Shown in pieces: positions 1 to 64,000 of a DNA stretch of 64,000 nt. Numbering within the stretch: position 1 is the first letter of the stretch; each line of letters begins with the position of its first letter. The position numbers were made by a program, and so were the translations under genes. A model generated the notes under the pieces. The model made no database searches. It was not told the DNA's origin and saw only the letters and a program-made list of their open reading frames with translations. The stretch comes from Alphaproteobacteria bacterium (GTDB lineage Bacteria > Pseudomonadota > Alphaproteobacteria > Rs-D84), in contig JBKSMS010000011.1 in assembly GCA_046881825.1 (NCBI GenBank), positions 8,604-72,603 of the forward strand, written 5' to 3'.

Positions 1-844
1 ACATCAGATTGGAATGGATGGTCGCATACATACAACTTATTTGCAGACCAGCACTAATACGGGGCGTCTGTCCAGCCGTAACCCAAATTTACAAAACATT
101 CCCATAAAAACAGAACTGGGCGAAGAAATAAGGAAATGTTTTGTTGCAGAACCTGGGCACACTTTGATTGCGGTTGATTATTCGCAAATTCAACTGCGAT
201 TATTGGCAGAAGTTGCAAATGTCAAAATGTTCAAAGATACTTTTAATGCAGGCCAAGACATTCATGAACAAACTGCACGAAAAATCTTTAAGATTCCGGA
301 CAGCACGATTGTTCCAAAAGACTTGCGTCGCGCGGCAAAAACAATAAACTTTTCAATTATATACGGAATATCCGCGTTTGGATTGGCAAACCAATTAAAT
401 GTTTCCCGCGAAGAAGCAAAAAGAATAATAGATTCTTACATGGCGGGTTTACCAGAAATTAAAAACTATATTGAATACATAACAGAATTTGTCTTGAAAA
501 ATCATTGTGTTTACACCCCATGGGGGCGTAGAATTGAAATCCCAGAAGCCGCCAGTCCCCGTATGCGTGGATACGCAACCCGTGCGGCAATTAATGCCCC
601 TATTCAGGGATTCGAAGCAGATATAATGCGTCGGGTTATGGTTGAAATATACGATAAAATTTGCGCACCCAATACAGACAAAATAAAAATGATTCTTCAG
701 GTTCACGATGAAATCATATTTGAATGCGAAGAAAAATCGGCAAACCATTTTGCAGATTTAATTAAATCTACAATGGAAAATGTGGCTAAATTGTCTGTGC
801 CATTAATTGCCGAAGCAATAATTTCCCCTGTGTGGGATAAGTAA
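1..844 (+). CDS. polA: DNA polymerase I, C-terminal polymerase domain (5' end cut by window edge)
   Basis: Reading frame is open to the window start. Family-A polymerase motifs are present: RIHTTYLQTSTNTGRLSSRNPNLQNIP, DYSQIQLRLLA, KTINFSIIYG, QVHDEIIFE. Confidence 0.95.
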   Translation, partial: HQIGMDGRIHTTYLQTSTNTGRLSSRNPNLQNIPIKTELGEEIRKCFVAEPGHTLIAVDYSQIQLRLLAEVANVKMFKDTFNAGQDIHEQTARKIFKIPDSTIVPKDLRRAAKTINFSIIYGISAFGLANQLNVSREEAKRIIDSYMAGLPEIKNYIEYITEFVLKNHCVYTPWGRRIEIPEAASPRMRGYATRAAINAPIQGFEADIMRRVMVEIYDKICAPNTDKIKMILQVHDEIIFECEEKSANHFADLIKSTMENVAKLSVPLIAEAIISPVWDK

Positions 845-852
845 AATTTCAC

Positions 853-888
853 AAAAAAACACCGCCCGAACGGGCGGATGTTTTTTTA
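853..888. terminator. Bidirectional intrinsic terminator between polA and the convergent Cys-rich ORF
   Basis: A-run, then CACCGCCCG-AA-CGGGCGG stem, then T-run. Confidence 0.7.
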
Positions 889-918
889 TTTCAGTTACTT
901 TTATTTTGCAGCAACATT

Positions 919-1545
919 TTAATCAATTTCCGATGATATAACACAATTATTGGTGACAGGATTGATATAAACTGTGGTTTTGTCCGCAAAAAAAGCATCT
1001 GCATTTAAAATTTGTTTAACAAAATCACATTTTGACCCAGATACTTTACATTCAAAACCGTATCCTTCTTCCACTTTTGATATTTGTCCTCCTAATGCAT
1101 TCTTGCAAATAGCATTTTTGAATCCGCCTGTTTGTTGTGCATATTTTTCAAAATTTTCTGTTTGTCTTTCATATGTATTATCACTTGCGCTAGCAAACTT
1201 AAATACTTTTAAATCTTTCCCCGTACACCATACAAATGTTCCATCTGTATGAGAAGGTTCACAATCAAGCCCATGGACTCTCGCATATATTCTCACTAAA
1301 GGTTTCCATTCATTATAAAAAATAGAGTAAACATTCTCAAAAGTTTTCCAATTACAATATTGAGAATAAGTTCCTGTTTCGTCTAAACACGGGTTTCTAG
1401 GCACACAGTATTCATTACTTTCATCCCATAATAACTCATCACTCGCTTCGCAAGCTGCTTTAATTTCTGCCATATCAATTTCAGTAGCAGTTGCCTGTAT
1501 CACTGTAACCAGTATCGCGGTTATTCCAAACATTATATTTTTCAT
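919..1545 (-). CDS. Secreted 10-Cys hypothetical protein
   Basis: 208-aa ORF with a signal-peptide-like N-terminus (MKNIMFGITAILVTVIQATA). RBS-like AGGAGAAAAA lies upstream. It is the last gene of a three-gene minus-strand unit. No domain recognised. Confidence 0.65.
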   Translation of the reverse strand: MKNIMFGITAILVTVIQATATEIDMAEIKAACEASDELLWDESNEYCVPRNPCLDETGTYSQYCNWKTFENVYSIFYNEWKPLVRIYARVHGLDCEPSHTDGTFVWCTGKDLKVFKFASASDNTYERQTENFEKYAQQTGGFKNAICKNALGGQISKVEEGYGFECKVSGSKCDFVKQILNADAFFADKTTVYINPVTNNCVISSEID

Positions 1546-1566
1546 TTTTTCTCCTTTTTTACATGA

Positions 1567-1953
1567 TTATCCCGCACAAGAACACCCTGATGGCGCCTTG
1601 CCAAATTTGCATAACAAAGCACAATTATCATCTTTTTTTTCTTCGTGCGTTTTGTTGATTATTACTCGTTCATTACCAAAAGCTCCGTTCTCGCTGCCTT
1701 TGTTATTTAACTTTTGTGATAATTTTATATTACCGTATACACCTACACCAGTGGCGACCAATGTGGTAAGTCCCGCGATTTTAAATCCTTTGGTTGATTT
1801 TTCACATTTCTGAAGTGCTTCGTATTTCGTGTCACGTTCATTCGTCAAATCAATAATTTGATTGTCCAGTATTTGATTACGCATTTCTAAATCATTGTTC
1901 GCACTTGCAGCAATTGGGAACAAAAACAAAAACACGGCGATTATTTTTTTCAT
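1567..1953 (-). CDS. Small secreted coiled-coil / glycine-zipper protein (paralog of 1950-2312)
   Basis: Signal peptide MKKIIAVFLFLFPIAASA, a heptad-like region, then QKCEKSTKGFKIAGLTTLVATGVGVYGNI and a C-terminal Cys cluster CALLC...CSC. The start overlaps the upstream stop (ATGA). Confidence 0.6.
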   Translation of the reverse strand: MKKIIAVFLFLFPIAASANNDLEMRNQILDNQIIDLTNERDTKYEALQKCEKSTKGFKIAGLTTLVATGVGVYGNIKLSQKLNNKGSENGAFGNERVIINKTHEEKKDDNCALLCKFGKAPSGCSCAG

Positions 1954-2312
1954 TTGCTATCACCTTTGTCCGATTGTTTTTCTTCTGATTTTTGTTTTGC
2001 CTTTACTGTTTGCACAATTGCGGCGGTCCCAGTTGCAGCAACACCAACCCCGCCAACAACAGTGGCAGCAACCCAACCCTTTTTGGCTTTTTCACATCTT
2101 ATAGTTTCAGAATCTATTTGCGCGATTTCTTCTTTTAATTCGCGGATAAGTTGTTCTTTGTATTGAATTTGTTCGGCAAGATTATTATCGGAAAATGCAG
2201 GGAATACACAAGTTGACAAAAAAATGCTTAGCAGGAAACTACATGTGTGTGTGTGTAGGTTTCTGCGGTTTTCAGCGCATTGACCTATTTTTGATACACA
2301 TTTTTTGTCCAT
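1950..2312 (-). CDS. Small secreted coiled-coil / glycine-zipper protein
   Basis: Same layout as the downstream neighbour: hydrophobic N-terminus, coiled coil, RCEKAKKGWVAATVVGGVGVAATGTAAIV, Lys-rich tail. There is a 4-nt overlap with the next gene. Confidence 0.55.
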   Translation of the reverse strand: MDKKCVSKIGQCAENRRNLHTHTCSFLLSIFLSTCVFPAFSDNNLAEQIQYKEQLIRELKEEIAQIDSETIRCEKAKKGWVAATVVGGVGVAATGTAAIVQTVKAKQKSEEKQSDKGDSK

Positions 2313-2360
2313 TTTGCTCCCTCTTTTTTTTGTATTATATCATATTTTTTATTCATTTGC

Positions 2361-2397
2361 AAAAAAAACACCGCCCGATTGGGCGGATCTTTTTTTT
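2361..2397. terminator. Bidirectional intrinsic terminator
   Basis: A8-CACCGCCCGATTGGGCGG-T8. Nearly identical to the terminator at 853-888. Confidence 0.7.
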
Positions 2398-2406
2398 CAG
2401 TTACTT

Positions 2407-2829
2407 TTATTTTGCAACAGCATCTTTTGCTGGTTCTTCTGTTTTTTCCGCCACAGTTTTGCAACTTACAACTGCATACATTTCTTCTGCATTATCTTTA
2501 TTCATTGGTTTTACCATTGTCCGATAATGGAATTTTTCTACACATTCATCAATATTACCATATTTACCAAAAACAACTTCTACATATGTGTTTTCTTTAT
2601 CTGCATTCACATCGTCCCAAACTAAACTGCCACCTTCAAAAAACAATGCCGTTGGTGTTTGTTTTTTAATTTCAGCAAAACGGTCCATATTAGATGGGCA
2701 TTTATAAACCAAATGTGTTTTCGTGGTATCAACGCGTTCACAACCCGCAAAATCTGCATCATGTTTCGCAGTATCCATACCACATGCAGCCAAAGCTAAT
2801 ACCGAACCTAAAACCAATAATTTTTTCAT
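2407..2829 (-). CDS. Lipoprotein, hypothetical
   Basis: Start chosen at MKKLLVLGSVLALAAC (lipobox LAAC) behind a strong AGGAG RBS. The track ORF extends 13 codons further upstream. Confidence 0.7.
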   Translation of the reverse strand: MKKLLVLGSVLALAACGMDTAKHDADFAGCERVDTTKTHLVYKCPSNMDRFAEIKKQTPTALFFEGGSLVWDDVNADKENTYVEVVFGKYGNIDECVEKFHYRTMVKPMNKDNAEEMYAVVSCKTVAEKTEEPAKDAVAK

Positions 2830-2902
2830 ATTATTCTCCTTTTTGTTTTTTATGAAAACCTTGTTCAAAAATATGCTAGATTATTTTTACATAAAATACA
2901 AC

Positions 2903-2934
2903 AAAAAAAACACCCACAATCGTGGGTGTTTTTA
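2903..2934. terminator. Intrinsic terminator after the dsbA-like gene
   Basis: A-run, ACACCCAC-AATC-GTGGGTGT, T-run. Confidence 0.65.
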
Positions 2935-2951
2935 ACTTTTTTTTCAAAGAA

Positions 2952-3770
2952 TTATTTCAAAGCTTCGATAATTTTCGCATATGGAATTGCGCCAGGGAAA
3001 GCTTTGTCACCAATGATTAAGTATGGTGTTCCGCTGATTTCAAAACGTTGTGCCAATTCACGAACATTTTGCAATTCTGCTTTAACTGTATCGCCTTCCA
3101 TATCAGCTTCCAATTGTTTTGTATCTAAGCCTGCTTCTTTTGCCAACTTCATAACATTAGCATGAATCTTTTCTGGCAATTTAGCCTGGTCTTTCATATC
3201 GTCTTGTGTGTAATATTCTTTTACCATCAACAATTCATCCAATTTTGCAGCTTTGGCATTGTCTTGGATTTTAGCAGCGATAACTGCTTTTGCCGGGGCA
3301 TCAGATAATGGACCATGGATAGAAAAGTTTTTCAAAACAAGGCGAACATCGTCACGTTCTTTCAACACACGTGCCAATTCAGCATGAACACGACGGCAAT
3401 ATGGGCAAGAATAATCAGACCACAAGAAAATTGTTTTCTTGGCATCTACATTACCCGCGATTGGTGCACTACCAATCATTTCGTCTGCATGTTTAGCAAC
3501 ATATTTACGAACGACTTTGTTCTTTTCTCGTTCTTGTTGAGCTTGCATGTTTTGCACCATTTCTTGCAAAATCGCAGGATTTGTATGCAACAAATATGCA
3601 GGTGTGAACAAACGGCATACGCTGAACGCAATCAAAACAATTGCGATAACTGAAATGCCCTTGCTTGCGAAAGTATCCCCAGCAACTTTTTTACCGTCTT
3701 GTTTGCCAGCAAACATATACAGCGCAATCGCCGCTAACAGGATAAGTACAGTGATAATTGTCCAAATCAT
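2952..3770 (-). CDS. Membrane-anchored DsbA-family thiol:disulfide oxidoreductase
   Basis: N-terminal TM helices and a thioredoxin-fold active site, FLWSDYSCPYCRR (CPYC). RBS AAAGGAG. Confidence 0.85.
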   Translation of the reverse strand: MIWTIITVLILLAAIALYMFAGKQDGKKVAGDTFASKGISVIAIVLIAFSVCRLFTPAYLLHTNPAILQEMVQNMQAQQEREKNKVVRKYVAKHADEMIGSAPIAGNVDAKKTIFLWSDYSCPYCRRVHAELARVLKERDDVRLVLKNFSIHGPLSDAPAKAVIAAKIQDNAKAAKLDELLMVKEYYTQDDMKDQAKLPEKIHANVMKLAKEAGLDTKQLEADMEGDTVKAELQNVRELAQRFEISGTPYLIIGDKAFPGAIPYAKIIEALK

Positions 3771-3845
3771 AATTTTCTCCTTTGTAAGTTGAACAAAGGG
3801 ATATTAGAAAAAAAAACTTAAACTTGCAACAAAAAAAAGAAGAAA

Positions 3846-4493
3846 TTATAACATTTTTCTGCTTGCCGGAATTTCAATACCATGCATATCACAAACATTG
3901 CCAACAAAACGTTTTGTCACATTTAAAGTTATCGGTAATTTATATAATTTATCAGCATACGGCGCACCACAATCACAACAAACTGCCCGCCCAGTCTTTG
4001 GCGAAATATAGCAAAGATTTTCTGTTTTTTGACATCCAGAACATTTTGTTAAATCCAGCGCATACCCCAAATCGCGCAACAAATCCATTTCCCAATTTAA
4101 ATACAAATCATACGGCTTATCTGCCGTTGGCAAATTCGATAACAAATCAAAAGTTTTTTGATAAAGATGTTCATAGGATTCGCGTTCTGGGACCAACGCA
4201 ACAATCAAAGAAAAAACAGCATTCATTATTTTCAATAAATCAGCATTTAACATCAATGATGCTGATAAATTTTTTTCATTTTCAAAATGGAACACGCCCA
4301 GCTGAGAATCAAGGCGCGCATTCCATGACACACGTCCATATTGTCCCACCAATGGTTTATTTTTCTTTGCAACCACTGCGCCACGCAACATACCGACCAA
4401 TATACCATTGTCAGGTGTAAAAATATGTGCAACACAATCGCGTTCTGAAAAAGCGCGCAGATTTACCAAAATACCATTTGTTTCAATTTGCAT
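3846..4493 (-). CDS. recO: DNA repair protein RecO
   Basis: Start taken at MQIETNGILVNLRAFSERD. OB-fold N-terminus and a C-terminal zinc motif, CSGC...CCDC. The upstream extension in the track overlaps the preceding gene. Confidence 0.85.
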   Translation of the reverse strand: MQIETNGILVNLRAFSERDCVAHIFTPDNGILVGMLRGAVVAKKNKPLVGQYGRVSWNARLDSQLGVFHFENEKNLSASLMLNADLLKIMNAVFSLIVALVPERESYEHLYQKTFDLLSNLPTADKPYDLYLNWEMDLLRDLGYALDLTKCSGCQKTENLCYISPKTGRAVCCDCGAPYADKLYKLPITLNVTKRFVGNVCDMHGIEIPASRKML

Positions 4494-4554
4494 ATCTTTA
4501 TTATATAAAGAATATAAAAGTTTCAAAATAAAAATCGCCAAACGGCGATTTAAA

Positions 4555-5967
4555 TTACTTTGCAATAAATCTGTTAAAAGTTTTTTCATGAACCTTTACT
4601 GGATAAGTATGCTTTAAAAATTGAGTATAATCATCTGTCACAAAACGCACAGACATTTTTTCCAATTCTTTGCGCAAAGATTCCTTCTTTGCTTTGTCTT
4701 CTTTTGGCATCGTTGTTTTGCCAATATTCATGACATAAAAAGCATCACCGTCTTCGACCATAACATTATCGCCCATCTTGCCCGCAAACGCAGCATTCAG
4801 TACGACCAATGGCGCGCCTTCGGTTCTGGTCACAGCAACATTTTTAAAGTTCTTAACATCATTATCTTTGTTCAGCGCAATCAGTTTTTCATTTGCCTTT
4901 ACATAAGCCTGTTTGCGTTGTTCTGCCTTTTTCCACGCACCAACCAAAGATTTTTTAACATCATTAAATTCGGCATTATGTTGCGGATGAACTTCATCAA
5001 CACGTAAAATCACAAAGCCTTCTTTTAATTCCAGCAATTCACTTTCCGTGCCGGAATCCATCGCAAACAATTTAGCAATTAAATCACCAGATAAAATTTT
5101 ATCATCCACCTTTTTACCACGTTCAATCTTTGCAAGCTTGACATATTTAGCACCATGCTTTTCCGCAGCAGTTTTCATAGAATCCCCGGAAATAATCATG
5201 TCTTCGATTTGTTGAGTAACCTTGAATTTTTCATCATAAATATCAGGTTTATTCATATCAGCAGCAACAAACACATACGATACTGTTCGCGTTTCTGGCA
5301 CAACCTGTGGATTTTGAGCATAATAAGATTTCAATTGTTCTTCGGTTGCATCCCCTACTTTAAAATCAGCAAATTTCACAGTTGTATAATTCACATCACG
5401 TTTTGCGTAACGTGCATTATATGCCGCGTCCACCGCAAAATTCGGCATAGACAACGGAACATTCATCGCACCCAAAGTCATCCCGCGCAAAATATCACCG
5501 CGCAAAGAATTTGCGATTGCTTCTTCACTCATACCAGAACTTTGTAATAACATATCAAATTTCCATGTAGAAAATTGACCGTTTTCTTGGAATTCTGGAT
5601 AAGATTTAATTTCATCAGCGATTCGTTTATCAGATACAACAAAGCCCAAATCGTTCGCACGATTTAACGCCAATTGATCAATAGTTAATTTAGACATCAC
5701 CGCATTAGTTAGCGCAGCCGATTTTGCCGGGTCAGCATAAGTTGCCCTTTGTTCATCCTTGGACATTTGGGACAATTGACGCGATTTTTCATTATTAAAA
5801 TGTTGCACAGAAATATCAGCATCACCAACACTAAGCAATGTAGCATCACGACTGGAACTACCAAAAATCCATTCAGCAGCACCCCAACCGACGAAACTGA
5901 AAATCAAAATAAACATTAAAACCTTTGCCAACGGTTTGTCAGCAGCATTACGTAAATATTCTAGCAT
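4555..5967 (-). CDS. PpiD-like periplasmic chaperone (SurA_N / PPIase-like, membrane anchored)
   Basis: Start at MLEYLRNAADKPLAKVLMFILIFSFVGWGAAEW, typical of the PpiD N-terminus, with RBS AAGGTGA. The longer track ORF overlaps tpiA on the other strand. Confidence 0.8.
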   Translation of the reverse strand: MLEYLRNAADKPLAKVLMFILIFSFVGWGAAEWIFGSSSRDATLLSVGDADISVQHFNNEKSRQLSQMSKDEQRATYADPAKSAALTNAVMSKLTIDQLALNRANDLGFVVSDKRIADEIKSYPEFQENGQFSTWKFDMLLQSSGMSEEAIANSLRGDILRGMTLGAMNVPLSMPNFAVDAAYNARYAKRDVNYTTVKFADFKVGDATEEQLKSYYAQNPQVVPETRTVSYVFVAADMNKPDIYDEKFKVTQQIEDMIISGDSMKTAAEKHGAKYVKLAKIERGKKVDDKILSGDLIAKLFAMDSGTESELLELKEGFVILRVDEVHPQHNAEFNDVKKSLVGAWKKAEQRKQAYVKANEKLIALNKDNDVKNFKNVAVTRTEGAPLVVLNAAFAGKMGDNVMVEDGDAFYVMNIGKTTMPKEDKAKKESLRKELEKMSVRFVTDDYTQFLKHTYPVKVHEKTFNRFIAK

Positions 5968-6031
5968 TTTTTCACCTTTTGCGATACCATAGCAAAAAAG
6001 ACAACAAAAAATCAATAAAAAAGGAAGAAAA

Positions 6032-6718
6032 ATGAAATTCATAGTTGCTAATTGGAAAATGAACGGGACAGTTGCTAAAAAAGACACTATGTTCAAAGAG
6101 TTATCAAAAACAAAAACGAAAAACAAAATCATTATGTGCATGCCGTTCACTTTACTTGGTGGCGAAAATCAAGGCATTACAACAGGCGCCCAAGATGTCA
6201 GCAATCACGAAAACGGCGCATATACAGGCGACATTTCCGCGACAATGTTAAAAGAAATGGGCGCACAATATGTTATTGTTGGACACAGCGAACGCAGATT
6301 ATACCACAATGAAACAAACGAATTGGTTCGCGCAAAAGCAACCATGGCAATTAAAAGTGGAATCATACCCATAGTATGCGTTGGTGAAACAATGGAAGAA
6401 AAAAATGCGGGGCACACCATATCTGTTATCAAAAAAATGTTATTGGAAAGTATCCCGGAAAACGGGGAATACATTGTTGCTTATGAACCGCGTTGGGCGA
6501 TTGGTTCAGGACTTACCCCAACAACGAACGAAATTGTAACGGCTGTCAAAGCAGTATTTGATAGCCTGCCCGCCCCCATGCCAATTCTTTACGGTGGCAG
6601 TGTTAATTCAGATAATGCACGCGACATAGTATCGATACCATATGTTGCCGGTTTATTAATTGGTGGTGCGTCCTTGAAAAGCGATACATTTTTACCTATA
6701 ATAAAATCAATCAACTAA
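6032..6718 (+). CDS. tpiA: Triosephosphate isomerase
   Basis: ANWKMNG, IVGHSERR, AYEPRWAIGSG and GGASL motifs. Confidence 0.95.
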   Translation: MKFIVANWKMNGTVAKKDTMFKELSKTKTKNKIIMCMPFTLLGGENQGITTGAQDVSNHENGAYTGDISATMLKEMGAQYVIVGHSERRLYHNETNELVRAKATMAIKSGIIPIVCVGETMEEKNAGHTISVIKKMLLESIPENGEYIVAYEPRWAIGSGLTPTTNEIVTAVKAVFDSLPAPMPILYGGSVNSDNARDIVSIPYVAGLLIGGASLKSDTFLPIIKSIN

Positions 6719-6747
6719 ACATATAATAAGATCAAACAGGTAAAATC

Positions 6748-7272
6748 ATGCAAGATAAAAAAGAAAACATAAAAGAAACAGAAATAGAAACCGTATCGAT
6801 TAACGATACTAAACCAGAAATATCCACCGATAAGCAAAACGAAATTATCGAACAATTAAATGGCAAAATAATTGAATTGAACGATAAATATTTGCGAACC
6901 GCGGCGGAATTGGAAAACACGCGTCGTCGCGCTGCGTTGGATGTTGAATCTGTATCCCGCAATCGTGCAATGGGGGTTGCTGAAAAAATATTGCCTGTGA
7001 TGGATGCTGTTCAATCAGCATTAAAACATAATCCAGAAGATGATGGGATAAAATCTATGCAACGTGCATTAGAAAATGCATTTGCACAAATTGGAATTAC
7101 AAGAATAGAAAGTATCGGCGAAAAATTAAACCCACAATTTCATAATGCAATTCAAATTGTGGACAAACCAAACGATAAAACCGAAACAAATACCATTGTC
7201 GAAGAATTACAAACTGGCTATATGTTCGGCGATACAATCTTAAGAACAGCAATGGTTGTCGTGTCGAAGTAA
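6748..7272 (+). CDS. grpE: Nucleotide exchange factor GrpE
   Basis: Coiled-coil N-terminus plus YLRTAAELENTRRR and a C-terminal beta domain (GYMFGDTILRTAMVVV). Confidence 0.95.
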   Translation: MQDKKENIKETEIETVSINDTKPEISTDKQNEIIEQLNGKIIELNDKYLRTAAELENTRRRAALDVESVSRNRAMGVAEKILPVMDAVQSALKHNPEDDGIKSMQRALENAFAQIGITRIESIGEKLNPQFHNAIQIVDKPNDKTETNTIVEELQTGYMFGDTILRTAMVVVSK

Positions 7273-7380
7273 ATAAGGTACCAGCACCATGAAATATTAC
7301 ATAAGAAGAACGAACAGGGAAACGGGCAAGGTTTGGAAAGCTTTTTGTGAAGAAAAGAATGGCGAATATGATCTGTTAAA

Positions 7381-7407
7381 AACAACCGCCCAAAATGGGC
7401 GGTTGTT
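7381..7407. terminator. Bidirectional intrinsic terminator
   Basis: AACAACCGCCC-AAAAT-GGGCGGTTGTT. The hydrolase stop codon lies at the stem edge. Confidence 0.65.
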
Positions 7408-8488
7408 AATTTATTTGCGCGTCAACCATTGGGCGGGTTTTAACAGTATCCAGTGGATGCTTTTGATACATAACATTTGAAAAATCTATGTTGTTTAAAT
7501 CAAACTTTCGAATAATCGGATTATACATTGTTGTATAATAAATTTTGTTATTCGTCATATCTGTCACAGATGTCCATTGTGTAGCCGACGGTATGTTCGG
7601 AATTTTTGTTTTATCACTATATTGAATACCAATTGGAATTGTCATCGCTTCCAAAATTGTAAAAGCTTGTGTGACTGCCCCTTCTGCCGTAGCCGACACA
7701 GGTGCGGTTGTTTGATAAAATGCAGCTCTTACAAATCTTGATGGTGGTGTCACATCACCAGGTAATCCCAACATGCCAGAACCATGCCCGATTGGTGACA
7801 AATTTATATCACCAAATTCATGCGCATCAATACTGCCCGCCTGTAAATTGATATAGTTGTTCAAATTGGTTATATGCCAGTCATATCGCGGTGAATTAGT
7901 CAAAACACCTAATTTGTTTTCGTTTACTGTTGCGATACCATCTATGTATTCTATGACTATCTGACGCCCAAATTTATCAGCCACACGCCAATGCAAATTT
8001 TCCGCACGTGAATCTGTCGCAACTACGCGCACACCCGGCAACGCAGAAATTACATCTTCGACATTTTCAAAAGAACCCAGTATCCACGCAACAAATTCAG
8101 TATCTGAAATCGTCACATCTTTTTGTTCTGGATCATATTTTGGGTAAGAGCCCACTTTTGGAAAATAAAACAGACCCGCAGACAAACCTGCTTCGTTCAA
8201 TCCTTCGATAACATAATCTTCGGATGCCAAACCAACATAGCCATAAAACGCAGTATATTTCATTCCACCACGTGTGCCATCTGGCAACATAGATTGCTTT
8301 TCAAAACCTTCGGGAACTATTAAATAATCACTTGGGCTTTCGCCATTTGCCCATTCAATAGTTCGTGCAACTATGTTTGCCCCATCTTTGGATGTTAATG
8401 AAATTCCTGTACAAGAATCAGCTTGGTTGATAACACCAACAGTCGCCAATGTCATCATAAAATAAAGATTTAATTTTTTCGTTTTCAT
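7406..8488 (-). CDS. Secreted choloylglycine hydrolase family Ntn-hydrolase (bile-salt hydrolase / penicillin V acylase-like)
   Basis: Signal peptide followed by the nucleophile Cys (NQADSCTGISLTSKDG). Family-like blocks RTIEW, NEAGLS, LTNSP. Start at MKTKKL. Confidence 0.85.
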   Translation of the reverse strand: MKTKKLNLYFMMTLATVGVINQADSCTGISLTSKDGANIVARTIEWANGESPSDYLIVPEGFEKQSMLPDGTRGGMKYTAFYGYVGLASEDYVIEGLNEAGLSAGLFYFPKVGSYPKYDPEQKDVTISDTEFVAWILGSFENVEDVISALPGVRVVATDSRAENLHWRVADKFGRQIVIEYIDGIATVNENKLGVLTNSPRYDWHITNLNNYINLQAGSIDAHEFGDINLSPIGHGSGMLGLPGDVTPPSRFVRAAFYQTTAPVSATAEGAVTQAFTILEAMTIPIGIQYSDKTKIPNIPSATQWTSVTDMTNNKIYYTTMYNPIIRKFDLNNIDFSNVMYQKHPLDTVKTRPMVDAQIN

Positions 8489-8536
8489 GTTTTTATTTTG
8501 CCATAAAAACAATATGAAAAACATAAGAACCTATTC

Positions 8537-8565
8537 CAAAAAACCGCCAATGTTGGCGGTTTTTA
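8537..8565 (-). terminator. Intrinsic terminator of the large autotransporter gene
   Basis: AACCGCCAA-CAT-TGGCGGTT followed by a T-run on the minus strand. Confidence 0.65.
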
Positions 8566-11500
8566 TTATATTCCTAATCTGTGATGTAATTTGAACATAA
8601 ACAACGATTCGTTTCCAAACGCATCTGTATTATTAGGATTTACACGATATATAAATCCAACACCCGCATCAGTCCATTTTCCAAGTGGTGTTTTATAAGA
8701 CGAAGAAAATCTTAATTCACGTTTTTGTTTCGCCAAATCTATGTATTCAACATGTGGATTATTCACAGCAACTTCAAAATTACCATCATTTTCAACGACA
8801 CTGTATTCCGCATAATCATATCCCATCTTACCCGACACAGTCGCCAAAGGCATCGCCGCGGTAAAATTGAATCCGCCAACATCAGCACCAATCGCAAACG
8901 CATTTGATTTTATATCCGAAACATCACTTATTATTCCGCCAATCGTATCAACACGCGTATCAGCAAATGTTCCGCGCATTGTTAATTTTACCCGTTCAAA
9001 AGGTTTATATGCCACAACAGCATCAATATATTGTGTATCACCACCGCGCATTGTTAAAATACCATCACTATACATACCCAACACAGTATTCGTTTCATGT
9101 AAATTACCAACAGCCACATTAAACGCGAATTTATCCGTTTTATATCCTGTATCTATCGCTACACCATTTGCAAAACCCAAACGCGCTGGTTCAAATTGTG
9201 ATGAAATCGCAGGATCATTTTCCAACAAATTTTCATCTGTTATCGTTCCAGAAAAAGCACGTGTTCCAAATGCAAAATTTCCGATTTTATATTTTGCCCC
9301 ACTTGCCACAGAATTAGAAACCAAAGATAACACCCCGTTTGCCCGACCAGAAAAACGCGATTCGCCATCTGTTAAAAATCTTTGATATTCTGCATCAATA
9401 TCATATTTTTCATTGTTGAACGCAATACGCAAATTATCCAGACCATTTAAATTATCATTATAGGCACGTGGTGACAAAGCCATACCAAAAGTGAAATTAC
9501 CAATTTGATTTGTTCGTCTGTTCGCAGAATCAACAGCAAAATCAGCCAACACATCGCCCATATAAAGCCCATGTTTTGAATCAGTATCCGAAACAAAATT
9601 CATATTCCAAATACGTGGCAAAGATATTTCGCCATCTGCGCTTTGCAACACATCGTAAAACGCGGTTTTAATTGCACCCTTGCCTGTCAAAGACAACACA
9701 GACGAAGCACGCGGATTAGTGCTGTTTGATGTGCCATCACCCCAATAAGCTTTATTATTTCCAGAAACAATTGTATTTTTGTCAGAACTATAAAAATAGA
9801 TATTTGTGCCCGGTCTTGTTGCGCGTTCCAGATTTATCATCCCATATCCAAAAACAGTCTTGAATTTTTCAAGATATTGCGCATCAGGCGAATCGATTGG
9901 CAAAGTATAATTTTTTCTTAAATAAGTAATCAAATCAGCAGTTTTTTCCCATCTTGAATTTGTTTCTGGATTTGTCCCCAGATATGGTCCATCAGCGGTC
10001 AATGCCAACAACAAAAATATTTCTTTTGGTGTCATATAATCAAACGCACTTTTGACCAGCGCAACCGAACCCGCCATCGCCGCAGTTGCTTCTAAATCTG
10101 TCGCACCAGGGGCTGAAAAACACCATGGATTCATTGCACCATCATTACCGTTTCCCGTCAAACCACAAACACGCGAAGAATAAATTGTTGAACTGTCGTT
10201 TGGATCTGCCCAAGTCGATAATTCCAAAGTCCCCGCGTTTTCAGCAGAATAGTCACCGATACCATCATCTTTGGTCCCGTCTGCTGGCCGAACAGCGACA
10301 ACTGTCATGAATAAATTTTGCAAGTTATTATATGCAACCGGGGCAAAATTTTCAAAAGTCGCATCCTTTGGGGATAAAGTTCCGCCGGTCAAAATAGAAC
10401 GTCCCGCAGGATTAACCAAAATTTGATTTGCATATTTTCCCAAATTTGTAAACGCTAAATTCGCAGCAGTCGAAGGCATAAGCACATTAGTATCTGTATC
10501 ATCAGCCGTATTCAAATTATAATAATCATCAATCAATTTTAAAAAGTGAGTATTGTTTATAGCATAACCAATTTTTGCGTCATCAACAGTCGCATATCCC
10601 AAACCAGTCGCTGCACTTGGCAAAGACAAATTCACAATAACATTAGACATATCCAAAACATTCATCAACGGGTTATACACCGCATTATAAATCGCAGTAT
10701 AATTTTTGTAATCTGCTGGCGAAGTTGATAATTCTTTTGATAAATTCAAATTTGTCCCTTCGAATAAATACATTTGATTAGTATTACCGTCAGCATTTGA
10801 ATCTATGAATAATTTATCACCAACCAAATAACCATGATAAGTATCATCACCCAAAGTAGCAACAAACGCATTTCCGTTGACACTGGTCACCGTTAATGTT
10901 CCGCCAAATAAATTAAAAGTATCACCAACCGCCAATGTTTCCCCAGCGATATTATAAGTCCCAGAAGCAGGCGCGCTTGGATCGACCCAACTGGTCCCTG
11001 CCCCCGTCTTATACACAGTTAATTGCCCGTTCGGGATAAAACCATAAAAATCAGGTGTTGCGCGTTCACCCGCCTGCCACCCGGCTATTATTTTCGCCAA
11101 CTTAGATTCAGCAGTCGTTGCCAAACCAAATACCGTCCCGCTTCCCGACAAATCAAAAGCCGCATCTTCTGTGCCATTATCTAAATTATGATATTTATGA
11201 GAAGTCTTAGTCGCCGCAATCAGCGCATTTTGACAAGCTTCTGATTCAGAACCATTTTGTGCGCATATCGATTGAACAGTTGAAATTTGATCAGCATCAA
11301 CCCACCTTATTGTTCCGTCAATCGCGCTGCCCGTTGCGTTTACACCGTTTCCAGTTATCATCGCAACATTTTTTGGATTACCACCACCTGGTACAGAAAC
11401 ATACGGTAACGAAGCCAAATTAAATGGTGACAAATCACTTGCTAATCTTATAGTTTCCATTCCTAAATATCCGCGCGCAAACGCATCATAGGCATGCGAC

Positions 11501-12174
11501 GCCATCAAATAATTAAACACATCCGCATTTCCAGATATCGTGTTATTTGACATGTAATCAAAATCTAGCATACCTTCCCATGTTGGATATTCCGAAGAAC
11601 AATTTGTCCCGGTACATGCCCCCGGTCCCACAGGCAAATTTTGTGTAAATAATTTCGATGCTTCAGTTGAAGTTCCGCCACTATTTTCATTATTATTTGG
11701 TCTGTCACCATTTGTCCCAGATGAATGATGTCCGTTATCGTCATCAAAAATATTAGCCAACAACACAACGCCACCAACGACAGCCGCCACCCCAACCGCA
11801 GACAAAACAATTACATGCGTTGAAGAAAGCCCACTAAAAAAACCATATTCATTACCTTTTTTTGCGACACGCGTTCTTTGTTGATATTGCTTTATTTGCT
11901 TATCACAATCAGAAGCATCAGCACCATACATTTGTAAAACCTGAATCGCGCGTTTATCATTATTCATAACCGCAGTACAAACCAAAGATAATCCAGTTGA
12001 ATCGACATAATTCACATCAACCCCAGAATTGATTAAAACTTGGACAGTTTGGACATCACCGCGTCGTGCAGCGACCAATAATTTTGAAGCATCTTGAAAT
12101 TCACCAGCCACGGCAACAGATAACACACATGGTATCGCCAAGCAGAAAAATCCCAAAAATCTAATGAATTTCAT
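8566..12174 (-). CDS. Large outer-membrane autotransporter-like protein with N-terminal ankyrin repeats
   Basis: Signal peptide, then ankyrin repeats (LLVAARRGDVQTVQVLINSGVDVNYVDSTGLSLVCTAVMNNDKRAIQVLQMYGADA). A hydrophobic helix follows (VIVLSAVGVAAVVGGVVLLANIF), then a roughly 750-aa passenger and a C-terminal region of alternating beta strands (about 280 aa). Confidence 0.8.
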   Translation of the reverse strand: MKFIRFLGFFCLAIPCVLSVAVAGEFQDASKLLVAARRGDVQTVQVLINSGVDVNYVDSTGLSLVCTAVMNNDKRAIQVLQMYGADASDCDKQIKQYQQRTRVAKKGNEYGFFSGLSSTHVIVLSAVGVAAVVGGVVLLANIFDDDNGHHSSGTNGDRPNNNENSGGTSTEASKLFTQNLPVGPGACTGTNCSSEYPTWEGMLDFDYMSNNTISGNADVFNYLMASHAYDAFARGYLGMETIRLASDLSPFNLASLPYVSVPGGGNPKNVAMITGNGVNATGSAIDGTIRWVDADQISTVQSICAQNGSESEACQNALIAATKTSHKYHNLDNGTEDAAFDLSGSGTVFGLATTAESKLAKIIAGWQAGERATPDFYGFIPNGQLTVYKTGAGTSWVDPSAPASGTYNIAGETLAVGDTFNLFGGTLTVTSVNGNAFVATLGDDTYHGYLVGDKLFIDSNADGNTNQMYLFEGTNLNLSKELSTSPADYKNYTAIYNAVYNPLMNVLDMSNVIVNLSLPSAATGLGYATVDDAKIGYAINNTHFLKLIDDYYNLNTADDTDTNVLMPSTAANLAFTNLGKYANQILVNPAGRSILTGGTLSPKDATFENFAPVAYNNLQNLFMTVVAVRPADGTKDDGIGDYSAENAGTLELSTWADPNDSSTIYSSRVCGLTGNGNDGAMNPWCFSAPGATDLEATAAMAGSVALVKSAFDYMTPKEIFLLLALTADGPYLGTNPETNSRWEKTADLITYLRKNYTLPIDSPDAQYLEKFKTVFGYGMINLERATRPGTNIYFYSSDKNTIVSGNNKAYWGDGTSNSTNPRASSVLSLTGKGAIKTAFYDVLQSADGEISLPRIWNMNFVSDTDSKHGLYMGDVLADFAVDSANRRTNQIGNFTFGMALSPRAYNDNLNGLDNLRIAFNNEKYDIDAEYQRFLTDGESRFSGRANGVLSLVSNSVASGAKYKIGNFAFGTRAFSGTITDENLLENDPAISSQFEPARLGFANGVAIDTGYKTDKFAFNVAVGNLHETNTVLGMYSDGILTMRGGDTQYIDAVVAYKPFERVKLTMRGTFADTRVDTIGGIISDVSDIKSNAFAIGADVGGFNFTAAMPLATVSGKMGYDYAEYSVVENDGNFEVAVNNPHVEYIDLAKQKRELRFSSSYKTPLGKWTDAGVGFIYRVNPNNTDAFGNESLFMFKLHHRLGI

Positions 12175-12261
12175 TTAAACACTCTCTTCTTTTCAAAAGC
12201 TTAGCACAAAAATTAATTTCATGTCCAGAATTTTTACTTATGAAAATACGGTATTTTTTCT

Positions 12262-12290
12262 TTGATTTGATACACGATTTTTGATATAAT
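12262..12290 (+). promoter_or_regulatory. Putative sigma70-type promoter of the Cys-rich three-gene operon
   Basis: TTGATT, 17 nt, TATAAT with an upstream TG (TGATATAAT). It ends 18 nt before the ATG at 12308. Confidence 0.45.
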
Positions 12291-12307
12291 ATTCTGAAAG
12301 AGAGAGC

Positions 12308-13165
12308 ATGAAGTATCGCTTGTTATTTTTGACAGTAAATTTACTGTTCGCGCCAACATTGGTTTTTGGTGCCTGTTCTATTTCTAATTTAACAAAATGT
12401 TTAGATTCTGTTTGCGCGATAAATGTTGGTGCTAATCCTGCAGCACGATGTCAATATTGCGGTTCTGCTTCTGCGGGGACACCATCGAAATCAACCACAA
12501 TGAAAAGTATATCTGTCGGGGTGTCTTCAAAATACAATGTATCAGACAAAGAATTAAAAAGCGCACCAACAGACCCGGGTGAAAGATATGCCTGGGGGAC
12601 AAGATTATGCATTGAAAAAGTTTCGGGATGCAGTGCGGACGATGTCACAAACAATTACGATAAATTGATTGAACAATCGTGTAAGGCTGCGGGTATATCT
12701 GCTGAAATGGTAAATCTGGCAAAGAAAGCAAATGTGCAAAAAACGCAAACAACTTGTGCCACAGAAATAGAATCTTGCATGGTTGATGAAAAACATTGTT
12801 CTGCGAATTATAAAAATTGTAAAAGCGATTCAGATTTTGATAAATATTTTTCACAGTGTTCTGTTACATCAACTGGTTGCGAATCGTATTTGACTAACAT
12901 TCGTAAAACATTGATTGGCTTTCGTGCTAATTCTTATGCGAACGCTGAAAAGTTGTTAAAAAACATTGTCAACGCATATCAAAGTGACCGCAACCAAAGA
13001 TTAACAACAACCCAGGCGAATTGCAAAAACAACAAAGCGACAAAAGATTGCATCACCCGCATTTGCAACAACAACATGCGGAATAAATGTAGTGATAAAA
13101 ATGAACAAGCTGCGGCAGAATCATTGTGTAAATTTTACGATACTGCGTGCGAACGGTTAAAATAA
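12308..13165 (+). CDS. Secreted Cys-rich family protein (member 1)
   Basis: Signal peptide. N-terminal C-x7-C-L-x3-C-x11-C-x2-C motif (CSISNLTKCLDSVCAINVGANPAARCQYC), plus CSANYKNC and many further Cys pairs. Confidence 0.8.
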   Translation: MKYRLLFLTVNLLFAPTLVFGACSISNLTKCLDSVCAINVGANPAARCQYCGSASAGTPSKSTTMKSISVGVSSKYNVSDKELKSAPTDPGERYAWGTRLCIEKVSGCSADDVTNNYDKLIEQSCKAAGISAEMVNLAKKANVQKTQTTCATEIESCMVDEKHCSANYKNCKSDSDFDKYFSQCSVTSTGCESYLTNIRKTLIGFRANSYANAEKLLKNIVNAYQSDRNQRLTTTQANCKNNKATKDCITRICNNNMRNKCSDKNEQAAAESLCKFYDTACERLK

Positions 13166-13166
13166 A

Positions 13167-14516
13167 ATGGGCAAAGGGCAAATGAAAAAGAACAAAAGAT
13201 TTTTTTCAAAATTCATGACCGCGGCAGCAGTGTTTGCTTCTTTGTTCATGGTCTGTGATTTGGCAAATGCTGCGACACGCAGGTCTGGCCGTTCTGTCCC
13301 CGCTGCGCGTAAAAATATAACCGCAACTAAAACAGTCGCAACAACTCAACCGGTTGAACAAAATTCAGAACCAGAAACAATTGTTGAAACAGTTGAAGAA
13401 CCGGTCGTTACTGTCGCGAAAGAAATTCCAGAACAAATTATAATGAATAAATCGAATCAGTTTGAAAATACGATTTCTGACATTATGGAATCTGCCGCCC
13501 CAGATAATTCTTTTGCCGAAGAAATTCGTCGTCAGCGCGCGGCTTTGGCAGCCAGTGAATCTGAATCAACAGCAACGGGCAACCAACAACGCGCCCTTGC
13601 AACGAACAGTCACACTTGCGATGTTGGACTTCGTAAATGTATGTCTGAAATATGTGGCAAAGATTTTACAAAATGTGCCACCGATGGTGATACTGCGTTT
13701 GGCGATAAATTAGACAGGTGCCGTCGCAATACAGAATGCAGCGCAGAAGAATTTTCTTTGTTCACAACGGAAATCAAGGCTGACCGTGATGTTAATGTAA
13801 AGCTGTCGTCATATAATTCGGTTGTTGAATGTGGAAACAGTTATAATGCATGTATCATGAATGAATGTGGAACAATGTATAATAAATGCCTGGGCAAGAC
13901 GGCTGAAAATGCGGCGATTCAAAAATGTTCAACTGTTGCCAAAGAATGCAACGAAGCGGATTCTGGTTTAACATCGCGTTTTGGAACGGCAATTGGCAAA
14001 TTACGCGAAAATGCTGAAAAAGATATCAAAAAAGACGAACAACGTCTTTACGCACTGCGCGATTTGATGGAAAAGCAATGTAAATCATTGGGCGCGGCAT
14101 TTGACGAACGGTCTTTTGATTGCGTTTATACTGTGAATTTTTATGCGGGTGAAAACCAAAGCGCACCATTGGCTTCGCGCAAGGCTTATGCCGGCGATTC
14201 GTTTGTATGCATGCAAGAATGGTTTGGCGTGAACACAACAACGGCGCAAGAAAACGCGTATCGTGAAACACGCGCACAGACGGCGGCAAGTTCTGCTATG
14301 TTGGGTTCTGGTCTGGGAATGGCGGCGGGCGCAATATCATCTGGTGCAATTGACCGCGCCATCGATTTAAAGAAAAAATGCAAAGAACTAGAAGCAGAAT
14401 GGGAAGCAACACAAATGTCTACATGCAATGGCTCGTATTATGCTTGTGCCAAATTTTGGAAAGAAAAAAGTGAAAAACTGGACAAATTAGAAAAGGAAAT
14501 GGCTGAATGCAAATAA
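13167..14516 (+). CDS. Secreted Cys-rich family protein (member 2)
   Basis: Starts 1 nt after the previous stop. Hydrophobic N-terminus. Motifs CDVGLRKCMSEICGKDFTKC, CGNSYNAC, CGTMYNKC and the Gly-zipper-like MLGSGLGMAAGAISSGAI. Confidence 0.8.
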   Translation: MGKGQMKKNKRFFSKFMTAAAVFASLFMVCDLANAATRRSGRSVPAARKNITATKTVATTQPVEQNSEPETIVETVEEPVVTVAKEIPEQIIMNKSNQFENTISDIMESAAPDNSFAEEIRRQRAALAASESESTATGNQQRALATNSHTCDVGLRKCMSEICGKDFTKCATDGDTAFGDKLDRCRRNTECSAEEFSLFTTEIKADRDVNVKLSSYNSVVECGNSYNACIMNECGTMYNKCLGKTAENAAIQKCSTVAKECNEADSGLTSRFGTAIGKLRENAEKDIKKDEQRLYALRDLMEKQCKSLGAAFDERSFDCVYTVNFYAGENQSAPLASRKAYAGDSFVCMQEWFGVNTTTAQENAYRETRAQTAASSAMLGSGLGMAAGAISSGAIDRAIDLKKKCKELEAEWEATQMSTCNGSYYACAKFWKEKSEKLDKLEKEMAECK

Positions 14517-14562
14517 AAAAACAGCTTAAAAGAATAGAAATAAGTAATTAGGTTCAAATAAA

Positions 14563-15738
14563 ATGAAAACCATGTTGAAAATCTTTACAGTCCTATTTTT
14601 GACATTAAATATAATGCCGTCGATTGCTAATGATGAAAAACAGGCTTACGATAGTGCAAAGGCAACCGAACAATCAAAGGCTAATCGACTTTTGACTGCG
14701 GCGTCTTCTGTGGCAACGGGGATTGGCGGTAAGGAATTGGCACAAGGGTTGGCCGAACAAAAGGCCGACCGCGTGGCAGAACAAAGCATGTCCGCATATA
14801 TCGCAACAATGCGCTGTTCATACGGCAACGGCAAACAAGTCAAAGCCGGCACAGAAGAAATCGAATTACCCGGCGGTAATGATGGCAACATTATGAAATA
14901 CAGGGCTGAATATGTGACACTCGCTGCTGATTTAAAAGAACGCAAAACCGCGCTTGGGCTTAAACCTGGAATTGAAAGCGAAGAAATTTTGGATAAATCG
15001 CAAATGGGGCTTTACGATGACGAAAATATCGGTATAAGTGACGGCGCATACGCATCGCTTTACCGCGCACAAATGTTAGGTTCAGAAAAAGACCAACAAC
15101 AAATTGATGACGCAAAACAAACATCTAAAAATCGTGTGATTGGTGGCGCGGTCGCCGCAGGTGTTGGTATCGTTGGTGGTATTATCGGCGATGAATTAAT
15201 CAACCAATCATTATCTTCATCGACCAAAACAGCACAGACCTGCACTGAATCTGGCGGAACCTGGCAAGGTGGCAGATGCCATTGTCCAGATGGATTTATA
15301 CAGCACACAAAAACCGGTCCATGTTTTGAAGAAAAACCAACAGAAGTTCAAACAACGACCAACCAACAAACATCCGTCGAGCCAGGAAACTCTACCCCCC
15401 CCCAGAGACAGAATAATAATTCGTCAAATTCTAATAGCGGCAGTGACAATAGTTATGACAATGGTGATGATAATAGCATGAACAATGGAAATAATGGTGG
15501 CAATGGTGAGGATGATAATAGTTTTGTTAGCGATGAAATTAAACTTAACGAAAAAGAAGCTGACCCTCATCCAATTGAGAACGGTGCTGCCGAAGAAATA
15601 TCACAAAACCCAGAAAAAGCTGGACAACAAATTGTAGCTGTTGCACCTGAAGGTGAAAACAGCAATTCCAACAACCAACAAAGACAAGTGACAACGCGCC
15701 AACAACAAAAAAGCACCCCGTCTCGGGCGAGGAATTAG
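14563..15738 (+). CDS. Secreted glycine-zipper protein with an N/Q/S-rich tail (member 3 of the operon)
   Basis: Signal peptide, VIGGAVAAGVGIVGGIIGDELI, an EGF-like Cys knot CTESGGTWQGGRCHCPDGF...C, then a low-complexity tail rich in N, S, G and D. Confidence 0.75.
   Translation: MKTMLKIFTVLFLTLNIMPSIANDEKQAYDSAKATEQSKANRLLTAASSVATGIGGKELAQGLAEQKADRVAEQSMSAYIATMRCSYGNGKQVKAGTEEIELPGGNDGNIMKYRAEYVTLAADLKERKTALGLKPGIESEEILDKSQMGLYDDENIGISDGAYASLYRAQMLGSEKDQQQIDDAKQTSKNRVIGGAVAAGVGIVGGIIGDELINQSLSSSTKTAQTCTESGGTWQGGRCHCPDGFIQHTKTGPCFEEKPTEVQTTTNQQTSVEPGNSTPPQRQNNNSSNSNSGSDNSYDNGDDNSMNNGNNGGNGEDDNSFVSDEIKLNEKEADPHPIENGAAEEISQNPEKAGQQIVAVAPEGENSNSNNQQRQVTTRQQQKSTPSRARN
15395..15403 (+). repeat. 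C9 homopolymer inside the CDS
   Basis: tct acc ccc ccc cag encodes STPPQ. It is the longest G/C homopolymer I found in this AT-rich window. Confidence 0.9.
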
Positions 15739-15775
15739 CACCATTTAAACACTTAATGTTTTTCCGGGAAACAAA

Positions 15776-15804
15776 AACAAACACCCGCGGTTGCGGGTGT
15801 TTTA
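15776..15804. terminator. Bidirectional intrinsic terminator
   Basis: ACACCCGC-GGTT-GCGGGTGT flanked by A and T runs. Confidence 0.7.
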
Positions 15805-15823
15805 ATTTGAATCACAAAAACCT

Positions 15824-16465
15824 TTATTCTGCTTTGGCTTTCTTTGCATCAGGTTTCTTTTCTGCCTTTTCATCGGCTTTTTCTTCATCGCGGCTCTGTT
15901 CCACAGAAACGGCTTCTTCTTTTTCCTCATCGTGGCCCTGCTCTGCTGGGACGGATTCTTCAACTTTCTTTGTTCCAAAAGTCAATTTTTTACCAGCAAC
16001 CAAAGCATCAATTTCATCTTGAGATTGTGCAACATAAATTTTTACATCAACAACAACATCTGGATGCAAAGCAATTTTTGTATCAAACACACCCACAGAT
16101 TTAATTGGTGACCCCAACATAACCTGAGCCGATTCAACATCAACACCTGCAATCACTTTCAATTCACGTGCGATATCGCGTGAAGACACAGAACCATATA
16201 ATTGACCTGTATCCCCAGCCTGACGAATCATGTGTAATTTAGCATTTTTAACTGCATCCACCTTAGATTCAGCGGTCTTTTTCGCATTTTCATGACGCGC
16301 GACAATTTCTGCCTTTTTCGCTTCGAAAAGCGCAACATTTTCGCGTGTATAACGCATTGCTTTGTTATTTGGCAACAAATAGTTGCGTGCAAAACCTGTT
16401 TTCACTTCGACTGTATCGCCGATATTTCCCAATTTAGTAATTTTTTCTGTTAAAATAACTTTCAT
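15824..16465 (-). CDS. rplI: 50S ribosomal protein L9 with a long acidic/Lys-rich C-terminal extension
   Basis: MKVILTEKITKLGNIGDTVEVKTGFARNYLLP is the canonical L9 N-terminus. There is about 60 aa of extra E/K-rich tail. Confidence 0.95.
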   Translation of the reverse strand: MKVILTEKITKLGNIGDTVEVKTGFARNYLLPNNKAMRYTRENVALFEAKKAEIVARHENAKKTAESKVDAVKNAKLHMIRQAGDTGQLYGSVSSRDIARELKVIAGVDVESAQVMLGSPIKSVGVFDTKIALHPDVVVDVKIYVAQSQDEIDALVAGKKLTFGTKKVEESVPAEQGHDEEKEEAVSVEQSRDEEKADEKAEKKPDAKKAKAE

Positions 16466-16626
16466 TTTATCTGTCCTTTTTTTAAAAGTTAGAGTTTAAA
16501 AACCCAAACATTAATCTTTTTTATAAATTGGTAAGAATGGTATAGATGCGCCGTTGTTGGCAAGTGCAGTGTACAAATGTTACATAAACGCGCCAACAAC
16601 AAGCAGATATTCCATTATAACCAATT

Positions 16627-16854
16627 TTACCCAAGGTTGTTTCTAACAAAAGGCATCAATCCAAGATGACGTGCGCGTTTAATAGCAACCGCCAAAGCAC
16701 GTTGATCTTTTTGTGATACCCCAGAAATACGAGATGGAACAATCTTTCCACGTTCTGTGATATAATGAGATAATAATTTTACATCTTTGTAATCAATCAC
16801 TTTGCCCTTTAATGGGTTAGATTTTTTACGATAAATTGCTGCACGAACTGCCAT
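16627..16854 (-). CDS. rpsR: 30S ribosomal protein S18
   Basis: [50 protein letters not shown]. Confidence 0.95.
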
Positions 16855-17195
16855 TATGCCACCTCTTCTTCTGTAGATTTTTTCATCATAACGGATGGTG
16901 TAGTTGCCAATTCAGGAACACGAACGTTCAAGAAACGGATAACGTCTTCATTGATACGAGAACGGCGTTCCAATTCTGCAATTTGATTGCCAGGCAATTC
17001 GATATTGAACATCACATAGTGAGCCTTGCGATTTTTACGAATTACATAAGCCAAATTACGCAATCCCCAAAATTCGGTAGATTTTACATTGCCACCCAAT
17101 TCTTTGATAATTTCTGTAAATTTAGACGCTTTGTCTTTGACCTGCGCCTCTGTCAAGTCCTGGCGGAAAACCAAGACACTTTCATAATAAGCCAT
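16854..17195 (-). CDS. rpsF: 30S ribosomal protein S6
   Basis: [14 protein letters not shown]... is an S6-type N-terminus. The stop overlaps the rpsR start (TAATG). Confidence 0.95.
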
Positions 17196-17365
17196 TTTAT
17201 TTCCTTTGGTTTATATCAGCCGACAACCCCATGTCATCAGCAGGAACAGCACACATTATGAACATTTTTTGTCAAAAATCAAGTGTTTTTATATAGATGT
17301 GTTAAATCCCTGTTGACAGACAGTTTTATTTTTTACTATGCTTGTTATATACGGGGAATGGGCAG

Positions 17366-18508
17366 ATGAAGAAATTTCACAGAAATCTTAACATTATGTC
17401 GATATTTACGGCGCTTTTGCTGGTGTTGGTGCTGATTTTTTGGCGCACTTTTTTCAATATCGCGATAACAAATGTGTTTCTTAATGGCATAATTATCGGA
17501 ACAACTATATTTGGAATTGGTCTTTGTTTCGTCAGTATTTTCAGATTATTGCCAGAATACAAATGGATGCACGCATATTTTGATGGTCATGCAAATTATG
17601 GCTTTGTTCCGCGACTTTTGCGCCCTATTTCATCAGCTTTGCATAATCGACATGTTCAATTATCAACATCCAGTATGACTGAATTATTGGATATGGTTTC
17701 GATTCGTATCGAAGAAGAACGTGATTCGATTCGTTATATAACAAATACTTTGATATTTTTGGGATTACTTGGGACTTTTTGGGGATTGATTATAACGGTT
17801 GGCAGTTTTGCTGAATTATTGATAAATGTTGATTTTAGCGATGAAACAGTTTTGCAAACCATGCAGATGGGGATGGCGGGGCCGCTTTCCGGAATGGCAA
17901 CCGCTTTTACCAGTTCCCTGCTTGGCTTGGCGGGCAGCTTGGCTGTTGGGTTCTTGGGTTTACAATTACAATTCGCACAAAATACTTTGTTCACAGAATT
18001 GACAGATTTCATGTCCAAATATGTATTGCAAACACCTGGCGATTCGCATGCAAATGAATTATCAGAACGGGCACCTGTTGACGAATCCACTTATACTAAA
18101 ATATCAAAAATGTATGATGCTTTGACAGATGCCGGATATCAAATATCCGATTTGATAAGAATCAATGGTAAACATCCTGCAATTGTCGCAATTGGCACAA
18201 ATGAAAAGCTGTTTATTGCTACATTGATTGATGATTATGAAATTTTGCAAAATGCACTTAAACGGATTGAATTGTGCTTTGCTGATACTTTGGAAGGATT
18301 ACACATAGATACACATATTTTATGTATGACGAATAGAGATATTGATAGCAACGACAAACGAATACTGCGTTTTACAAACATTAATGCGTTCGAAAAGTAT
18401 TTAAAGTCACACAAAAATGTTCGCCCTTCGACGCAACAAGACAAGGACAATTTTGATGCGTATGCCGAATACATAAATACTGTTATGACATACCTATTCA
18501 AAAAATAA
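17366..18508 (+). CDS. MotA/TolQ/ExbB-family proton-channel protein with an unassigned cytoplasmic C-terminal domain of about 160 aa
   Basis: Start at ATG (MKKFHRNLN). TM helices plus the channel core LIFLGLLGTFWGLI...GMATAFTSSLLGLAGSLAVGFLGLQ. I do not recognise residues from about 225 to 380. Confidence 0.8.
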   Translation: MKKFHRNLNIMSIFTALLLVLVLIFWRTFFNIAITNVFLNGIIIGTTIFGIGLCFVSIFRLLPEYKWMHAYFDGHANYGFVPRLLRPISSALHNRHVQLSTSSMTELLDMVSIRIEEERDSIRYITNTLIFLGLLGTFWGLIITVGSFAELLINVDFSDETVLQTMQMGMAGPLSGMATAFTSSLLGLAGSLAVGFLGLQLQFAQNTLFTELTDFMSKYVLQTPGDSHANELSERAPVDESTYTKISKMYDALTDAGYQISDLIRINGKHPAIVAIGTNEKLFIATLIDDYEILQNALKRIELCFADTLEGLHIDTHILCMTNRDIDSNDKRILRFTNINAFEKYLKSHKNVRPSTQQDKDNFDAYAEYINTVMTYLFKK

Positions 18509-18533
18509 ACAATGAAGAAAGAGAGAGAAAACC

Positions 18534-19616
18534 ATGTTAAACATAAGATTTCGTGATAAAACCAATGCCTGGCCAGGATTTGTAGATTTGTTTTCTAACC
18601 TGGTGATAATATTGATTTTCCTGCTTATTGTGTTTGTATTTCTTTGGACAACAACCAGTGTATTTAATAAAAACACTGGCACGGTAAAGCTTGCAGAATT
18701 GGAACAACAAAAACAAGCTCAGGCTGAACAGATTGAACAAATGACTGCTGACAGACAAGAAGCTGAACAACTTTTGATTGCAGCACGCGATGCACTGGTC
18801 AGTCAAGAAACCATGATTGAAAACCAAGAAAATTTGGCAAATGCTTACGAAGACAAAGTTTCTGAATTGACTGCACAACAGGAAGAATTATCTCGTCAAA
18901 TCACTGAATTAAATGAAAAATTAAGACTGGCAAATATTGAAAAAGAAGCCCTGGTTGACCAAGGTGCTACGGACAGACAAGATATTTTGGATCAGGCTAA
19001 TCTTGAAATAAATGAATTAAATACGCGTATTGCTGAATTGGAAAAAACTTTGCAGCAAGCAGAAGACATGGCGAAACAAAAAGAAGTTGAATATACAGAA
19101 ATGTCAAACCGCCTTAATACTGCATTGGCTGAAAAAGTCGCAGAATTAAATTCACTTAAACAGTATCAATCTGCGTTTTACAAACAGGTTAAAACAGCAT
19201 TGGGTGACGATACTTCCATCAAAACTGATGGTGACAGATTTATTATCCAAAGTGATATTTTGTTCAGCAGTGGCTCTTATAAAGTTTCTGCTGATGGGAA
19301 ATCACAATTAAAAATATTGGCGAACATTATCAAGGATATGGAAAAGAAAATTCCAGAAGATATTGATTGGATTATCCGTATTGATGGTCACACTGACAGC
19401 AAACCTGTAATTCCTGGAACTACTGCTTATTGGAATAATATGCAATTGTCGCTTTTGCGCGCGGCATCTGTGGCTGATGAATTGATAAAACATGGTGTAT
19501 CCAGACCAAGATTGATTCCAACCGGTTTTGGTGATATGTATCCTATTGTTGAAGGCAAAGACGCGAAATCTTTGCAAAAGAACCGCCGTATAGAATTAAA
19601 ATTAACAAACAAATAA
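18534..19616 (+). CDS. MotB-like protein: N-terminal TM plug, long coiled coil, C-terminal OmpA-type peptidoglycan-binding domain
   Basis: WPGFVDLFSNLVIILIFLLIVF has the conserved Asp before the TM helix. About 170 aa of E/Q/L-rich heptads follow. OmpA_C motifs: IRIDGHTDSKPV, NMQLSLLRAASVADELIKHGV, NRRIELKL. Confidence 0.85.
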   Translation: MLNIRFRDKTNAWPGFVDLFSNLVIILIFLLIVFVFLWTTTSVFNKNTGTVKLAELEQQKQAQAEQIEQMTADRQEAEQLLIAARDALVSQETMIENQENLANAYEDKVSELTAQQEELSRQITELNEKLRLANIEKEALVDQGATDRQDILDQANLEINELNTRIAELEKTLQQAEDMAKQKEVEYTEMSNRLNTALAEKVAELNSLKQYQSAFYKQVKTALGDDTSIKTDGDRFIIQSDILFSSGSYKVSADGKSQLKILANIIKDMEKKIPEDIDWIIRIDGHTDSKPVIPGTTAYWNNMQLSLLRAASVADELIKHGVSRPRLIPTGFGDMYPIVEGKDAKSLQKNRRIELKLTNK

Positions 19617-19665
19617 AAAATTAAAGCATTACAAAAATGCGTTTTTGTGATAGAATAGTATTATT

Positions 19666-20622
19666 ATGAGACGTTCTGTCATGGCTTTTTGTGGTGTGTT
19701 GTCTGCTGTCCATGTAGCATATGGTGGGTTGGTCGCAACAAAATTCCCAGGAACCATACAAGATTTATCTTTTGAAAGTCGTATGGAAAACATAGCTGAT
19801 GGATATAAACCTTTTTTGGATAAAAAGGCGTACCAAGAATTAAACATTGTTCCAGGAGAAGAAATTTATACCGACCATATGATTGCGGTTGACGAAGCAA
19901 ACATTGAACCCCAAGTTCAAGATGCACCAACCGTCCCACCATCACAACCAATCCCCACACCACCAGCAGCAATGTATTATTCAGGTCAAACCATTGGCGG
20001 TGGCGCAGTTATTGAAAATAATTCAATTACAGGTGGCTCTTGTTATCCGGCTGACCACGACAATCATTTTGTAAACAAAATTTTAACCACAGGCAGATAC
20101 GAATCTGTTCATCCTGCTTTGGAAAAAGGTTTGATAACAATATTTCGCAAAGAAGGTGGGTGTGGAACAATCAAAAACGATCCTTGTGGGTATACTTGTT
20201 ATGGGATTGGTTCTTCTCCAAAATGCACAGGTATCGTTGTTCATTCACGTGCAGAAGCAGAAGATGTTTATTACAACAGATATTGGAAAAAATACCATCT
20301 GGACAAATTGCCAGATGTAATCAGCACAGATATCTTTTTGGCAGGCATGGCAAGCGGTCCATCAACAGCATTATCACAATTTCGTGAATTTTTAGGGTTA
20401 CCACAAAGGCCTTCTGTTGTTGATGATAATGTGATTAACGCAGTAAAAAATTACAAAGGCGATATACACAATAATTGGCTTGATAAACGCGATGCTTTTT
20501 TACAAAAAGTTGCGCAACAACGTTACGGTGGTTCTGTAAGTCGCGGTTATAAAAACGCCATTGAAATAAAAAGAAAAAACGGATGCCACGTTCGTCCACA
20601 AAATCCGCTTTACCGTCAATAA
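19666..20622 (+). CDS. GH108-like peptidoglycan hydrolase (lysozyme-like), secreted
   Basis: Hydrophobic N-terminus and a Pro-rich linker. GH108-type core IFRKEGGCGTIKNDPCGYTCYGIG...AEDVYYNRYWKKYHLDKLPDVISTDIFLAGMASG, with extra Cys. Confidence 0.7.
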   Translation: MRRSVMAFCGVLSAVHVAYGGLVATKFPGTIQDLSFESRMENIADGYKPFLDKKAYQELNIVPGEEIYTDHMIAVDEANIEPQVQDAPTVPPSQPIPTPPAAMYYSGQTIGGGAVIENNSITGGSCYPADHDNHFVNKILTTGRYESVHPALEKGLITIFRKEGGCGTIKNDPCGYTCYGIGSSPKCTGIVVHSRAEAEDVYYNRYWKKYHLDKLPDVISTDIFLAGMASGPSTALSQFREFLGLPQRPSVVDDNVINAVKNYKGDIHNNWLDKRDAFLQKVAQQRYGGSVSRGYKNAIEIKRKNGCHVRPQNPLYRQ

Positions 20623-20680
20623 ACCAAAGGATAAAAAAAATCTGCTTGTTTATTATCATAAAAAAAAGTAAAATAAAAGC

Positions 20681-21640
20681 ATGGGAAAAAGATTGTCGTT
20701 TTTTTTAGTGTCTATGATTTTTGCATCAACTGCATTCGCGGCAAACAATTTTATTCCAAAGAAATTTACCACAGTCACTTCACATAATGATGTCTATCCC
20801 TATCGGCTGAATAACACGAAACCAAGCAACACCAATAAAAAAAATATTTCAACAAATACCATCGGGACCATATCTGCTTCACCGATTGGGAAACGCGGTG
20901 TTATCAAAAGACAAACTAATGCACGCGCTGCAACAACGGGCAATCAAAATTATTCAAACGATAATCGGCGCATTGTTCCGCGCAACAACAAAACGACTGC
21001 GCGTGTAGCGGCAAACACAAATTCTAATCCGCGTGTATATGACGGACGCAGTGTCCAGACAGTTTCGGCGCGTCAAACACCAGTTGCGAATCGTAATTCA
21101 AACACAGTGCGCACGGCATCATCTGGCTCTGTAACGAACGAACGCGTGTCGTCTCAACGTTGTTTTGCCGATTACAAAGAATGTATGGAAATGTATTGCC
21201 AGCGCGAAGATACAGCTTATAATCGCTGTTATTGCAGTGCTAAATTGTCCCAAATAGATTCGAAATATCAAAAGAAAATTGATGATTTAATTCAACAGAT
21301 AATAAAATTGCAATACAATAATCCCGACGCCACCAGTGAAGAAATCAAGGAATATTGGGATCAAACCATTGGTGTTTATACACACACAAATCCATGGGTA
21401 GATATTGAAAACGCTTTGAACATAGAATGGCCTGATTCACAAAGCCGTATTCGTGGTCAACAGGCATTTAATACTGGTCATGACTATTGTGTTCGCAATT
21501 TACGCGCATGCTATTATATGGCATCAAACATGCGCGATGCATACAAATCAGAAATTGCGCGCGATTGCGAAGCTTATGAAAAAACCTTACAAAAAATACA
21601 AAATGCTGCCGAAAGCGTGGTTGAAAGTTATAAAAATTAA
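20681..21640 (+). CDS. Secreted Cys-rich family protein (member 4)
   Basis: Signal peptide and an N/R/T-rich low-complexity region. The family signature follows: CFADYKECMEMYCQREDTAYNRCYCS, then a coiled coil. Confidence 0.8.
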   Translation: MGKRLSFFLVSMIFASTAFAANNFIPKKFTTVTSHNDVYPYRLNNTKPSNTNKKNISTNTIGTISASPIGKRGVIKRQTNARAATTGNQNYSNDNRRIVPRNNKTTARVAANTNSNPRVYDGRSVQTVSARQTPVANRNSNTVRTASSGSVTNERVSSQRCFADYKECMEMYCQREDTAYNRCYCSAKLSQIDSKYQKKIDDLIQQIIKLQYNNPDATSEEIKEYWDQTIGVYTHTNPWVDIENALNIEWPDSQSRIRGQQAFNTGHDYCVRNLRACYYMASNMRDAYKSEIARDCEAYEKTLQKIQNAAESVVESYKN

Positions 21641-21816
21641 TCGCACTTTAAATTATGTTCATAAATATTTCTTGCCAAATCATCGCTAATTGTTTCCCAG
21701 TCTGATACATGTCCATATATGATATCACAATTATAAATCGCCCTATTCTGCGATGGTGTATTTATCGCGCAAGAAGCGACGAATATCAACCACCCCAATT
21801 TTATAAACCGTATCAT
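21637..21816 (-). CDS. Small lipoprotein, o-spanin (Rz1)-like, overlapping the end of the upstream gene in another frame
   Basis: ATG behind AAGGAAA. MIRFIKLGWLIFVASC has lipobox VASC. The mature part is 43 aa with 3 Cys (the lipobox Cys plus two more). It overlaps 21743-21816 of the neighbouring ORF. Confidence 0.45.
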   Translation of the reverse strand: MIRFIKLGWLIFVASCAINTPSQNRAIYNCDIIYGHVSDWETISDDLARNIYEHNLKCD

Positions 21817-21970
21817 GAATTTTCCTTTTGTTTTGTTCAATGATTTGAATTTCTGTTAAATTATTTATCGCGTTTTTTTCACGACATTTTGCGTTTGTAA
21901 TATTAACCCCGTAAAAATAAGCGCCAAAAATCAAGGCGCTTATCGCTATCATTAAATATATTTTATTCAT
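21743..21970 (-). CDS. Small N-terminally anchored membrane protein, i-spanin (Rz)-like
   Basis: Start at ATG 21970 behind AAGGTGA; the track start lies inside the rho terminator. TM segment MNKIYLMIAISALIFGAYFYGV, then a charged helical region. Confidence 0.5.
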   Translation of the reverse strand: MNKIYLMIAISALIFGAYFYGVNITNAKCREKNAINNLTEIQIIEQNKRKIHDTVYKIGVVDIRRFLRDKYTIAE

Positions 21971-21983
21971 TGGTTCACCTTTT

Positions 21984-22010
21984 AAAAAATCCGCCATTTG
22001 GCGGATTTTC
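21984..22010 (-). terminator. Intrinsic terminator of rho
   Basis: AATCCGCC-AAAT-GGCGGATT followed by a T-run on the minus strand, directly after the rho stop. Confidence 0.7.
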
Positions 22011-22014
22011 ATTC

Positions 22015-23283
22015 TTATTGGTTCATCGCACTAAAGAAATCTTCATTGGTCTTAGTCAGTCTTAATTTGTCCAACAAAAATTCCATTGCCTCTAATGTTC
22101 CCATCGGATTTATTATGCGACGCAAAACATACATCTTTGACAAAGTTTCTTTTGACACCAACAAGTCTTCCTTGCGCGTACCAGATTTCGTGATATCAAT
22201 CGCAGGATACACGCGTTTATCAGACAATTTTCTGTCTAAAATAATTTCGCTGTTACCTGTTCCTTTGAATTCTTCGAAAACGACTTCGTCCATTTTTGAA
22301 CCAGTATCAATCAAAGCGGTTGCTATAATCGTCAAAGACCCACCACCTTCGATATTACGCGCAGCCCCAAAGAAACGTTTTGGTCTTTGCAAAGCATACG
22401 CATCAACACCCCCAGTTAAAACCTTTCCACTGGATGGGACAACAGTATTATAAGCACGCCCCAAACGGGTAATAGAATCCAGCAAGATTACGACATCTTG
22501 TCCAGCTTCTACCAAACGTTTAGCCTTTTCAATAACCATTTCAGCAACCTGAATATGACGCGTTGCAGGCTCATCAAAAGTGGACGAAATAACTTCGCCA
22601 CGAACACTGCGTTGCATATCAGTCACTTCTTCTGGACGTTCATCAATCAACAAAACAATCAATTTAACATCTGGATAATTAGTCGCAATCGAATGTGCAA
22701 TATTTTGCAACATAACTGTTTTACCAGTTCTTGGTGGCGCAACAATCAAAGAACGTTGCCCTTTGCCAGTTGGCGAAATCAAATCAATCACACGCGCGGA
22801 CAAATTGCGTCCCTTGTCAGTATCGTTTTCCACTTCCATTTTTAACTTTTCATCTGGGTAAAGCGGTGTCATATCATCAAAAGAAACACGATGGCGCAAT
22901 TTTTCAGGATTGTCACCATTAACGCGTTCAATTGTTTCCAAAGCAAAATACCGTTCAGATTCATTTTGTGGTGCCTGAATTTGACCTTCGACATAATCAC
23001 CCGTCTTTAATCCATATTTTTTTATCAAATTTGGCGATACATATAAATCATCTGGACCCGCTAAATAATTACTTTCCGGAGCGCGTAAAAAACCGAACCC
23101 ATCAGGCATACGTTCCAACACGCCATCACCAATCAAAGTAATAGATTTATCAGCCGCATAAACACGCATTACCGCGAAACGCAGCTGTTGAACATTTAAT
23201 TGCGAAGGATTTTCAATCCCCATATCTTCAGCCATCTTCAACAATTGTTGAGGAGACTTTGTCTTTAATTCATTTACATGCAT
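22015..23283 (-). CDS. rho: Transcription termination factor Rho
   Basis: N-terminal [10 protein letters not shown] domain, Walker [18 protein letters not shown], and the C-terminal [22 protein letters not shown] block. Confidence 0.97.
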
Positions 23284-23407
23284 AAAAAAACCTTTTTGTG
23301 GAAACGCGAACGAAGAATTTCGCCGCTTAAGTTGTTATTATTATAGCAAAAAAACGCACAAAAGTCAAGTATACAGAAAAATATGGCCCAAAAGGACCAT
23401 TATTTTC

Positions 23408-23551
23408 TTATTTTTCTTCCGCAAAACCGGAATCTATGTTTACGCCACGTTTTGCAAATTCTGCAGCAAAATTAACCGCTTTCATTTTTTGCGTCGCGTT
23501 TTTCAATTTGGCGTTCATAATAGCATTTTCAAAAGATTCTTTTGTGTCCAT
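23408..23551 (-). CDS. Possible 47-aa small protein in the rho upstream region
   Basis: ATG behind AAAAGG. MDTKESFENAIMNAKLKNATQKMKAVNFAAEFAKRGVNIDSGFAEEK. Below the ORF-track size cut-off, with no homology recognised. Confidence 0.3.
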   Translation of the reverse strand: MDTKESFENAIMNAKLKNATQKMKAVNFAAEFAKRGVNIDSGFAEEK

Positions 23552-23649
23552 ATCGTTACCTTTTATGTTTCATCTCTCTTGAAATCGAGTTCATGATACA
23601 CTATCAGAGCTTTTTTGTCAAGTGTTTTGTCAATATTTTTTTACCACCT

Positions 23650-25530
23650 TTATTCACAGTTTTCACAATCATCTGTTTCGACATATTCTTCAACTATGAT
23701 TGGTGTTGGTTTTGGTTGTTCCATATATTGACTTTCCTTGACAACACGAACACGACGATTAGCCGCATTTGGTGTGTTGTTTGGGGTCGGAACCTTTAAA
23801 TCTTCTTCGCCCGCAGACACCGCAATAATCTGGGATGCTGGTATTCCATATTCAATTAACATCTTCTGAACAGCTTCGGCGCGACGACCACCCAACGCAT
23901 AATTATACGCATTAGAACCAGCCGTATCAGTATGCCCAACCACAGAAACCTTTATGTTCTTGTTTGCTTGGGTCGTAGCGGCCAATTGTCTAATAATACT
24001 GTCATATTCAGGTTTAATCGCAGCCTTGTCAAAATCAAACCTGATTTCAAAAATTTCTTCCATTATACGCTGTCTTGGCTCCAATGGAATCTGTTGAACC
24101 TTGATTATTGTCTTTTCAGGCTTTTGTGCAGGCGCCGCTGCTGGCATAATCGGTGTTGGCGCAATCACAGAAACAGGCGAAGGCGCTACATCAGACGAAA
24201 GCCCGACATTAACAGGATCGGTCTTTGAAGCAGATGCAGATGTAGCATCCACCTTAACTGGATCAGTCTTTGAAGACGATGTATTATTTATATTGATTGG
24301 CGCAGGTGTCGCCACAGCAGACGCATTTACCACAATTGGCGGCTGTTCCGGCAAAGGCGGCAAATTAATCGGTGCATTTTGATTACCAGGGGTTGAAACC
24401 TGAACAGATACCGGAACCGATATAGGTGCCGAGGCCGACCCATTATCCATGTTATCCAAACGCGCATTAATTTCAGCCAATTCAGAACGCAAAGCCAACA
24501 TCAAATCAATAAATTCTTCACGAGTAACATATCCGTCATATTCATGACGTTCAACACTTGCCTGACACTGATTGCAAGCTGGTGTTTCTGCTGCAACCGC
24601 CGGGGATGCCAAACATTTTTCACAAGGGCTTGAATCATCTTCTGAAACATTAAATGTATCCGCACCACCATTGACATTATCTTCACCACCATAGATATTT
24701 TGGTTAAAAACTATTGGTGCCACTTGTTCTTTTTCTTCGACAGGTCTAACTTGTGAAGCTGCTGGAACAGGTATCGGTTGAATTAAATTATTTGAAGCAG
24801 GAACATTAACATTGTTTATAATCATAACCCCATCACGAGAACGAGAAACCCCAGAAGTCGCACTTAACCGACGAGTTTCCGGATAATAACGTTCTTCTTT
24901 TGTACCATTTGGAGTATTTATAATTACACGGGTTTCTGATGCACTTGTTGCCGCCGCCACCCCGCCCGCTTGTGGATAAGAAGGCATGGTCGCCGAAACA
25001 GTATGATCACAATTGCCTAACACTTCCATAGTGGTTTGGAAACGATCTTGACATTCATGCGCTGTTGCATCTTGACCACTTGCCGCAGCAGATATCCAAC
25101 AATCGAATTTTGCCTGAGCTTCTGCAGCCAACTTTGGTTGTGCAGCCACAGCATCATTTCTTAATTCATCCATCAAAGCATTATACGCATTGTATATGGC
25201 AAATCTTTCATTTTCGTCATAAATTTTCCAATTATCTAAACTTTCTGGAAAAGGTGTTTCACCAGAAAAAGCACCGATTGCCTTTTGTGCAAACAATTCC
25301 CCGACATCTGGATGACCGCTGGTTCTGGCATTATACATAGCATAAGAACGATAATTCATCGCCAATTGATTAAGAAAAGATTCTTGGTGTGGCGCATCAT
25401 TAACATTTAACTGTTCGACATAATCAACGGTTGGCGTTTCATACATATCACCACCATTGGTCCCAGCACATCCCGCCAAGATAAAGCACACCAACAAAGA
25501 CGAAGACCATATCCAGCCTGTGTTTTTCAT
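23650..25530 (-). CDS. OmpA-family lipoprotein with a Cys-containing N-terminal domain and a Pro/Ala/Ser-rich linker
   Basis: Start MKNTGWIW...LAGC (lipobox) behind AAGGAAAGGA. C-terminal OmpA_C: VVGHTDTAGSNAYNYALGGRRAEAV...NRRVRVV. The protein ends ...DDCENCE. Confidence 0.85.
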   Translation of the reverse strand: MKNTGWIWSSSLLVCFILAGCAGTNGGDMYETPTVDYVEQLNVNDAPHQESFLNQLAMNYRSYAMYNARTSGHPDVGELFAQKAIGAFSGETPFPESLDNWKIYDENERFAIYNAYNALMDELRNDAVAAQPKLAAEAQAKFDCWISAAASGQDATAHECQDRFQTTMEVLGNCDHTVSATMPSYPQAGGVAAATSASETRVIINTPNGTKEERYYPETRRLSATSGVSRSRDGVMIINNVNVPASNNLIQPIPVPAASQVRPVEEKEQVAPIVFNQNIYGGEDNVNGGADTFNVSEDDSSPCEKCLASPAVAAETPACNQCQASVERHEYDGYVTREEFIDLMLALRSELAEINARLDNMDNGSASAPISVPVSVQVSTPGNQNAPINLPPLPEQPPIVVNASAVATPAPININNTSSSKTDPVKVDATSASASKTDPVNVGLSSDVAPSPVSVIAPTPIMPAAAPAQKPEKTIIKVQQIPLEPRQRIMEEIFEIRFDFDKAAIKPEYDSIIRQLAATTQANKNIKVSVVGHTDTAGSNAYNYALGGRRAEAVQKMLIEYGIPASQIIAVSAGEEDLKVPTPNNTPNAANRRVRVVKESQYMEQPKPTPIIVEEYVETDDCENCE

Positions 25531-25621
25531 GTTTAAATCCTTTCCTTTTTTAACCACATACTTACATTATTATACAAATTTTTGAAAATTTAGTAAAGAG
25601 AAAAAGCATGTGTTTATAAAT

Positions 25622-26440
25622 TTATTTATCTAAAACTTGTCCAGCCATTTGTCCCAATGATGGCAACATAGATTTTATATCCCCAGAACCACCCATACTA
25701 GAAACAGCTTCCAACACTGATGCAGTTCCAGCCGCCCCAGTAGTCTGACCAACACTACCCAAAGTTTGTGTCAAGAAATTACCAGCCAATTCACGACGAG
25801 CGGCATTTAATTTACCCGGTGCACATTTATTCATTTTTTCTATTAATTTAGAAATTTTTTTTGCTTCTGCTTCTGTATAATCTTCCTCTGTAAACGGGAT
25901 TTTTGCGAACACATCATAAATATTTGAAATATTCTTACAATTTTTCTTGCTTACCGTGTCACATATTTCTGCCTTGCTGGCTTTTGGGAAAAGATACCAA
26001 ATTGTGCCTTCATCTTCTTTTGAGGAAAAATTTTCATAGCAACTTTCGTTTTTATCAGCAAATTCCATCTTGCTCGCATAATAATTAGCATAGTTGTGTT
26101 CCTTGTCAGGTCCACAAGGGTCACCCAACCCACTTTCCGCAGAACTTACCGTTACAGAACCAGTTTTTGCCCATTCTTTGACCAAATTGTTAACGGTTTC
26201 TATTTCACTGGCAGTCGGCGCACAATCAGCAGTTAATTGTTGTTGTTGCGCACTTAAAGCCTTTACATTACTGACCAACCCAATAACTGTTGGTAATAAA
26301 CTTGTTGCGGTTTCCAGCTTGTCAACCTGCTTGGTCGCGACCGGCGCAGCCTTTTTTACCCCCGTGTTTTTGACAATAACAGCCCCCCACGACGAAGTCG
26401 CACAAACGACAGCTATAAAGATAAAAAGCAACTTTTTCAT
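25622..26440 (-). CDS. Secreted hypothetical protein (7 Cys, Gly/Ser-rich C-terminus)
   Basis: Signal peptide MKKLLFIFIAVVCATSSWG. Lies directly upstream of, and co-oriented with, the OmpA lipoprotein. No domain recognised. Confidence 0.7.
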   Translation of the reverse strand: MKKLLFIFIAVVCATSSWGAVIVKNTGVKKAAPVATKQVDKLETATSLLPTVIGLVSNVKALSAQQQQLTADCAPTASEIETVNNLVKEWAKTGSVTVSSAESGLGDPCGPDKEHNYANYYASKMEFADKNESCYENFSSKEDEGTIWYLFPKASKAEICDTVSKKNCKNISNIYDVFAKIPFTEEDYTEAEAKKISKLIEKMNKCAPGKLNAARRELAGNFLTQTLGSVGQTTGAAGTASVLEAVSSMGGSGDIKSMLPSLGQMAGQVLDK

Positions 26441-26528
26441 TCTCTCTTTGCATGTATTATATCACAAAAAAAAGATTATATAAATATAAAAATTGCATTT
26501 TTATTTATAAATCGCTACACTGCATATC

Positions 26529-27008
26529 ATGCAACAAAATCGTCGCAGCTTTATAATATTTTCAAAACACAAACGTCTTACCAGATTGTGGCAGTTTTTC
26601 TTTACAGGCTGGGGGCTGGTTATGGTCGCTATTTTGGTTGCGGCACCATTTTTAACCAAACAGATTTTGTGGACACCAATACGCGCTGTGAATATGCGTG
26701 ATGTCGTGACAAACCAATTCAAAATGACTAATGCTTCTTTTTCTGGCACAGACAAAGACGGCAACCCTTTTAAAATTCATGCAACTTCTGGTCACCAAGA
26801 ATACGGCAAACCTGACATAGTTTTTCTTGAAAAACCATCTGGTATAATTACTCGTGAAACCAGCAAAGGAAAAATCACAGACAAAATATCTGCTATATCC
26901 GGTCAATTTAATCACAAAGAAAATATCTTGACTTTAATCGGTAATGTTCGCATAAATTCTAGTAATGGTGATAAAATAATAACAGATAAAATGGTGATAA
27001 GATTATGA
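26529..27008 (+). CDS. lptC: LPS export protein LptC-like (OstA fold)
   Basis: N-terminal TM anchor, then beta-jellyroll-like repeats (FSGTDKDGNPFKIHATSG, ILTLIGNVRINSSNG). There is a 4-nt overlap with lptB. Confidence 0.7.
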   Translation: MQQNRRSFIIFSKHKRLTRLWQFFFTGWGLVMVAILVAAPFLTKQILWTPIRAVNMRDVVTNQFKMTNASFSGTDKDGNPFKIHATSGHQEYGKPDIVFLEKPSGIITRETSKGKITDKISAISGQFNHKENILTLIGNVRINSSNGDKIITDKMVIRL

Positions 27009-27736
27009 TAAAAAAATCTGTATTGCGCGTTGAACATTTGTCCAAAAGTTATGGGAACCGTGTCGTTTTACGCGATATTTCCATGATTGCATCCCAGGGC
27101 GAATCTGTTGGATTACTTGGTCCAAACGGTGCTGGAAAAACAACTGCTTTTTATTGTATCACAGGGCAATTGGCGGCGACTGGCGGACAAATATTTTTAA
27201 ATTCCCAAGACATCACACACTTGCCATTTTATCAACGTGCACGTTTACACATCGGCTATCTGCCCCAAGAAAACAGTGTTTTCCGCGGACTTTCTGTCGA
27301 AGATAATATTATGGCGATTCTTGAAATTGTGGAACCGAATCGTAAAAAACGCGAAGAAAAACTAAACGCATTATTGGATGAATTTTCAATTGCTTTTTTA
27401 CGCAAAAATCCTGCGACATCTTTGTCTGGGGGTGAACGCAGACGTGTTGAAATTGCGCGCGCTTTGGCAAATGATCCTAAATTCATTTTACTTGACGAAC
27501 CGTTTGCAGGGATTGACCCAATTGCTGTTAATGAAATTCGTGAAATGGTATCTCAATTAAAAAACCGCGGATTGGGTGTTATTATTACCGACCACAATGT
27601 TCGTGAAACACTTGGTATCACAGACCGCAGTTATGTTTTACACGACGGTCAAATTTTAAAGCACGGAACATCCCGCGAAATTGTCCAAGACAAAATGGTA
27701 AAAAAGGTTTACTTGGGCGAAAATTTCACAATGTAA
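27005..27736 (+). CDS. lptB: LPS export ABC transporter ATP-binding protein LptB
   Basis: Walker A GPNGAGKTT, signature LSGGERRRVEIARAL, Walker B ILLDEPFAGIDP, and the LptB-type C-terminus VYLGENF. Confidence 0.95.
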   Translation: MIKKSVLRVEHLSKSYGNRVVLRDISMIASQGESVGLLGPNGAGKTTAFYCITGQLAATGGQIFLNSQDITHLPFYQRARLHIGYLPQENSVFRGLSVEDNIMAILEIVEPNRKKREEKLNALLDEFSIAFLRKNPATSLSGGERRRVEIARALANDPKFILLDEPFAGIDPIAVNEIREMVSQLKNRGLGVIITDHNVRETLGITDRSYVLHDGQILKHGTSREIVQDKMVKKVYLGENFTM

Positions 27737-27758
27737 AAATTTATTTTAATAATTATAG

Positions 27759-29036
<1,278 letters not shown>

Positions 29037-29038
29037 AA

Positions 29039-29245
29039 ATGTGGCATGGTATTAATATTTTACTGATTTTAAAATATGTGGCTGTCATATTCATATTTGT
29101 GTGTTTGATAATGACACCCACATATTTAGCAATTATAAACAATTCTTCAAAATATGACAGAATGCGTGTCCGTGTTGGTTCATGGATGTTTGGTTGGACT
29201 TTTGTTGGGTGGCTATTTGCGCTTTTTGTTTCAGCAAAAAAATAA
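29039..29245 (+). CDS. Superinfection-immunity (Imm)-family small membrane protein
   Basis: 68 aa with two TM segments and the family-like C-terminal block FGWTFVGWLFALFVS. Starts 2 nt after the eno stop. Confidence 0.6.
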   Translation: MWHGINILLILKYVAVIFIFVCLIMTPTYLAIINNSSKYDRMRVRVGSWMFGWTFVGWLFALFVSAKK

Positions 29246-29268
29246 AAAATGCCGGTTGGCATTTTTTT
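29244..29268. terminator. Bidirectional intrinsic terminator
   Basis: AAAAAATGCC-GGTT-GGCATTTTTTT. Confidence 0.65.
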
Positions 29269-30640
29269 ATTTTTTACCTTTTTTATTATCTTTTTGAGAT
29301 TCCGATTTTAATTCTGGCTGTTCAACCAAATCGCTTACCCTTATAATTTGTTTTGGGTTGTTCTTTAGCACAGCCATTTTTTCTTCCAGAATTTTTTTAC
29401 GTTCCATAAACAACGGTTTTTCTTTGGCGTCCAAATTATCTATGGCTGGCAATTTCACAGTCATCGGGTTCACGTGCACACCATTTTTAATAATTTCATA
29501 ATGCAAATGTGGTCCCGTAGACAATCCAGTTGACCCAGCATAGCCAATGATTTGTCCCTGACGAACCATAGTTCCTACCTTAACCCCTTTGGCGAATTTA
29601 GACATGTGTGCATAAAGTGTTTCATATGTTGCATTGTGTCTTATTTTTACAAAATTACCATGTCCGCGATTGAAACTGCGCGCTATGACACGACCGGCGC
29701 CAGCTGCTGGAATTGGTGTTCCTGTTGGTGCGCGGAAATCGACCCCTTTGTGCGCACGCGTAAACCCAAGAACAGGATGTTTACGAGCACCAGAAAACTT
29801 TGATGTAATTTTTGCATTATTAATTGGGGTACGTTTCAAAGATTTGATTGCGCCATTACCTTGGGCATCGTAATATCCCGAATGTCCATTTGCCTTTACA
29901 TAACGATACATTTGAACATTACCACGCAAAGCATCAAAAGAAACCGCCAAAACACGACCATTATCAACTTTTTTATCATTAGCAAAATTTTCTTCGTATA
30001 AAACATAGAACTTTTGTCCAGCACGAATATCGCGTTCAAAGTCCATTTCAAATGCCAACAAATCATATACATTTAAAATGATTCCTTCGGGCATTCCAGC
30101 ATCCATTGCGGAAAGATAGAAACTGCTGCCTTTTGCAATTTCGCCTTCTTTAAAAGCGATTCGTGTGTCGCGTTCAATTTCTATTTTTTGACATTGCCAA
30201 GTATCACGTGTTTCGCAATCGATTTCAATTCTGTTCCACGGCCCATTTTCAATAACAATCTTTGAAATTGGTTCGCCTTCTTTGGGTCGCACAAAATCAA
30301 ATTTATCACGTCCAGCACGCAGTGTAGTAAAATCTGCATCCTTTTTTAAATTCTTGGAAATAGCGTTTATATCATTTATAGAAAAACCTTGGGCACTTAA
30401 TATTTTTGAAAGACTGTCCCCTGATTTAACTTCTATCACAGTATGATGTTCAGGATTTACCACTTCCATCACAGCTTGACGCGCAGGTTTACTGCATACA
30501 ACAACACACACAGCAATAACAGCCATAATTGCCGCTATACCCAAAATTATACGAGACAACACATGCACATTGCCCAGTTTCTTGCAAGATTTTACCACAC
30601 TGGCAGTCATCTTTTTCATAATATTTTTTGCTTTTTTCAT
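29267..30640 (-). CDS. M23-family metallopeptidase (LysM-like plus OapA-like N-terminal region)
   Basis: HKGVDFRAPTGTPI, YAHMSKF and GSTGLSTGPHLHYEI motifs. The start is uncertain (ATGs at 30610, 30619, 30640, 30649). Confidence 0.85.
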   Translation of the reverse strand: MKKAKNIMKKMTASVVKSCKKLGNVHVLSRIILGIAAIMAVIAVCVVVCSKPARQAVMEVVNPEHHTVIEVKSGDSLSKILSAQGFSINDINAISKNLKKDADFTTLRAGRDKFDFVRPKEGEPISKIVIENGPWNRIEIDCETRDTWQCQKIEIERDTRIAFKEGEIAKGSSFYLSAMDAGMPEGIILNVYDLLAFEMDFERDIRAGQKFYVLYEENFANDKKVDNGRVLAVSFDALRGNVQMYRYVKANGHSGYYDAQGNGAIKSLKRTPINNAKITSKFSGARKHPVLGFTRAHKGVDFRAPTGTPIPAAGAGRVIARSFNRGHGNFVKIRHNATYETLYAHMSKFAKGVKVGTMVRQGQIIGYAGSTGLSTGPHLHYEIIKNGVHVNPMTVKLPAIDNLDAKEKPLFMERKKILEEKMAVLKNNPKQIIRVSDLVEQPELKSESQKDNKKGKK

Positions 30641-30661
30641 AAAGCTCATTATAATAAAAAT

Positions 30662-31429
30662 ATGGACATAAATCAAGCATTCGAAATATTAAAATCATCT
30701 GGTGGGGCTCATGCCGCCAGAATTATCACTGAACGACACAAAAAAATGTCATTTCTGCGCACTTGGTGGTATTCTCGGCTTTTGAAATGCGGGGTTCCGG
30801 TTGCCAAAATAATACATTCTAAATGGTTTTATGGCATGGAATTTTATACAAACCGCAATACCTTGGACCCACGCCCAGATACTGAAACATTGGTTGAATC
30901 AGTTATAAAAGATTGTGACGACTATCAGCCAAGACACATTCTAGATTTAGGAACAGGGACAGGCTGTATAATCTGCGCGCTTTGTAAAAACATCCCGAAT
31001 ACTTCTGGTGTCGCAATTGATAAATCAAGATTGGCTATTTGCGTTGCCAAAAAAAACATAAAAAAATTTGATTTAAAAAGACAAATCAAATTAAAACACG
31101 ATGATTTCGCAACTTTTAAATCAAAAGAAAAATTCGATATAATTGTGTCTAATCCACCATATATAAAACGCGGGGATTCACGCGTAAACGCAGGCGCAAA
31201 ATTTGATCCCAAAATCGCACTTTATGCAAAAAACGATGGTATGGCAGCATACGAACAAATAGCAAAAAATGCGATTCGTTTATTAAAGCCAAATGGGAAA
31301 ATATACCTTGAAATTGGCATCGGTCAATCAAACCAAGTTATAAAAATTTTTGAATTTTTTGGATGGAAATTTTTACGCATCGACAAAGATTTGTCCGGAT
31401 TGAACCGCGTATTGGTATTTACGCTTTGA
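30662..31429 (+). CDS. prmC: Release-factor glutamine methyltransferase PrmC/HemK
   Basis: Start at MDINQAFEILK. SAM motif ILDLGTGTGCI and catalytic IVSNPPYI. The upstream part of the track ORF overlaps the M23 gene and was discarded. Confidence 0.85.
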   Translation: MDINQAFEILKSSGGAHAARIITERHKKMSFLRTWWYSRLLKCGVPVAKIIHSKWFYGMEFYTNRNTLDPRPDTETLVESVIKDCDDYQPRHILDLGTGTGCIICALCKNIPNTSGVAIDKSRLAICVAKKNIKKFDLKRQIKLKHDDFATFKSKEKFDIIVSNPPYIKRGDSRVNAGAKFDPKIALYAKNDGMAAYEQIAKNAIRLLKPNGKIYLEIGIGQSNQVIKIFEFFGWKFLRIDKDLSGLNRVLVFTL

Positions 31430-32066
31430 AAAAATGGTTGTGTTGTCTAAGCCAACCAATCGTAGTATCCATACCATGACCATGAACAACATATGTCCCA
31501 TCATCTAAATTCTTGTCGTATAATTTTTTAATAGATTCAAATATCTGCTGTTGATTACCGCCGGGAAAATCAGTTCGACCAAAACTTTCCGCGAACAAAG
31601 TATCACCAGTCAATAATATTTTATATTTTGGAAAATAAAACATCATCCCCCCCGGGGTATGTCCCGGACTTTCCAGTATTTCCATATTTATATCTGGCAA
31701 AATTTCGATTGTTCCAACAGATATATTTTTTGGTTTTTTATAACCGTCATGAATATGTGGTATGTTAAACATATCCAACAATTCATTACCCCAACCAATT
31801 AAATAATTATCTTTTTCATTCAAAAACCAATCTACATTGAACGCCCGTGCCAAACTTGGTGCAGCAGATATATGGTCTGGGTGTCCATGAGTTGCATATA
31901 TCGCGCGCAGTTTTAATCCGCGTTCTAATAAAACCTTTTCCCAATCAGACGCCTTTCCCCAAGGGTCAAAAATTACCGCATCTGTCCCCGCATACACCAA
32001 CAAAGAATTAGTATTCGTTGGTGGCATATGCAGAACCTCAAATTTTACATCGTTATTTTTTTGCAT
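31419..32066 (-). CDS. MBL-fold hydrolase (glyoxalase II-like)
   Basis: THGHPDHISAAP (HxHxDH) and ESPGHTPGG. Start taken at [12 protein letters not shown], overlapping the ftsH stop by 14 nt. Confidence 0.8.
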   Translation of the reverse strand: MQKNNDVKFEVLHMPPTNTNSLLVYAGTDAVIFDPWGKASDWEKVLLERGLKLRAIYATHGHPDHISAAPSLARAFNVDWFLNEKDNYLIGWGNELLDMFNIPHIHDGYKKPKNISVGTIEILPDINMEILESPGHTPGGMMFYFPKYKILLTGDTLFAESFGRTDFPGGNQQQIFESIKKLYDKNLDDGTYVVHGHGMDTTIGWLRQHNHFFKA

Positions 32067-33951
32067 TTGATTTTTTGGTTGTTTTTTTTGATGTTTTTTT
32101 ATCAGAAATAATTGCGCGAATTTCATCCCCAGAAAGCGTTTCTTTATCCAGTAATGCCTTAGCAAGTTTTTCAACTTTTGCTTTGTTCTTAGAAACAAGA
32201 TTCTTGGCATCTTTATACGCAACATCTAACCAATTTTTAATTTCCGCATCAACCATTTCTGCGGTTTTTTCGGAAGCGTTTTCCAGCGCAATTCTTTGTC
32301 CAAAAGTATTCGCCTGATTAATCGCAACCATACCGATTTTATCAGACAACCCCGCAGTCGTAATTGAACGACGCGCAATTCGCGTAGCCATTGCAATATC
32401 ACTTTCTGCCCCAGTTGTGATTTTGTTTTTACCAAAGAAAACTTCTTCCGAAGCACGCCCCGCCAAATCGACAGACAAAGTTGCACGCACTTCTTCAATA
32501 GTCATTGAAACTTTGTCATCAATTGGTAAATGTTGCACCATACCCAGCGCACGACCACGTGGAATAATTGTCGCCTTGTGAATCGGGTCAACAATACCAT
32601 CATAATGCAATCCTACGAACGCATGCCCTGCTTCGTGATATGCAGTCAATTTAATATCTTCGGGACGCATCTTGCGGTTCTTTTTGGGTCCCATCAAGAT
32701 TTTATCGCGCGCTTCTTCTATATCGCTTTGTTCAACAAATTTGTGTTCTGCACGCACAGCATGTAGTGCCGCTTCATTTAAAAGATTTTCCAAATCAGCC
32801 CCACTGAACCCAGTCGTTCCGCGCGCCACATCCATCATAGACACATTATCATTTATTTTAAATTTTTTCGCATGTAATTCCAGAATATCCCGACGCCCCT
32901 CAAGATTTGGTAAATCAATATGAATCTGTCTGTCAAAGCGTCCAGGGCGCAACAGTGCAGCATCTAACATATCAGGACGATTCGTTGCGGCTATCACAAT
33001 AATGCCAGTATCATTTGCAAACCCGTCCATTTCAATTAACAACTGGTTCAAAGTCTGTTCACGATCGTTATCATTAAAGGAATGTTTACTGCGACTTTGA
33101 CCGATTGCATCAATTTCATCAATGAATAAAATACAAGGCGCATTTCTTTTTGCTAAATCAAAAATCTCTTTAATCTTTGCAACACCCAATCCAACGATAA
33201 TTCCAGAAAAATCACTGCCCGATGTGGCAAAAAACGGAACATTAGCTTCACCAGCCACAGCACGTGCCAACAAAGTTTTACCTGTTCCTGGTTCTCCAGA
33301 TAACAGCACACCACGCGGAACGCGCGCACCCAAAGATTTAAATTTATCCTTGTTCTTCAAAAATTCTACAACTTCCATCAATTCCTGTTTTTCAGAATCA
33401 ATGCCAGCCACATCTTTAAAAGTTGTTTTTGTTTTACCAGTGGTTATCTTAGTTGGATTTTGCCCAATCAAACTGCGTGTGATACCACCACCACCATTGC
33501 CACCACGCAACAGGCGCAACAACCAAAACAAGAACAAAACACTGACCGCGATTGGCAATCCCTTGCCAATCATATCCCAAGTAGAATCTTTTTTATTGAT
33601 TGAAACAGCTGTTCCATTTGCAGAAAGTTTTTCCAATAATTCTGGATTATAAGTAATAGTTGCACGATAAGGTGTTCCATCTTTCAATGTCCCAGTTGCG
33701 ACATCATCTTTTCCTATTTCCATGGTCTTGATATCACCGGCACGACGCAAAACATCTGAAAAGGATAATTCAACAGGTGCCTTTACAGACGCATTTGTTT
33801 CCGCAACAATTGCACCATTTTGAATTGTCGCATTATTCGTTGTACCCACAAATATCATACGCACAATCAAAGCGATAAATAAAACCGCAAACACAATCAG
33901 ATAATATTTTGAATTGTCTTTTTTATTAAATAGATTTTTTCCGTTTTTCAT
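32053..33951 (-). CDS. ftsH: ATP-dependent zinc metalloprotease FtsH
   Basis: Walker [18 protein letters not shown], an SRH region and the zinc motif HEAGHA. Start at MKNGKNLF; an alternative start lies 13 codons upstream. Confidence 0.95.
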
Positions 33952-34903
33952 GTCTTTTCCTAAAACTTGTTCTTTTTCCTTCGGGAACAATTAAAATTCT
34001 GTCATTCAATCTTCGAATCGTGCAATGTCCCAATGTGAATTTACAATCGTTTTGTAAATTACATAGTGCCTTTTGCAGCGAATTCAAGCGAACCGGATAA
34101 CTATCCCCCCCAATTCTTTGAATCAGCATCCCCAGAAACTTTAATCTAATTTCTTCGGCTTCGTCAAATAAAAAAGCTGTATTAAACAAAGCCCCCCATG
34201 ACCGTGCCACCATTTCAATACGATTAGAAATATATCTGTCCATCCATTCACGAGTCCGCGCCAGGTTTTGAATTGCCAACAAAATTCGCGCATCACTTAT
34301 GTCCAGCTTATCATTTAACAGGTGTCTGTTTTTACGCATTTTAACACGCGTATAATGTTCGTCACTGTTCATAGAGTCAATAAAGTATTTGATATTGTTT
34401 TCATCACAATATTTTTTCAGCTCGTCGCGCGACACTTCCAATAACGGACGCAAAATAGTAATTCCATTTCTTTCTGATTTTGGCAACATAGCAGATAAAC
34501 CATACAAACCGCTGCCTCTTGATAGATTCATCAAAAAGGTTTCAATTTGGTCATCACTTTGATGCGCTGTTAAAAGATATTCTATACCGTTTTCATGGCA
34601 AAAATCAGCCATCATTTTATAGCGCGCTTCCCTGGCGGCGGCTTCCAGCCCTTTTTCCGGTTTTTCGCCATCCCAATAAAAAATCTGACAAGGTATATTT
34701 AATTTCACACAAACATTTTGAACATATTCTGTTTCTGTATCAGCTTCTGGGCGCAAACGATGGTTTACATGTAAACACACCACATCAGCCCCAATTTCAT
34801 GCAACCAATAAAGCAAACACATAGAATCAATGCCTCCACTGACCCCAACAGCCATTTTGGCACCATCATATTTGTGCATAAAATCAACAAACTTTTTATT
34901 CAT
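33926..34903 (-). CDS. tilS: tRNA(Ile)-lysidine synthase
   Basis: PP-loop VGVSGGIDSMCLL and HVNHRLR. Confidence 0.9.
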   Translation of the reverse strand: MNKKFVDFMHKYDGAKMAVGVSGGIDSMCLLYWLHEIGADVVCLHVNHRLRPEADTETEYVQNVCVKLNIPCQIFYWDGEKPEKGLEAAAREARYKMMADFCHENGIEYLLTAHQSDDQIETFLMNLSRGSGLYGLSAMLPKSERNGITILRPLLEVSRDELKKYCDENNIKYFIDSMNSDEHYTRVKMRKNRHLLNDKLDISDARILLAIQNLARTREWMDRYISNRIEMVARSWGALFNTAFLFDEAEEIRLKFLGMLIQRIGGDSYPVRLNSLQKALCNLQNDCKFTLGHCTIRRLNDRILIVPEGKRTSFRKRHEKRKKSI

Positions 34904-34951
34904 ATCTGGTTTATTTTATGTTATAATTTCAAAAAATAAAGGAAAAATGCG

Positions 34952-35524
34952 ATGAACAAAAAAATTAAATCTGTGGCTGTTTATTGTGGCCACCAGTTTG
35001 GAAACAACCCCGAATACACGCGTGATGCCAAAAAAGTCGGTGAATTATTGGCACGCAATAAAATGACTTTGGTTTTTGGTGGCGGCGATGTTGGTTTAAT
35101 GGGGACTGTCGCTGGGGCTGCGGTTGAAAATGGTGGCAAAGTTATTGGGATATCTACAAAACATGTCGTTTCCCTGCAAGAACCTGCGCACAAAGATATT
35201 GATGTAAAGATAGTAAAAGGACTGTCCATACGAAAAGAAGAAATGTTCAATTTATCAGATGCTTTTGTTATTTTACCAGGCGGAATTGGCACATTGGATG
35301 AAATGACAGACATCATGACAAAACAACAGGTTGGTGAAACTCACAAACCAATATACATGCTAAATACTGCAAAATATTGGGAAATTTTTGGGCAAGTTAT
35401 GGTTCAAATGCAAAACGAAGGTTTTATGAAAAGCGCAGATGAATACAACTTGCATGTTGTGAACACCCCAGAAGAATTAATCCAAAAACTAATCAACGGA
35501 GACAATTTTATCGCGTCCAGTTAG
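34952..35524 (+). CDS. LOG-family (TIGR00730) nucleotide phosphoribohydrolase
   Basis: VFGGGDVGLMG and ILPGGIGTLDE motifs. Confidence 0.9.
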   Translation: MNKKIKSVAVYCGHQFGNNPEYTRDAKKVGELLARNKMTLVFGGGDVGLMGTVAGAAVENGGKVIGISTKHVVSLQEPAHKDIDVKIVKGLSIRKEEMFNLSDAFVILPGGIGTLDEMTDIMTKQQVGETHKPIYMLNTAKYWEIFGQVMVQMQNEGFMKSADEYNLHVVNTPEELIQKLINGDNFIASS

Positions 35525-35722
35525 TCCGCGAATTATCTTGATTCTTGATTTTGGAACATCTAAATATTCAGATAATAATTCAATTACCGCTTCATTAGCA
35601 CGCCCATTTTCTGGGGCGACAGTCGTATAAACACGCAAAGCACCGCCACTTTCGACGACTTTGTTTTGTTTGGCATGTGGTGTCACACGAATATTAAAAG
35701 TCTTCGGTAAATCTTTCATCAC
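35489..35722 (-). CDS. DUF167 (YggU-like) protein
   Basis: RVTPHAKQNKV...APENGRANEAVIELLSEYLDVPKSRIKIIRGLTGRDK. Its 3' end overlaps the convergent LOG gene by 36 nt. Confidence 0.8.
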   Translation of the reverse strand: MMKDLPKTFNIRVTPHAKQNKVVESGGALRVYTTVAPENGRANEAVIELLSEYLDVPKSRIKIIRGLTGRDKIVSVD

Positions 35723-36041
35723 TCATTATATGAATATGGAAGTGCATCACAGATTGCCCTGCCCCGCGCCCAGTATTAGCGACAGTTCTAAAATTATCAC
35801 GCAGTCCTAATTTTTCGACTGTCTTGCGAACGCCAGACCAAAAAGCCACCTGTAATTCAGCCGGCGCATTTTGTGTAAAATCGAAAATATCTGTGTATTC
35901 ACCACGTGGAATTACCAAAACATGAACACGTGCACGTGGCGAAACATCATAAAAAGCCAAAACATTATCATCGCTATAAACAGTCTTACTAGGAATTTCC
36001 CCGCGCAAAATCTTTGCGAAAACATTATTTTTATCGTACAT
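35694..36041 (-). CDS. HIT-family nucleotide hydrolase
   Basis: Histidine triad [10 protein letters not shown] and N-terminal [10 protein letters not shown]. Confidence 0.9.
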
Positions 36042-36098
36042 ATATGTCCCCTTAGTTTTTTATGATAATACACCCAAAGCACCAACAAAATCAAGCCC

Positions 36099-36128
36099 CT
36101 TGAAATATAATTTTTTTGGACTATATTT
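36099..36128 (+). promoter_or_regulatory. Putative RpoH (sigma32)-type heat-shock promoter of groESL
   Basis: CTTGAAA, 15 nt, CTATATTT, about 30 nt upstream of the groES ATG. No CIRCE inverted repeat seen. Confidence 0.4.
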
Positions 36129-36159
36129 GAATCATAACGTAACAGCAAAGGAGTTGTTT

Positions 36160-36444
36160 ATGTTTAAACCATTACATAATTATGTTTTATTAGAAAGAAT
36201 TGAAGAAGAAAATAAAACCGCTGGCGGAATTTTTATCCCTGATAATGCCAAAGAAAAACCTGTTCATGGACGCGTAATCGCGGTTGGTGACGGGACAATT
36301 GAAAACGGGCAAAAGATTCCATTATCTGTAAAGCCTGGCGACAATGTTTTATTCGCCAAATGGGCAGCATCCGCAAACGAAGTCAAAATTGATGGCAAAG
36401 ATTATGTTTTAATCAAAGAATCTGACATATTAGGAATTTTGTAA
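36160..36444 (+). CDS. groES: Co-chaperonin GroES
   Basis: Start [17 protein letters not shown] behind AAAGGAG. The mobile-loop region TAGGIFIPD is present. Confidence 0.95.
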
Positions 36445-36457
36445 AAAGGAATAAATT

Positions 36458-38080
36458 ATGGCAAAAGATATTGTATTTAATACTGATAAATTGGCAACGG
36501 GTGTCGACAAAGCGGCAAACGCTGTCAAAATCACCATGGGGCCAAAGGGACGCACAGTTGTTATTGAACGTGCTTATGGCGCACCGATTGCTACCAAAGA
36601 CGGTGTGACTGTTGCCAAGGAAGTATCGTTAAAAGACAATGCTGAAAACATCGGTGCAAAAATGATTCAAGAAGTTGCGAAACGCGCTGGCGATACAGCG
36701 GGCGATGGAACAACAACAGCAACTGTATTGGCGCAACACATTTTCAAAGAGGGGCGTCGTGTTATCGCGGCCGGCATGAATCCAATGGATGTAAAACGCG
36801 GTATTGATATCGCTGTCGAAGCGGTTGTCAAAGACATTGAAAAACATGCTCGTCCTGTCAAAGATTCATCTGAAATTGCCCAAGTTGCAACAATTTCTGC
36901 AAATAATGATAAAGACATCGGGCAGAAAATCGCGGACGCTATGGACAAAGTCGGCAAAGAAGGCGTTATCACCGTCCAAGAAGCCAAAGGGCTGAACACA
37001 GAAATTGACACAGTCGAAGGCATGCAATTCGACCAAGGCTTTATGTCGCCTTATTTCGTGACAAACAGTGAAAAAATGTTGGCTGAATTGGACAACGCGC
37101 AAATCTTGGTTTCGGAAAAGAAAATTACGGGCTTGCAAGCATTACTTCCTATATTGGAACCAATTGCTCAATCGGGCCGTCCATTGTTAATTATCGCCGA
37201 AGATATTGAAAGCGAAGCATTGGCGACATTGGTCTTGAACCGTCTGCGTGGCGGATTAAAAGTGTGTGCAGTCAAAGCTCCAGGTTTTGGCGACCGTCGC
37301 AAAGAAATGTTAAAAGATATTGCTATTGTCACAGGCGCATCTGTTGTATCTGATGATATGGGCATGACTTTTGAAAATGTGACACCTGCAGTTTTAGGGT
37401 CTGCGAAACGCGTTGTTGTATCAAAAGACAAAACATTACTGGTCAACGGCAATGGCGACAAAAAAGCAATTGATGCACGCGCTGCTGAAATTCGTCAGGA
37501 ACTTTCTAATTCAACCAGTGAATATGACAAAGAAAAATTGGCTGAAAGATTGGCTAAATTGGTTGGCGGTGTTGCTGTTATTCATGTTGGTGGCATGACC
37601 GAAATCGAAGTAAAAGAAAAGAAAGATCGCGTAGATGACGCATTGTCTGCAACACGCGCTGCTGTCGAAGAAGGTATCGTCGCTGGCGGTGGTGTGGCTT
37701 TGGTTCGCGCAACAGAAAGTTTGAAAAAATTATCCGGCAATAACACAGATCAAAATGTTGGTATTGATATTGTGCGTCGCGCCATTGTTGCACCATGTAT
37801 GCAAATCGCAGAAAATGCGGGGGTATCTGGCGAAATAGTTGTTGGCAAAATCTTAGAAACCAATGATTATAACTTCGGTTATAACGCCCAAACAGGCGAA
37901 TATGTCGACATGATGAAATCTGGAATTATTGATCCAGCCAAGGTTGTAAAAACTGCGATAATGGCGGCAGCATCAACTGCGGGGGTATTATTGACAACTG
38001 GCGCAGTAATGTCTGAAATCCCAGAAGAAAAATGTTCTTGTGGCGGACAAAACAATCCACGCATGCCAGGTATGATGTAA
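36458..38080 (+). CDS. groEL: Chaperonin GroEL
   Basis: [34 protein letters not shown] and a C-terminal PGMM. Confidence 0.98.
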
Positions 38081-38092
38081 AAACAAAAAATA

Positions 38093-38120
38093 AAAAATCT
38101 CGCGTTATGCGAGATTTTTT
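38093..38120. terminator. Bidirectional intrinsic terminator
   Basis: AAAAATCTCGC-GTTAT-GCGAGATTTTT. Confidence 0.7.
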
Positions 38121-38883
38121 ATTTAACCTTGCTAAACGCTTTTAATAATTGACAGCGACAATATTTTACTTCGTCTTTTTCTTGTTTTTTATTTATCCAC
38201 ATTTTATTTTCACCATTTCCACCAATAACACCATCAATTTCACCATCTTTGTTAAGATAAACAAATATGGGCTGATAAATATTTTGTTTCAAAAACATAC
38301 TATCCACAGCGACATTAAATTTTACATTAAAATCTTTTTTTATCCAATGGAAAACCGGTATAACACCATTTGAACAATGTGCCAAATCTTTTTCCATATC
38401 GCCAAAATACCTGTATCCGTTTTTTACGTAAAAATCAACAGCGCGTCTTAACGGCGTAAGGCTTATTTTATCTGCAATCAAACAGGACGTGTTTTCAAAA
38501 GCCCTTAACAATCTAGAACCTATACCACACTTTTGATATTCGGGCAACACATATAAATGTTCCAAAAACGCCTCTTTAGAATAAACAGAAAATATTTCGC
38601 TTGAACGTTCAAAACAAAAACCTTGGGCAAAACCAACCATTTCTTTTTTATGATACGCAGCAAACGCCAGATTATGTTGCCAATTATACAAATTTCTTTG
38701 ATAATCACATAAATGACTTTGCCTTTCTTCTTCTTTGGAACACAAATTTCTAAATTTACCAGTAAAGGATCTTATTATTTCTGCATTACAAGCAAATTCA
38801 ATATTTATAAAATCATCCCAAACGCCTTTGACAGATTGGTTAAAAATTGGAACTATATCAAATTTTTTATCTTTTCTTATCAT
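38119..38883 (-). CDS. GNAT-family N-acetyltransferase (two-lobed)
   Basis: Acetyl-CoA motif LYVLPEYQKCGIGSRLLRAFE. Start uncertain: ATG at 38883, or TTG at 38940. Confidence 0.7.
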   Translation of the reverse strand: MIRKDKKFDIVPIFNQSVKGVWDDFINIEFACNAEIIRSFTGKFRNLCSKEEERQSHLCDYQRNLYNWQHNLAFAAYHKKEMVGFAQGFCFERSSEIFSVYSKEAFLEHLYVLPEYQKCGIGSRLLRAFENTSCLIADKISLTPLRRAVDFYVKNGYRYFGDMEKDLAHCSNGVIPVFHWIKKDFNVKFNVAVDSMFLKQNIYQPIFVYLNKDGEIDGVIGGNGENKMWINKKQEKDEVKYCRCQLLKAFSKVK

Positions 38884-38984
38884 TGACAAAATATTAAAAC
38901 CGACAATACGATTTGTCAAGAAACATCTTAAAATTTGCAAAACGGCTTTTTTCTGGTAAAATTTTCTTATACAAAAGGTAATCT

Positions 38985-39743
38985 ATGTCAAAAGGCTTTA
39001 GAAAAATTTGGAAGAAATTTTGGACACCAATATTACATAATTCCATTATACAATGGACATTGGCGATTATATTGGCTGGCATAACTTGGTTTATCTTTTT
39101 GACATCCAAACATAAATTCACAAATACTAAATCATTAAAACGATATCGTAAAAAGCCTGTGGTGTTTGTGTTTTTTCATGGGCGATGCGCTATGTTATCC
39201 CCGGTAATAAAATCTGCAAAAGTGCGCGCTTATTGTGTTGCGTCCCGCCACAAAGACGGTCGTATGATGGCACGTCTGCAGCGGTTATTTGGTCTGCGCG
39301 CAATTTATGGTTCTACATCTGACGGCGCTGTTGCTGTATTACGCGAAGGGGTCCGTATAATGCGCAATGAAAAAGTTTCTATGTGCGTTCCGGTTGATGG
39401 ACCATCTGGACCATCTTTGCGATTACAAGATGGCGCGTTATATTTTGCACGCATGACAGGCGCGCCAATTGTCCCATGTTGTTTTTCTTGTTCTCGTCCG
39501 ATGTATATGGACAGGTGGGATAAATTTATGATACCAAAATTGTTTGGAACAATATCTTGTCGAATCGGTGAACCCATTTACATAGATTCAAATTTGCGTG
39601 GCGAATCGTTTGAACAAAAGCGCAAGGAAATAGAAGAAGTAATGATAAAACAATTACACGATATGGATGATGAATTTAATCTGCCAAAAATAGAATGTGA
39701 CCTTAATGCCACAGATTACAAGAAACACAATCGCAAAAAATAA
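38985..39743 (+). CDS. DUF374-family (lysophospholipid acyltransferase-like) protein
   Basis: FFHGRCAML...ASRHKDGRMMARLQRLFGLRAIYGST...PVDGPSGP. Confidence 0.8.
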   Translation: MSKGFRKIWKKFWTPILHNSIIQWTLAIILAGITWFIFLTSKHKFTNTKSLKRYRKKPVVFVFFHGRCAMLSPVIKSAKVRAYCVASRHKDGRMMARLQRLFGLRAIYGSTSDGAVAVLREGVRIMRNEKVSMCVPVDGPSGPSLRLQDGALYFARMTGAPIVPCCFSCSRPMYMDRWDKFMIPKLFGTISCRIGEPIYIDSNLRGESFEQKRKEIEEVMIKQLHDMDDEFNLPKIECDLNATDYKKHNRKK

Positions 39744-39764
39744 AAAAGATTTAGACAAAAAAAC

Positions 39765-39795
39765 ACAAGGACCGGCGAACCGGTCCTTGTTTTTA
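39765..39795 (+). terminator. Intrinsic terminator
   Basis: ACAAGGACCG-GCGAA-CGGTCCTTGT plus T5. Confidence 0.7.
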
Positions 39796-39915
39796 TTCAG
39801 TATTTCTGGAAGGGAGGAACCTTTAGAATCTGAATCTTTTTCGGTTTGTATTCTTGCGAATACCAACCTTATGTTCATACCATAGAACAATAAAAACAGA
39901 TGTCAAGTTTTTTAT

Positions 39916-39947
39916 AAAAAAAATCCGACCAACTGGTCGGATTTTTT
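39916..39947 (-). terminator. Intrinsic terminator of the autotransporter gene
   Basis: AAATCCGACC-AGTT-GGTCGGATTT plus a T-run on the minus strand. Confidence 0.7.
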
Positions 39948-39962
39948 AACTTTGTTTCAATA

Positions 39963-42374
39963 TTAGAAATTATATCTGAATTTCAACATACCTGTTTGTG
40001 ATGTATAATCTTTGCGGACATCAATATCATAGTTGATAGAGAAATCCAAAGTCTTATATTTCAATCCCAAACCGATACCGAATTCGCCCCCAAGACGGGA
40101 CAATCTTTCACCACGCAGTGTATAAGAATCTACACCTGGCATTGTAACGGTAGATATATTTCTGTCGGACAACATATCATATTTAACCGCCGCATTTAAT
40201 TGTGGGATTAATTTTGTATATCTGTCCATATTGATACCGAACGCATATTTCGCACCAAAGACACCTGTCAAGAAATCAGTATCTTTAGATTTTGTTTTAA
40301 CATCCATTGAATTAGTATAATCGTCAGCCATCACATGCATATAACGCAACCCTAATTCAGGCGTTACACCACTTGCGAAATCGTAACCAGTCGCGATTAC
40401 ACCACCGAACGAATTGACATCATAATCGCCAGTCACAGGTGTTCCCATTACTACAGCTTCTTCTGAAAAATCAGACATAGTGTAATTTAACACAGCATTG
40501 ACATACCATTGTGTTGGTTTGTATTGACCATAAACAAATATGGTATTGCTGTCGATTTCTGTATCGCGTTCTGTCCCGCTGATATCGGAATGAGCATACG
40601 AATACCCTGCCCCGATGGTCCAAACTTTATTGATTGTTCCATCCATACCAGCCGCGATTCCACGTGTATAACCACTGAACGCATCGTTCTGTTTAGATTT
40701 ATTGAACAAACCTTGCGCCCAAACGCCACCACCGGTTAATCTGACATCACCACCATTACGACCAATTCTTGGTGCGACCATACGCATACGCGCACCAGTC
40801 AAATTAGCAACTGTTGTTTGAACAGATGCAGCGATAGATTGTGCGACAGATTCTTTTTCTGGATGAACTGCCGCTGCTGCTTTTTCAACTTCCTGTTTAG
40901 CTTCGGCTGTGTCTTCTGCCAACTTTTCTTGCATCTTGACAGCCAAATCGTTCAGCTTTTCTGATGTAGACTGTGCAACCCCAGCAATTGCCGCCGCTGT
41001 ATCTTCTTGGATACCATTTTCTTCTGCGATATCAGAAGAAGATTTCAAAACCGCTGTTACTGTACCATTTTCTTCAGTCAAAGTGTATACAGCATTCTCT
41101 TTATTCCATGTAAAATCACTTGTCACAGTATTCGCGCTTACAACATTATATGTTCCAGCGCCACGGACCGTCATATTCAAAGTAGCACCATTTGCATCCA
41201 AAGTATCGACATCAATTTGACTGTATGCATCTGCGCTTGCCAATGTCATATTCAAAGTATCATTTGCTGTCAATACCAAAGCGCCAGCAGTCAACTTTGC
41301 ATTTTCATCCATATTGATTGTTTGGAATTCTTTGACAGTTCCGACAACATTTACATCAACATTGTTGATGTTTAATTCAGTTGCACCACCAACATGATAC
41401 GCACGAACATCACCGCCAATGTTGATATTACCACCACCCAACATATTTAATGTGGCATTACCGATAACACTGTTTTCATCGGTATCTGGCGCCGATGCTC
41501 TTTGACGACTGCCAGCATGAACATCGCCAGCAATTCTAATTGTTCCAGATGTATTCAAATTAACTTCTGTGCTAGCAACTGTTGCACCAGTTCTGTTTGC
41601 GCCCGCGATAATCCAACCACCATCTGTTAATGCAGACGTAGGTGTGTCAGAATCTGCCGCTGTATAACCAATAACAGAATTTCCTGTCACATTTATAACA
41701 ACGTTCCCAGCAGATGCAGCAGAACCAGCAGAAACAACTTCATCTTTAATCAAAGAATTATTAATATTTATTTCTAAATCACCAATTTTAGCATTTGGAA
41801 CATTCGTAGCAGAAGAAAAATAGTTTGTTCCACGAACACTTAAACCAACAACCGAATTATCAACAGTAACCGTTGTTTTCCCAGACAATGCCCCATCTGT
41901 TGTTATATCGCTATGATCACTAAAAAAGTTAACTCCTATTACATTATTTTGCACATTAGAATCAATAACGGTAACATTTATATCACCATTCACATATGCT
42001 TGGGCTTCTTCTTCTGCTGCTGTTTGTGTACGCCCGATGTATTTTTCTACATTAACACTTTTACTTCCACCACTGTTGCCAATAAATAAAACACCATGTA
42101 TACCATCACTCAATCCATCAGAAGCGAAAGCTTCCTGGGTCACATTTTTTACCGTTAAATTTACATCACCATTAACAATGTTACGCATTGCAGTACCAGT
42201 GATAACATTATACGTTCCGCCATCTACAACAAAATTAATATCATTGTTAATAGTTGTATATGAATCTATCTCTGGATGTTTCCAATTATTTGTATCAACT
42301 GCCATCGCGGGCATGATTGCCAATGCCGGCAAAACAGAAACCCCCATTAAAAAACCATGGAAATATTTATTCAT
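39963..42374 (-). CDS. Autotransporter (beta-helical passenger plus C-terminal beta-barrel)
   Basis: Start MNKYFHGFLMGVSVLPALAIMPAMA behind AGGAG. Repetitive N/V/G-rich beta-helix-like passenger. Barrel ends ...GMLKFRYNF. Confidence 0.9.
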   Translation of the reverse strand: MNKYFHGFLMGVSVLPALAIMPAMAVDTNNWKHPEIDSYTTINNDINFVVDGGTYNVITGTAMRNIVNGDVNLTVKNVTQEAFASDGLSDGIHGVLFIGNSGGSKSVNVEKYIGRTQTAAEEEAQAYVNGDINVTVIDSNVQNNVIGVNFFSDHSDITTDGALSGKTTVTVDNSVVGLSVRGTNYFSSATNVPNAKIGDLEININNSLIKDEVVSAGSAASAGNVVINVTGNSVIGYTAADSDTPTSALTDGGWIIAGANRTGATVASTEVNLNTSGTIRIAGDVHAGSRQRASAPDTDENSVIGNATLNMLGGGNINIGGDVRAYHVGGATELNINNVDVNVVGTVKEFQTINMDENAKLTAGALVLTANDTLNMTLASADAYSQIDVDTLDANGATLNMTVRGAGTYNVVSANTVTSDFTWNKENAVYTLTEENGTVTAVLKSSSDIAEENGIQEDTAAAIAGVAQSTSEKLNDLAVKMQEKLAEDTAEAKQEVEKAAAAVHPEKESVAQSIAASVQTTVANLTGARMRMVAPRIGRNGGDVRLTGGGVWAQGLFNKSKQNDAFSGYTRGIAAGMDGTINKVWTIGAGYSYAHSDISGTERDTEIDSNTIFVYGQYKPTQWYVNAVLNYTMSDFSEEAVVMGTPVTGDYDVNSFGGVIATGYDFASGVTPELGLRYMHVMADDYTNSMDVKTKSKDTDFLTGVFGAKYAFGINMDRYTKLIPQLNAAVKYDMLSDRNISTVTMPGVDSYTLRGERLSRLGGEFGIGLGLKYKTLDFSINYDIDVRKDYTSQTGMLKFRYNF

Positions 42375-42511
42375 GATAATTCTCCTTTCTTTTATCATAC
42401 AAACTCAGTATATCATATTATATCAAATTGTCAAGTCCCGTTTTTGCAAAAAAATACCGTAAAATCAACAAGTTATCATTCAAAAAAGTCAAAAAAAATG
42501 CTCGTTCTGTC

Positions 42512-43219
42512 CTATTTTTCGTGAATCCCCAGGCGCAAATATTCACGCAACAAAGCAATTTTCACCGCACTATTTCCGGTCCCATTAATAAAAGTCCCAT
42601 AAAAATCATTAAAACCCGCCCCTTCCCAATCTATGATGGCAATCACATCAAAAGTTTTTTCATCCATTATAAAATTATCCCACAAATCATTTTGACACCA
42701 ACCGTGCATAATTGACGTCTTGTCTGTCGGTCTAGATTTCAAATCACGAATTTCAACCGGGTCTGCACAACCAATTTCATACAAATATTTCGCCAGCTGC
42801 GTGGCAATTTTATCTGCGATTTTATTTTGTTTTTCACGTGATAATTTATGAAATCCAACACCTTTGATAAATTCATATTTTCTGACCGCCAAACCTTCAA
42901 AATCTAATATTTCCATTTCTGGAATTTTTATCGGGGATATTGGACGCAACGCATCAACAATTCGTTTTTCACGAATCGATATTTCTTTGCCATCTGTCTT
43001 GATTGGGAATTTAAAAACCCATCTGTCGTCAACACATACAACAAAATTCCCACATCTATAACCACTGGTGTTTTTTATCTTTGGGTGTTTTTCTGATGAA
43101 AAACTTTTTGCGAATTTAACCCATTTACGAATCGGGTTGTTCAATTCCATGCGCAAAATATTACGCTTTTTACGATTCCACACAAAACCACATAAAATAT
43201 TTATCAATAATCTTCGCAT
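42512..43219 (-). CDS. APH/choline-kinase-like phosphotransferase-fold protein (tandem paralog B)
   Basis: FKFPIKTDGKEISIREKRIVDAL, GWCQNDLWDNFIMD (variant of HGDLxxxN) and IIDWEGAGF (DFG-like IDW). Confidence 0.65.
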   Translation of the reverse strand: MRRLLINILCGFVWNRKKRNILRMELNNPIRKWVKFAKSFSSEKHPKIKNTSGYRCGNFVVCVDDRWVFKFPIKTDGKEISIREKRIVDALRPISPIKIPEMEILDFEGLAVRKYEFIKGVGFHKLSREKQNKIADKIATQLAKYLYEIGCADPVEIRDLKSRPTDKTSIMHGWCQNDLWDNFIMDEKTFDVIAIIDWEGAGFNDFYGTFINGTGNSAVKIALLREYLRLGIHEK

Positions 43220-43960
43220 TTATTTTGTCCCAGATTTCCGAAAATACAACTTTGAATATTCATACATAATATCTATTGGAATTCCACGATAGCCGAATTT
43301 ATCCCAATTATGCGTTGCAACATAAAACGCAGACCGCCAATCTTCAAATGATGCCTGTTCCCAATCTATGAAATAAGTTATATCAAAAGTTTTTTCATCC
43401 AACATAAAATTCTGCCAAAAATCGCCCTGGAACCAACCATAACAAAAACCAGGTTTTGCATCCATACTCGGTTTCAAATCACGAATTTCTATTGGGTCTT
43501 GTTTTCCAATGACATACAAAAAATTCGCAATCTGTTTTGCAATATGTTGGCGATGCGCCCCTATTACCTTTGGCGGAATGTCTGTCAACAAAGTCCCCTT
43601 TGCAAATTCATATTTTCGCACATAGATATTTTTATACGGAATAACTTTTACCAAAGGAATTTTTATCGGGGAAATTCCATAAAAGGCATCAACGATTCGT
43701 TTTTCGCGAATCGAAATTTCCTTGCCATCGTTCAAAAGCGGAAATTTAAACACATGCTTGTTATTCAAAATAACTATGAAATTTTTACAGCCGTATCCAA
43801 CCAAAGTTCTGATTTTGCGTTGCTTCATATTTTTAGCAAATTTGCGAACAAATTTGACATAATCGCGTGTCTGGGGAAAACGAATACACGTGCGCACTTT
43901 GTCACGCAAACGCTTTGACCAAATCACACCACAAACGATATTAGATATAAAATGTCGCAT
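43220..43960 (-). CDS. APH/choline-kinase-like phosphotransferase-fold protein (tandem paralog A)
   Basis: Collinear with 42512-43219 (FKFPLLNDGKEISIREKRIVDAF, GWFQGDFWQNFMLD, FIDWEQASF). Its stop abuts the next start with no spacer. Confidence 0.65.
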   Translation of the reverse strand: MRHFISNIVCGVIWSKRLRDKVRTCIRFPQTRDYVKFVRKFAKNMKQRKIRTLVGYGCKNFIVILNNKHVFKFPLLNDGKEISIREKRIVDAFYGISPIKIPLVKVIPYKNIYVRKYEFAKGTLLTDIPPKVIGAHRQHIAKQIANFLYVIGKQDPIEIRDLKPSMDAKPGFCYGWFQGDFWQNFMLDEKTFDITYFIDWEQASFEDWRSAFYVATHNWDKFGYRGIPIDIMYEYSKLYFRKSGTK

Positions 43961-44033
43961 ATTTTACCTTTTGCCTTGTGAATATAATCATAAGGCAAAA
44001 AACAAATGTATGCAAATCAATAATCACAAAAAA

Positions 44034-44387
44034 TTATCTGCTGCGAATAATTATGTGCTTGTAATATTTTTCTTGGAAATCAGTAATTTTTTCGATTGTT
44101 TTGTCATCTATATTTTTACCTTTGTCGACGACAATCAATTTGTCATCATCATCATTTGTCCGATGAATTATAGCACAACAAACCCCAGTAAATTCATCCA
44201 AAGGAACAGTTGGTCCAATAACATAAGCATCTAATTCTTCGCCATCACCAGATATAGTATTCGGTATAAAGCCATAATTAATAGGATACACAAAACCGTG
44301 TTTAGGATGTTTACTGCCCATAGGTCTGTCCATTTTCACAGTCACAATTTTATCCAAGAAATCTTTGGAATTAACTTTCGTTTTCAT
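44034..44387 (-). CDS. Small inorganic pyrophosphatase-like protein
   Basis: Start MKTKVNSKDF behind AAAGGAGG. YPINYGFIPNTISGDGEELDAYVIG block. Confidence 0.65.
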   Translation of the reverse strand: MKTKVNSKDFLDKIVTVKMDRPMGSKHPKHGFVYPINYGFIPNTISGDGEELDAYVIGPTVPLDEFTGVCCAIIHRTNDDDDKLIVVDKGKNIDDKTIEKITDFQEKYYKHIIIRSR

Positions 44388-44543
44388 ATTGTCCTCCTTT
44401 TTATTACAACAACAATACCACAACCAGTTTTAAAAATCAAAGTTTGTAAACTATGGTTGTGCTATCTGTGCAATTCGCGAACTAAATTTTTAGAAAACTA
44501 TCAAAACCACATAAAACATTTCAATAGAATCATATGTTCGAAA

Positions 44544-44909
44544 TCACATTAGATTTATTAAATCGACATCAATTTTTGTTTTTTTAAATACACCTTTGTC
44601 CACTTCGCCATAAATCTGAACAAGTGTCTCTGGTGTGACCGTAACACCATTCCAATCTTCATCATCTATTTCAACTGTGATTTTACCTGTTTCGTCCATA
44701 AAAGTATATCTTTCATGGCCCAAACTGTTGACAATTTTACCCTGCATAAAAACAGTGGTATCATCACGTAATTTTGATACATCCTGCACTGTCGTTATTT
44801 TTTGTTCCAACATATTCGGCCCAACAAAACCACCTTTTACTCCTTGATCTGCACCACCAGTACCGACAAAAACAAAGGTTGTCATAAAAAATGGAATTAT
44901 CTTTTTCAT
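44544..44909 (-). CDS. YgiW/YdeI-family periplasmic OB-fold (BOF) protein
   Basis: Signal peptide, GGFVGP...TTVQDV...DDTTVFMQGKIVNSLGHERYTFMDETGKITVEIDDEDWNG...GEVDK. Paralog of 58380-58736. Confidence 0.85.
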   Translation of the reverse strand: MKKIIPFFMTTFVFVGTGGADQGVKGGFVGPNMLEQKITTVQDVSKLRDDTTVFMQGKIVNSLGHERYTFMDETGKITVEIDDEDWNGVTVTPETLVQIYGEVDKGVFKKTKIDVDLINLM

Positions 44910-45118
44910 TTTTACCTCATTATTATTAAAAATCTTAATCGCCTATCTTGGTTGTGGTCGATGGTACAAAACAAACGCAACAAAGACAGATGATTATGTG
45001 AATAATAATACAAAATAGAACGATAAAATCAACATATTTTTAATTTTTAAGCGTAATACTTTGAAATTTCAACAATCCTAGTTTTTTTAACTATTCATTA
45101 ATACAGTTTGTGATAACT

Positions 45119-45236
45119 ATTCGAAAGTTGAAAAATTTTGACTTCTTCCGAAACTAAACTCTCGAACTCACTGGAAACATTAGAAAACAAACAAAAACCC
45201 GCCCTGAAAAGAACGGTCGCACATCTTGGTTGTGCT
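45119..45236. repeat. Copy A (degenerate) of a repeat unit of about 120-130 bp
   Basis: Aligns with 45872-45990: TTCGAAAGTTSAAAAATTTTG...AAACTYTCGAACTC...AAAAACCCGCC...ATCTTGGTTG. I estimate about 70% identity by eye. Confidence 0.6.
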
Positions 45237-45300
45237 CGTCATGCAATTCGCGAGCCGACATAATCAAAATTGGACAAGAGATAGATAATGTAAAAAAGAA

Positions 45301-45849
45301 TTATTTTAATATATCAGATTTATTCTGAACTTCTATACCAGTTTCAAATTCTTCAACAAATTTCCAAGAACCATTATCTAAAGTAAAATGGAAACATTGA
45401 CAATTTTTTACACCATCTACTTTTAAACCACACGCATAACATAGTGCACGCGTAACTCCACCATGTGAGGCAACGGCTATGTTATTTCGTTTATCCTGCT
45501 CAACAATATGTTCTAAACAACTTTTTATTGTTTTAAAGTTATTTTCTATTTCTTTCTTTTTTTCTTCGCTTTCTGTATCCCAAAACCAAAAAATCGCTTC
45601 TTTTAATTCGTCTTTCGTTATAATTTCTATATTTTTATTGGTCAAAGCAACTTTTGCTGTATCTATTGCGCGTCTGTATGGGCTGGAATAAACAACATCT
45701 ACATCTTTATCTTTGAAAAATTCAGATAATTTTTGTGCTTGTGCAATTCCTAAATCGGTTAGATATGCATCTATACCAGTGCCATACCTGATACCAACTT
45801 CGTTTTCATTGGTTTGACCATGTCTAAAAAAATAAAAATGCTTTTTCAT
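45301..45849 (-). CDS. Histidine phosphatase family protein (phosphoglycerate-mutase-like)
   Basis: FYFFRHGQTNEN (RHG motif) and a downstream SHGG. No Shine-Dalgarno sequence upstream. Confidence 0.85.
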   Translation of the reverse strand: MKKHFYFFRHGQTNENEVGIRYGTGIDAYLTDLGIAQAQKLSEFFKDKDVDVVYSSPYRRAIDTAKVALTNKNIEIITKDELKEAIFWFWDTESEEKKKEIENNFKTIKSCLEHIVEQDKRNNIAVASHGGVTRALCYACGLKVDGVKNCQCFHFTLDNGSWKFVEEFETGIEVQNKSDILK

Positions 45850-45856
45850 AGACTAA

Positions 45857-45885
45857 ATTATATCACAAAGAGTTCGAAAGTTCAA
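45857..45885 (-). promoter_or_regulatory. Putative extended -10 promoter giving a leaderless transcript of the histidine-phosphatase gene
   Basis: Minus strand reads TTGAAC, 17 nt, TGATATAAT, 7 nt, ATG. There is no SD, and the promoter overlaps one arm of a 13-bp inverted repeat. Confidence 0.4.
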
Positions 45886-45922
45886 AAATTTTGCCATTTT
45901 TCAATGACAAACTTTCGAACTC
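45870..45922. repeat. Perfect 13-bp inverted repeat with a 27-nt spacer
   Basis: GAGTTCGAAAGTT (45870-45882) and AACTTTCGAACTC (45910-45922). Confidence 0.9.
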
Positions 45923-45945
45923 GGTGAAATACTTGTAATTCTAAT

Positions 45946-45972
45946 AAAAACCCGCCTTTATCGGCGGGTTTG
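45946..45972 (-). terminator. Intrinsic terminator after the tRNA-3'-end duplicate
   Basis: Minus strand reads AAACCCGCC-GATAAA-GGCGGGTTTTT. Confidence 0.65.
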
Positions 45973-45978
45973 TCAATC

Positions 45979-45998
45979 TTGGTTGGGGTACACGGACT
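45979..45998 (-). repeat. Perfect 20-nt duplicate of the tRNA-Gln 3' end (att-like)
   Basis: TTGGTTGGGGTACACGGACT is identical to 46163-46182. It covers the 3' T-stem strand, the acceptor strand, the CCA and one flanking nt. Confidence 0.9.
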
Positions 45999-46127
45999 GC
46001 CTCGCTCGGCACAGCTAGTGCCGGCTGTGGCGCATTCGTTAGCGCTCAAACTTCGTCTAACTCGTTTTCGCTTACTCATTGTCGAACCAATAACTTCGTT
46101 ATAGATTACAAACCGCAACCCAGAACA

Positions 46128-46157
46128 CAAAAATTAAACCCGTCTTATGACGGGTTG
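46128..46157 (-). terminator. Intrinsic terminator after tRNA-Gln
   Basis: Minus strand reads AACCCGTC-ATAA-GACGGGTT followed by TTAATTTTT. Confidence 0.6.
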
Positions 46158-46163
46158 AATTTT

Positions 46164-46237
46164 TGGTTGGGGTACACGGACTCGAACCGCGATATACAGA
46201 GTCAGAGTCTGCTGTTCTACCATTAAACTATACCCCA
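46164..46237 (-). tRNA. tRNA-Gln (anticodon CUG), CCA encoded
   Basis: Hand-folded 74-nt cloverleaf. Acceptor UGGGGUA/UACCCCA has the U1:A72 pair typical of bacterial tRNA-Gln. D arm GUUU-AAUGGUA-GAAC. Anticodon arm GCAGA-CUCUGAC-UCUGU. T arm CGCGG-UUCGAGU-CCGUG. 3' end is A-CCA. Confidence 0.9.
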
Positions 46238-46271
46238 ATTCGCCATAATTATATAGGTATTATTCTATTTT

Positions 46272-46997
46272 TCAATCAAATATTTTAAGTTCTTTAAAAT
46301 CATCATGTGTTGCGGTTGGTATAATTTTTATATCTTTTTCATCTGCCCAAGTGTTAGCTAAATCATACGGAACTATTTCATCGCGCCCACCAACAAAATG
46401 AATCTGTGAAACTTTCGGCAAAGCATCCATATTCAAAGATTCATTCAATGCTTCATCACCAAAATATTCTGTCCATTTTTTATGATTCAAAACCCCGGCA
46501 ATCGTAATCCATTTATCAATCTTTAATTTTGGATTTTGCTTTATTACCAAACCAGACACCATCGCCCCACCAGAATAACCAATCAAAACTATTTTTTTAT
46601 TTTTAGCAATTTGTTTTATAACCTGACTTTGGGCATCTATAATTTTTTTTGAAAACCGCGCGGTTGTCCAATCTTGCTTTTTACAATTATTATCCATAAT
46701 AAACTGACAAGGTCGCGCGACATAGACCACATTTTCAAAATTATCGCGCGTTACCAAATCACGAACCAAGGTTCCATGTGGTGTCGGGTCGTCTGTTGGA
46801 TATCCATACGCATTAAAGGAATTTCCGTCGCCTTCGATATAAATATGAACAATATTATTTTTTGGGTTATTTATTTTCTGCCAAGTAGCAATTTCATAAA
46901 TATCAGTTTTAATCGGCACATATTGAAAATCTGTTGGCGCAACCCACCCTGCCCCAGCGCACGCAGTTAACAAAAAACAAAGCCATAACTTTTTCAT
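46272..46997 (-). CDS. Alpha/beta-hydrolase lipoprotein
   Basis: MKKLWLCFLLTAC (lipobox), nucleophile elbow LIGYSGGA, and a late HDD. Confidence 0.7.
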   Translation of the reverse strand: MKKLWLCFLLTACAGAGWVAPTDFQYVPIKTDIYEIATWQKINNPKNNIVHIYIEGDGNSFNAYGYPTDDPTPHGTLVRDLVTRDNFENVVYVARPCQFIMDNNCKKQDWTTARFSKKIIDAQSQVIKQIAKNKKIVLIGYSGGAMVSGLVIKQNPKLKIDKWITIAGVLNHKKWTEYFGDEALNESLNMDALPKVSQIHFVGGRDEIVPYDLANTWADEKDIKIIPTATHDDFKELKIFD

Positions 46998-47111
46998 GTT
47001 TTTATTTTTACATTTTCAAAAAAATAATTCAACAAAGATGGAAAACGGTTTTTTTTATGTTATAATCAAAACCGTCAATTTGAAAAAGACAATCAAAAAA
47101 AGGAAAAAATC

Positions 47112-48347
47112 ATGAAAATTAAACCATTTGCGGGTGTTCGCCCACCAAAAGAACTGGCCAAAGAAGTTGCTTCGCGTCCTTATGATGTTTTGAATTCTGT
47201 CGAAGCAAAAAACGAAGCTGGTGAAAAATCTTTATTGCATATTATTAAACCAGAAATTGATTTTGACCCAATTGCTGATGAACACGAACAAAAAACTTAT
47301 GACAAAGCAGTTGAAAACTTCAAAAAATGGCAAGAAAAAGGCTGGCTGGTCACAGATCCAAAAGAAATGTATTACATCTATGCTCAAACAATGGACGGAC
47401 GCACTCAGTATGGTTTGGTTGCTGCTGCTAATGTAGATGATTATATGACTGGCAAAATCAAAAAGCACGAATTGACACGCAAAGAAAAAGAAGACGATCG
47501 TATGATTCATGTTCGCAATCAAAGTGCAAATTTGGAACCAGTATTCTTTGCATATCCTGATGTAGCAGAAATGAATGAATTGGTTGCAGATTGGATTAAA
47601 AATCATGCTCCAGAATATGACTTTGTTGCCGAAGACGGCTTTGGTCACACATTCTGGAAAATTGATGATGATGCAACGAACAAACGCATTACAGAAATCT
47701 TTGCCAAAGTTCCTGCGTTCTATGTAGCTGATGGTCACCACAGAACTGCGGCTGCGGCACGCGTGGGTGCTGAAAGACGTGAACAAAATCCGAATCACAA
47801 TGGGACAGAAGAATACAATTATTTTCTGGCTGTGATTTTCCCAGAAAGCCAATTACACATTATCGATTACAACCGCGTAGTCAAAGATTTAAATGGTCTT
47901 TCTGAATCAGAATTTATCGAAAAATTGCGCGAATCTTTTGATGTGGTTGAAAAGGGTTCTGAAACATATCACCCAAATAAATTGCATAACTTTTCTATGT
48001 ATTTGGGTGGCAAATGGTATTCATTGACTGCCAAGGCGGGGACATACAACGACAACGACCCAATTGGTGTTTTGGATGTGACAGTATTGTCTAATTTGGT
48101 ATTTGATAAAATATTGAACATTGGTGATTTAAGAACATCAAAAAGAATTGATTTTGTTGGCGGAATCCGCGGACTTGGCGAATTGAAAAAACGCGTAGAT
48201 TCTGGCGAAATGGCGGTTGCATTTGCGCTTTATCCCGTCACAATGCGTCAAATTATTGACATTGCAGATACGGGAAATATCATGCCACCAAAGACAACTT
48301 GGTTTGAACCAAAATTACGTAGTGGTTTGGTAATACACAAATTCTAA
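47112..48347 (+). CDS. DUF1015-family protein
   Basis: 411 aa with the characteristic FYVADGHHRTAAA block and N-terminal IKPFAGVRP. Confidence 0.85.
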   Translation: MKIKPFAGVRPPKELAKEVASRPYDVLNSVEAKNEAGEKSLLHIIKPEIDFDPIADEHEQKTYDKAVENFKKWQEKGWLVTDPKEMYYIYAQTMDGRTQYGLVAAANVDDYMTGKIKKHELTRKEKEDDRMIHVRNQSANLEPVFFAYPDVAEMNELVADWIKNHAPEYDFVAEDGFGHTFWKIDDDATNKRITEIFAKVPAFYVADGHHRTAAAARVGAERREQNPNHNGTEEYNYFLAVIFPESQLHIIDYNRVVKDLNGLSESEFIEKLRESFDVVEKGSETYHPNKLHNFSMYLGGKWYSLTAKAGTYNDNDPIGVLDVTVLSNLVFDKILNIGDLRTSKRIDFVGGIRGLGELKKRVDSGEMAVAFALYPVTMRQIIDIADTGNIMPPKTTWFEPKLRSGLVIHKF

Positions 48348-48353
48348 ACGAAC

Positions 48354-48386
48354 AAAAAAACACCCGCAATTGCGGGTGTTTTTTTT
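48354..48386. terminator. Bidirectional intrinsic terminator
   Basis: A7-CACCCGC-AATT-GCGGGTG-T8. Confidence 0.7.
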
Positions 48387-48403
48387 ACAAGATTCTAACA
48401 TCA

Positions 48404-48850
48404 TTAAAACGGGATATCATCTGCAATGTCTTCAATATTAACCTCGTCACGTGGGGCAGATGCAGCTGGCGCAGGTTCACCACTAGATTCCATAGTTTTT
48501 GCCCCAGACAAAATCACCATTTGCCCGGCATATGGGTTCAACACAACCTCTGTCGTGAAAGTGTCCACCCCTTGTTGGTTTTGCCATTTGCGGGTACGCA
48601 GAGTCCCTTCCAAATACAACTTAGTCCCCTTTTGCAACATGCGTTCTGCAACTTCTACTAAATTAGGCGCAAAAATGACAACACGATGCCATTCTGTTTG
48701 TTCTTTTTGTTCACCCGATTGTCTGTCGCGCCATCTGTCCGATGTAGCTAGCGAAAACGATACAACCTTTTGTCCGGATTGCATGGTGCGAACCTGAGGT
48801 TCTTGACCGATATTACCCACTAATATTACTTTGTTTATACTGCCTGCCAT
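48404..48850 (-). CDS. ssb: Single-stranded DNA-binding protein
   Basis: INKVILVGNIGQEPQVR OB fold and an acidic tip ending DDIPF. Confidence 0.95.
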   Translation of the reverse strand: MAGSINKVILVGNIGQEPQVRTMQSGQKVVSFSLATSDRWRDRQSGEQKEQTEWHRVVIFAPNLVEVAERMLQKGTKLYLEGTLRTRKWQNQQGVDTFTTEVVLNPYAGQMVILSGAKTMESSGEPAPAASAPRDEVNIEDIADDIPF

Positions 48851-48945
48851 TTTTACTTCCTTTGTTAGTTTCTATAATCTGATGATTGCGAAAAAAAAAG
48901 ATAAATACAAGAAAAAAAGCGCGCCATAAAACATGGCGCACAAAA

Positions 48946-49509
48946 TTATTCTTCATCGGTTTCGTCAACCCCTTCCTCTTCTTCTTCGGTCGCATTTAAA
49001 TCTATTTCTTTTGGGACACCCAAAATATCTTCGATTTTTTCCGAAGCCGCTTCTAAATCCATCTTGTGCAAAACCGCGAATTCTTGCGCCATACGTTCCA
49101 GCGCACGCAAATACAACTGACGCGCAGAAAAAGTCATAGTATCTGTCGCAGTCCGTCTTTGTAGATCACGAACCACTTCTGCCAATTTCATCGGGTCGCC
49201 AGAATTTATGTTTTCTTCATATTGCGCCGCACGACGCGCCCAAATCATACGTTTTGCCCCAGCTTTGCCCTTAGCCGAATTAATTGCTTCGTCCAATTTA
49301 CGCGCACTGGTCAACGGACGCAGGCCAGAAATTTCAGCCCTGTCCAGCGGGACACGCAAAGTCATGTGATTCCTTTCAAAATCTATGACCATCATTTTAA
49401 TTTTTTGACCGCCGATTGTTTGTTCTTCGATACGCAACAACTTACCAACACCTTGGGTTGGATAAACGACATATTGCCCGGTTTTAAAATCTAATTTTTT
49501 TGCTGGCAT
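48946..49509 (-). CDS. carD: CarD/CdnL-family transcriptional regulator
   Basis: FKTGQYVVYPTQGVGKLLRIEEQ (RID domain). Acidic C-terminal tail. Confidence 0.9.
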   Translation of the reverse strand: MPAKKLDFKTGQYVVYPTQGVGKLLRIEEQTIGGQKIKMMVIDFERNHMTLRVPLDRAEISGLRPLTSARKLDEAINSAKGKAGAKRMIWARRAAQYEENINSGDPMKLAEVVRDLQRRTATDTMTFSARQLYLRALERMAQEFAVLHKMDLEAASEKIEDILGVPKEIDLNATEEEEEGVDETDEE

Positions 49510-49594
49510 ACATAACACCTTTGCGTTTTGCCATTCTCTCTCATATGCTTATTATAACACAAAAAATCTAAAAAACAATTATTTGTCAAAAATT

Positions 49595-50023
49595 TTATTG
49601 CCCCAATCCTGCAGGCGAAAAGCGTCCGATATTATTAAACAACTCTTCAACAGCATTTAATTCTATTGCTGCTGGGATTTCAGTTTCACCCTTTGCAACA
49701 CGGACGTCTTGTAAATCTTTGTCATGTAAAACCTTGGTTTTTGTGATTTGCCCATTTTTTACCCACGCCAACAACACTGTTTTATTATCATAAGTAGTTG
49801 GAAATGGTCCATGCATATTTTCATCAGCACTGTAATAAATCCAAACTTCATCCCCATAAATAGTACGCGTTTGTGGGTCACCCAATTCTTCTTGTAATTG
49901 TTTGGTTGTTTTAATAGTTGCAACCTTGCTTTCCAAATCGTCTGGAAAAACATACCCACGATGCTTTGTCTGCAAAGCACAAGCACCAAGAATCAATAAA
50001 AATAAAACAAATATTTTTTTCAT
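49595..50023 (-). CDS. bamE: Outer-membrane assembly lipoprotein BamE (SmpA/OmlA)
   Basis: MKKIFVLFLLILGAC (lipobox), then the HRGYVFPDD...LGDPQT motif. Starts 4 nt after the PFOR stop. Confidence 0.8.
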   Translation of the reverse strand: MKKIFVLFLLILGACALQTKHRGYVFPDDLESKVATIKTTKQLQEELGDPQTRTIYGDEVWIYYSADENMHGPFPTTYDNKTVLLAWVKNGQITKTKVLHDKDLQDVRVAKGETEIPAAIELNAVEELFNNIGRFSPAGLGQ

Positions 50024-50027
50024 AATA

Positions 50028-53000
50028 TCACCCTTCGCCATTATCTTTGTTCTTTTTAACAGTGAAATTAGCAATATGCTGTTTCAATTCTGTTTTGTAT
50101 AAATTGTTTGCTTTGGCTTCTTCCACCAATTTGTCAAAGTTCGGATTTATCGAACGCGCCGATGCAAATCGTGTTTCACTTTTCATAAATTCTTCCAACA
50201 GGAACGGTGTATCAACATGCGAATCAAGCATCAATGGATTTTGCCCGTTTTCTATGTTCGCCGGATTAAAGCGATACAACGGCCATGCCCCCGTATTAAC
50301 AACATTTGTTTGATGTTCTGCACCATTTTGCAACGCAAATCCATGTGCAATACATGGCGCATAAGCCAAAATAATTGATGGACCATTAAACGCAGCCGCC
50401 TCTCTAAAAGCACGCACCGCCTGAACCTGATTAGCACCAATCGCAATTTGTGCAACATACGCGCCCGACATCATCGCAATCATCCCTAAATCTTTTTTTG
50501 CATGTTCTTTGCCACCAATAGCAAATTTCATAGATGCTCCAAACGGGGTTGATTTAGATTGCTGACCACCCGTATTTGAATAACCTTCTGTATCCAAAAC
50601 AAGTATATTTACATTTTCACCACTGTGTAAAATATGATCTACACCGCCATAACCAATATCATAAGCCCAACCATCACCCCCTACTATCCACAAAGATTTA
50701 TCAACGATTGCGTCCAACAAACTTTCTGCATATCTTGCGCGCGGACTATCGTTTTTAGACAATTGTTTTTGTAAATCTTGTTGTATTTTGCGTTGCGTTT
50801 CTGTATCAGTTTCGTTCATCATTTGTTCCACATTTTCAAAACCCAATTCAAACAACACAGAACGCAAAGCTGATTTACGCTGATTCATCGCGATTCGCAT
50901 TCCCAAACCGTATTCTGCATTATCTTCGAACAAAGAATTAGACCATGCGGGACCGCGTCCATTTGCATCCGCACACCATGGGGTCGTCGGCAAATTTCCA
51001 CCATAAATCGAAGAACACCCTGTCGCATTAGCAACCACCATTTTATCGCCAAACAATTGCGCCATTAAACGAACATATGGTGTTTCACCACACCCCGCGC
51101 AAGCACCTGGAAATTCAAAATAATGAGGCAACAATTCAACATGCTTTGGAATATTCAAATTTAATTTTGATTTATCAAAGTCAGGTATTTTTAATGCTGC
51201 ATCAAAAGCCTTTTGATTTTTAATACCTTCATTCATTGGAATCATAGACAAAGCACCAACCGGACAATTTTTCATACATAAACCACATCCTGTGCAATCA
51301 GCCGGTGAAATATTCAAAGTGTAAAATAACCCAGACCCCAATTCTGGTGTTTTCATTGGCACAACGGTTATACCGTTTGCCTTTGCCTTTTCCATTTCTT
51401 TTTCGTTCATAACTTTGATACGAATCGCGCCATGCGGGCAAAGCATGGAACATTTTCCGCATTGAATACATTTACTTAAATCACATTGCGCAACGCGATT
51501 CGCAATCGCACGTTTTTCATATTTCGAAGTCCCGACAGGATATTGGCCACCACCAAAAATCCCATCCAATTTGAATCGTGACACAGGAATTTCATCCCCG
51601 CGTCCCGCCGCCATTTCACCCAATGTCCCCGCAATTTCCGCAGGTGTATCTAATGTCATCGCAGGAATAAAATCAGGCGCGTTTTTCGAAATACTTGATG
51701 GGAAGACATACTTCTTCAAATAACTTTCAGCCCTATCAACTGCTGCCCAATTAGCCGCAACAACATCCATACCTTTCTTCTTGTATGTCTTTTCAATTGC
51801 TGCTTTGGCTGCTTCTTTCGCTACATCTGGATTTATTACTTTTGTTAAATTAAAGAAATTCAACATTATAAATGTATTGATACGATTACCCAATCCCAAT
51901 TCCATTGCTGCTGCATTAGCATCCAAGAAATATAAATCAGCGCGCATACGAATCAAATGTTCTTGGGCAGATTTAGGCAACTTCGCAAAAGCTTCTTCGG
52001 GTGGCAAAGATGTGTTTATCATAACAGTTCCACCCGCACGCAAAGAAGAAAACACATCAAATCTTTGCGCAATCATAAAATTAGAAACACAGATGAAATC
52101 TGCACTGTCCACCAAATATTCGCTTTTAATTGGATGCGCAGAAAAACGAATATGAGATTGTGTCACACCACCAGATTTTTTTGAATCATAAACAGCATAA
52201 GATTGCGGATAAAGGTCTGAATTTTCCCCGACTATCTTTACAATATTTTTCACAGCCCCAACTGTTCCATCACTGCCGATACCATAAAGAATCGCAGTTT
52301 TAACATCCGAATTTTCAATAGTAAATGTTTTATCTGTATCCAAAGACAGGTGTGTTAAATCATCATCAATTCCAACTGTAAAATTATGATGCAGCGTTCC
52401 ACGCATCATGTATTCAACAATCGCCTTAACATCGCGCGGCTTAAATTCTTTGGAGCCCAAACCATAACGCCCACCAAATACAGAAATTTTAGAATCAACA
52501 ATACTGCGTACATTTTGGTAAAGAGGTTCCCCAACAGAGCCAGCTTCTTTTGTTCTGTCCAAAACAGCGATTTGTTCAACAGATTTTGGCAGCGCCGCCA
52601 AGAAAGCCTTTACCGGGAACGGGTTAAATAAATGCACACGAATTAAACCGACGCCCTTTGGCAAAAAAGCAAGTGTCTCTTCAACAGTGTCACAACTGGA
52701 CCCCATGGAAACAATAACATACTTCGCATTTTTATCACCAATGTAATCAACCACATTATAACGACGACCAGTCAATTTTGCGAATTTATCCATTTCGCCC
52801 TGGACAATATCTGGCAACGCATCATACAAAGAATTAGATGCTTCGCGTCCTTGGAAATAAACATCTGGATTTTGCGCAGTTCCACGAATAGTTGGCTTAT
52901 CAGGATTCATACCCCTTTCGCGATTAGCCATAACCAAAACATCAGGCAACATTTCACGCAAAACAGAATCATCAATTCTTATAATCGCAGATTCTTCGTG

Positions 53001-53525
53001 ACTGGTTCTAAAACCATCAAAGAAATGTAAAAACGGAACGCGCGAGCGCAATGTTGACGCATGGGCAATCGCCGCCATATCATGAGCCGCTTGGACATTA
53101 TGCGAAGACAACAACGCAAATCCCGTTTGGCGGACAGCCATCACATCACTGTGATCACCAAATATAGACAGCGCATGCGCAGCCAATGCGCGCGCCGCAA
53201 CATGCATAACGAATGGTGTCTGTTCGCCCGCAATTTTATACATATTTGGAATCATCAATAATAAACCTTGGGATGCAGTAAAAGTCGTAGCCAATGCCCC
53301 CATCTGCAAAGCACCATGAATTGCACCCGCCGCACCTGCTTCGGATTGCATTTCGATTATTTCAGGCACCACACCCCAAATATTTTTTTTGTGCTGAAAA
53401 GACCATTCATCAGCCAATTCCCCCATAGTACTGCTGGGGGTAATGGGATAAATAGCAGCACAATCAACACACCTGTATGCAACATCAGCCGTAGCCCAAT
53501 TTCCATCTACAATTAACTTTGACAT
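50028..53525 (-). CDS. nifJ: Pyruvate:ferredoxin (flavodoxin) oxidoreductase, single-polypeptide NifJ type
   Basis: 1165 aa. Two 4Fe-4S ferredoxin motifs (CIQCGKCSMLCP, CTGCGLCMKNCP) and the TPP-binding region GGDGWAYDIGYGG. Confidence 0.95.
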   Translation of the reverse strand: MSKLIVDGNWATADVAYRCVDCAAIYPITPSSTMGELADEWSFQHKKNIWGVVPEIIEMQSEAGAAGAIHGALQMGALATTFTASQGLLLMIPNMYKIAGEQTPFVMHVAARALAAHALSIFGDHSDVMAVRQTGFALLSSHNVQAAHDMAAIAHASTLRSRVPFLHFFDGFRTSHEESAIIRIDDSVLREMLPDVLVMANRERGMNPDKPTIRGTAQNPDVYFQGREASNSLYDALPDIVQGEMDKFAKLTGRRYNVVDYIGDKNAKYVIVSMGSSCDTVEETLAFLPKGVGLIRVHLFNPFPVKAFLAALPKSVEQIAVLDRTKEAGSVGEPLYQNVRSIVDSKISVFGGRYGLGSKEFKPRDVKAIVEYMMRGTLHHNFTVGIDDDLTHLSLDTDKTFTIENSDVKTAILYGIGSDGTVGAVKNIVKIVGENSDLYPQSYAVYDSKKSGGVTQSHIRFSAHPIKSEYLVDSADFICVSNFMIAQRFDVFSSLRAGGTVMINTSLPPEEAFAKLPKSAQEHLIRMRADLYFLDANAAAMELGLGNRINTFIMLNFFNLTKVINPDVAKEAAKAAIEKTYKKKGMDVVAANWAAVDRAESYLKKYVFPSSISKNAPDFIPAMTLDTPAEIAGTLGEMAAGRGDEIPVSRFKLDGIFGGGQYPVGTSKYEKRAIANRVAQCDLSKCIQCGKCSMLCPHGAIRIKVMNEKEMEKAKANGITVVPMKTPELGSGLFYTLNISPADCTGCGLCMKNCPVGALSMIPMNEGIKNQKAFDAALKIPDFDKSKLNLNIPKHVELLPHYFEFPGACAGCGETPYVRLMAQLFGDKMVVANATGCSSIYGGNLPTTPWCADANGRGPAWSNSLFEDNAEYGLGMRIAMNQRKSALRSVLFELGFENVEQMMNETDTETQRKIQQDLQKQLSKNDSPRARYAESLLDAIVDKSLWIVGGDGWAYDIGYGGVDHILHSGENVNILVLDTEGYSNTGGQQSKSTPFGASMKFAIGGKEHAKKDLGMIAMMSGAYVAQIAIGANQVQAVRAFREAAAFNGPSIILAYAPCIAHGFALQNGAEHQTNVVNTGAWPLYRFNPANIENGQNPLMLDSHVDTPFLLEEFMKSETRFASARSINPNFDKLVEEAKANNLYKTELKQHIANFTVKKNKDNGEG

Positions 53526-53624
53526 TTCTATACTTCCTGACTTTGATAAATTCCTGCGAAAATATTACATCTTTTCAAGATTTAAGGCAACCCAAAAAAA
53601 ACACTTTATATTTTCAAAAACATA

Positions 53625-53653
53625 TTGACAAAACAAATATTCTGTATTACATT
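53625..53653 (+). promoter_or_regulatory. Putative sigma70-type promoter of the ClpP-like gene
   Basis: TTGACA, 17 nt, TACATT, about 30 nt upstream of the ATG at 53684. Confidence 0.4.
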
Positions 53654-53683
53654 TGTCGCAACAAACAAAGATAAGGACAAATC

Positions 53684-54406
53684 ATGGCAAAAGATTTAGA
53701 AAATACAATGGTTGGTAACAATGTTTACATTCTGACAGAAATAACTAACGAAACAACCAACGGTTTGCTTATACAATTGACACAATGGGTGGACAAGTTA
53801 CCACTAAAAAACAATTTGATTGTACCACAAAAGCCAGACGAAAAAGACATAACAGACGATACTGTTTATATTATTGGCAAAGCCAATTCATACAAATCAT
53901 ATACACCATATGAAGCTGTTCCAAACAATATCCCTGTATTAAATGTTTGGATTAATTCTGGCGGTGGCAAAACCAACATTACAAAATCTGTTTTATCTGT
54001 GTTTAACATGGCATCAGCCAAAGGCACAATCATTAAAACATACAATCTAGCAAGCGCCAGCAGCTCTGCTAGTATGATCGCGATATCTGGAACTCCGGGA
54101 TACAGATATATGGCTGAAAACGCATATAACTATATCCATTTTGGACGCTATTCTGCTGATGCTGCACACACAGATGAAATAGACATTTTAACAAATGACT
54201 TAAAAATATTTGATAAAACCACGCGACTTGTGTATTTAAACAACACTAAATTAACAAACAAAGAATTAACAAGATATTACAATACCGAAGGCGCTGGCCG
54301 ACTTTATGCAGACCAATGTTTACAAAAAGGTTTATGTGATTGGGTTATAACAAACGATGGACGATTTGTAAATAATGTAAATGAATTAAAATCAAAACAA
54401 AGATAA
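53684..54406 (+). CDS. Divergent ClpP/crotonase-fold serine-protease-like protein
   Basis: Aligns by eye to ClpP blocks: VWINSGGG (INSPGG), ASSSASMIAISG (GQAASMG, Ser retained), YNYIHFG (MIHQP, His retained). It has an insertion of about 40 aa, and the third triad position looks substituted. Confidence 0.6.
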   Translation: MAKDLENTMVGNNVYILTEITNETTNGLLIQLTQWVDKLPLKNNLIVPQKPDEKDITDDTVYIIGKANSYKSYTPYEAVPNNIPVLNVWINSGGGKTNITKSVLSVFNMASAKGTIIKTYNLASASSSASMIAISGTPGYRYMAENAYNYIHFGRYSADAAHTDEIDILTNDLKIFDKTTRLVYLNNTKLTNKELTRYYNTEGAGRLYADQCLQKGLCDWVITNDGRFVNNVNELKSKQR

Positions 54407-54416
54407 GGAGCAACAC

Positions 54417-54614
54417 ATGGCAAAAGATTGGAAATACAATATTACAAAATGGGGAACTATAATTCGCAATGGTTATGCGGTTATTACATCAAACGGACAA
54501 ATAAACGCGCGCACCCAAGACATCGCACATGATGCAGAATGCAAATTGGTTTTGGGTAATCCATTTAAAATTGCAATTGCTGCGGCAAAATTCAAAAAAG
54601 AACACCAGAAATAA
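54417..54614 (+). CDS. 65-aa basic hypothetical protein, co-transcribed with the ClpP-like gene
   Basis: 10-nt gap with a GGAG RBS. A terminator follows immediately. No domain recognised. Confidence 0.5.
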   Translation: MAKDWKYNITKWGTIIRNGYAVITSNGQINARTQDIAHDAECKLVLGNPFKIAIAAAKFKKEHQK

Positions 54615-54641
54615 AAAAAACAGGGCTTTTGCCCTGTTTTT
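54613..54641. terminator. Bidirectional intrinsic terminator
   Basis: A8-CAGGGC-TTTT-GCCCTG-T5. Confidence 0.7.
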
Positions 54642-56079
54642 ATTTCTTAGATTCTTTGCTTTCTTCTTTTTTCGCATCATCTTTTGGCGCGTCTTCAATT
54701 TTTTCAAGATTCTTTTTTCCAACCTTGGACAATGCCCGCACCATATCCAATGCCCTTTGTAATTGATAATCGCGCGCATCTTTTTCTTCATCAGTCAGCG
54801 ACAAATAATCTTCGTCTTCGTCATCATCATTTTTTTCTGATTTTTTGGAATTTTTTTTCTTGGCATTATCTTTTTTCTTCGACACATCATTCTTTAAAGA
54901 ATTATTAAATGTAGCCTCTGTAAAAATAGATTCCTTTTTTTCAATAGTTTCAATTTTACTTTGTAAAACTTCTATATCAGGTGTAATGCCTTCGTTTTGA
55001 ATTGAACGACCGCTGGGGGTATAATAGCGCGCAATAGTTATATGAATTGCAGAACCATCACCCAATGGTTTTTGTTGTTGCACAGAACCCTTACCGAAAC
55101 TTTGCGACCCCATAACAATAGCACGTCCGTTATCTTGCAATGCGCCTGCGACAATTTCCGAAGCAGATGCCGAACCATGATTTATCAACACAACCACTGG
55201 TTTACCATTTACCGAATCGCCAGATTTAGCAAACATGCGTTCAATATCAGCCTTTTCTTTGCCACGCGTAGAAACAATTTCGCCACCATCCAAAAACGCA
55301 TCTGCAACATCAATCGCAGCAACCAGATAGCCACCTGGATTATTACGCAAATCAAGAACATAACCCGCGACATTTTTCTTTTCTAAATCTTTGATGGCAT
55401 CTTTTAATTCTTTGGAAGTAGTTGCACCAAAATCAGAAATACGCAAATAACCAATTTTTGGCAATTTATCATCATCCATCGCGGCATTATCAGATTTTTC
55501 ACTAAATTTAACAGATTTAACCTTTATAATCGCGCGTTTAAGTGTGATGTCTTTTGGTTCTTTGCCATCATGAACAATTGTCAATTTAACCTTGGTCCCT
55601 GGCTTTCCCTTCATCTTTTTCACAGCCTGGTTCAGGTTCATATCAAACACTTGTTCACCATCAATATGTGTAATGTAATCGCCCGCCTCTATCCCAGCCT
55701 TGGCCGCGGGGGTATCATCAATTGGTGAAATAACACGAATCGCACCTTTGTCACTTGTGATTTGAATTCCCAAACCACCAAATTCACCCTGGGATTTATC
55801 ATTAAATTCTTTGAAATCTTCTTTGGATAAATACGAAGAATGCGGGTCCAGAGCGCCCAACATACCATTCATCGCACCTTCTAACATTTTGCGTTCATCT
55901 GCTTCTTCGACAAATTTATCACGCGCCGTTTCAAATACCAGCGCCAATTTTTTTAATTCTTCATAAATCTGTTCATCAGTTAAATGAACCACAGGTTCTT
56001 CTTTTTTTGCTGGCTTTTGCGCAGCATCCGCAACAATTGGAAACAACAAAACGAAAATCAGAAATAACTTTTTAAACAT
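54640..56079 (-). CDS. ctpA: Carboxy-terminal processing (S41) protease
   Basis: PDZ region (GGLGIQI...GDYITHIDG), S41 core (VVLINHGSASASEIVAGALQD, GKGSVQ). K/E/D-rich tail. Confidence 0.9.
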   Translation of the reverse strand: MFKKLFLIFVLLFPIVADAAQKPAKKEEPVVHLTDEQIYEELKKLALVFETARDKFVEEADERKMLEGAMNGMLGALDPHSSYLSKEDFKEFNDKSQGEFGGLGIQITSDKGAIRVISPIDDTPAAKAGIEAGDYITHIDGEQVFDMNLNQAVKKMKGKPGTKVKLTIVHDGKEPKDITLKRAIIKVKSVKFSEKSDNAAMDDDKLPKIGYLRISDFGATTSKELKDAIKDLEKKNVAGYVLDLRNNPGGYLVAAIDVADAFLDGGEIVSTRGKEKADIERMFAKSGDSVNGKPVVVLINHGSASASEIVAGALQDNGRAIVMGSQSFGKGSVQQQKPLGDGSAIHITIARYYTPSGRSIQNEGITPDIEVLQSKIETIEKKESIFTEATFNNSLKNDVSKKKDNAKKKNSKKSEKNDDDEDEDYLSLTDEEKDARDYQLQRALDMVRALSKVGKKNLEKIEDAPKDDAKKEESKESKK

Positions 56080-56236
56080 AGCATGAACCTTTTTCTTTCC
56101 CCTTTACAGATTCAGCATAATAAAAAAAGAATTTTTCCGCAACACGATTTTTATGAAAAGTGGTTTTTATTTCACCAATTGTCTTATTAAAATCGATGGT
56201 TTACAATTTTTTATTATTTTGTTAGAATAATTCCCG

Positions 56237-57322
56237 ATGTTTAGAAATAAAATGCTTTTTTCTGCTGTGATATTAGGCTTTGCCCTGCCGTCTGCGTTTG
56301 CTGCGGGAACTAGTGAACTGTCTAAAATCAAAAATCAGATTAAACAGACTGAACAAAAAAACAAACAAATTGAACAGCAATTAAAAACCGCTCGCCAAAA
56401 TGTAGAAAAAACAAAAAAAGATTTGGTTCGTGCCGCTGACAAGGTCAGTGATTTAGAAGAACAACGCAACGCATTAAAAAAACGCATCGCAGAATTAGAC
56501 CAACAACGCGACAAAATAAATACTGAATTATCACGGAATTATAACGATATTGCCAATGCAACTGCTGGTATGGTATTTATCGCCGCGCATCCTAATTTTG
56601 ATTCAGAATCTATGCATGATTATGTTTTGACTTCTGCGATTCTGGCATCTGCATCAGAACAATTTGATTCCCAGATTATGGATGCGACACAAAAATTAAA
56701 AGAATTGGATAAAATTCGTAAGATAAGAACAATAGAAAAAGAAAAACTGGATCGCAGCGCAAAAAAATATACTAATGAAAAACGGGAATTGGATAAACTG
56801 TTGAAAACTCGTTCTGCTCAAAATGAAAAATTAAAAAACGAACAGAAAGAAATTCAAAATAAATTGAAAAAATTATCTGCGGCGGCAAAGAATATTTCTG
56901 AATTGTCTGCTGGGGTTGGTTCGTCTGAAATGTCCAGCGATTCAAAATTTTCAAAGCGCAAATTAAATGTCCCGGTAAAAGGAAAATTGGTTGTGCGTTA
57001 TGGTGAAAAAACAGCGCTGGGATTAAAATCGGACGGATGGCGCATCCGGACACGCGGAAATTCTATCGTTATGGCACCTGCGGATGGCGTTGTAAAATTT
57101 GCTGATTCTTTCCGTGGCTTTGGCAAAGTAATCATTATGTCACACAAAAACGGATATAATACCGTAATGACAAACATGGGTGAAATAGATGCGCTGGTCG
57201 GTCAAGAAGTTTTAGCTGGCGAACCTATTGGTCGCATGAACGAAAGCAAACCAGAAATGTATTTGGAAGTTAGACGCGGAAAAAATTCGGTTGACCCAGG
57301 ACGCCTGTTTAACGAACCTTAA
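56237..57322 (+). CDS. EnvC-like coiled-coil M23 (LytM-domain) protein
   Basis: Signal peptide, about 200 aa of coiled coil, and a C-terminal LytM fold (GWRIRTRGNSIVMAPADGVVKFAD...YLEVRRG). It appears to lack the full HxxxD/HxH metal ligands. Confidence 0.8.
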   Translation: MFRNKMLFSAVILGFALPSAFAAGTSELSKIKNQIKQTEQKNKQIEQQLKTARQNVEKTKKDLVRAADKVSDLEEQRNALKKRIAELDQQRDKINTELSRNYNDIANATAGMVFIAAHPNFDSESMHDYVLTSAILASASEQFDSQIMDATQKLKELDKIRKIRTIEKEKLDRSAKKYTNEKRELDKLLKTRSAQNEKLKNEQKEIQNKLKKLSAAAKNISELSAGVGSSEMSSDSKFSKRKLNVPVKGKLVVRYGEKTALGLKSDGWRIRTRGNSIVMAPADGVVKFADSFRGFGKVIIMSHKNGYNTVMTNMGEIDALVGQEVLAGEPIGRMNESKPEMYLEVRRGKNSVDPGRLFNEP

Positions 57323-57336
57323 ACAAAAAAACATTA

Positions 57337-58314
57337 TTAAAATTCGAAACGCAACCCGACAGTGAAATTAGAATAAATCATATTCTTGGCACTGAACCAT
57401 TCACGATGTTGCGAACCGTCAGTATTTACCAAATTCCAAGTAATTTTTGGAATATAAATAACGCGTGCGCCCAAATCAATGAAAGTATATTCTGAAATTC
57501 CATAAGATATACCTAATGCCACAATTCCAGCAACATTTTCAGAAGTTGGATATTTTGATTTATCCGAAGGTGGTGTAAACTGTATCACACCATCAGCATC
57601 TGGTGTCCCATAATTTTGCAAATCAGAATCTGTGGACAAATCGCCATAAATATCAGCCAATTTTAATGTAGTTTTTGATGTAGCATACCCGACACCCAAA
57701 CCAATATATGGAATAAAAGTATTCAATGATTTTCTTTTTCCATCAAAGAAATCATAATAAACCATCGCAGAAACAACATCCGTTGACACGGTAGATGTCG
57801 CGCCACCACTGGACACATGAACAACACCTTCGACATCGCCACCAGCCACAGTTAAATCGCCATCAAATAAAGGGATGCGATTATAATCTGTTTCGGCGAT
57901 ATGGTCATATGCCGCTTCAAGTCGCCAATTAGGATGATAAGGAAGCGTAAAACCGATATTAGCCCCCGCTGTAAAAGCCCACTTTGAAAAATTTTCTTTT
58001 GCCGGCAAAGTCGACAAATCGCCATAACCCGCAGACAAATAACCCGCGGGCGAACCCGCCGCTTCCCAAGCCATAGAAGATATAACATTCCCCGTATATT
58101 CATCCACATAATAATAGCCGTACAAATTCCCAATTTCATTGTGAATCTTTGCATTTGCCCAAGAAAGCCCACCGCGAAACCCGATAACGAACTTTGTGTT
58201 ATCTTCGGTATAATAACTGTCGTCAACATAATAACCATCATATTGCCAACCCGCAAACGCAGGCGCGACACATAAAATACTAAGCAGTGATAACAAAGAA
58301 TTTCTTAATCTCAT
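57337..58314 (-). CDS. Outer-membrane beta-barrel protein (porin-family/OMP_b-brl-like)
   Basis: Start MRLRNSLLSLLSILCVAPAFA. Alternating beta-strand pattern with the terminal ...VGLRFEF. Confidence 0.8.
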   Translation of the reverse strand: MRLRNSLLSLLSILCVAPAFAGWQYDGYYVDDSYYTEDNTKFVIGFRGGLSWANAKIHNEIGNLYGYYYVDEYTGNVISSMAWEAAGSPAGYLSAGYGDLSTLPAKENFSKWAFTAGANIGFTLPYHPNWRLEAAYDHIAETDYNRIPLFDGDLTVAGGDVEGVVHVSSGGATSTVSTDVVSAMVYYDFFDGKRKSLNTFIPYIGLGVGYATSKTTLKLADIYGDLSTDSDLQNYGTPDADGVIQFTPPSDKSKYPTSENVAGIVALGISYGISEYTFIDLGARVIYIPKITWNLVNTDGSQHREWFSAKNMIYSNFTVGLRFEF

Positions 58315-58353
58315 AACGCAGTAATTATACCACAAAAAAAATAACAAAGAAAA

Positions 58354-58381
58354 CAAAAAAATGCCCGAACGGGCATTTTTT
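58354..58381. terminator. Bidirectional intrinsic terminator
   Basis: A-run, ATGCCCG-AA-CGGGCAT, T-run. Confidence 0.65.
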
Positions 58382-58736
58382 ATTTCACGATAGAATTCAC
58401 ATCAATTTCTGTGTAATTAGTTCCCTTGTCGACATTACCGTAAACAGTCACAATATCATCAACACGAACCGTATTACCATTCCAGTCTTCTTCATCTATT
58501 TCCAACATAATGGTCCCAGAATCATCTTCGAAAACGAAGATATTGTTACCCATGTTCTTTGTAATGTATCCACGCATAACGACTGGTGTTTCATCAGGCA
58601 AAGTCATAACTTCGGTCACTGTCCACACAGCAGGTTGACTATTCATATTGCCCATATTCATAGCTTTCCCAGGTCCCGCGATTGCGCCACAAACAGGCAT
58701 TAACGCAGCCAAAGCCAATACAGATAATTTTTTCAT
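58380..58736 (-). CDS. YgiW/YdeI-family periplasmic OB-fold (BOF) protein, second copy
   Basis: Start MKKLSVLALAALMPVCGA behind AAGGAG. MRGYITKNMGNNIFVFEDDSGTIMLEIDEEDWNG...GNVDKG. Confidence 0.85.
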   Translation of the reverse strand: MKKLSVLALAALMPVCGAIAGPGKAMNMGNMNSQPAVWTVTEVMTLPDETPVVMRGYITKNMGNNIFVFEDDSGTIMLEIDEEDWNGNTVRVDDIVTVYGNVDKGTNYTEIDVNSIVK

Positions 58737-58829
58737 AATGTTGCTCCTTTTTAACACTTTGTTTTCCACAAGCACACTATATCAAAAAAGCAACCACAAA
58801 TAACTAGGAACGAAAGGAAAACCCCTTAT

Positions 58830-59105
58830 ACAAGACAAAAGGTCTTGTGTCATTGCGAAAGTTATCAAATGACGACAAGCGTGTGTTCGTCATTTGATAA
58901 CTTGTGGCAATCCAGGTCAATTATGTGTCTGGCAATGCCAGACCGCCTTTTTAATGGATAAAAAATAAGTCGGCTGATGCCGAACTCTATTTACTGGATT
59001 CCCACGCGGCGCGCAATAATAACAGCATGCTTGGTTATTATTGCGCTTGCTCGGAATGACAAAAGCCTTTTTTGCTTTTGTGGACGCGACCCGTTTGGGT
59101 CGCGT
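58830..59105. other. Hairpin-dense GC-enriched spacer (six or more stem-loops)
   Basis: Inverted repeats at 58830-58848, 58861-58901 (15-bp perfect arms), 58927-58943, 58970-58983, 58998-59057 (13-bp arms nested in ATTCC/GGAAT) and 59084-59105. Confidence 0.6.
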
Positions 59106-59106
59106 T

Positions 59107-59418
59107 TTAACAATTCAGATAATCATACATATCCACCCAATCTGGATTGTCTTTTTCTATTAATTCTATTTTTCTTTTGCGCGACCAAGATTTAATTTGT
59201 TTTTCACGCATTATTGCATATTCTGGATTTTCAAATACTTCTATACGAACTAATTTTTCAACATTGTATCGTGCGGTAAAACCGCCACTGTTCGCGTGGG
59301 TTTTATGCTCAAACGAACGACGCGCTATATCATTAGTCACACCGGTATATAATGCTCCATTTTTACCAGATGCCATTATATAAACATAGTATTTATATGG
59401 TTCATGATAGTATTTCAT
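59107..59418 (-). CDS. GIY-YIG nuclease-superfamily protein (UPF0213-like)
   Basis: YVYIMASGKNGALYTGVTNDIARRSFEHK (GIY...YTG) and a conserved downstream E. Confidence 0.85.
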   Translation of the reverse strand: MKYYHEPYKYYVYIMASGKNGALYTGVTNDIARRSFEHKTHANSGGFTARYNVEKLVRIEVFENPEYAIMREKQIKSWSRKRKIELIEKDNPDWVDMYDYLNC

Positions 59419-59460
59419 GAAGATTTTATTAATTTATATTAACAAATAATCAAGCACACA

Positions 59461-59491
59461 AAAAAAACCGCCCAAACGGGCGGTGTTTTTT
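59461..59491. terminator. Bidirectional intrinsic terminator
   Basis: A7-CCGCCC-AAAC-GGGCGG-TGTTTTTTT. Confidence 0.7.
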
Positions 59492-61950
59492 TACATTTGT
59501 ATATCTTCACAAGATTCTTGGACATCCGTTGTACAATTTTTCTTTTTGACTTTTGTCCCTTTGGCCACCAATTTTTCACAATTTTCAACACTAGTTGTTG
59601 TGCAAACATGACATATTCTGGTATCACGATTAAACACAGATGTTACTTCTTTAGTTCCATCAGTTACAAGGATTTTAGCTTTTGATCCTTCTGTATTTAT
59701 GCTGTTTCCAAGTCCTGTTCTGCTTCTTCCCCCGCTTGTAAGGGCATTCAAATCTAATCCTGTACCAACATCATAAGAAATGGCATAAGGAGTATTGAGA
59801 GGAGTTTGAGCATTATCAAGACCTGCGCCCCCCCCAGTTGGTAAAATCTGACACATATACTGTGCAACATCAACAGATGCAGATTCTGTTGCTTCTGCAA
59901 TCGCTTTTTCTAATTTCTTTTGGTAATTATCCTGTGCTTTGCGCAATGCAGACATCGCAATCGCCACACGATATTGATTCAACAAATTTGGAAAACGTGC
60001 CACTGTTGAATTTCTGTTGTTACCGCTACCATTAATTTGAGATAAATCACGACCGTTTATACAATATTGAACTTGTTGATCAGATTCAATCAAAGAAATG
60101 GTTCTGTTTATCGTCCCCGCTATATTGTTTAATTCCGATTCGATGTTGGATATTATGCTGTCCGCATTTGGAACAGATTTATTATGTTTCTTGACTTCTT
60201 TGACATAATCAGCAACACCAATTTCACCAGGCTTTAAAACTTTGCCACCATCTTTGACGGTCCCCATTGCATCACCGACCTTTATTTCCCCAAATGAAAT
60301 CATCCCGGTCACACGATAAACAGAACCGTCTTTTTGTGATTTCAAAGAATTTGTTCCCATATATTCATCTGCAGCAAAAGTATTACAATCTGTTGTTGAA
60401 CCACAGAATTCTGTCATTTTTTCTTCTGCTAACTTTACGCAATTATCCAATGCTTTGTTATCTATATTCAAATACAACCCCATCAACATTTCATCCAAAT
60501 CAGACATTTTGAAATTCGGGTTAGTCTGTTTACAAACAACCAATTTATCAACTGGACACATATCATGTATGTAATTGAAATCCATACCGATACAGTTCAT
60601 AAAATCTGGACCGCATCTATCTTCGGACGTAAAGCATTCTTTGACTTCTGCTGTGCACGCATCTACGCGCATAGCAGCCAATTTTGCAACCACATAATCC
60701 CAAATTTGTGGTTCCATACGTTCACATGGGTCAATTTGAATTTTACAAAACGAACGCGCCATATCTGGTCTTGATAAACACGCATCCATTGTCGCTGTTC
60801 CCTTGCCCACAATATCATCTTTACATGCTTTTTGAATACAATCTGAAATATCAGTCAAACAAGATTGACGTTTTTGTGATTCTATATTTTGTTCTGCCAA
60901 TCTGATTGTTGGTGCCGCTTCACGCAGGAAATCTGCCCATACATATTGACGCACAGCGACACACTTATCCAATACGCGTTCACAAATGAAACGTTTAGAT
61001 TCCAAAATTTCCATTGTTGACGCGGTTATATCATAAACATTTGTTGTATCAACTTTTGTCCCGGCAACACTGCTTGATTCATTATTCTGCATATTTTCAG
61101 ATGCGATAGTGAACACACAATTTTCCCAATTTGAACCACAGGCATCTTCACTTTTCATACACTTTTTATATTCAACCATACAAGTTCCGCGGTCATATTG
61201 ATTTGATTCTTCCAAAGAATCTTTCAATGCGCCACGCACCGCAGCACGCGCCTGATTCAATACCGCATCTGCTTCTGCTTTTTTTTGAGCAATACTGTTT
61301 GCCAACCCTTTGCAGTCCGAAACAATCTGACGAGAATACATTTGTGTTAACATCGTCATATCTTTTGAACAAGACGCTGGCATTTGCTTTTTACACAAAT
61401 CATTTGCAGAGTTATATAAATCACGTCCTACTTTGTCAGACAAATCTATATCTTCCCAATCGTCTTCTTCATCTTCTTCGCCATCACCGAACAACCAAGA
61501 CAAAGCATTAGTATTTATTGCTTCTTTCTTGGTTTCACCTGCCTTTACGACAGATCCATCAGCATTATAAATTCTTTCGCCACCATTAAAGATTATATCA
61601 GCATTCGCACCCGCTTGAATTTTTTCAACTTCTTCGGTACTGATACGTTCTGCTTCGGCCAAAGTTTTTTTAATAGCTTCTAATTGTTCATCGTATCTGG
61701 CGGCATCATCACTGCACATACAAGTTCCACCATTTTCATTATCAGCAATACAGAAAGCATCCATACATCCAAAATATTTATCATAACAATCTTGGTCATA
61801 TATACCAGTTGCTTCGACCTTAGCACGCACAGTTGTTCCCGCACGCAACGCAGACTGTTTTTTTGTTTTTGTCGCAGACCACGCATCAGTTGCACCGATA
61901 ACAACCGTCAACAACCCAAAAAACAAACCGACATTTAATATTTTTTTCAT
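59491..61950 (-). CDS. Giant secreted Cys-rich family protein (member 6, 819 aa, 36 Cys)
   Basis: Signal peptide MKKILNVGLFFGLLTVVIGATDAWS. CYDKYFGCMDAFCIADNENGGTCMCSD, CGSNWENC, CGPDFMNC, and the C-terminal ...CHVC...ESCEDIQM. Confidence 0.85.
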   Translation of the reverse strand: MKKILNVGLFFGLLTVVIGATDAWSATKTKKQSALRAGTTVRAKVEATGIYDQDCYDKYFGCMDAFCIADNENGGTCMCSDDAARYDEQLEAIKKTLAEAERISTEEVEKIQAGANADIIFNGGERIYNADGSVVKAGETKKEAINTNALSWLFGDGEEDEEDDWEDIDLSDKVGRDLYNSANDLCKKQMPASCSKDMTMLTQMYSRQIVSDCKGLANSIAQKKAEADAVLNQARAAVRGALKDSLEESNQYDRGTCMVEYKKCMKSEDACGSNWENCVFTIASENMQNNESSSVAGTKVDTTNVYDITASTMEILESKRFICERVLDKCVAVRQYVWADFLREAAPTIRLAEQNIESQKRQSCLTDISDCIQKACKDDIVGKGTATMDACLSRPDMARSFCKIQIDPCERMEPQIWDYVVAKLAAMRVDACTAEVKECFTSEDRCGPDFMNCIGMDFNYIHDMCPVDKLVVCKQTNPNFKMSDLDEMLMGLYLNIDNKALDNCVKLAEEKMTEFCGSTTDCNTFAADEYMGTNSLKSQKDGSVYRVTGMISFGEIKVGDAMGTVKDGGKVLKPGEIGVADYVKEVKKHNKSVPNADSIISNIESELNNIAGTINRTISLIESDQQVQYCINGRDLSQINGSGNNRNSTVARFPNLLNQYRVAIAMSALRKAQDNYQKKLEKAIAEATESASVDVAQYMCQILPTGGGAGLDNAQTPLNTPYAISYDVGTGLDLNALTSGGRSRTGLGNSINTEGSKAKILVTDGTKEVTSVFNRDTRICHVCTTTSVENCEKLVAKGTKVKKKNCTTDVQESCEDIQM
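59828..59835 (-). repeat. G8 homopolymer (coding strand) inside the CDS
   Basis: ccaactggggggggcgcaggt encodes PTGGGAG. The tract lies about 110 codons before the stop. Confidence 0.9.
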
Positions 61951-61966
61951 TTGCCTTCTCCACAGA

Positions 61967-64000
61967 TTACATATTTATATCTTCGCAAGATTCAATTTCT
62001 TGACAGAATTCTTGTTTACCGCCACTAAGTCCACCCCACACACCGGCACCAACTGCACCAATAATGCCACCAATCGCAGTTCCCCAACCTGCATTTATCA
62101 TAGTTCCCGCAGATGCCCCTCCAGATAAACCACCAGCCCCAGCTTTTAACGCAGCCGTTGCTTTTGATTCACCGCCTTCTTCACAAACCTGTTGCATACG
62201 GCAAACACGGCAATTACGCAAAGACGGTTCAAACGCAACACTTTTTATATACATATAATTGCTTTTTGATTTGCCGGGGGCTTCAACCTTGTATGTTGTT
62301 AAACAATTCTGTTTTGCAGTTTCCAAATCTTCGGTGCGACTAAGTTCTGCGATTTTCGATTCCATTTCGCGCAGATTGCGATTTTCCGCAGACATTTTTG
62401 CCAACATTTTTGCAGAATTAAACACATTTGTTCCCAACGCGTTTTTATCTTTGACTTTTTTATCCGCACTGGCATTTGTTTGTGAATCAGCACACGCTAC
62501 AACCGTTTTGTCTTTTTCAAATTGCACAAAGAATTCATCCACAGATTTATCCGAATCAGTAATAACCTTTGCGCGCAACGCATCCATTTCAGCATCTGTC
62601 TTTGGAGCCTTTGTAAACGCAGTCGCAGAAGCCACAACCGGCAAACAAGCCATATCAGTTCCGCAAACTTTGCTTAATTGTTCACCAAAATAATTCACAC
62701 AACCCGTCAGCATTTGATAATCCATTTGCAAAAGTGCTGATTGAACTATTATGTTATATTGCGTTGCCCCTTTGCATGATGGGAACATATCTTGCGGGCA
62801 AAGCGCAACGATTTCATACGGCTTTTTCCCGACACATTCAGCCTTTGTAAAATCAACACCACATTTGTCTTGCAAACATTTATCAACATCATTTTCACAG
62901 AATTTAGTTTTCAAATATCCCAATTTATCATTGACCACAGATTGCAAGCCTGGAATTTTTGCATCACATTCTGTGATAATAGGACAAATTCCTGCTGCAA
63001 CATTAACATCATTTAAACATTCTGATTTCGTAGCTGTAGAACAACTTTCTTCTAAACAGTTTTGAATTTTTGCTAAACAAGTTGCACGATAATTTTTATC
63101 GGCATATTTGTTTGCTTCTGCCAAAACATTTTTAGATTCAGCCGCCCAATCTTTTTCCACATCTTTGCGCACAGCCATACATTGATCCAAAATATTTTCA
63201 CATGCATTTGAACGACGTTTTAATAAATTTGCATCCAGACAGTTTTCAAAATTCGTTCCGCAACCGCCCTTGTCCGCAATACAAGAACGATAAGCCAACA
63301 AACATTCACCACGATTGTATTTGTTTGTTGTTGATAACATTTCAAGACGCGCCTTGCGCACAGCTGATTCAGCGATTCGTTTATTTGATTCAGCATTAGC
63401 CTTTTGTTCTTTTAAATACGAATCGTAATTTTTACAATCTTGGATAATCATACGCGAATAAAGCATAGATTCCATTTCCGCAGAATCTCCGCAAGCATTT
63501 AATTTTACCTGGCAATATTTCGAAGCCATTTTGTATAAATCATCGCCCAAAGTAACATCTTCACCAATATCTTCTTCGTCTTCGAATTCTTCTTCGTCAC
63601 CAACCAACCAAGTTAAAAAATTAATGCTAGAAATTTTTTTATTGCCAACATTTTCTTCGAACACCAATCTTGCCTTAGCCCCCAATTGTTCACGTTCGAC
63701 ACCTTCGGTATATAATTTATCTGCTTCTTCTTGGATAGCCAGCACAGCATTTATTTTATCTTTGGCAGAATTTATATTATCAGAACAAGCACAACGTTCG
63801 CCCTGACTTTCATCCAGCAAACAAAATTCATCCATACATTGACGATACGCATCACGGCAGTTTTGCGGTGTTTCTGATGATGTTGTTTCTGGTTCTTCCG
63901 CAACATCCACAGATTCTGTCTGTGTCTGAACGGTTTCATTATTTGTTTGCACCGTATTAGATGTAGTCGTCACAGTTGTATTTTTATTCGCAGGCACCGA
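61967..64000 (-). CDS. Giant secreted Cys-rich family protein (member 7; 5' end beyond the window)
   Basis: Collinear paralog of 59491-61950. CRDAYRQCMDEFCLLDESQGERCACSD, CGTNFENC, CGVDFTKAEC, a Gly zipper GWGTAIGGIIGAVGAGVWGGLSGG, and the ending ESCEDINM. The ORF is open to the window end. Confidence 0.85.
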   Translation of the reverse strand, partial: SVPANKNTTVTTTSNTVQTNNETVQTQTESVDVAEEPETTSSETPQNCRDAYRQCMDEFCLLDESQGERCACSDNINSAKDKINAVLAIQEEADKLYTEGVEREQLGAKARLVFEENVGNKKISSINFLTWLVGDEEEFEDEEDIGEDVTLGDDLYKMASKYCQVKLNACGDSAEMESMLYSRMIIQDCKNYDSYLKEQKANAESNKRIAESAVRKARLEMLSTTNKYNRGECLLAYRSCIADKGGCGTNFENCLDANLLKRRSNACENILDQCMAVRKDVEKDWAAESKNVLAEANKYADKNYRATCLAKIQNCLEESCSTATKSECLNDVNVAAGICPIITECDAKIPGLQSVVNDKLGYLKTKFCENDVDKCLQDKCGVDFTKAECVGKKPYEIVALCPQDMFPSCKGATQYNIIVQSALLQMDYQMLTGCVNYFGEQLSKVCGTDMACLPVVASATAFTKAPKTDAEMDALRAKVITDSDKSVDEFFVQFEKDKTVVACADSQTNASADKKVKDKNALGTNVFNSAKMLAKMSAENRNLREMESKIAELSRTEDLETAKQNCLTTYKVEAPGKSKSNYMYIKSVAFEPSLRNCRVCRMQQVCEEGGESKATAALKAGAGGLSGGASAGTMINAGWGTAIGGIIGAVGAGVWGGLSGGKQEFCQEIESCEDINM

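Follow-up and report, generated by a model that had tools for sequence, protein, structure and literature searches.

Hcp proteins of the Sel1-like repeat type are exported by Sec, have expanded into paralogs, and consist of repeats in which a disulfide staples two antiparallel helices together. Twin CX9C (CHCH) and twin CX3C (small Tim) proteins fold as an antiparallel alpha-hairpin with two parallel disulfides at a fixed helical spacing, and their compartment, the mitochondrial intermembrane space, corresponds in topology to the alphaproteobacterial periplasm. In the chlamydial OmcA/OmcB/MOMP complex, disulfide cross-linking stiffens the envelope. We compared these systems with two adjacent Cys-rich genes, A and B, in a 64,000-nucleotide window (the whole stretch of DNA analyzed) from an uncultured gut alphaproteobacterium of the order Rs-D84 (Candidatus Enterousia). 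A and B resemble Helicobacter Hcp in coming from a host-associated Gram-negative bacterium, in Sec export, in their apparent stapled helix pairs, and in their paralogs. They seem to share the principle of the locked antiparallel alpha-hairpin with the twin CX9C and twin CX3C proteins. Like the chlamydial proteins, they appear to be several Cys-rich exported envelope proteins of a genome-reduced, partner-dependent bacterium, and this likeness is the functional analogy behind the envelope role suggested in the initial annotation.

The features of the locus are as follows.

59467-59484, minus strand: intrinsic-terminator-like hairpin, ACCGCCCGTTTGGGCGGT then T7
59491-61950, minus strand: gene A (ORF A), 819 aa with 36 Cys and a Sec-type signal peptide, from the ORF and its translation
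61951-61966, minus strand: B/A spacer of 16 nt with the Shine-Dalgarno-like GGAGAAGG
61967-64000, minus strand, cut by the window edge: gene B (ORF B), 677 of ~733 aa visible, 36 Cys

The initial annotation had described adjacent, collinear minus-strand paralogs, one of 819 aa and one open-ended, with a ribosome-binding site in the 16 nt between them. Both ORFs were confirmed, and A and B, which are collinear with 28% identity across ~500 aa (BLASTP E=9e-54), are paralogs by sequence; "giant," however, overstated their 733 to 819 aa. Because the genes share a strand and the spacer (TCTGTGGAGAAGGCAA on the coding strand) contains GGAGAAGG, the arrangement indicates a bicistronic B→A operon, probably co-transcribed, and the terminator-like hairpin, beginning 7 nt past the stop of A, marks its end. 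ORF B has its stop codon at 61967-61969 and stays open up to base 64000, so that its N terminus lies beyond the window; full-length B was taken from P0121, a 99%-identical protein of 733 aa, from which the signal peptide of B was also read. The Sec signal peptide reported for the downstream copy, A, was found at residues 1 to ~25, and a signal-peptide-type N-terminal hydrophobic segment is present in 116 of 127 full-length family representatives. All of the shared motif blocks first listed are present, with one correction: I-x-DCK is in fact I-x2-DCK (A, MLTQMYSRQIVSDCK; B, MESMLYSRMIIQDCK). A ends in ...ESCEDIQM, and the tail of B following its Gly-rich hydrophobic segment is FCQEIESCEDINM.

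A and B belong to a large, previously undescribed family with no known domain or fold, in keeping with the first reading of the sequence, which could match them to no characterized family. Pfam and NCBIfam gave only weak matches (best E about 0.3, far under curated cut-offs), PHROGs and PDB sequences gave none, and Foldseek with the AlphaFold model of A (pLDDT 83.1) found nothing in PDB or BFVD. In particular, A and B have no Sel1/SLR Pfam match that would join them to Hcp, no CHCH Pfam match or other evidence of homology to CHCH proteins, and neither a Chlam_OMP6/DUF11 match nor a Foldseek match to the chlamydial complex.

The members found in databases are all labelled "hypothetical." This absence of annotation is the only point in favor of regarding the ORFs as chance reading frames or as a compositional or assembly artefact, a view to which we assign practically no probability. 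A has >1300 homologs and B >960, and the family falls into 881 clusters at 50% identity, with dN/dS of 0.1-0.2, invariant Cys columns, a ribosome-binding site and terminator, and a confident AlphaFold model; the conservation data refute the artefact reading.

The family seems not to extend beyond Rs-D84, the order of gut Alphaproteobacteria to which Candidatus Enterousia and its relatives belong; this restriction refers to the named sources, every one of which is a gut alphaproteobacterial MAG of that order with a genome of <1 Mb. Candidatus Enterousia/Rs-D84 genomes are described as smaller than 1 Mb and as devoid of respiration and standard transporters (PMC12306168). Of 80 related loci from different species-level genomes, 79 have B directly upstream of A, the two ORFs either overlapping or separated by a short spacer, and 66 have a third paralog, C (~780 aa with 30-34 Cys), adjoining B→A. 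In ~80 species-level genomes the locus occupies a constant place in the chromosome, bordered by the same genes, with ClpP/ClpX, PGK, and RNase HII upstream and BOF, an OMP, an M23 peptidase, and CtpA downstream. These are ordinary housekeeping flanks, which give no functional hint. Both genes are under purifying selection (dN/dS of 0.10-0.22 for A and 0.12-0.20 for B, with 0.07-0.24 for the neighboring M23 peptidase and OMP genes), which is even along the ~800-aa proteins.

The constant site and the uniform selection speak against exported toxins, bacteriocin-like effectors, or a dispensable or mobile accessory module, as do the absence of a conserved immunity-like small gene alongside, the absence of phage or defence family matches in PHROGs, and the membrane anchor on one member, B. 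We consider such a role improbable, although it would suit Cys-rich, secreted, lineage-specific proteins with expanded paralogs, and Fic-domain and ankyrin proteins are encoded near some loci.

The initial annotation had counted 36 Cys in each protein, in clusters of 5-2-1-4-2-6-6-3-1-1-3-2, and the Cys positions match this exactly in both A and B. Cys content is 4.4-5.3%, compared with 1.03% in the 27 other window ORFs that reach 250 aa. None of the 36 Cys varies in the orthologs, whether A-type (44/44) or B-type (42/42); 31 Cys columns are common to the two types, and 28 columns, nearly all of them Cys, stay invariant across 110 sequences with identities as low as 24%. The number of Cys is even, with extra Cys confined to some sequences. 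CxxC occurs only once, and the dominant spacing is Cx6C, which places the Cys on one helix face.

We tallied the loss of Cys across 598 family members and found that certain Cys disappear together: 264-323 (64/64 cases), 364-409 (5/5), 439-465 (4/4), 376-391 (32 of 34-37), and 783-814 (50 of 51-53). All five pairs match an antiparallel register, with i+j constant within a module, and they sit on helices of the AlphaFold model. This pattern of loss indicates that the disulfides probably form nested ladders over antiparallel helices, which we named "twin Cx6C" hairpins; the hairpin module is duplicated internally (hhalign 96%, E=1e-9). Each protein would have ~18 strictly conserved disulfide bonds, in agreement with the earlier suggestion of up to 18. 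The full map is based on co-variation and register rather than predicted distances, and its putative ladders are 257-330/264-323/271-278, 364-409/371-402/376-391, and 432-473/439-465/446-453.

Strict pairwise loss of Cys 15-59 residues apart identifies disulfide partners and not sites with three or four ligands, which weighs against metal- or cofactor-binding proteins (Fe-S, Zn, or Cu ligands) and against thiol-redox proteins or a redox buffer. A metal-binding protein would also show 36 invariant Cys, and oxidative folding may be hard in an anaerobe with PFOR and without a respiratory chain (PMC12306168). However, the even Cys number, the sporadic extra Cys, and the single CxxC among Cx6C spacings on one helix face do not favor such a function, nor does the His content (0.4% in A, 0% in B); the signal peptides of the family are Sec-type rather than twin-arginine, and Pfam and NCBIfam gave no cofactor-binding family match. 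We regard metal binding or redox activity as very improbable.

In A, the disulfide-laddered hairpins make up a helical region at residues ~50-530, followed by a mixed alpha/beta stretch (530-720) and by long beta-hairpins (764-818). The N-terminal ~500 residues would be an elongated helical region of repeated twin Cx6C hairpins, each with two antiparallel helices stapled by a nested disulfide ladder, and the C terminus would be a long beta-hairpin shut by the 783-814 disulfide. Hcp has one short-range disulfide per 36-aa repeat, whereas A and B would have up to three long-range Cx6C disulfides per hairpin; they are also 3-4 times larger and, unlike Hcp, have an extra alpha/beta domain, a C-terminal beta-hairpin, and one membrane-anchored paralog. 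CHCH and small Tim proteins are single domains of about 10 kDa that depend on Mia40 for import, whereas the A/B family concatenates its modules in 700-1000 aa, is exported by Sec with a cleavable signal peptide, and differs in its Cx6C spacing and in a third inner disulfide predicted to close the CG-x-(N/D)-(F/W)-x2-C loop. The paired Cys loss points to intramolecular disulfides, in contrast to the cross-linking of the chlamydial complex.

The C-terminal Gly-zipper-like segment noted on the upstream copy was confirmed as a 59-aa Gly-rich hydrophobic insert of GxxxG repeats that extends the C-terminal hairpin of B at its tip. It is present in all 114 B-family proteins examined, with 5-8 GxxxG motifs per insert in twelve sequences; A has a short Lys-rich loop at this position and lacks the insert. 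No Pfam glycine-zipper model matched the segment at threshold, the nearest being a faint C19orf12 match (E=0.9). The GxxxG run recalls glycine-zipper anchors of the SlyB/Pcp and Rickettsia 17-kDa antigen type, but B is no lipoprotein, and its zipper lies near the C terminus within a hairpin that appears disulfide-closed. The insert is predicted to be hydrophobic enough for membrane entry and short of two full-length transmembrane helices. We infer that this hairpin would dip into a membrane with both flanks on the periplasmic side, while A, with its Lys-rich loop alone, would be soluble. Since disulfide-linked Cys stand on both sides of the anchor, the protein would be kept on one side of a membrane, and this geometry argues for a periplasmic, membrane-associated location over surface exposure.

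Our best guess, held with middling confidence, is that A and B form an envelope scaffold that is specific to the lineage, exported by Sec, and stapled by disulfides, in which B is membrane-anchored and A soluble. B, A, and the neighboring paralog C may assemble with one another into a membrane-attached structure in the cell envelope that would resist proteases and stress. The initial annotation had suggested a surface or envelope structural protein; the envelope part stands as our preferred reading, and the anchor geometry of B disfavors the surface part. Surface adhesins or contact proteins, attaching a partner-dependent bacterium to a microbe, protist, or host epithelium, with disulfides conferring gut-protease resistance, seem unlikely to us but retain some appreciable probability. 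Rs-D84/Enterousia are predicted to be partner-dependent, with reduced genomes, and the authors speculate on unknown membrane proteins in cell-cell interaction (PMC12306168). Exported proteins that are large and rich in Cys are usually found outside the cell, there are several family paralogs per genome, and an autotransporter and an ankyrin-repeat protein of 1202 aa are also encoded in the window. Against adhesins, A and B contain no outer-membrane translocation or beta-barrel domain, no secretion system adjoins the genes, and by sequence the strands at the C terminus consist of polar and charged residues and are not lipid-facing. Their dN/dS and identity are as in periplasmic housekeeping genes and better than in the neighboring OMP, the diversification usual in exposed adhesins is absent, and the Cys flanking the B anchor would hold the protein to one membrane side.

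For the envelope scaffold, the chlamydial analogy has a limit. Enterousia retains MreB/RodA and peptidoglycan enzymes (PMC12306168), so that a substitute for the sacculus is not obviously required; we found peptidoglycan-related M23, SLT, and GH108 genes. A, B, and C would be oxidized after export by a DsbA-like enzyme, for which the window has one candidate.

2952-3770, minus strand: DsbA-like thiol-disulfide oxidoreductase, membrane-anchored, with a CPYC active site

This protein matches Pfam Thioredoxin_4 (E=3e-20) and DSBA (E=1.6e-19), has an N-terminal hydrophobic segment, and is encoded apart from the B→A operon. Non-consecutive disulfides normally require an isomerase; several of the disulfides proposed for A and B are non-consecutive, and no disulfide isomerase was found. 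The window shows no DsbB or VKOR, and since respiratory chains are reportedly absent from the organism (PMC12306168), the route of DsbA re-oxidation is a difficulty for the oxidation model.

Two further regions of the window had been proposed to hold family members, and they fared differently.

20681-21640, plus strand: short family member, 319 aa, 8 Cys
13167-14516, plus strand: probable distant relative, 449 aa, 20 Cys, signal peptide
12308-13165, plus strand: doubtful relative, 285 aa, 20 Cys, in an operon with 13167-14516

The first is a member (hmmsearch E=2.9e-11), matching the A/B profile in two stretches (HMM positions 22-97 and 168-235) and carrying no more than the N-terminal 5-Cys motif (C-x6-C-x4-C-x9-C-x-C) plus the 3-Cys module after it. 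The second is probably a distant relative only: hhalign aligned it to the family profile at 85% (E=6.3e-6, 133 columns) with its Cys modules in register, and it has C-x6-C-x4-CG-x-DF-x2-C modules and a Gly-rich segment close to the C terminus. The relationship of the third is doubtful (hhalign 42%, E=2.6e-4). At one related locus, L079, homologs of both 12308-13165 and 13167-14516 lie beside B→A.

The cysteine-rich pair at the end of the window consists of two minus-strand genes, the downstream gene A and its upstream paralog B:

59491-61950, minus strand: ORF A, 819 aa, ATG start
61967 (stop end), open at base 64000, minus strand: ORF B, paralog of A

Translation gives 36 cysteines in A and 36 in B, and the cluster pattern described in the initial annotation, 5-2-1-4-2-6-6-3-1-1-3-2, was reproduced exactly in both. 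The two proteins align at 28% identity across ~500 residues (E=9e-54), and the initial observation is confirmed. The motif blocks listed in that annotation were all found, with one spacing corrected from I-x-DCK to I-x2-DCK; the term "giant" was overstated for proteins of 733 to 819 aa. Cysteine makes up 4.4-5.3% of A and B, versus 1.03% across the window's 27 remaining long ORFs. From the B stop to the A ATG runs the 16-nt spacer TCTGTGGAGAAGGCAA, containing the Shine-Dalgarno-like GGAGAAGG, and seven bases past the A stop lies a GC-rich hairpin followed by T7. Together, the short spacer with GGAGAAGG and the hairpin-T7 after A mark B→A as a bicistronic unit. The N-terminal 56 residues of B are missing from the window and were read from P0121, a full-length relative (733 aa, 99% identical). 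A typical Sec signal peptide is present in P0121 and in A, where one had already been noted. Measured against orthologs at 66-85% identity, dN/dS came to 0.10-0.22 in A and to 0.12-0.20 in B, the same range as for the neighboring M23 peptidase, BOF, and OMP genes. A and B are real, constrained genes, and the alternative that they are artefacts is excluded.

The proposal that the pair belongs to no known family and represents a new type has held up well, as the proteins fall outside all family and fold libraries searched; a confident match to a known family or fold, which the initial annotation had named as a refutation, was not returned by Pfam HMMs, a profile against PDB sequences, or Foldseek. 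The best Pfam scores were 11.8 bits for A (DUF3110, cut-off 20.2) and 9.8 bits for B (C19orf12, cut-off 30), and an NCBIfam scan of both gave nothing meaningful. Scans of A, B, the third paralog C found at related loci, and the smaller Cys-rich ORFs with Pfam, NCBIfam, and PHROGs gave nothing above noise, with 0 matches of C to Pfam or NCBIfam families. An 86-sequence profile had 0 matches among PDB sequences at E<=10. A first AlphaFold model, built from 86 close homologs of two subfamilies, reached a pLDDT of 65 and a pTM of 0.37 and was uninformative in Foldseek. A second model, built from 110 diverse representatives, averaged a pLDDT of 83.1, and 457 of its residues reached >=90. Foldseek searches of the second model gave a best E value of 1.0 against the PDB (query-normalized TM 0.07) and of 7.5e-3 against BFVD (probability 0.21, TM 0.09). 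Kinship with levivirus coat proteins or secretin hairpins was rejected, as these matches had E values of 1-6 and covered only ~80 residues of the C-terminal beta-sheet. The family contributes a fold that is new, modeled with confidence, and unmatched in the PDB or BFVD.

Database searches recovered >1300 relatives of A and >960 of B, all unnamed or "hypothetical," and the named sources were Alphaproteobacteria, "Rickettsiales," or Candidatus Enterousia metagenome-assembled genomes. When a profile was run against 1.84 billion cluster representatives, 881 clusters of the family passed E<=1e-3 and 258 passed E<=1e-30; 110 diverse sequences from among them made up the alignment for the second model. 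The literature on Enterousia, Rs-D84, and Cx6C yielded genome-level descriptions only, with no account of the A/B family found. On these records, the A/B/C family is undescribed and, where a source is named, confined so far to gut alphaproteobacterial genomes. Genomes in Enterousia and in the order Rs-D84 as a whole measure ~0.75-1.0 Mb; these bacteria lack the TCA cycle and respiratory chains, retain MreB and RodA, and are predicted to be partner-dependent (PMC12306168). The rest of the window encodes PFOR, enolase, TIM, LptB/C, OmpA-like proteins, an autotransporter, an ankyrin-repeat protein, and a choloylglycine hydrolase, a gene content that fits an Enterousia-like organism. The choloylglycine hydrolase family gene (7406-8524, minus strand; CBAH, E=1.6e-63) encodes a possible bile-salt hydrolase, which would fit a vertebrate-gut habitat. 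The 1202-aa protein at 8566-12174 (minus strand) is recognizable only at its N terminus, by an ankyrin repeat (Ank_4, E=4e-7). Ankyrin proteins typify bacteria engaged in interactions with eukaryotic cells.

We surveyed the locus in one genome per species, which gave 80 loci from sources including rumen, horse, chicken, mouse, and human (Hadza) metagenome-assembled genomes. B lies directly upstream of A in 79 of the 80. Paralog C (~770-1030 aa, 30-34 Cys; family HMM E=1e-17 to 1e-35) adjoins B in 66, usually divergently transcribed, and in this genome would sit just past base 64000 of the window. The locus is flanked by SLT, RNase HII, PGK, ClpP, and ClpX on one side and by BOF, OMP, M23 peptidase, and CtpA on the other. 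At these loci the C / B→A trio has neither a secretion system nor an enzyme linked to it, and since the conserved neighbors are housekeeping genes, the genomic context yields no functional partner. Two further genes in this region vary among relatives. A 103-aa GIY-YIG domain gene (59107-59418, minus strand; Pfam E=8.5e-15) lies between A and the BOF gene, and BOF directly follows A in related genomes such as L005, L007, and L012; the gene looks like a lineage-specific insertion, possibly mobile or of homing type. The PFOR and CtpA genes enclose a divergent second ClpP-like gene (53684-54406, plus strand; CLP_protease E=6e-12, partial match), which is present in L009 and absent in some related loci (L005, L007).

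The features that define the family (a signal peptide, C-x6-C-x4-C-x9-C-x-C, and twin-Cx6C modules with a CG-x-(N/D)-(F/W/Y)-x2-C loop) were all found, and the family HMM matches A, B, and the gene at 20681-21640. This last gene, suggested as a member by the initial annotation, is a short but bona fide one (319 aa, 8 Cys, HMM E=2.9e-11) comprising the N-terminal modules only. Directly upstream of it on the same plus strand, at 19666-20622, is a GH108 lysozyme-like domain protein; the adjacency pairs a peptidoglycan hydrolase with an A/B family member. The other suggested members, at 12308-14516, fared unevenly: the product of 13167-14516 is probably a remote relative (hhalign 85%, E=6e-6, 20 Cys, Cys modules in register, and a Gly-rich C-terminal segment), linked to the family at the profile-profile level only, and 12308-13165 is doubtful (42%). 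These belong to a group of three co-directional genes at 12308-15738 (plus strand). Two encode Cys-rich exported proteins of 285 aa and 449 aa, each with 20 Cys that are all kept in 4 orthologs, and the third a 391-aa protein that has a hydrophobic segment rich in Gly and a long tail rich in N, S, and Q. Within the group, the A/B family can be linked credibly at profile level to the 449-aa protein alone. Homologs of these genes adjoin the B→A pair in L079 and L044, and the arrangement in L079 suggests a functional link. In a relative, a 736-aa ORF with 54 Cys (L031:14077-16284, plus strand) lies ~1.6 kb downstream of A. It has tandem ~60-90 aa repeats (...ACE(D/S)GW/Y.V..DKKSC...) and a hydrophobic segment at the C-terminal end. 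Unmatched by the A/B family HMM, it represents a further Cys-rich exported family.

All 36 cysteines are kept in 44 of 44 A-type and 42 of 42 B-type proteins, 31 cysteine columns are common to both types, and nearly all of the 28 invariant columns in a 110-sequence alignment (24-61% identity to A) are cysteine. We tallied cysteine loss over 598 members aligned to the family HMM and found that it occurs in defined pairs: 264 with 323 (64/64, the cases being C paralogs), 364 with 409 (5/5), 439 with 465 (4/4), 376 with 391 (32 of 34-37), 516 with 522 (2 cases), and, in a MAFFT alignment, 783 with 814 (50 of 51-53). The positions fall in antiparallel register (257+330 = 264+323 = 587; 364+409 = 371+402 = 773; 432+473 close to 439+465), and in the model the paired cysteines lie on helices H254-265/H310-327, H331-377/H386-412, and H416-440/H458-474. 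Co-loss, register, and placement on the model helices together point to repeated helical hairpins, which we call twin Cx6C. The module is internally duplicated (residues 250-335 versus 426-480; hhalign 96%, E=1e-9). From sequence and model, we infer that each hairpin has two rungs plus an inner bond closing the CG-x-(N/D)-(F/W)-x2-C loop. Overall, the A/B/C proteins are predicted to be Sec-exported, disulfide-rich, and mostly helical. The earlier description as "disulfide-locked" is well supported by the invariance of the cysteines and their loss in pairs, and the family offers a clear rule at the sequence level: nested disulfide ladders within twin Cx6C hairpins.

A metal or redox role for the cysteines fits these data poorly, and we consider it very improbable. 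The even cysteine count and single CxxC argue against metal ligation; the metal-binding reading was rejected on the paired loss, the very low His content (0.4% in A, 0% in B), and the signal peptides, which are of Sec rather than Tat type. The disulfide reading has a tension of its own, as an anaerobe without respiratory chains with which to re-oxidize DsbA would have to form ~18 disulfides in each protein, including several non-consecutive ones. The window encodes a candidate catalyst of disulfide formation, and no DsbB or VKOR was seen in it:

2952-3770, minus strand: DsbA-like thioredoxin-fold protein, membrane-anchored, CPYC active site

Several known systems offer analogies. In Sel1-like (SLR) repeats and Helicobacter Hcp proteins, one disulfide closes each alpha/alpha repeat of ~36 aa, a pattern that differs from the A/B cysteine spacing and long-range pairing, and the Sel1 HMM did not match A or B at E<=1. 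The mitochondrial twin-CX9C and twin-CX3C proteins share the hairpin-stapling principle only, in a compartment homologous to the periplasm; CHCH proteins carry two CX9C motifs where the A/B family has Cx6C, and the CHCH Pfam model did not match A or B. The chlamydial cysteine-rich envelope complex (OmcB/OmcA), marked by an intermolecular disulfide lattice, offers a functional analogy; A and B had no Pfam match to Chlam_OMP6, DUF11, or the OmcA lipoprotein, and the model had no fold match. With all three, the likeness lies in principle and not in family membership.

The C terminus of A is modeled as two long beta-hairpins (strands 766-774, 779-795, and 802-818), with the last two strands joined by a Lys-rich loop of 12-16 residues. 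The corresponding loop of B is occupied by a 59-residue segment (...AGGLSAGASAGTMINAGWGTAIGxxVGAVGAGVLGGLSGG...) that is present in 114 of 114 B-type proteins, has 5-8 GxxxG motifs per insert among those listed, and peaks at a hydropathy of ~1.6 in a 19-residue window (1.63 across residues 688-718). The Gly-zipper-like region noted earlier is thus seen in its GxxxG pattern and hydrophobicity, a likeness to glycine-zipper anchors in pattern only: the Gly-zipper_Omp, Gly-zipper_YMGG, and Rick_17kDa_Anti HMMs did not match A or B even at E<=1. The cysteines flanking the insert are the co-varying 783-814-type pair, which would place both flanks within the oxidizing compartment and argues for a re-entrant (hairpin) anchor rather than a single transmembrane pass. 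The insert is best read as such an anchor, so that B would be membrane-anchored and A soluble.

An oligomeric beta-barrel or autotransporter-like C terminus was rejected. The strands are polar and charged and hold conserved cysteines, the model has no more than two long polar hairpins, and no OMP or autotransporter HMM matched A or B; the window's true autotransporter (39963-42398) is detected at 2.6e-35. Among 129 full-length representatives (P0241-P0390), 67 end in hydrophobic-x-(M/F/Y/L), e.g., CEDIQM, SQSIKM, and TDIQF. This tail resembles a beta-signal or PDZ ligand and is insufficient as a mark of an outer membrane barrel; a sorting, docking, or PDZ-recognition role is speculation. An R/G-rich stretch (PRGR, ARG) directly after the signal peptide in many representatives could likewise serve sorting, docking, or PDZ recognition. 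A gene for the tail-specific protease CtpA lies ~3.4 kb downstream of A.

The surface or envelope structural role first suggested is plausible. As a whole, we give roughly even chances to a reading in which the proteins would assemble into a membrane-attached scaffold in the envelope, stabilized by intramolecular disulfide ladders. More tentatively, and on the doubtful side, the C / B→A trio and the smaller Cys-rich paralogs may form a disulfide-stapled periplasmic or sub-outer-membrane "exoskeleton" of new fold, hung by the glycine-zipper hairpin of B, a convergent counterpart of the chlamydial complex. If true, this would imply an unrecognized oxidative protein folding route without a quinone-linked respiratory chain. 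The main rival, rather unlikely in our view, casts the family as exposed proteins by which a partner-dependent bacterium makes contact or adheres; it is disfavored by the absence of an outer membrane translocation device, by the housekeeping-like selection, and by the one-sided topology of the B anchor. A toxin or accessory role fits the data poorly and seems quite improbable. Three or more family genes of ~800 aa, along with shorter relatives, are retained in a genome of <1 Mb; this investment, with the constraint on the cysteines, argues for a core function wholly missing from current annotation. Candidatus Enterousia and other Rs-D84 bacteria are uncultured and occur widely as gut inhabitants of ruminants, horses, birds, mice, and humans. 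If they are envelope scaffolds or contact structures, the proteins would offer handles, such as antibodies and metaproteomic markers, for enriching, imaging, and eventually culturing them.
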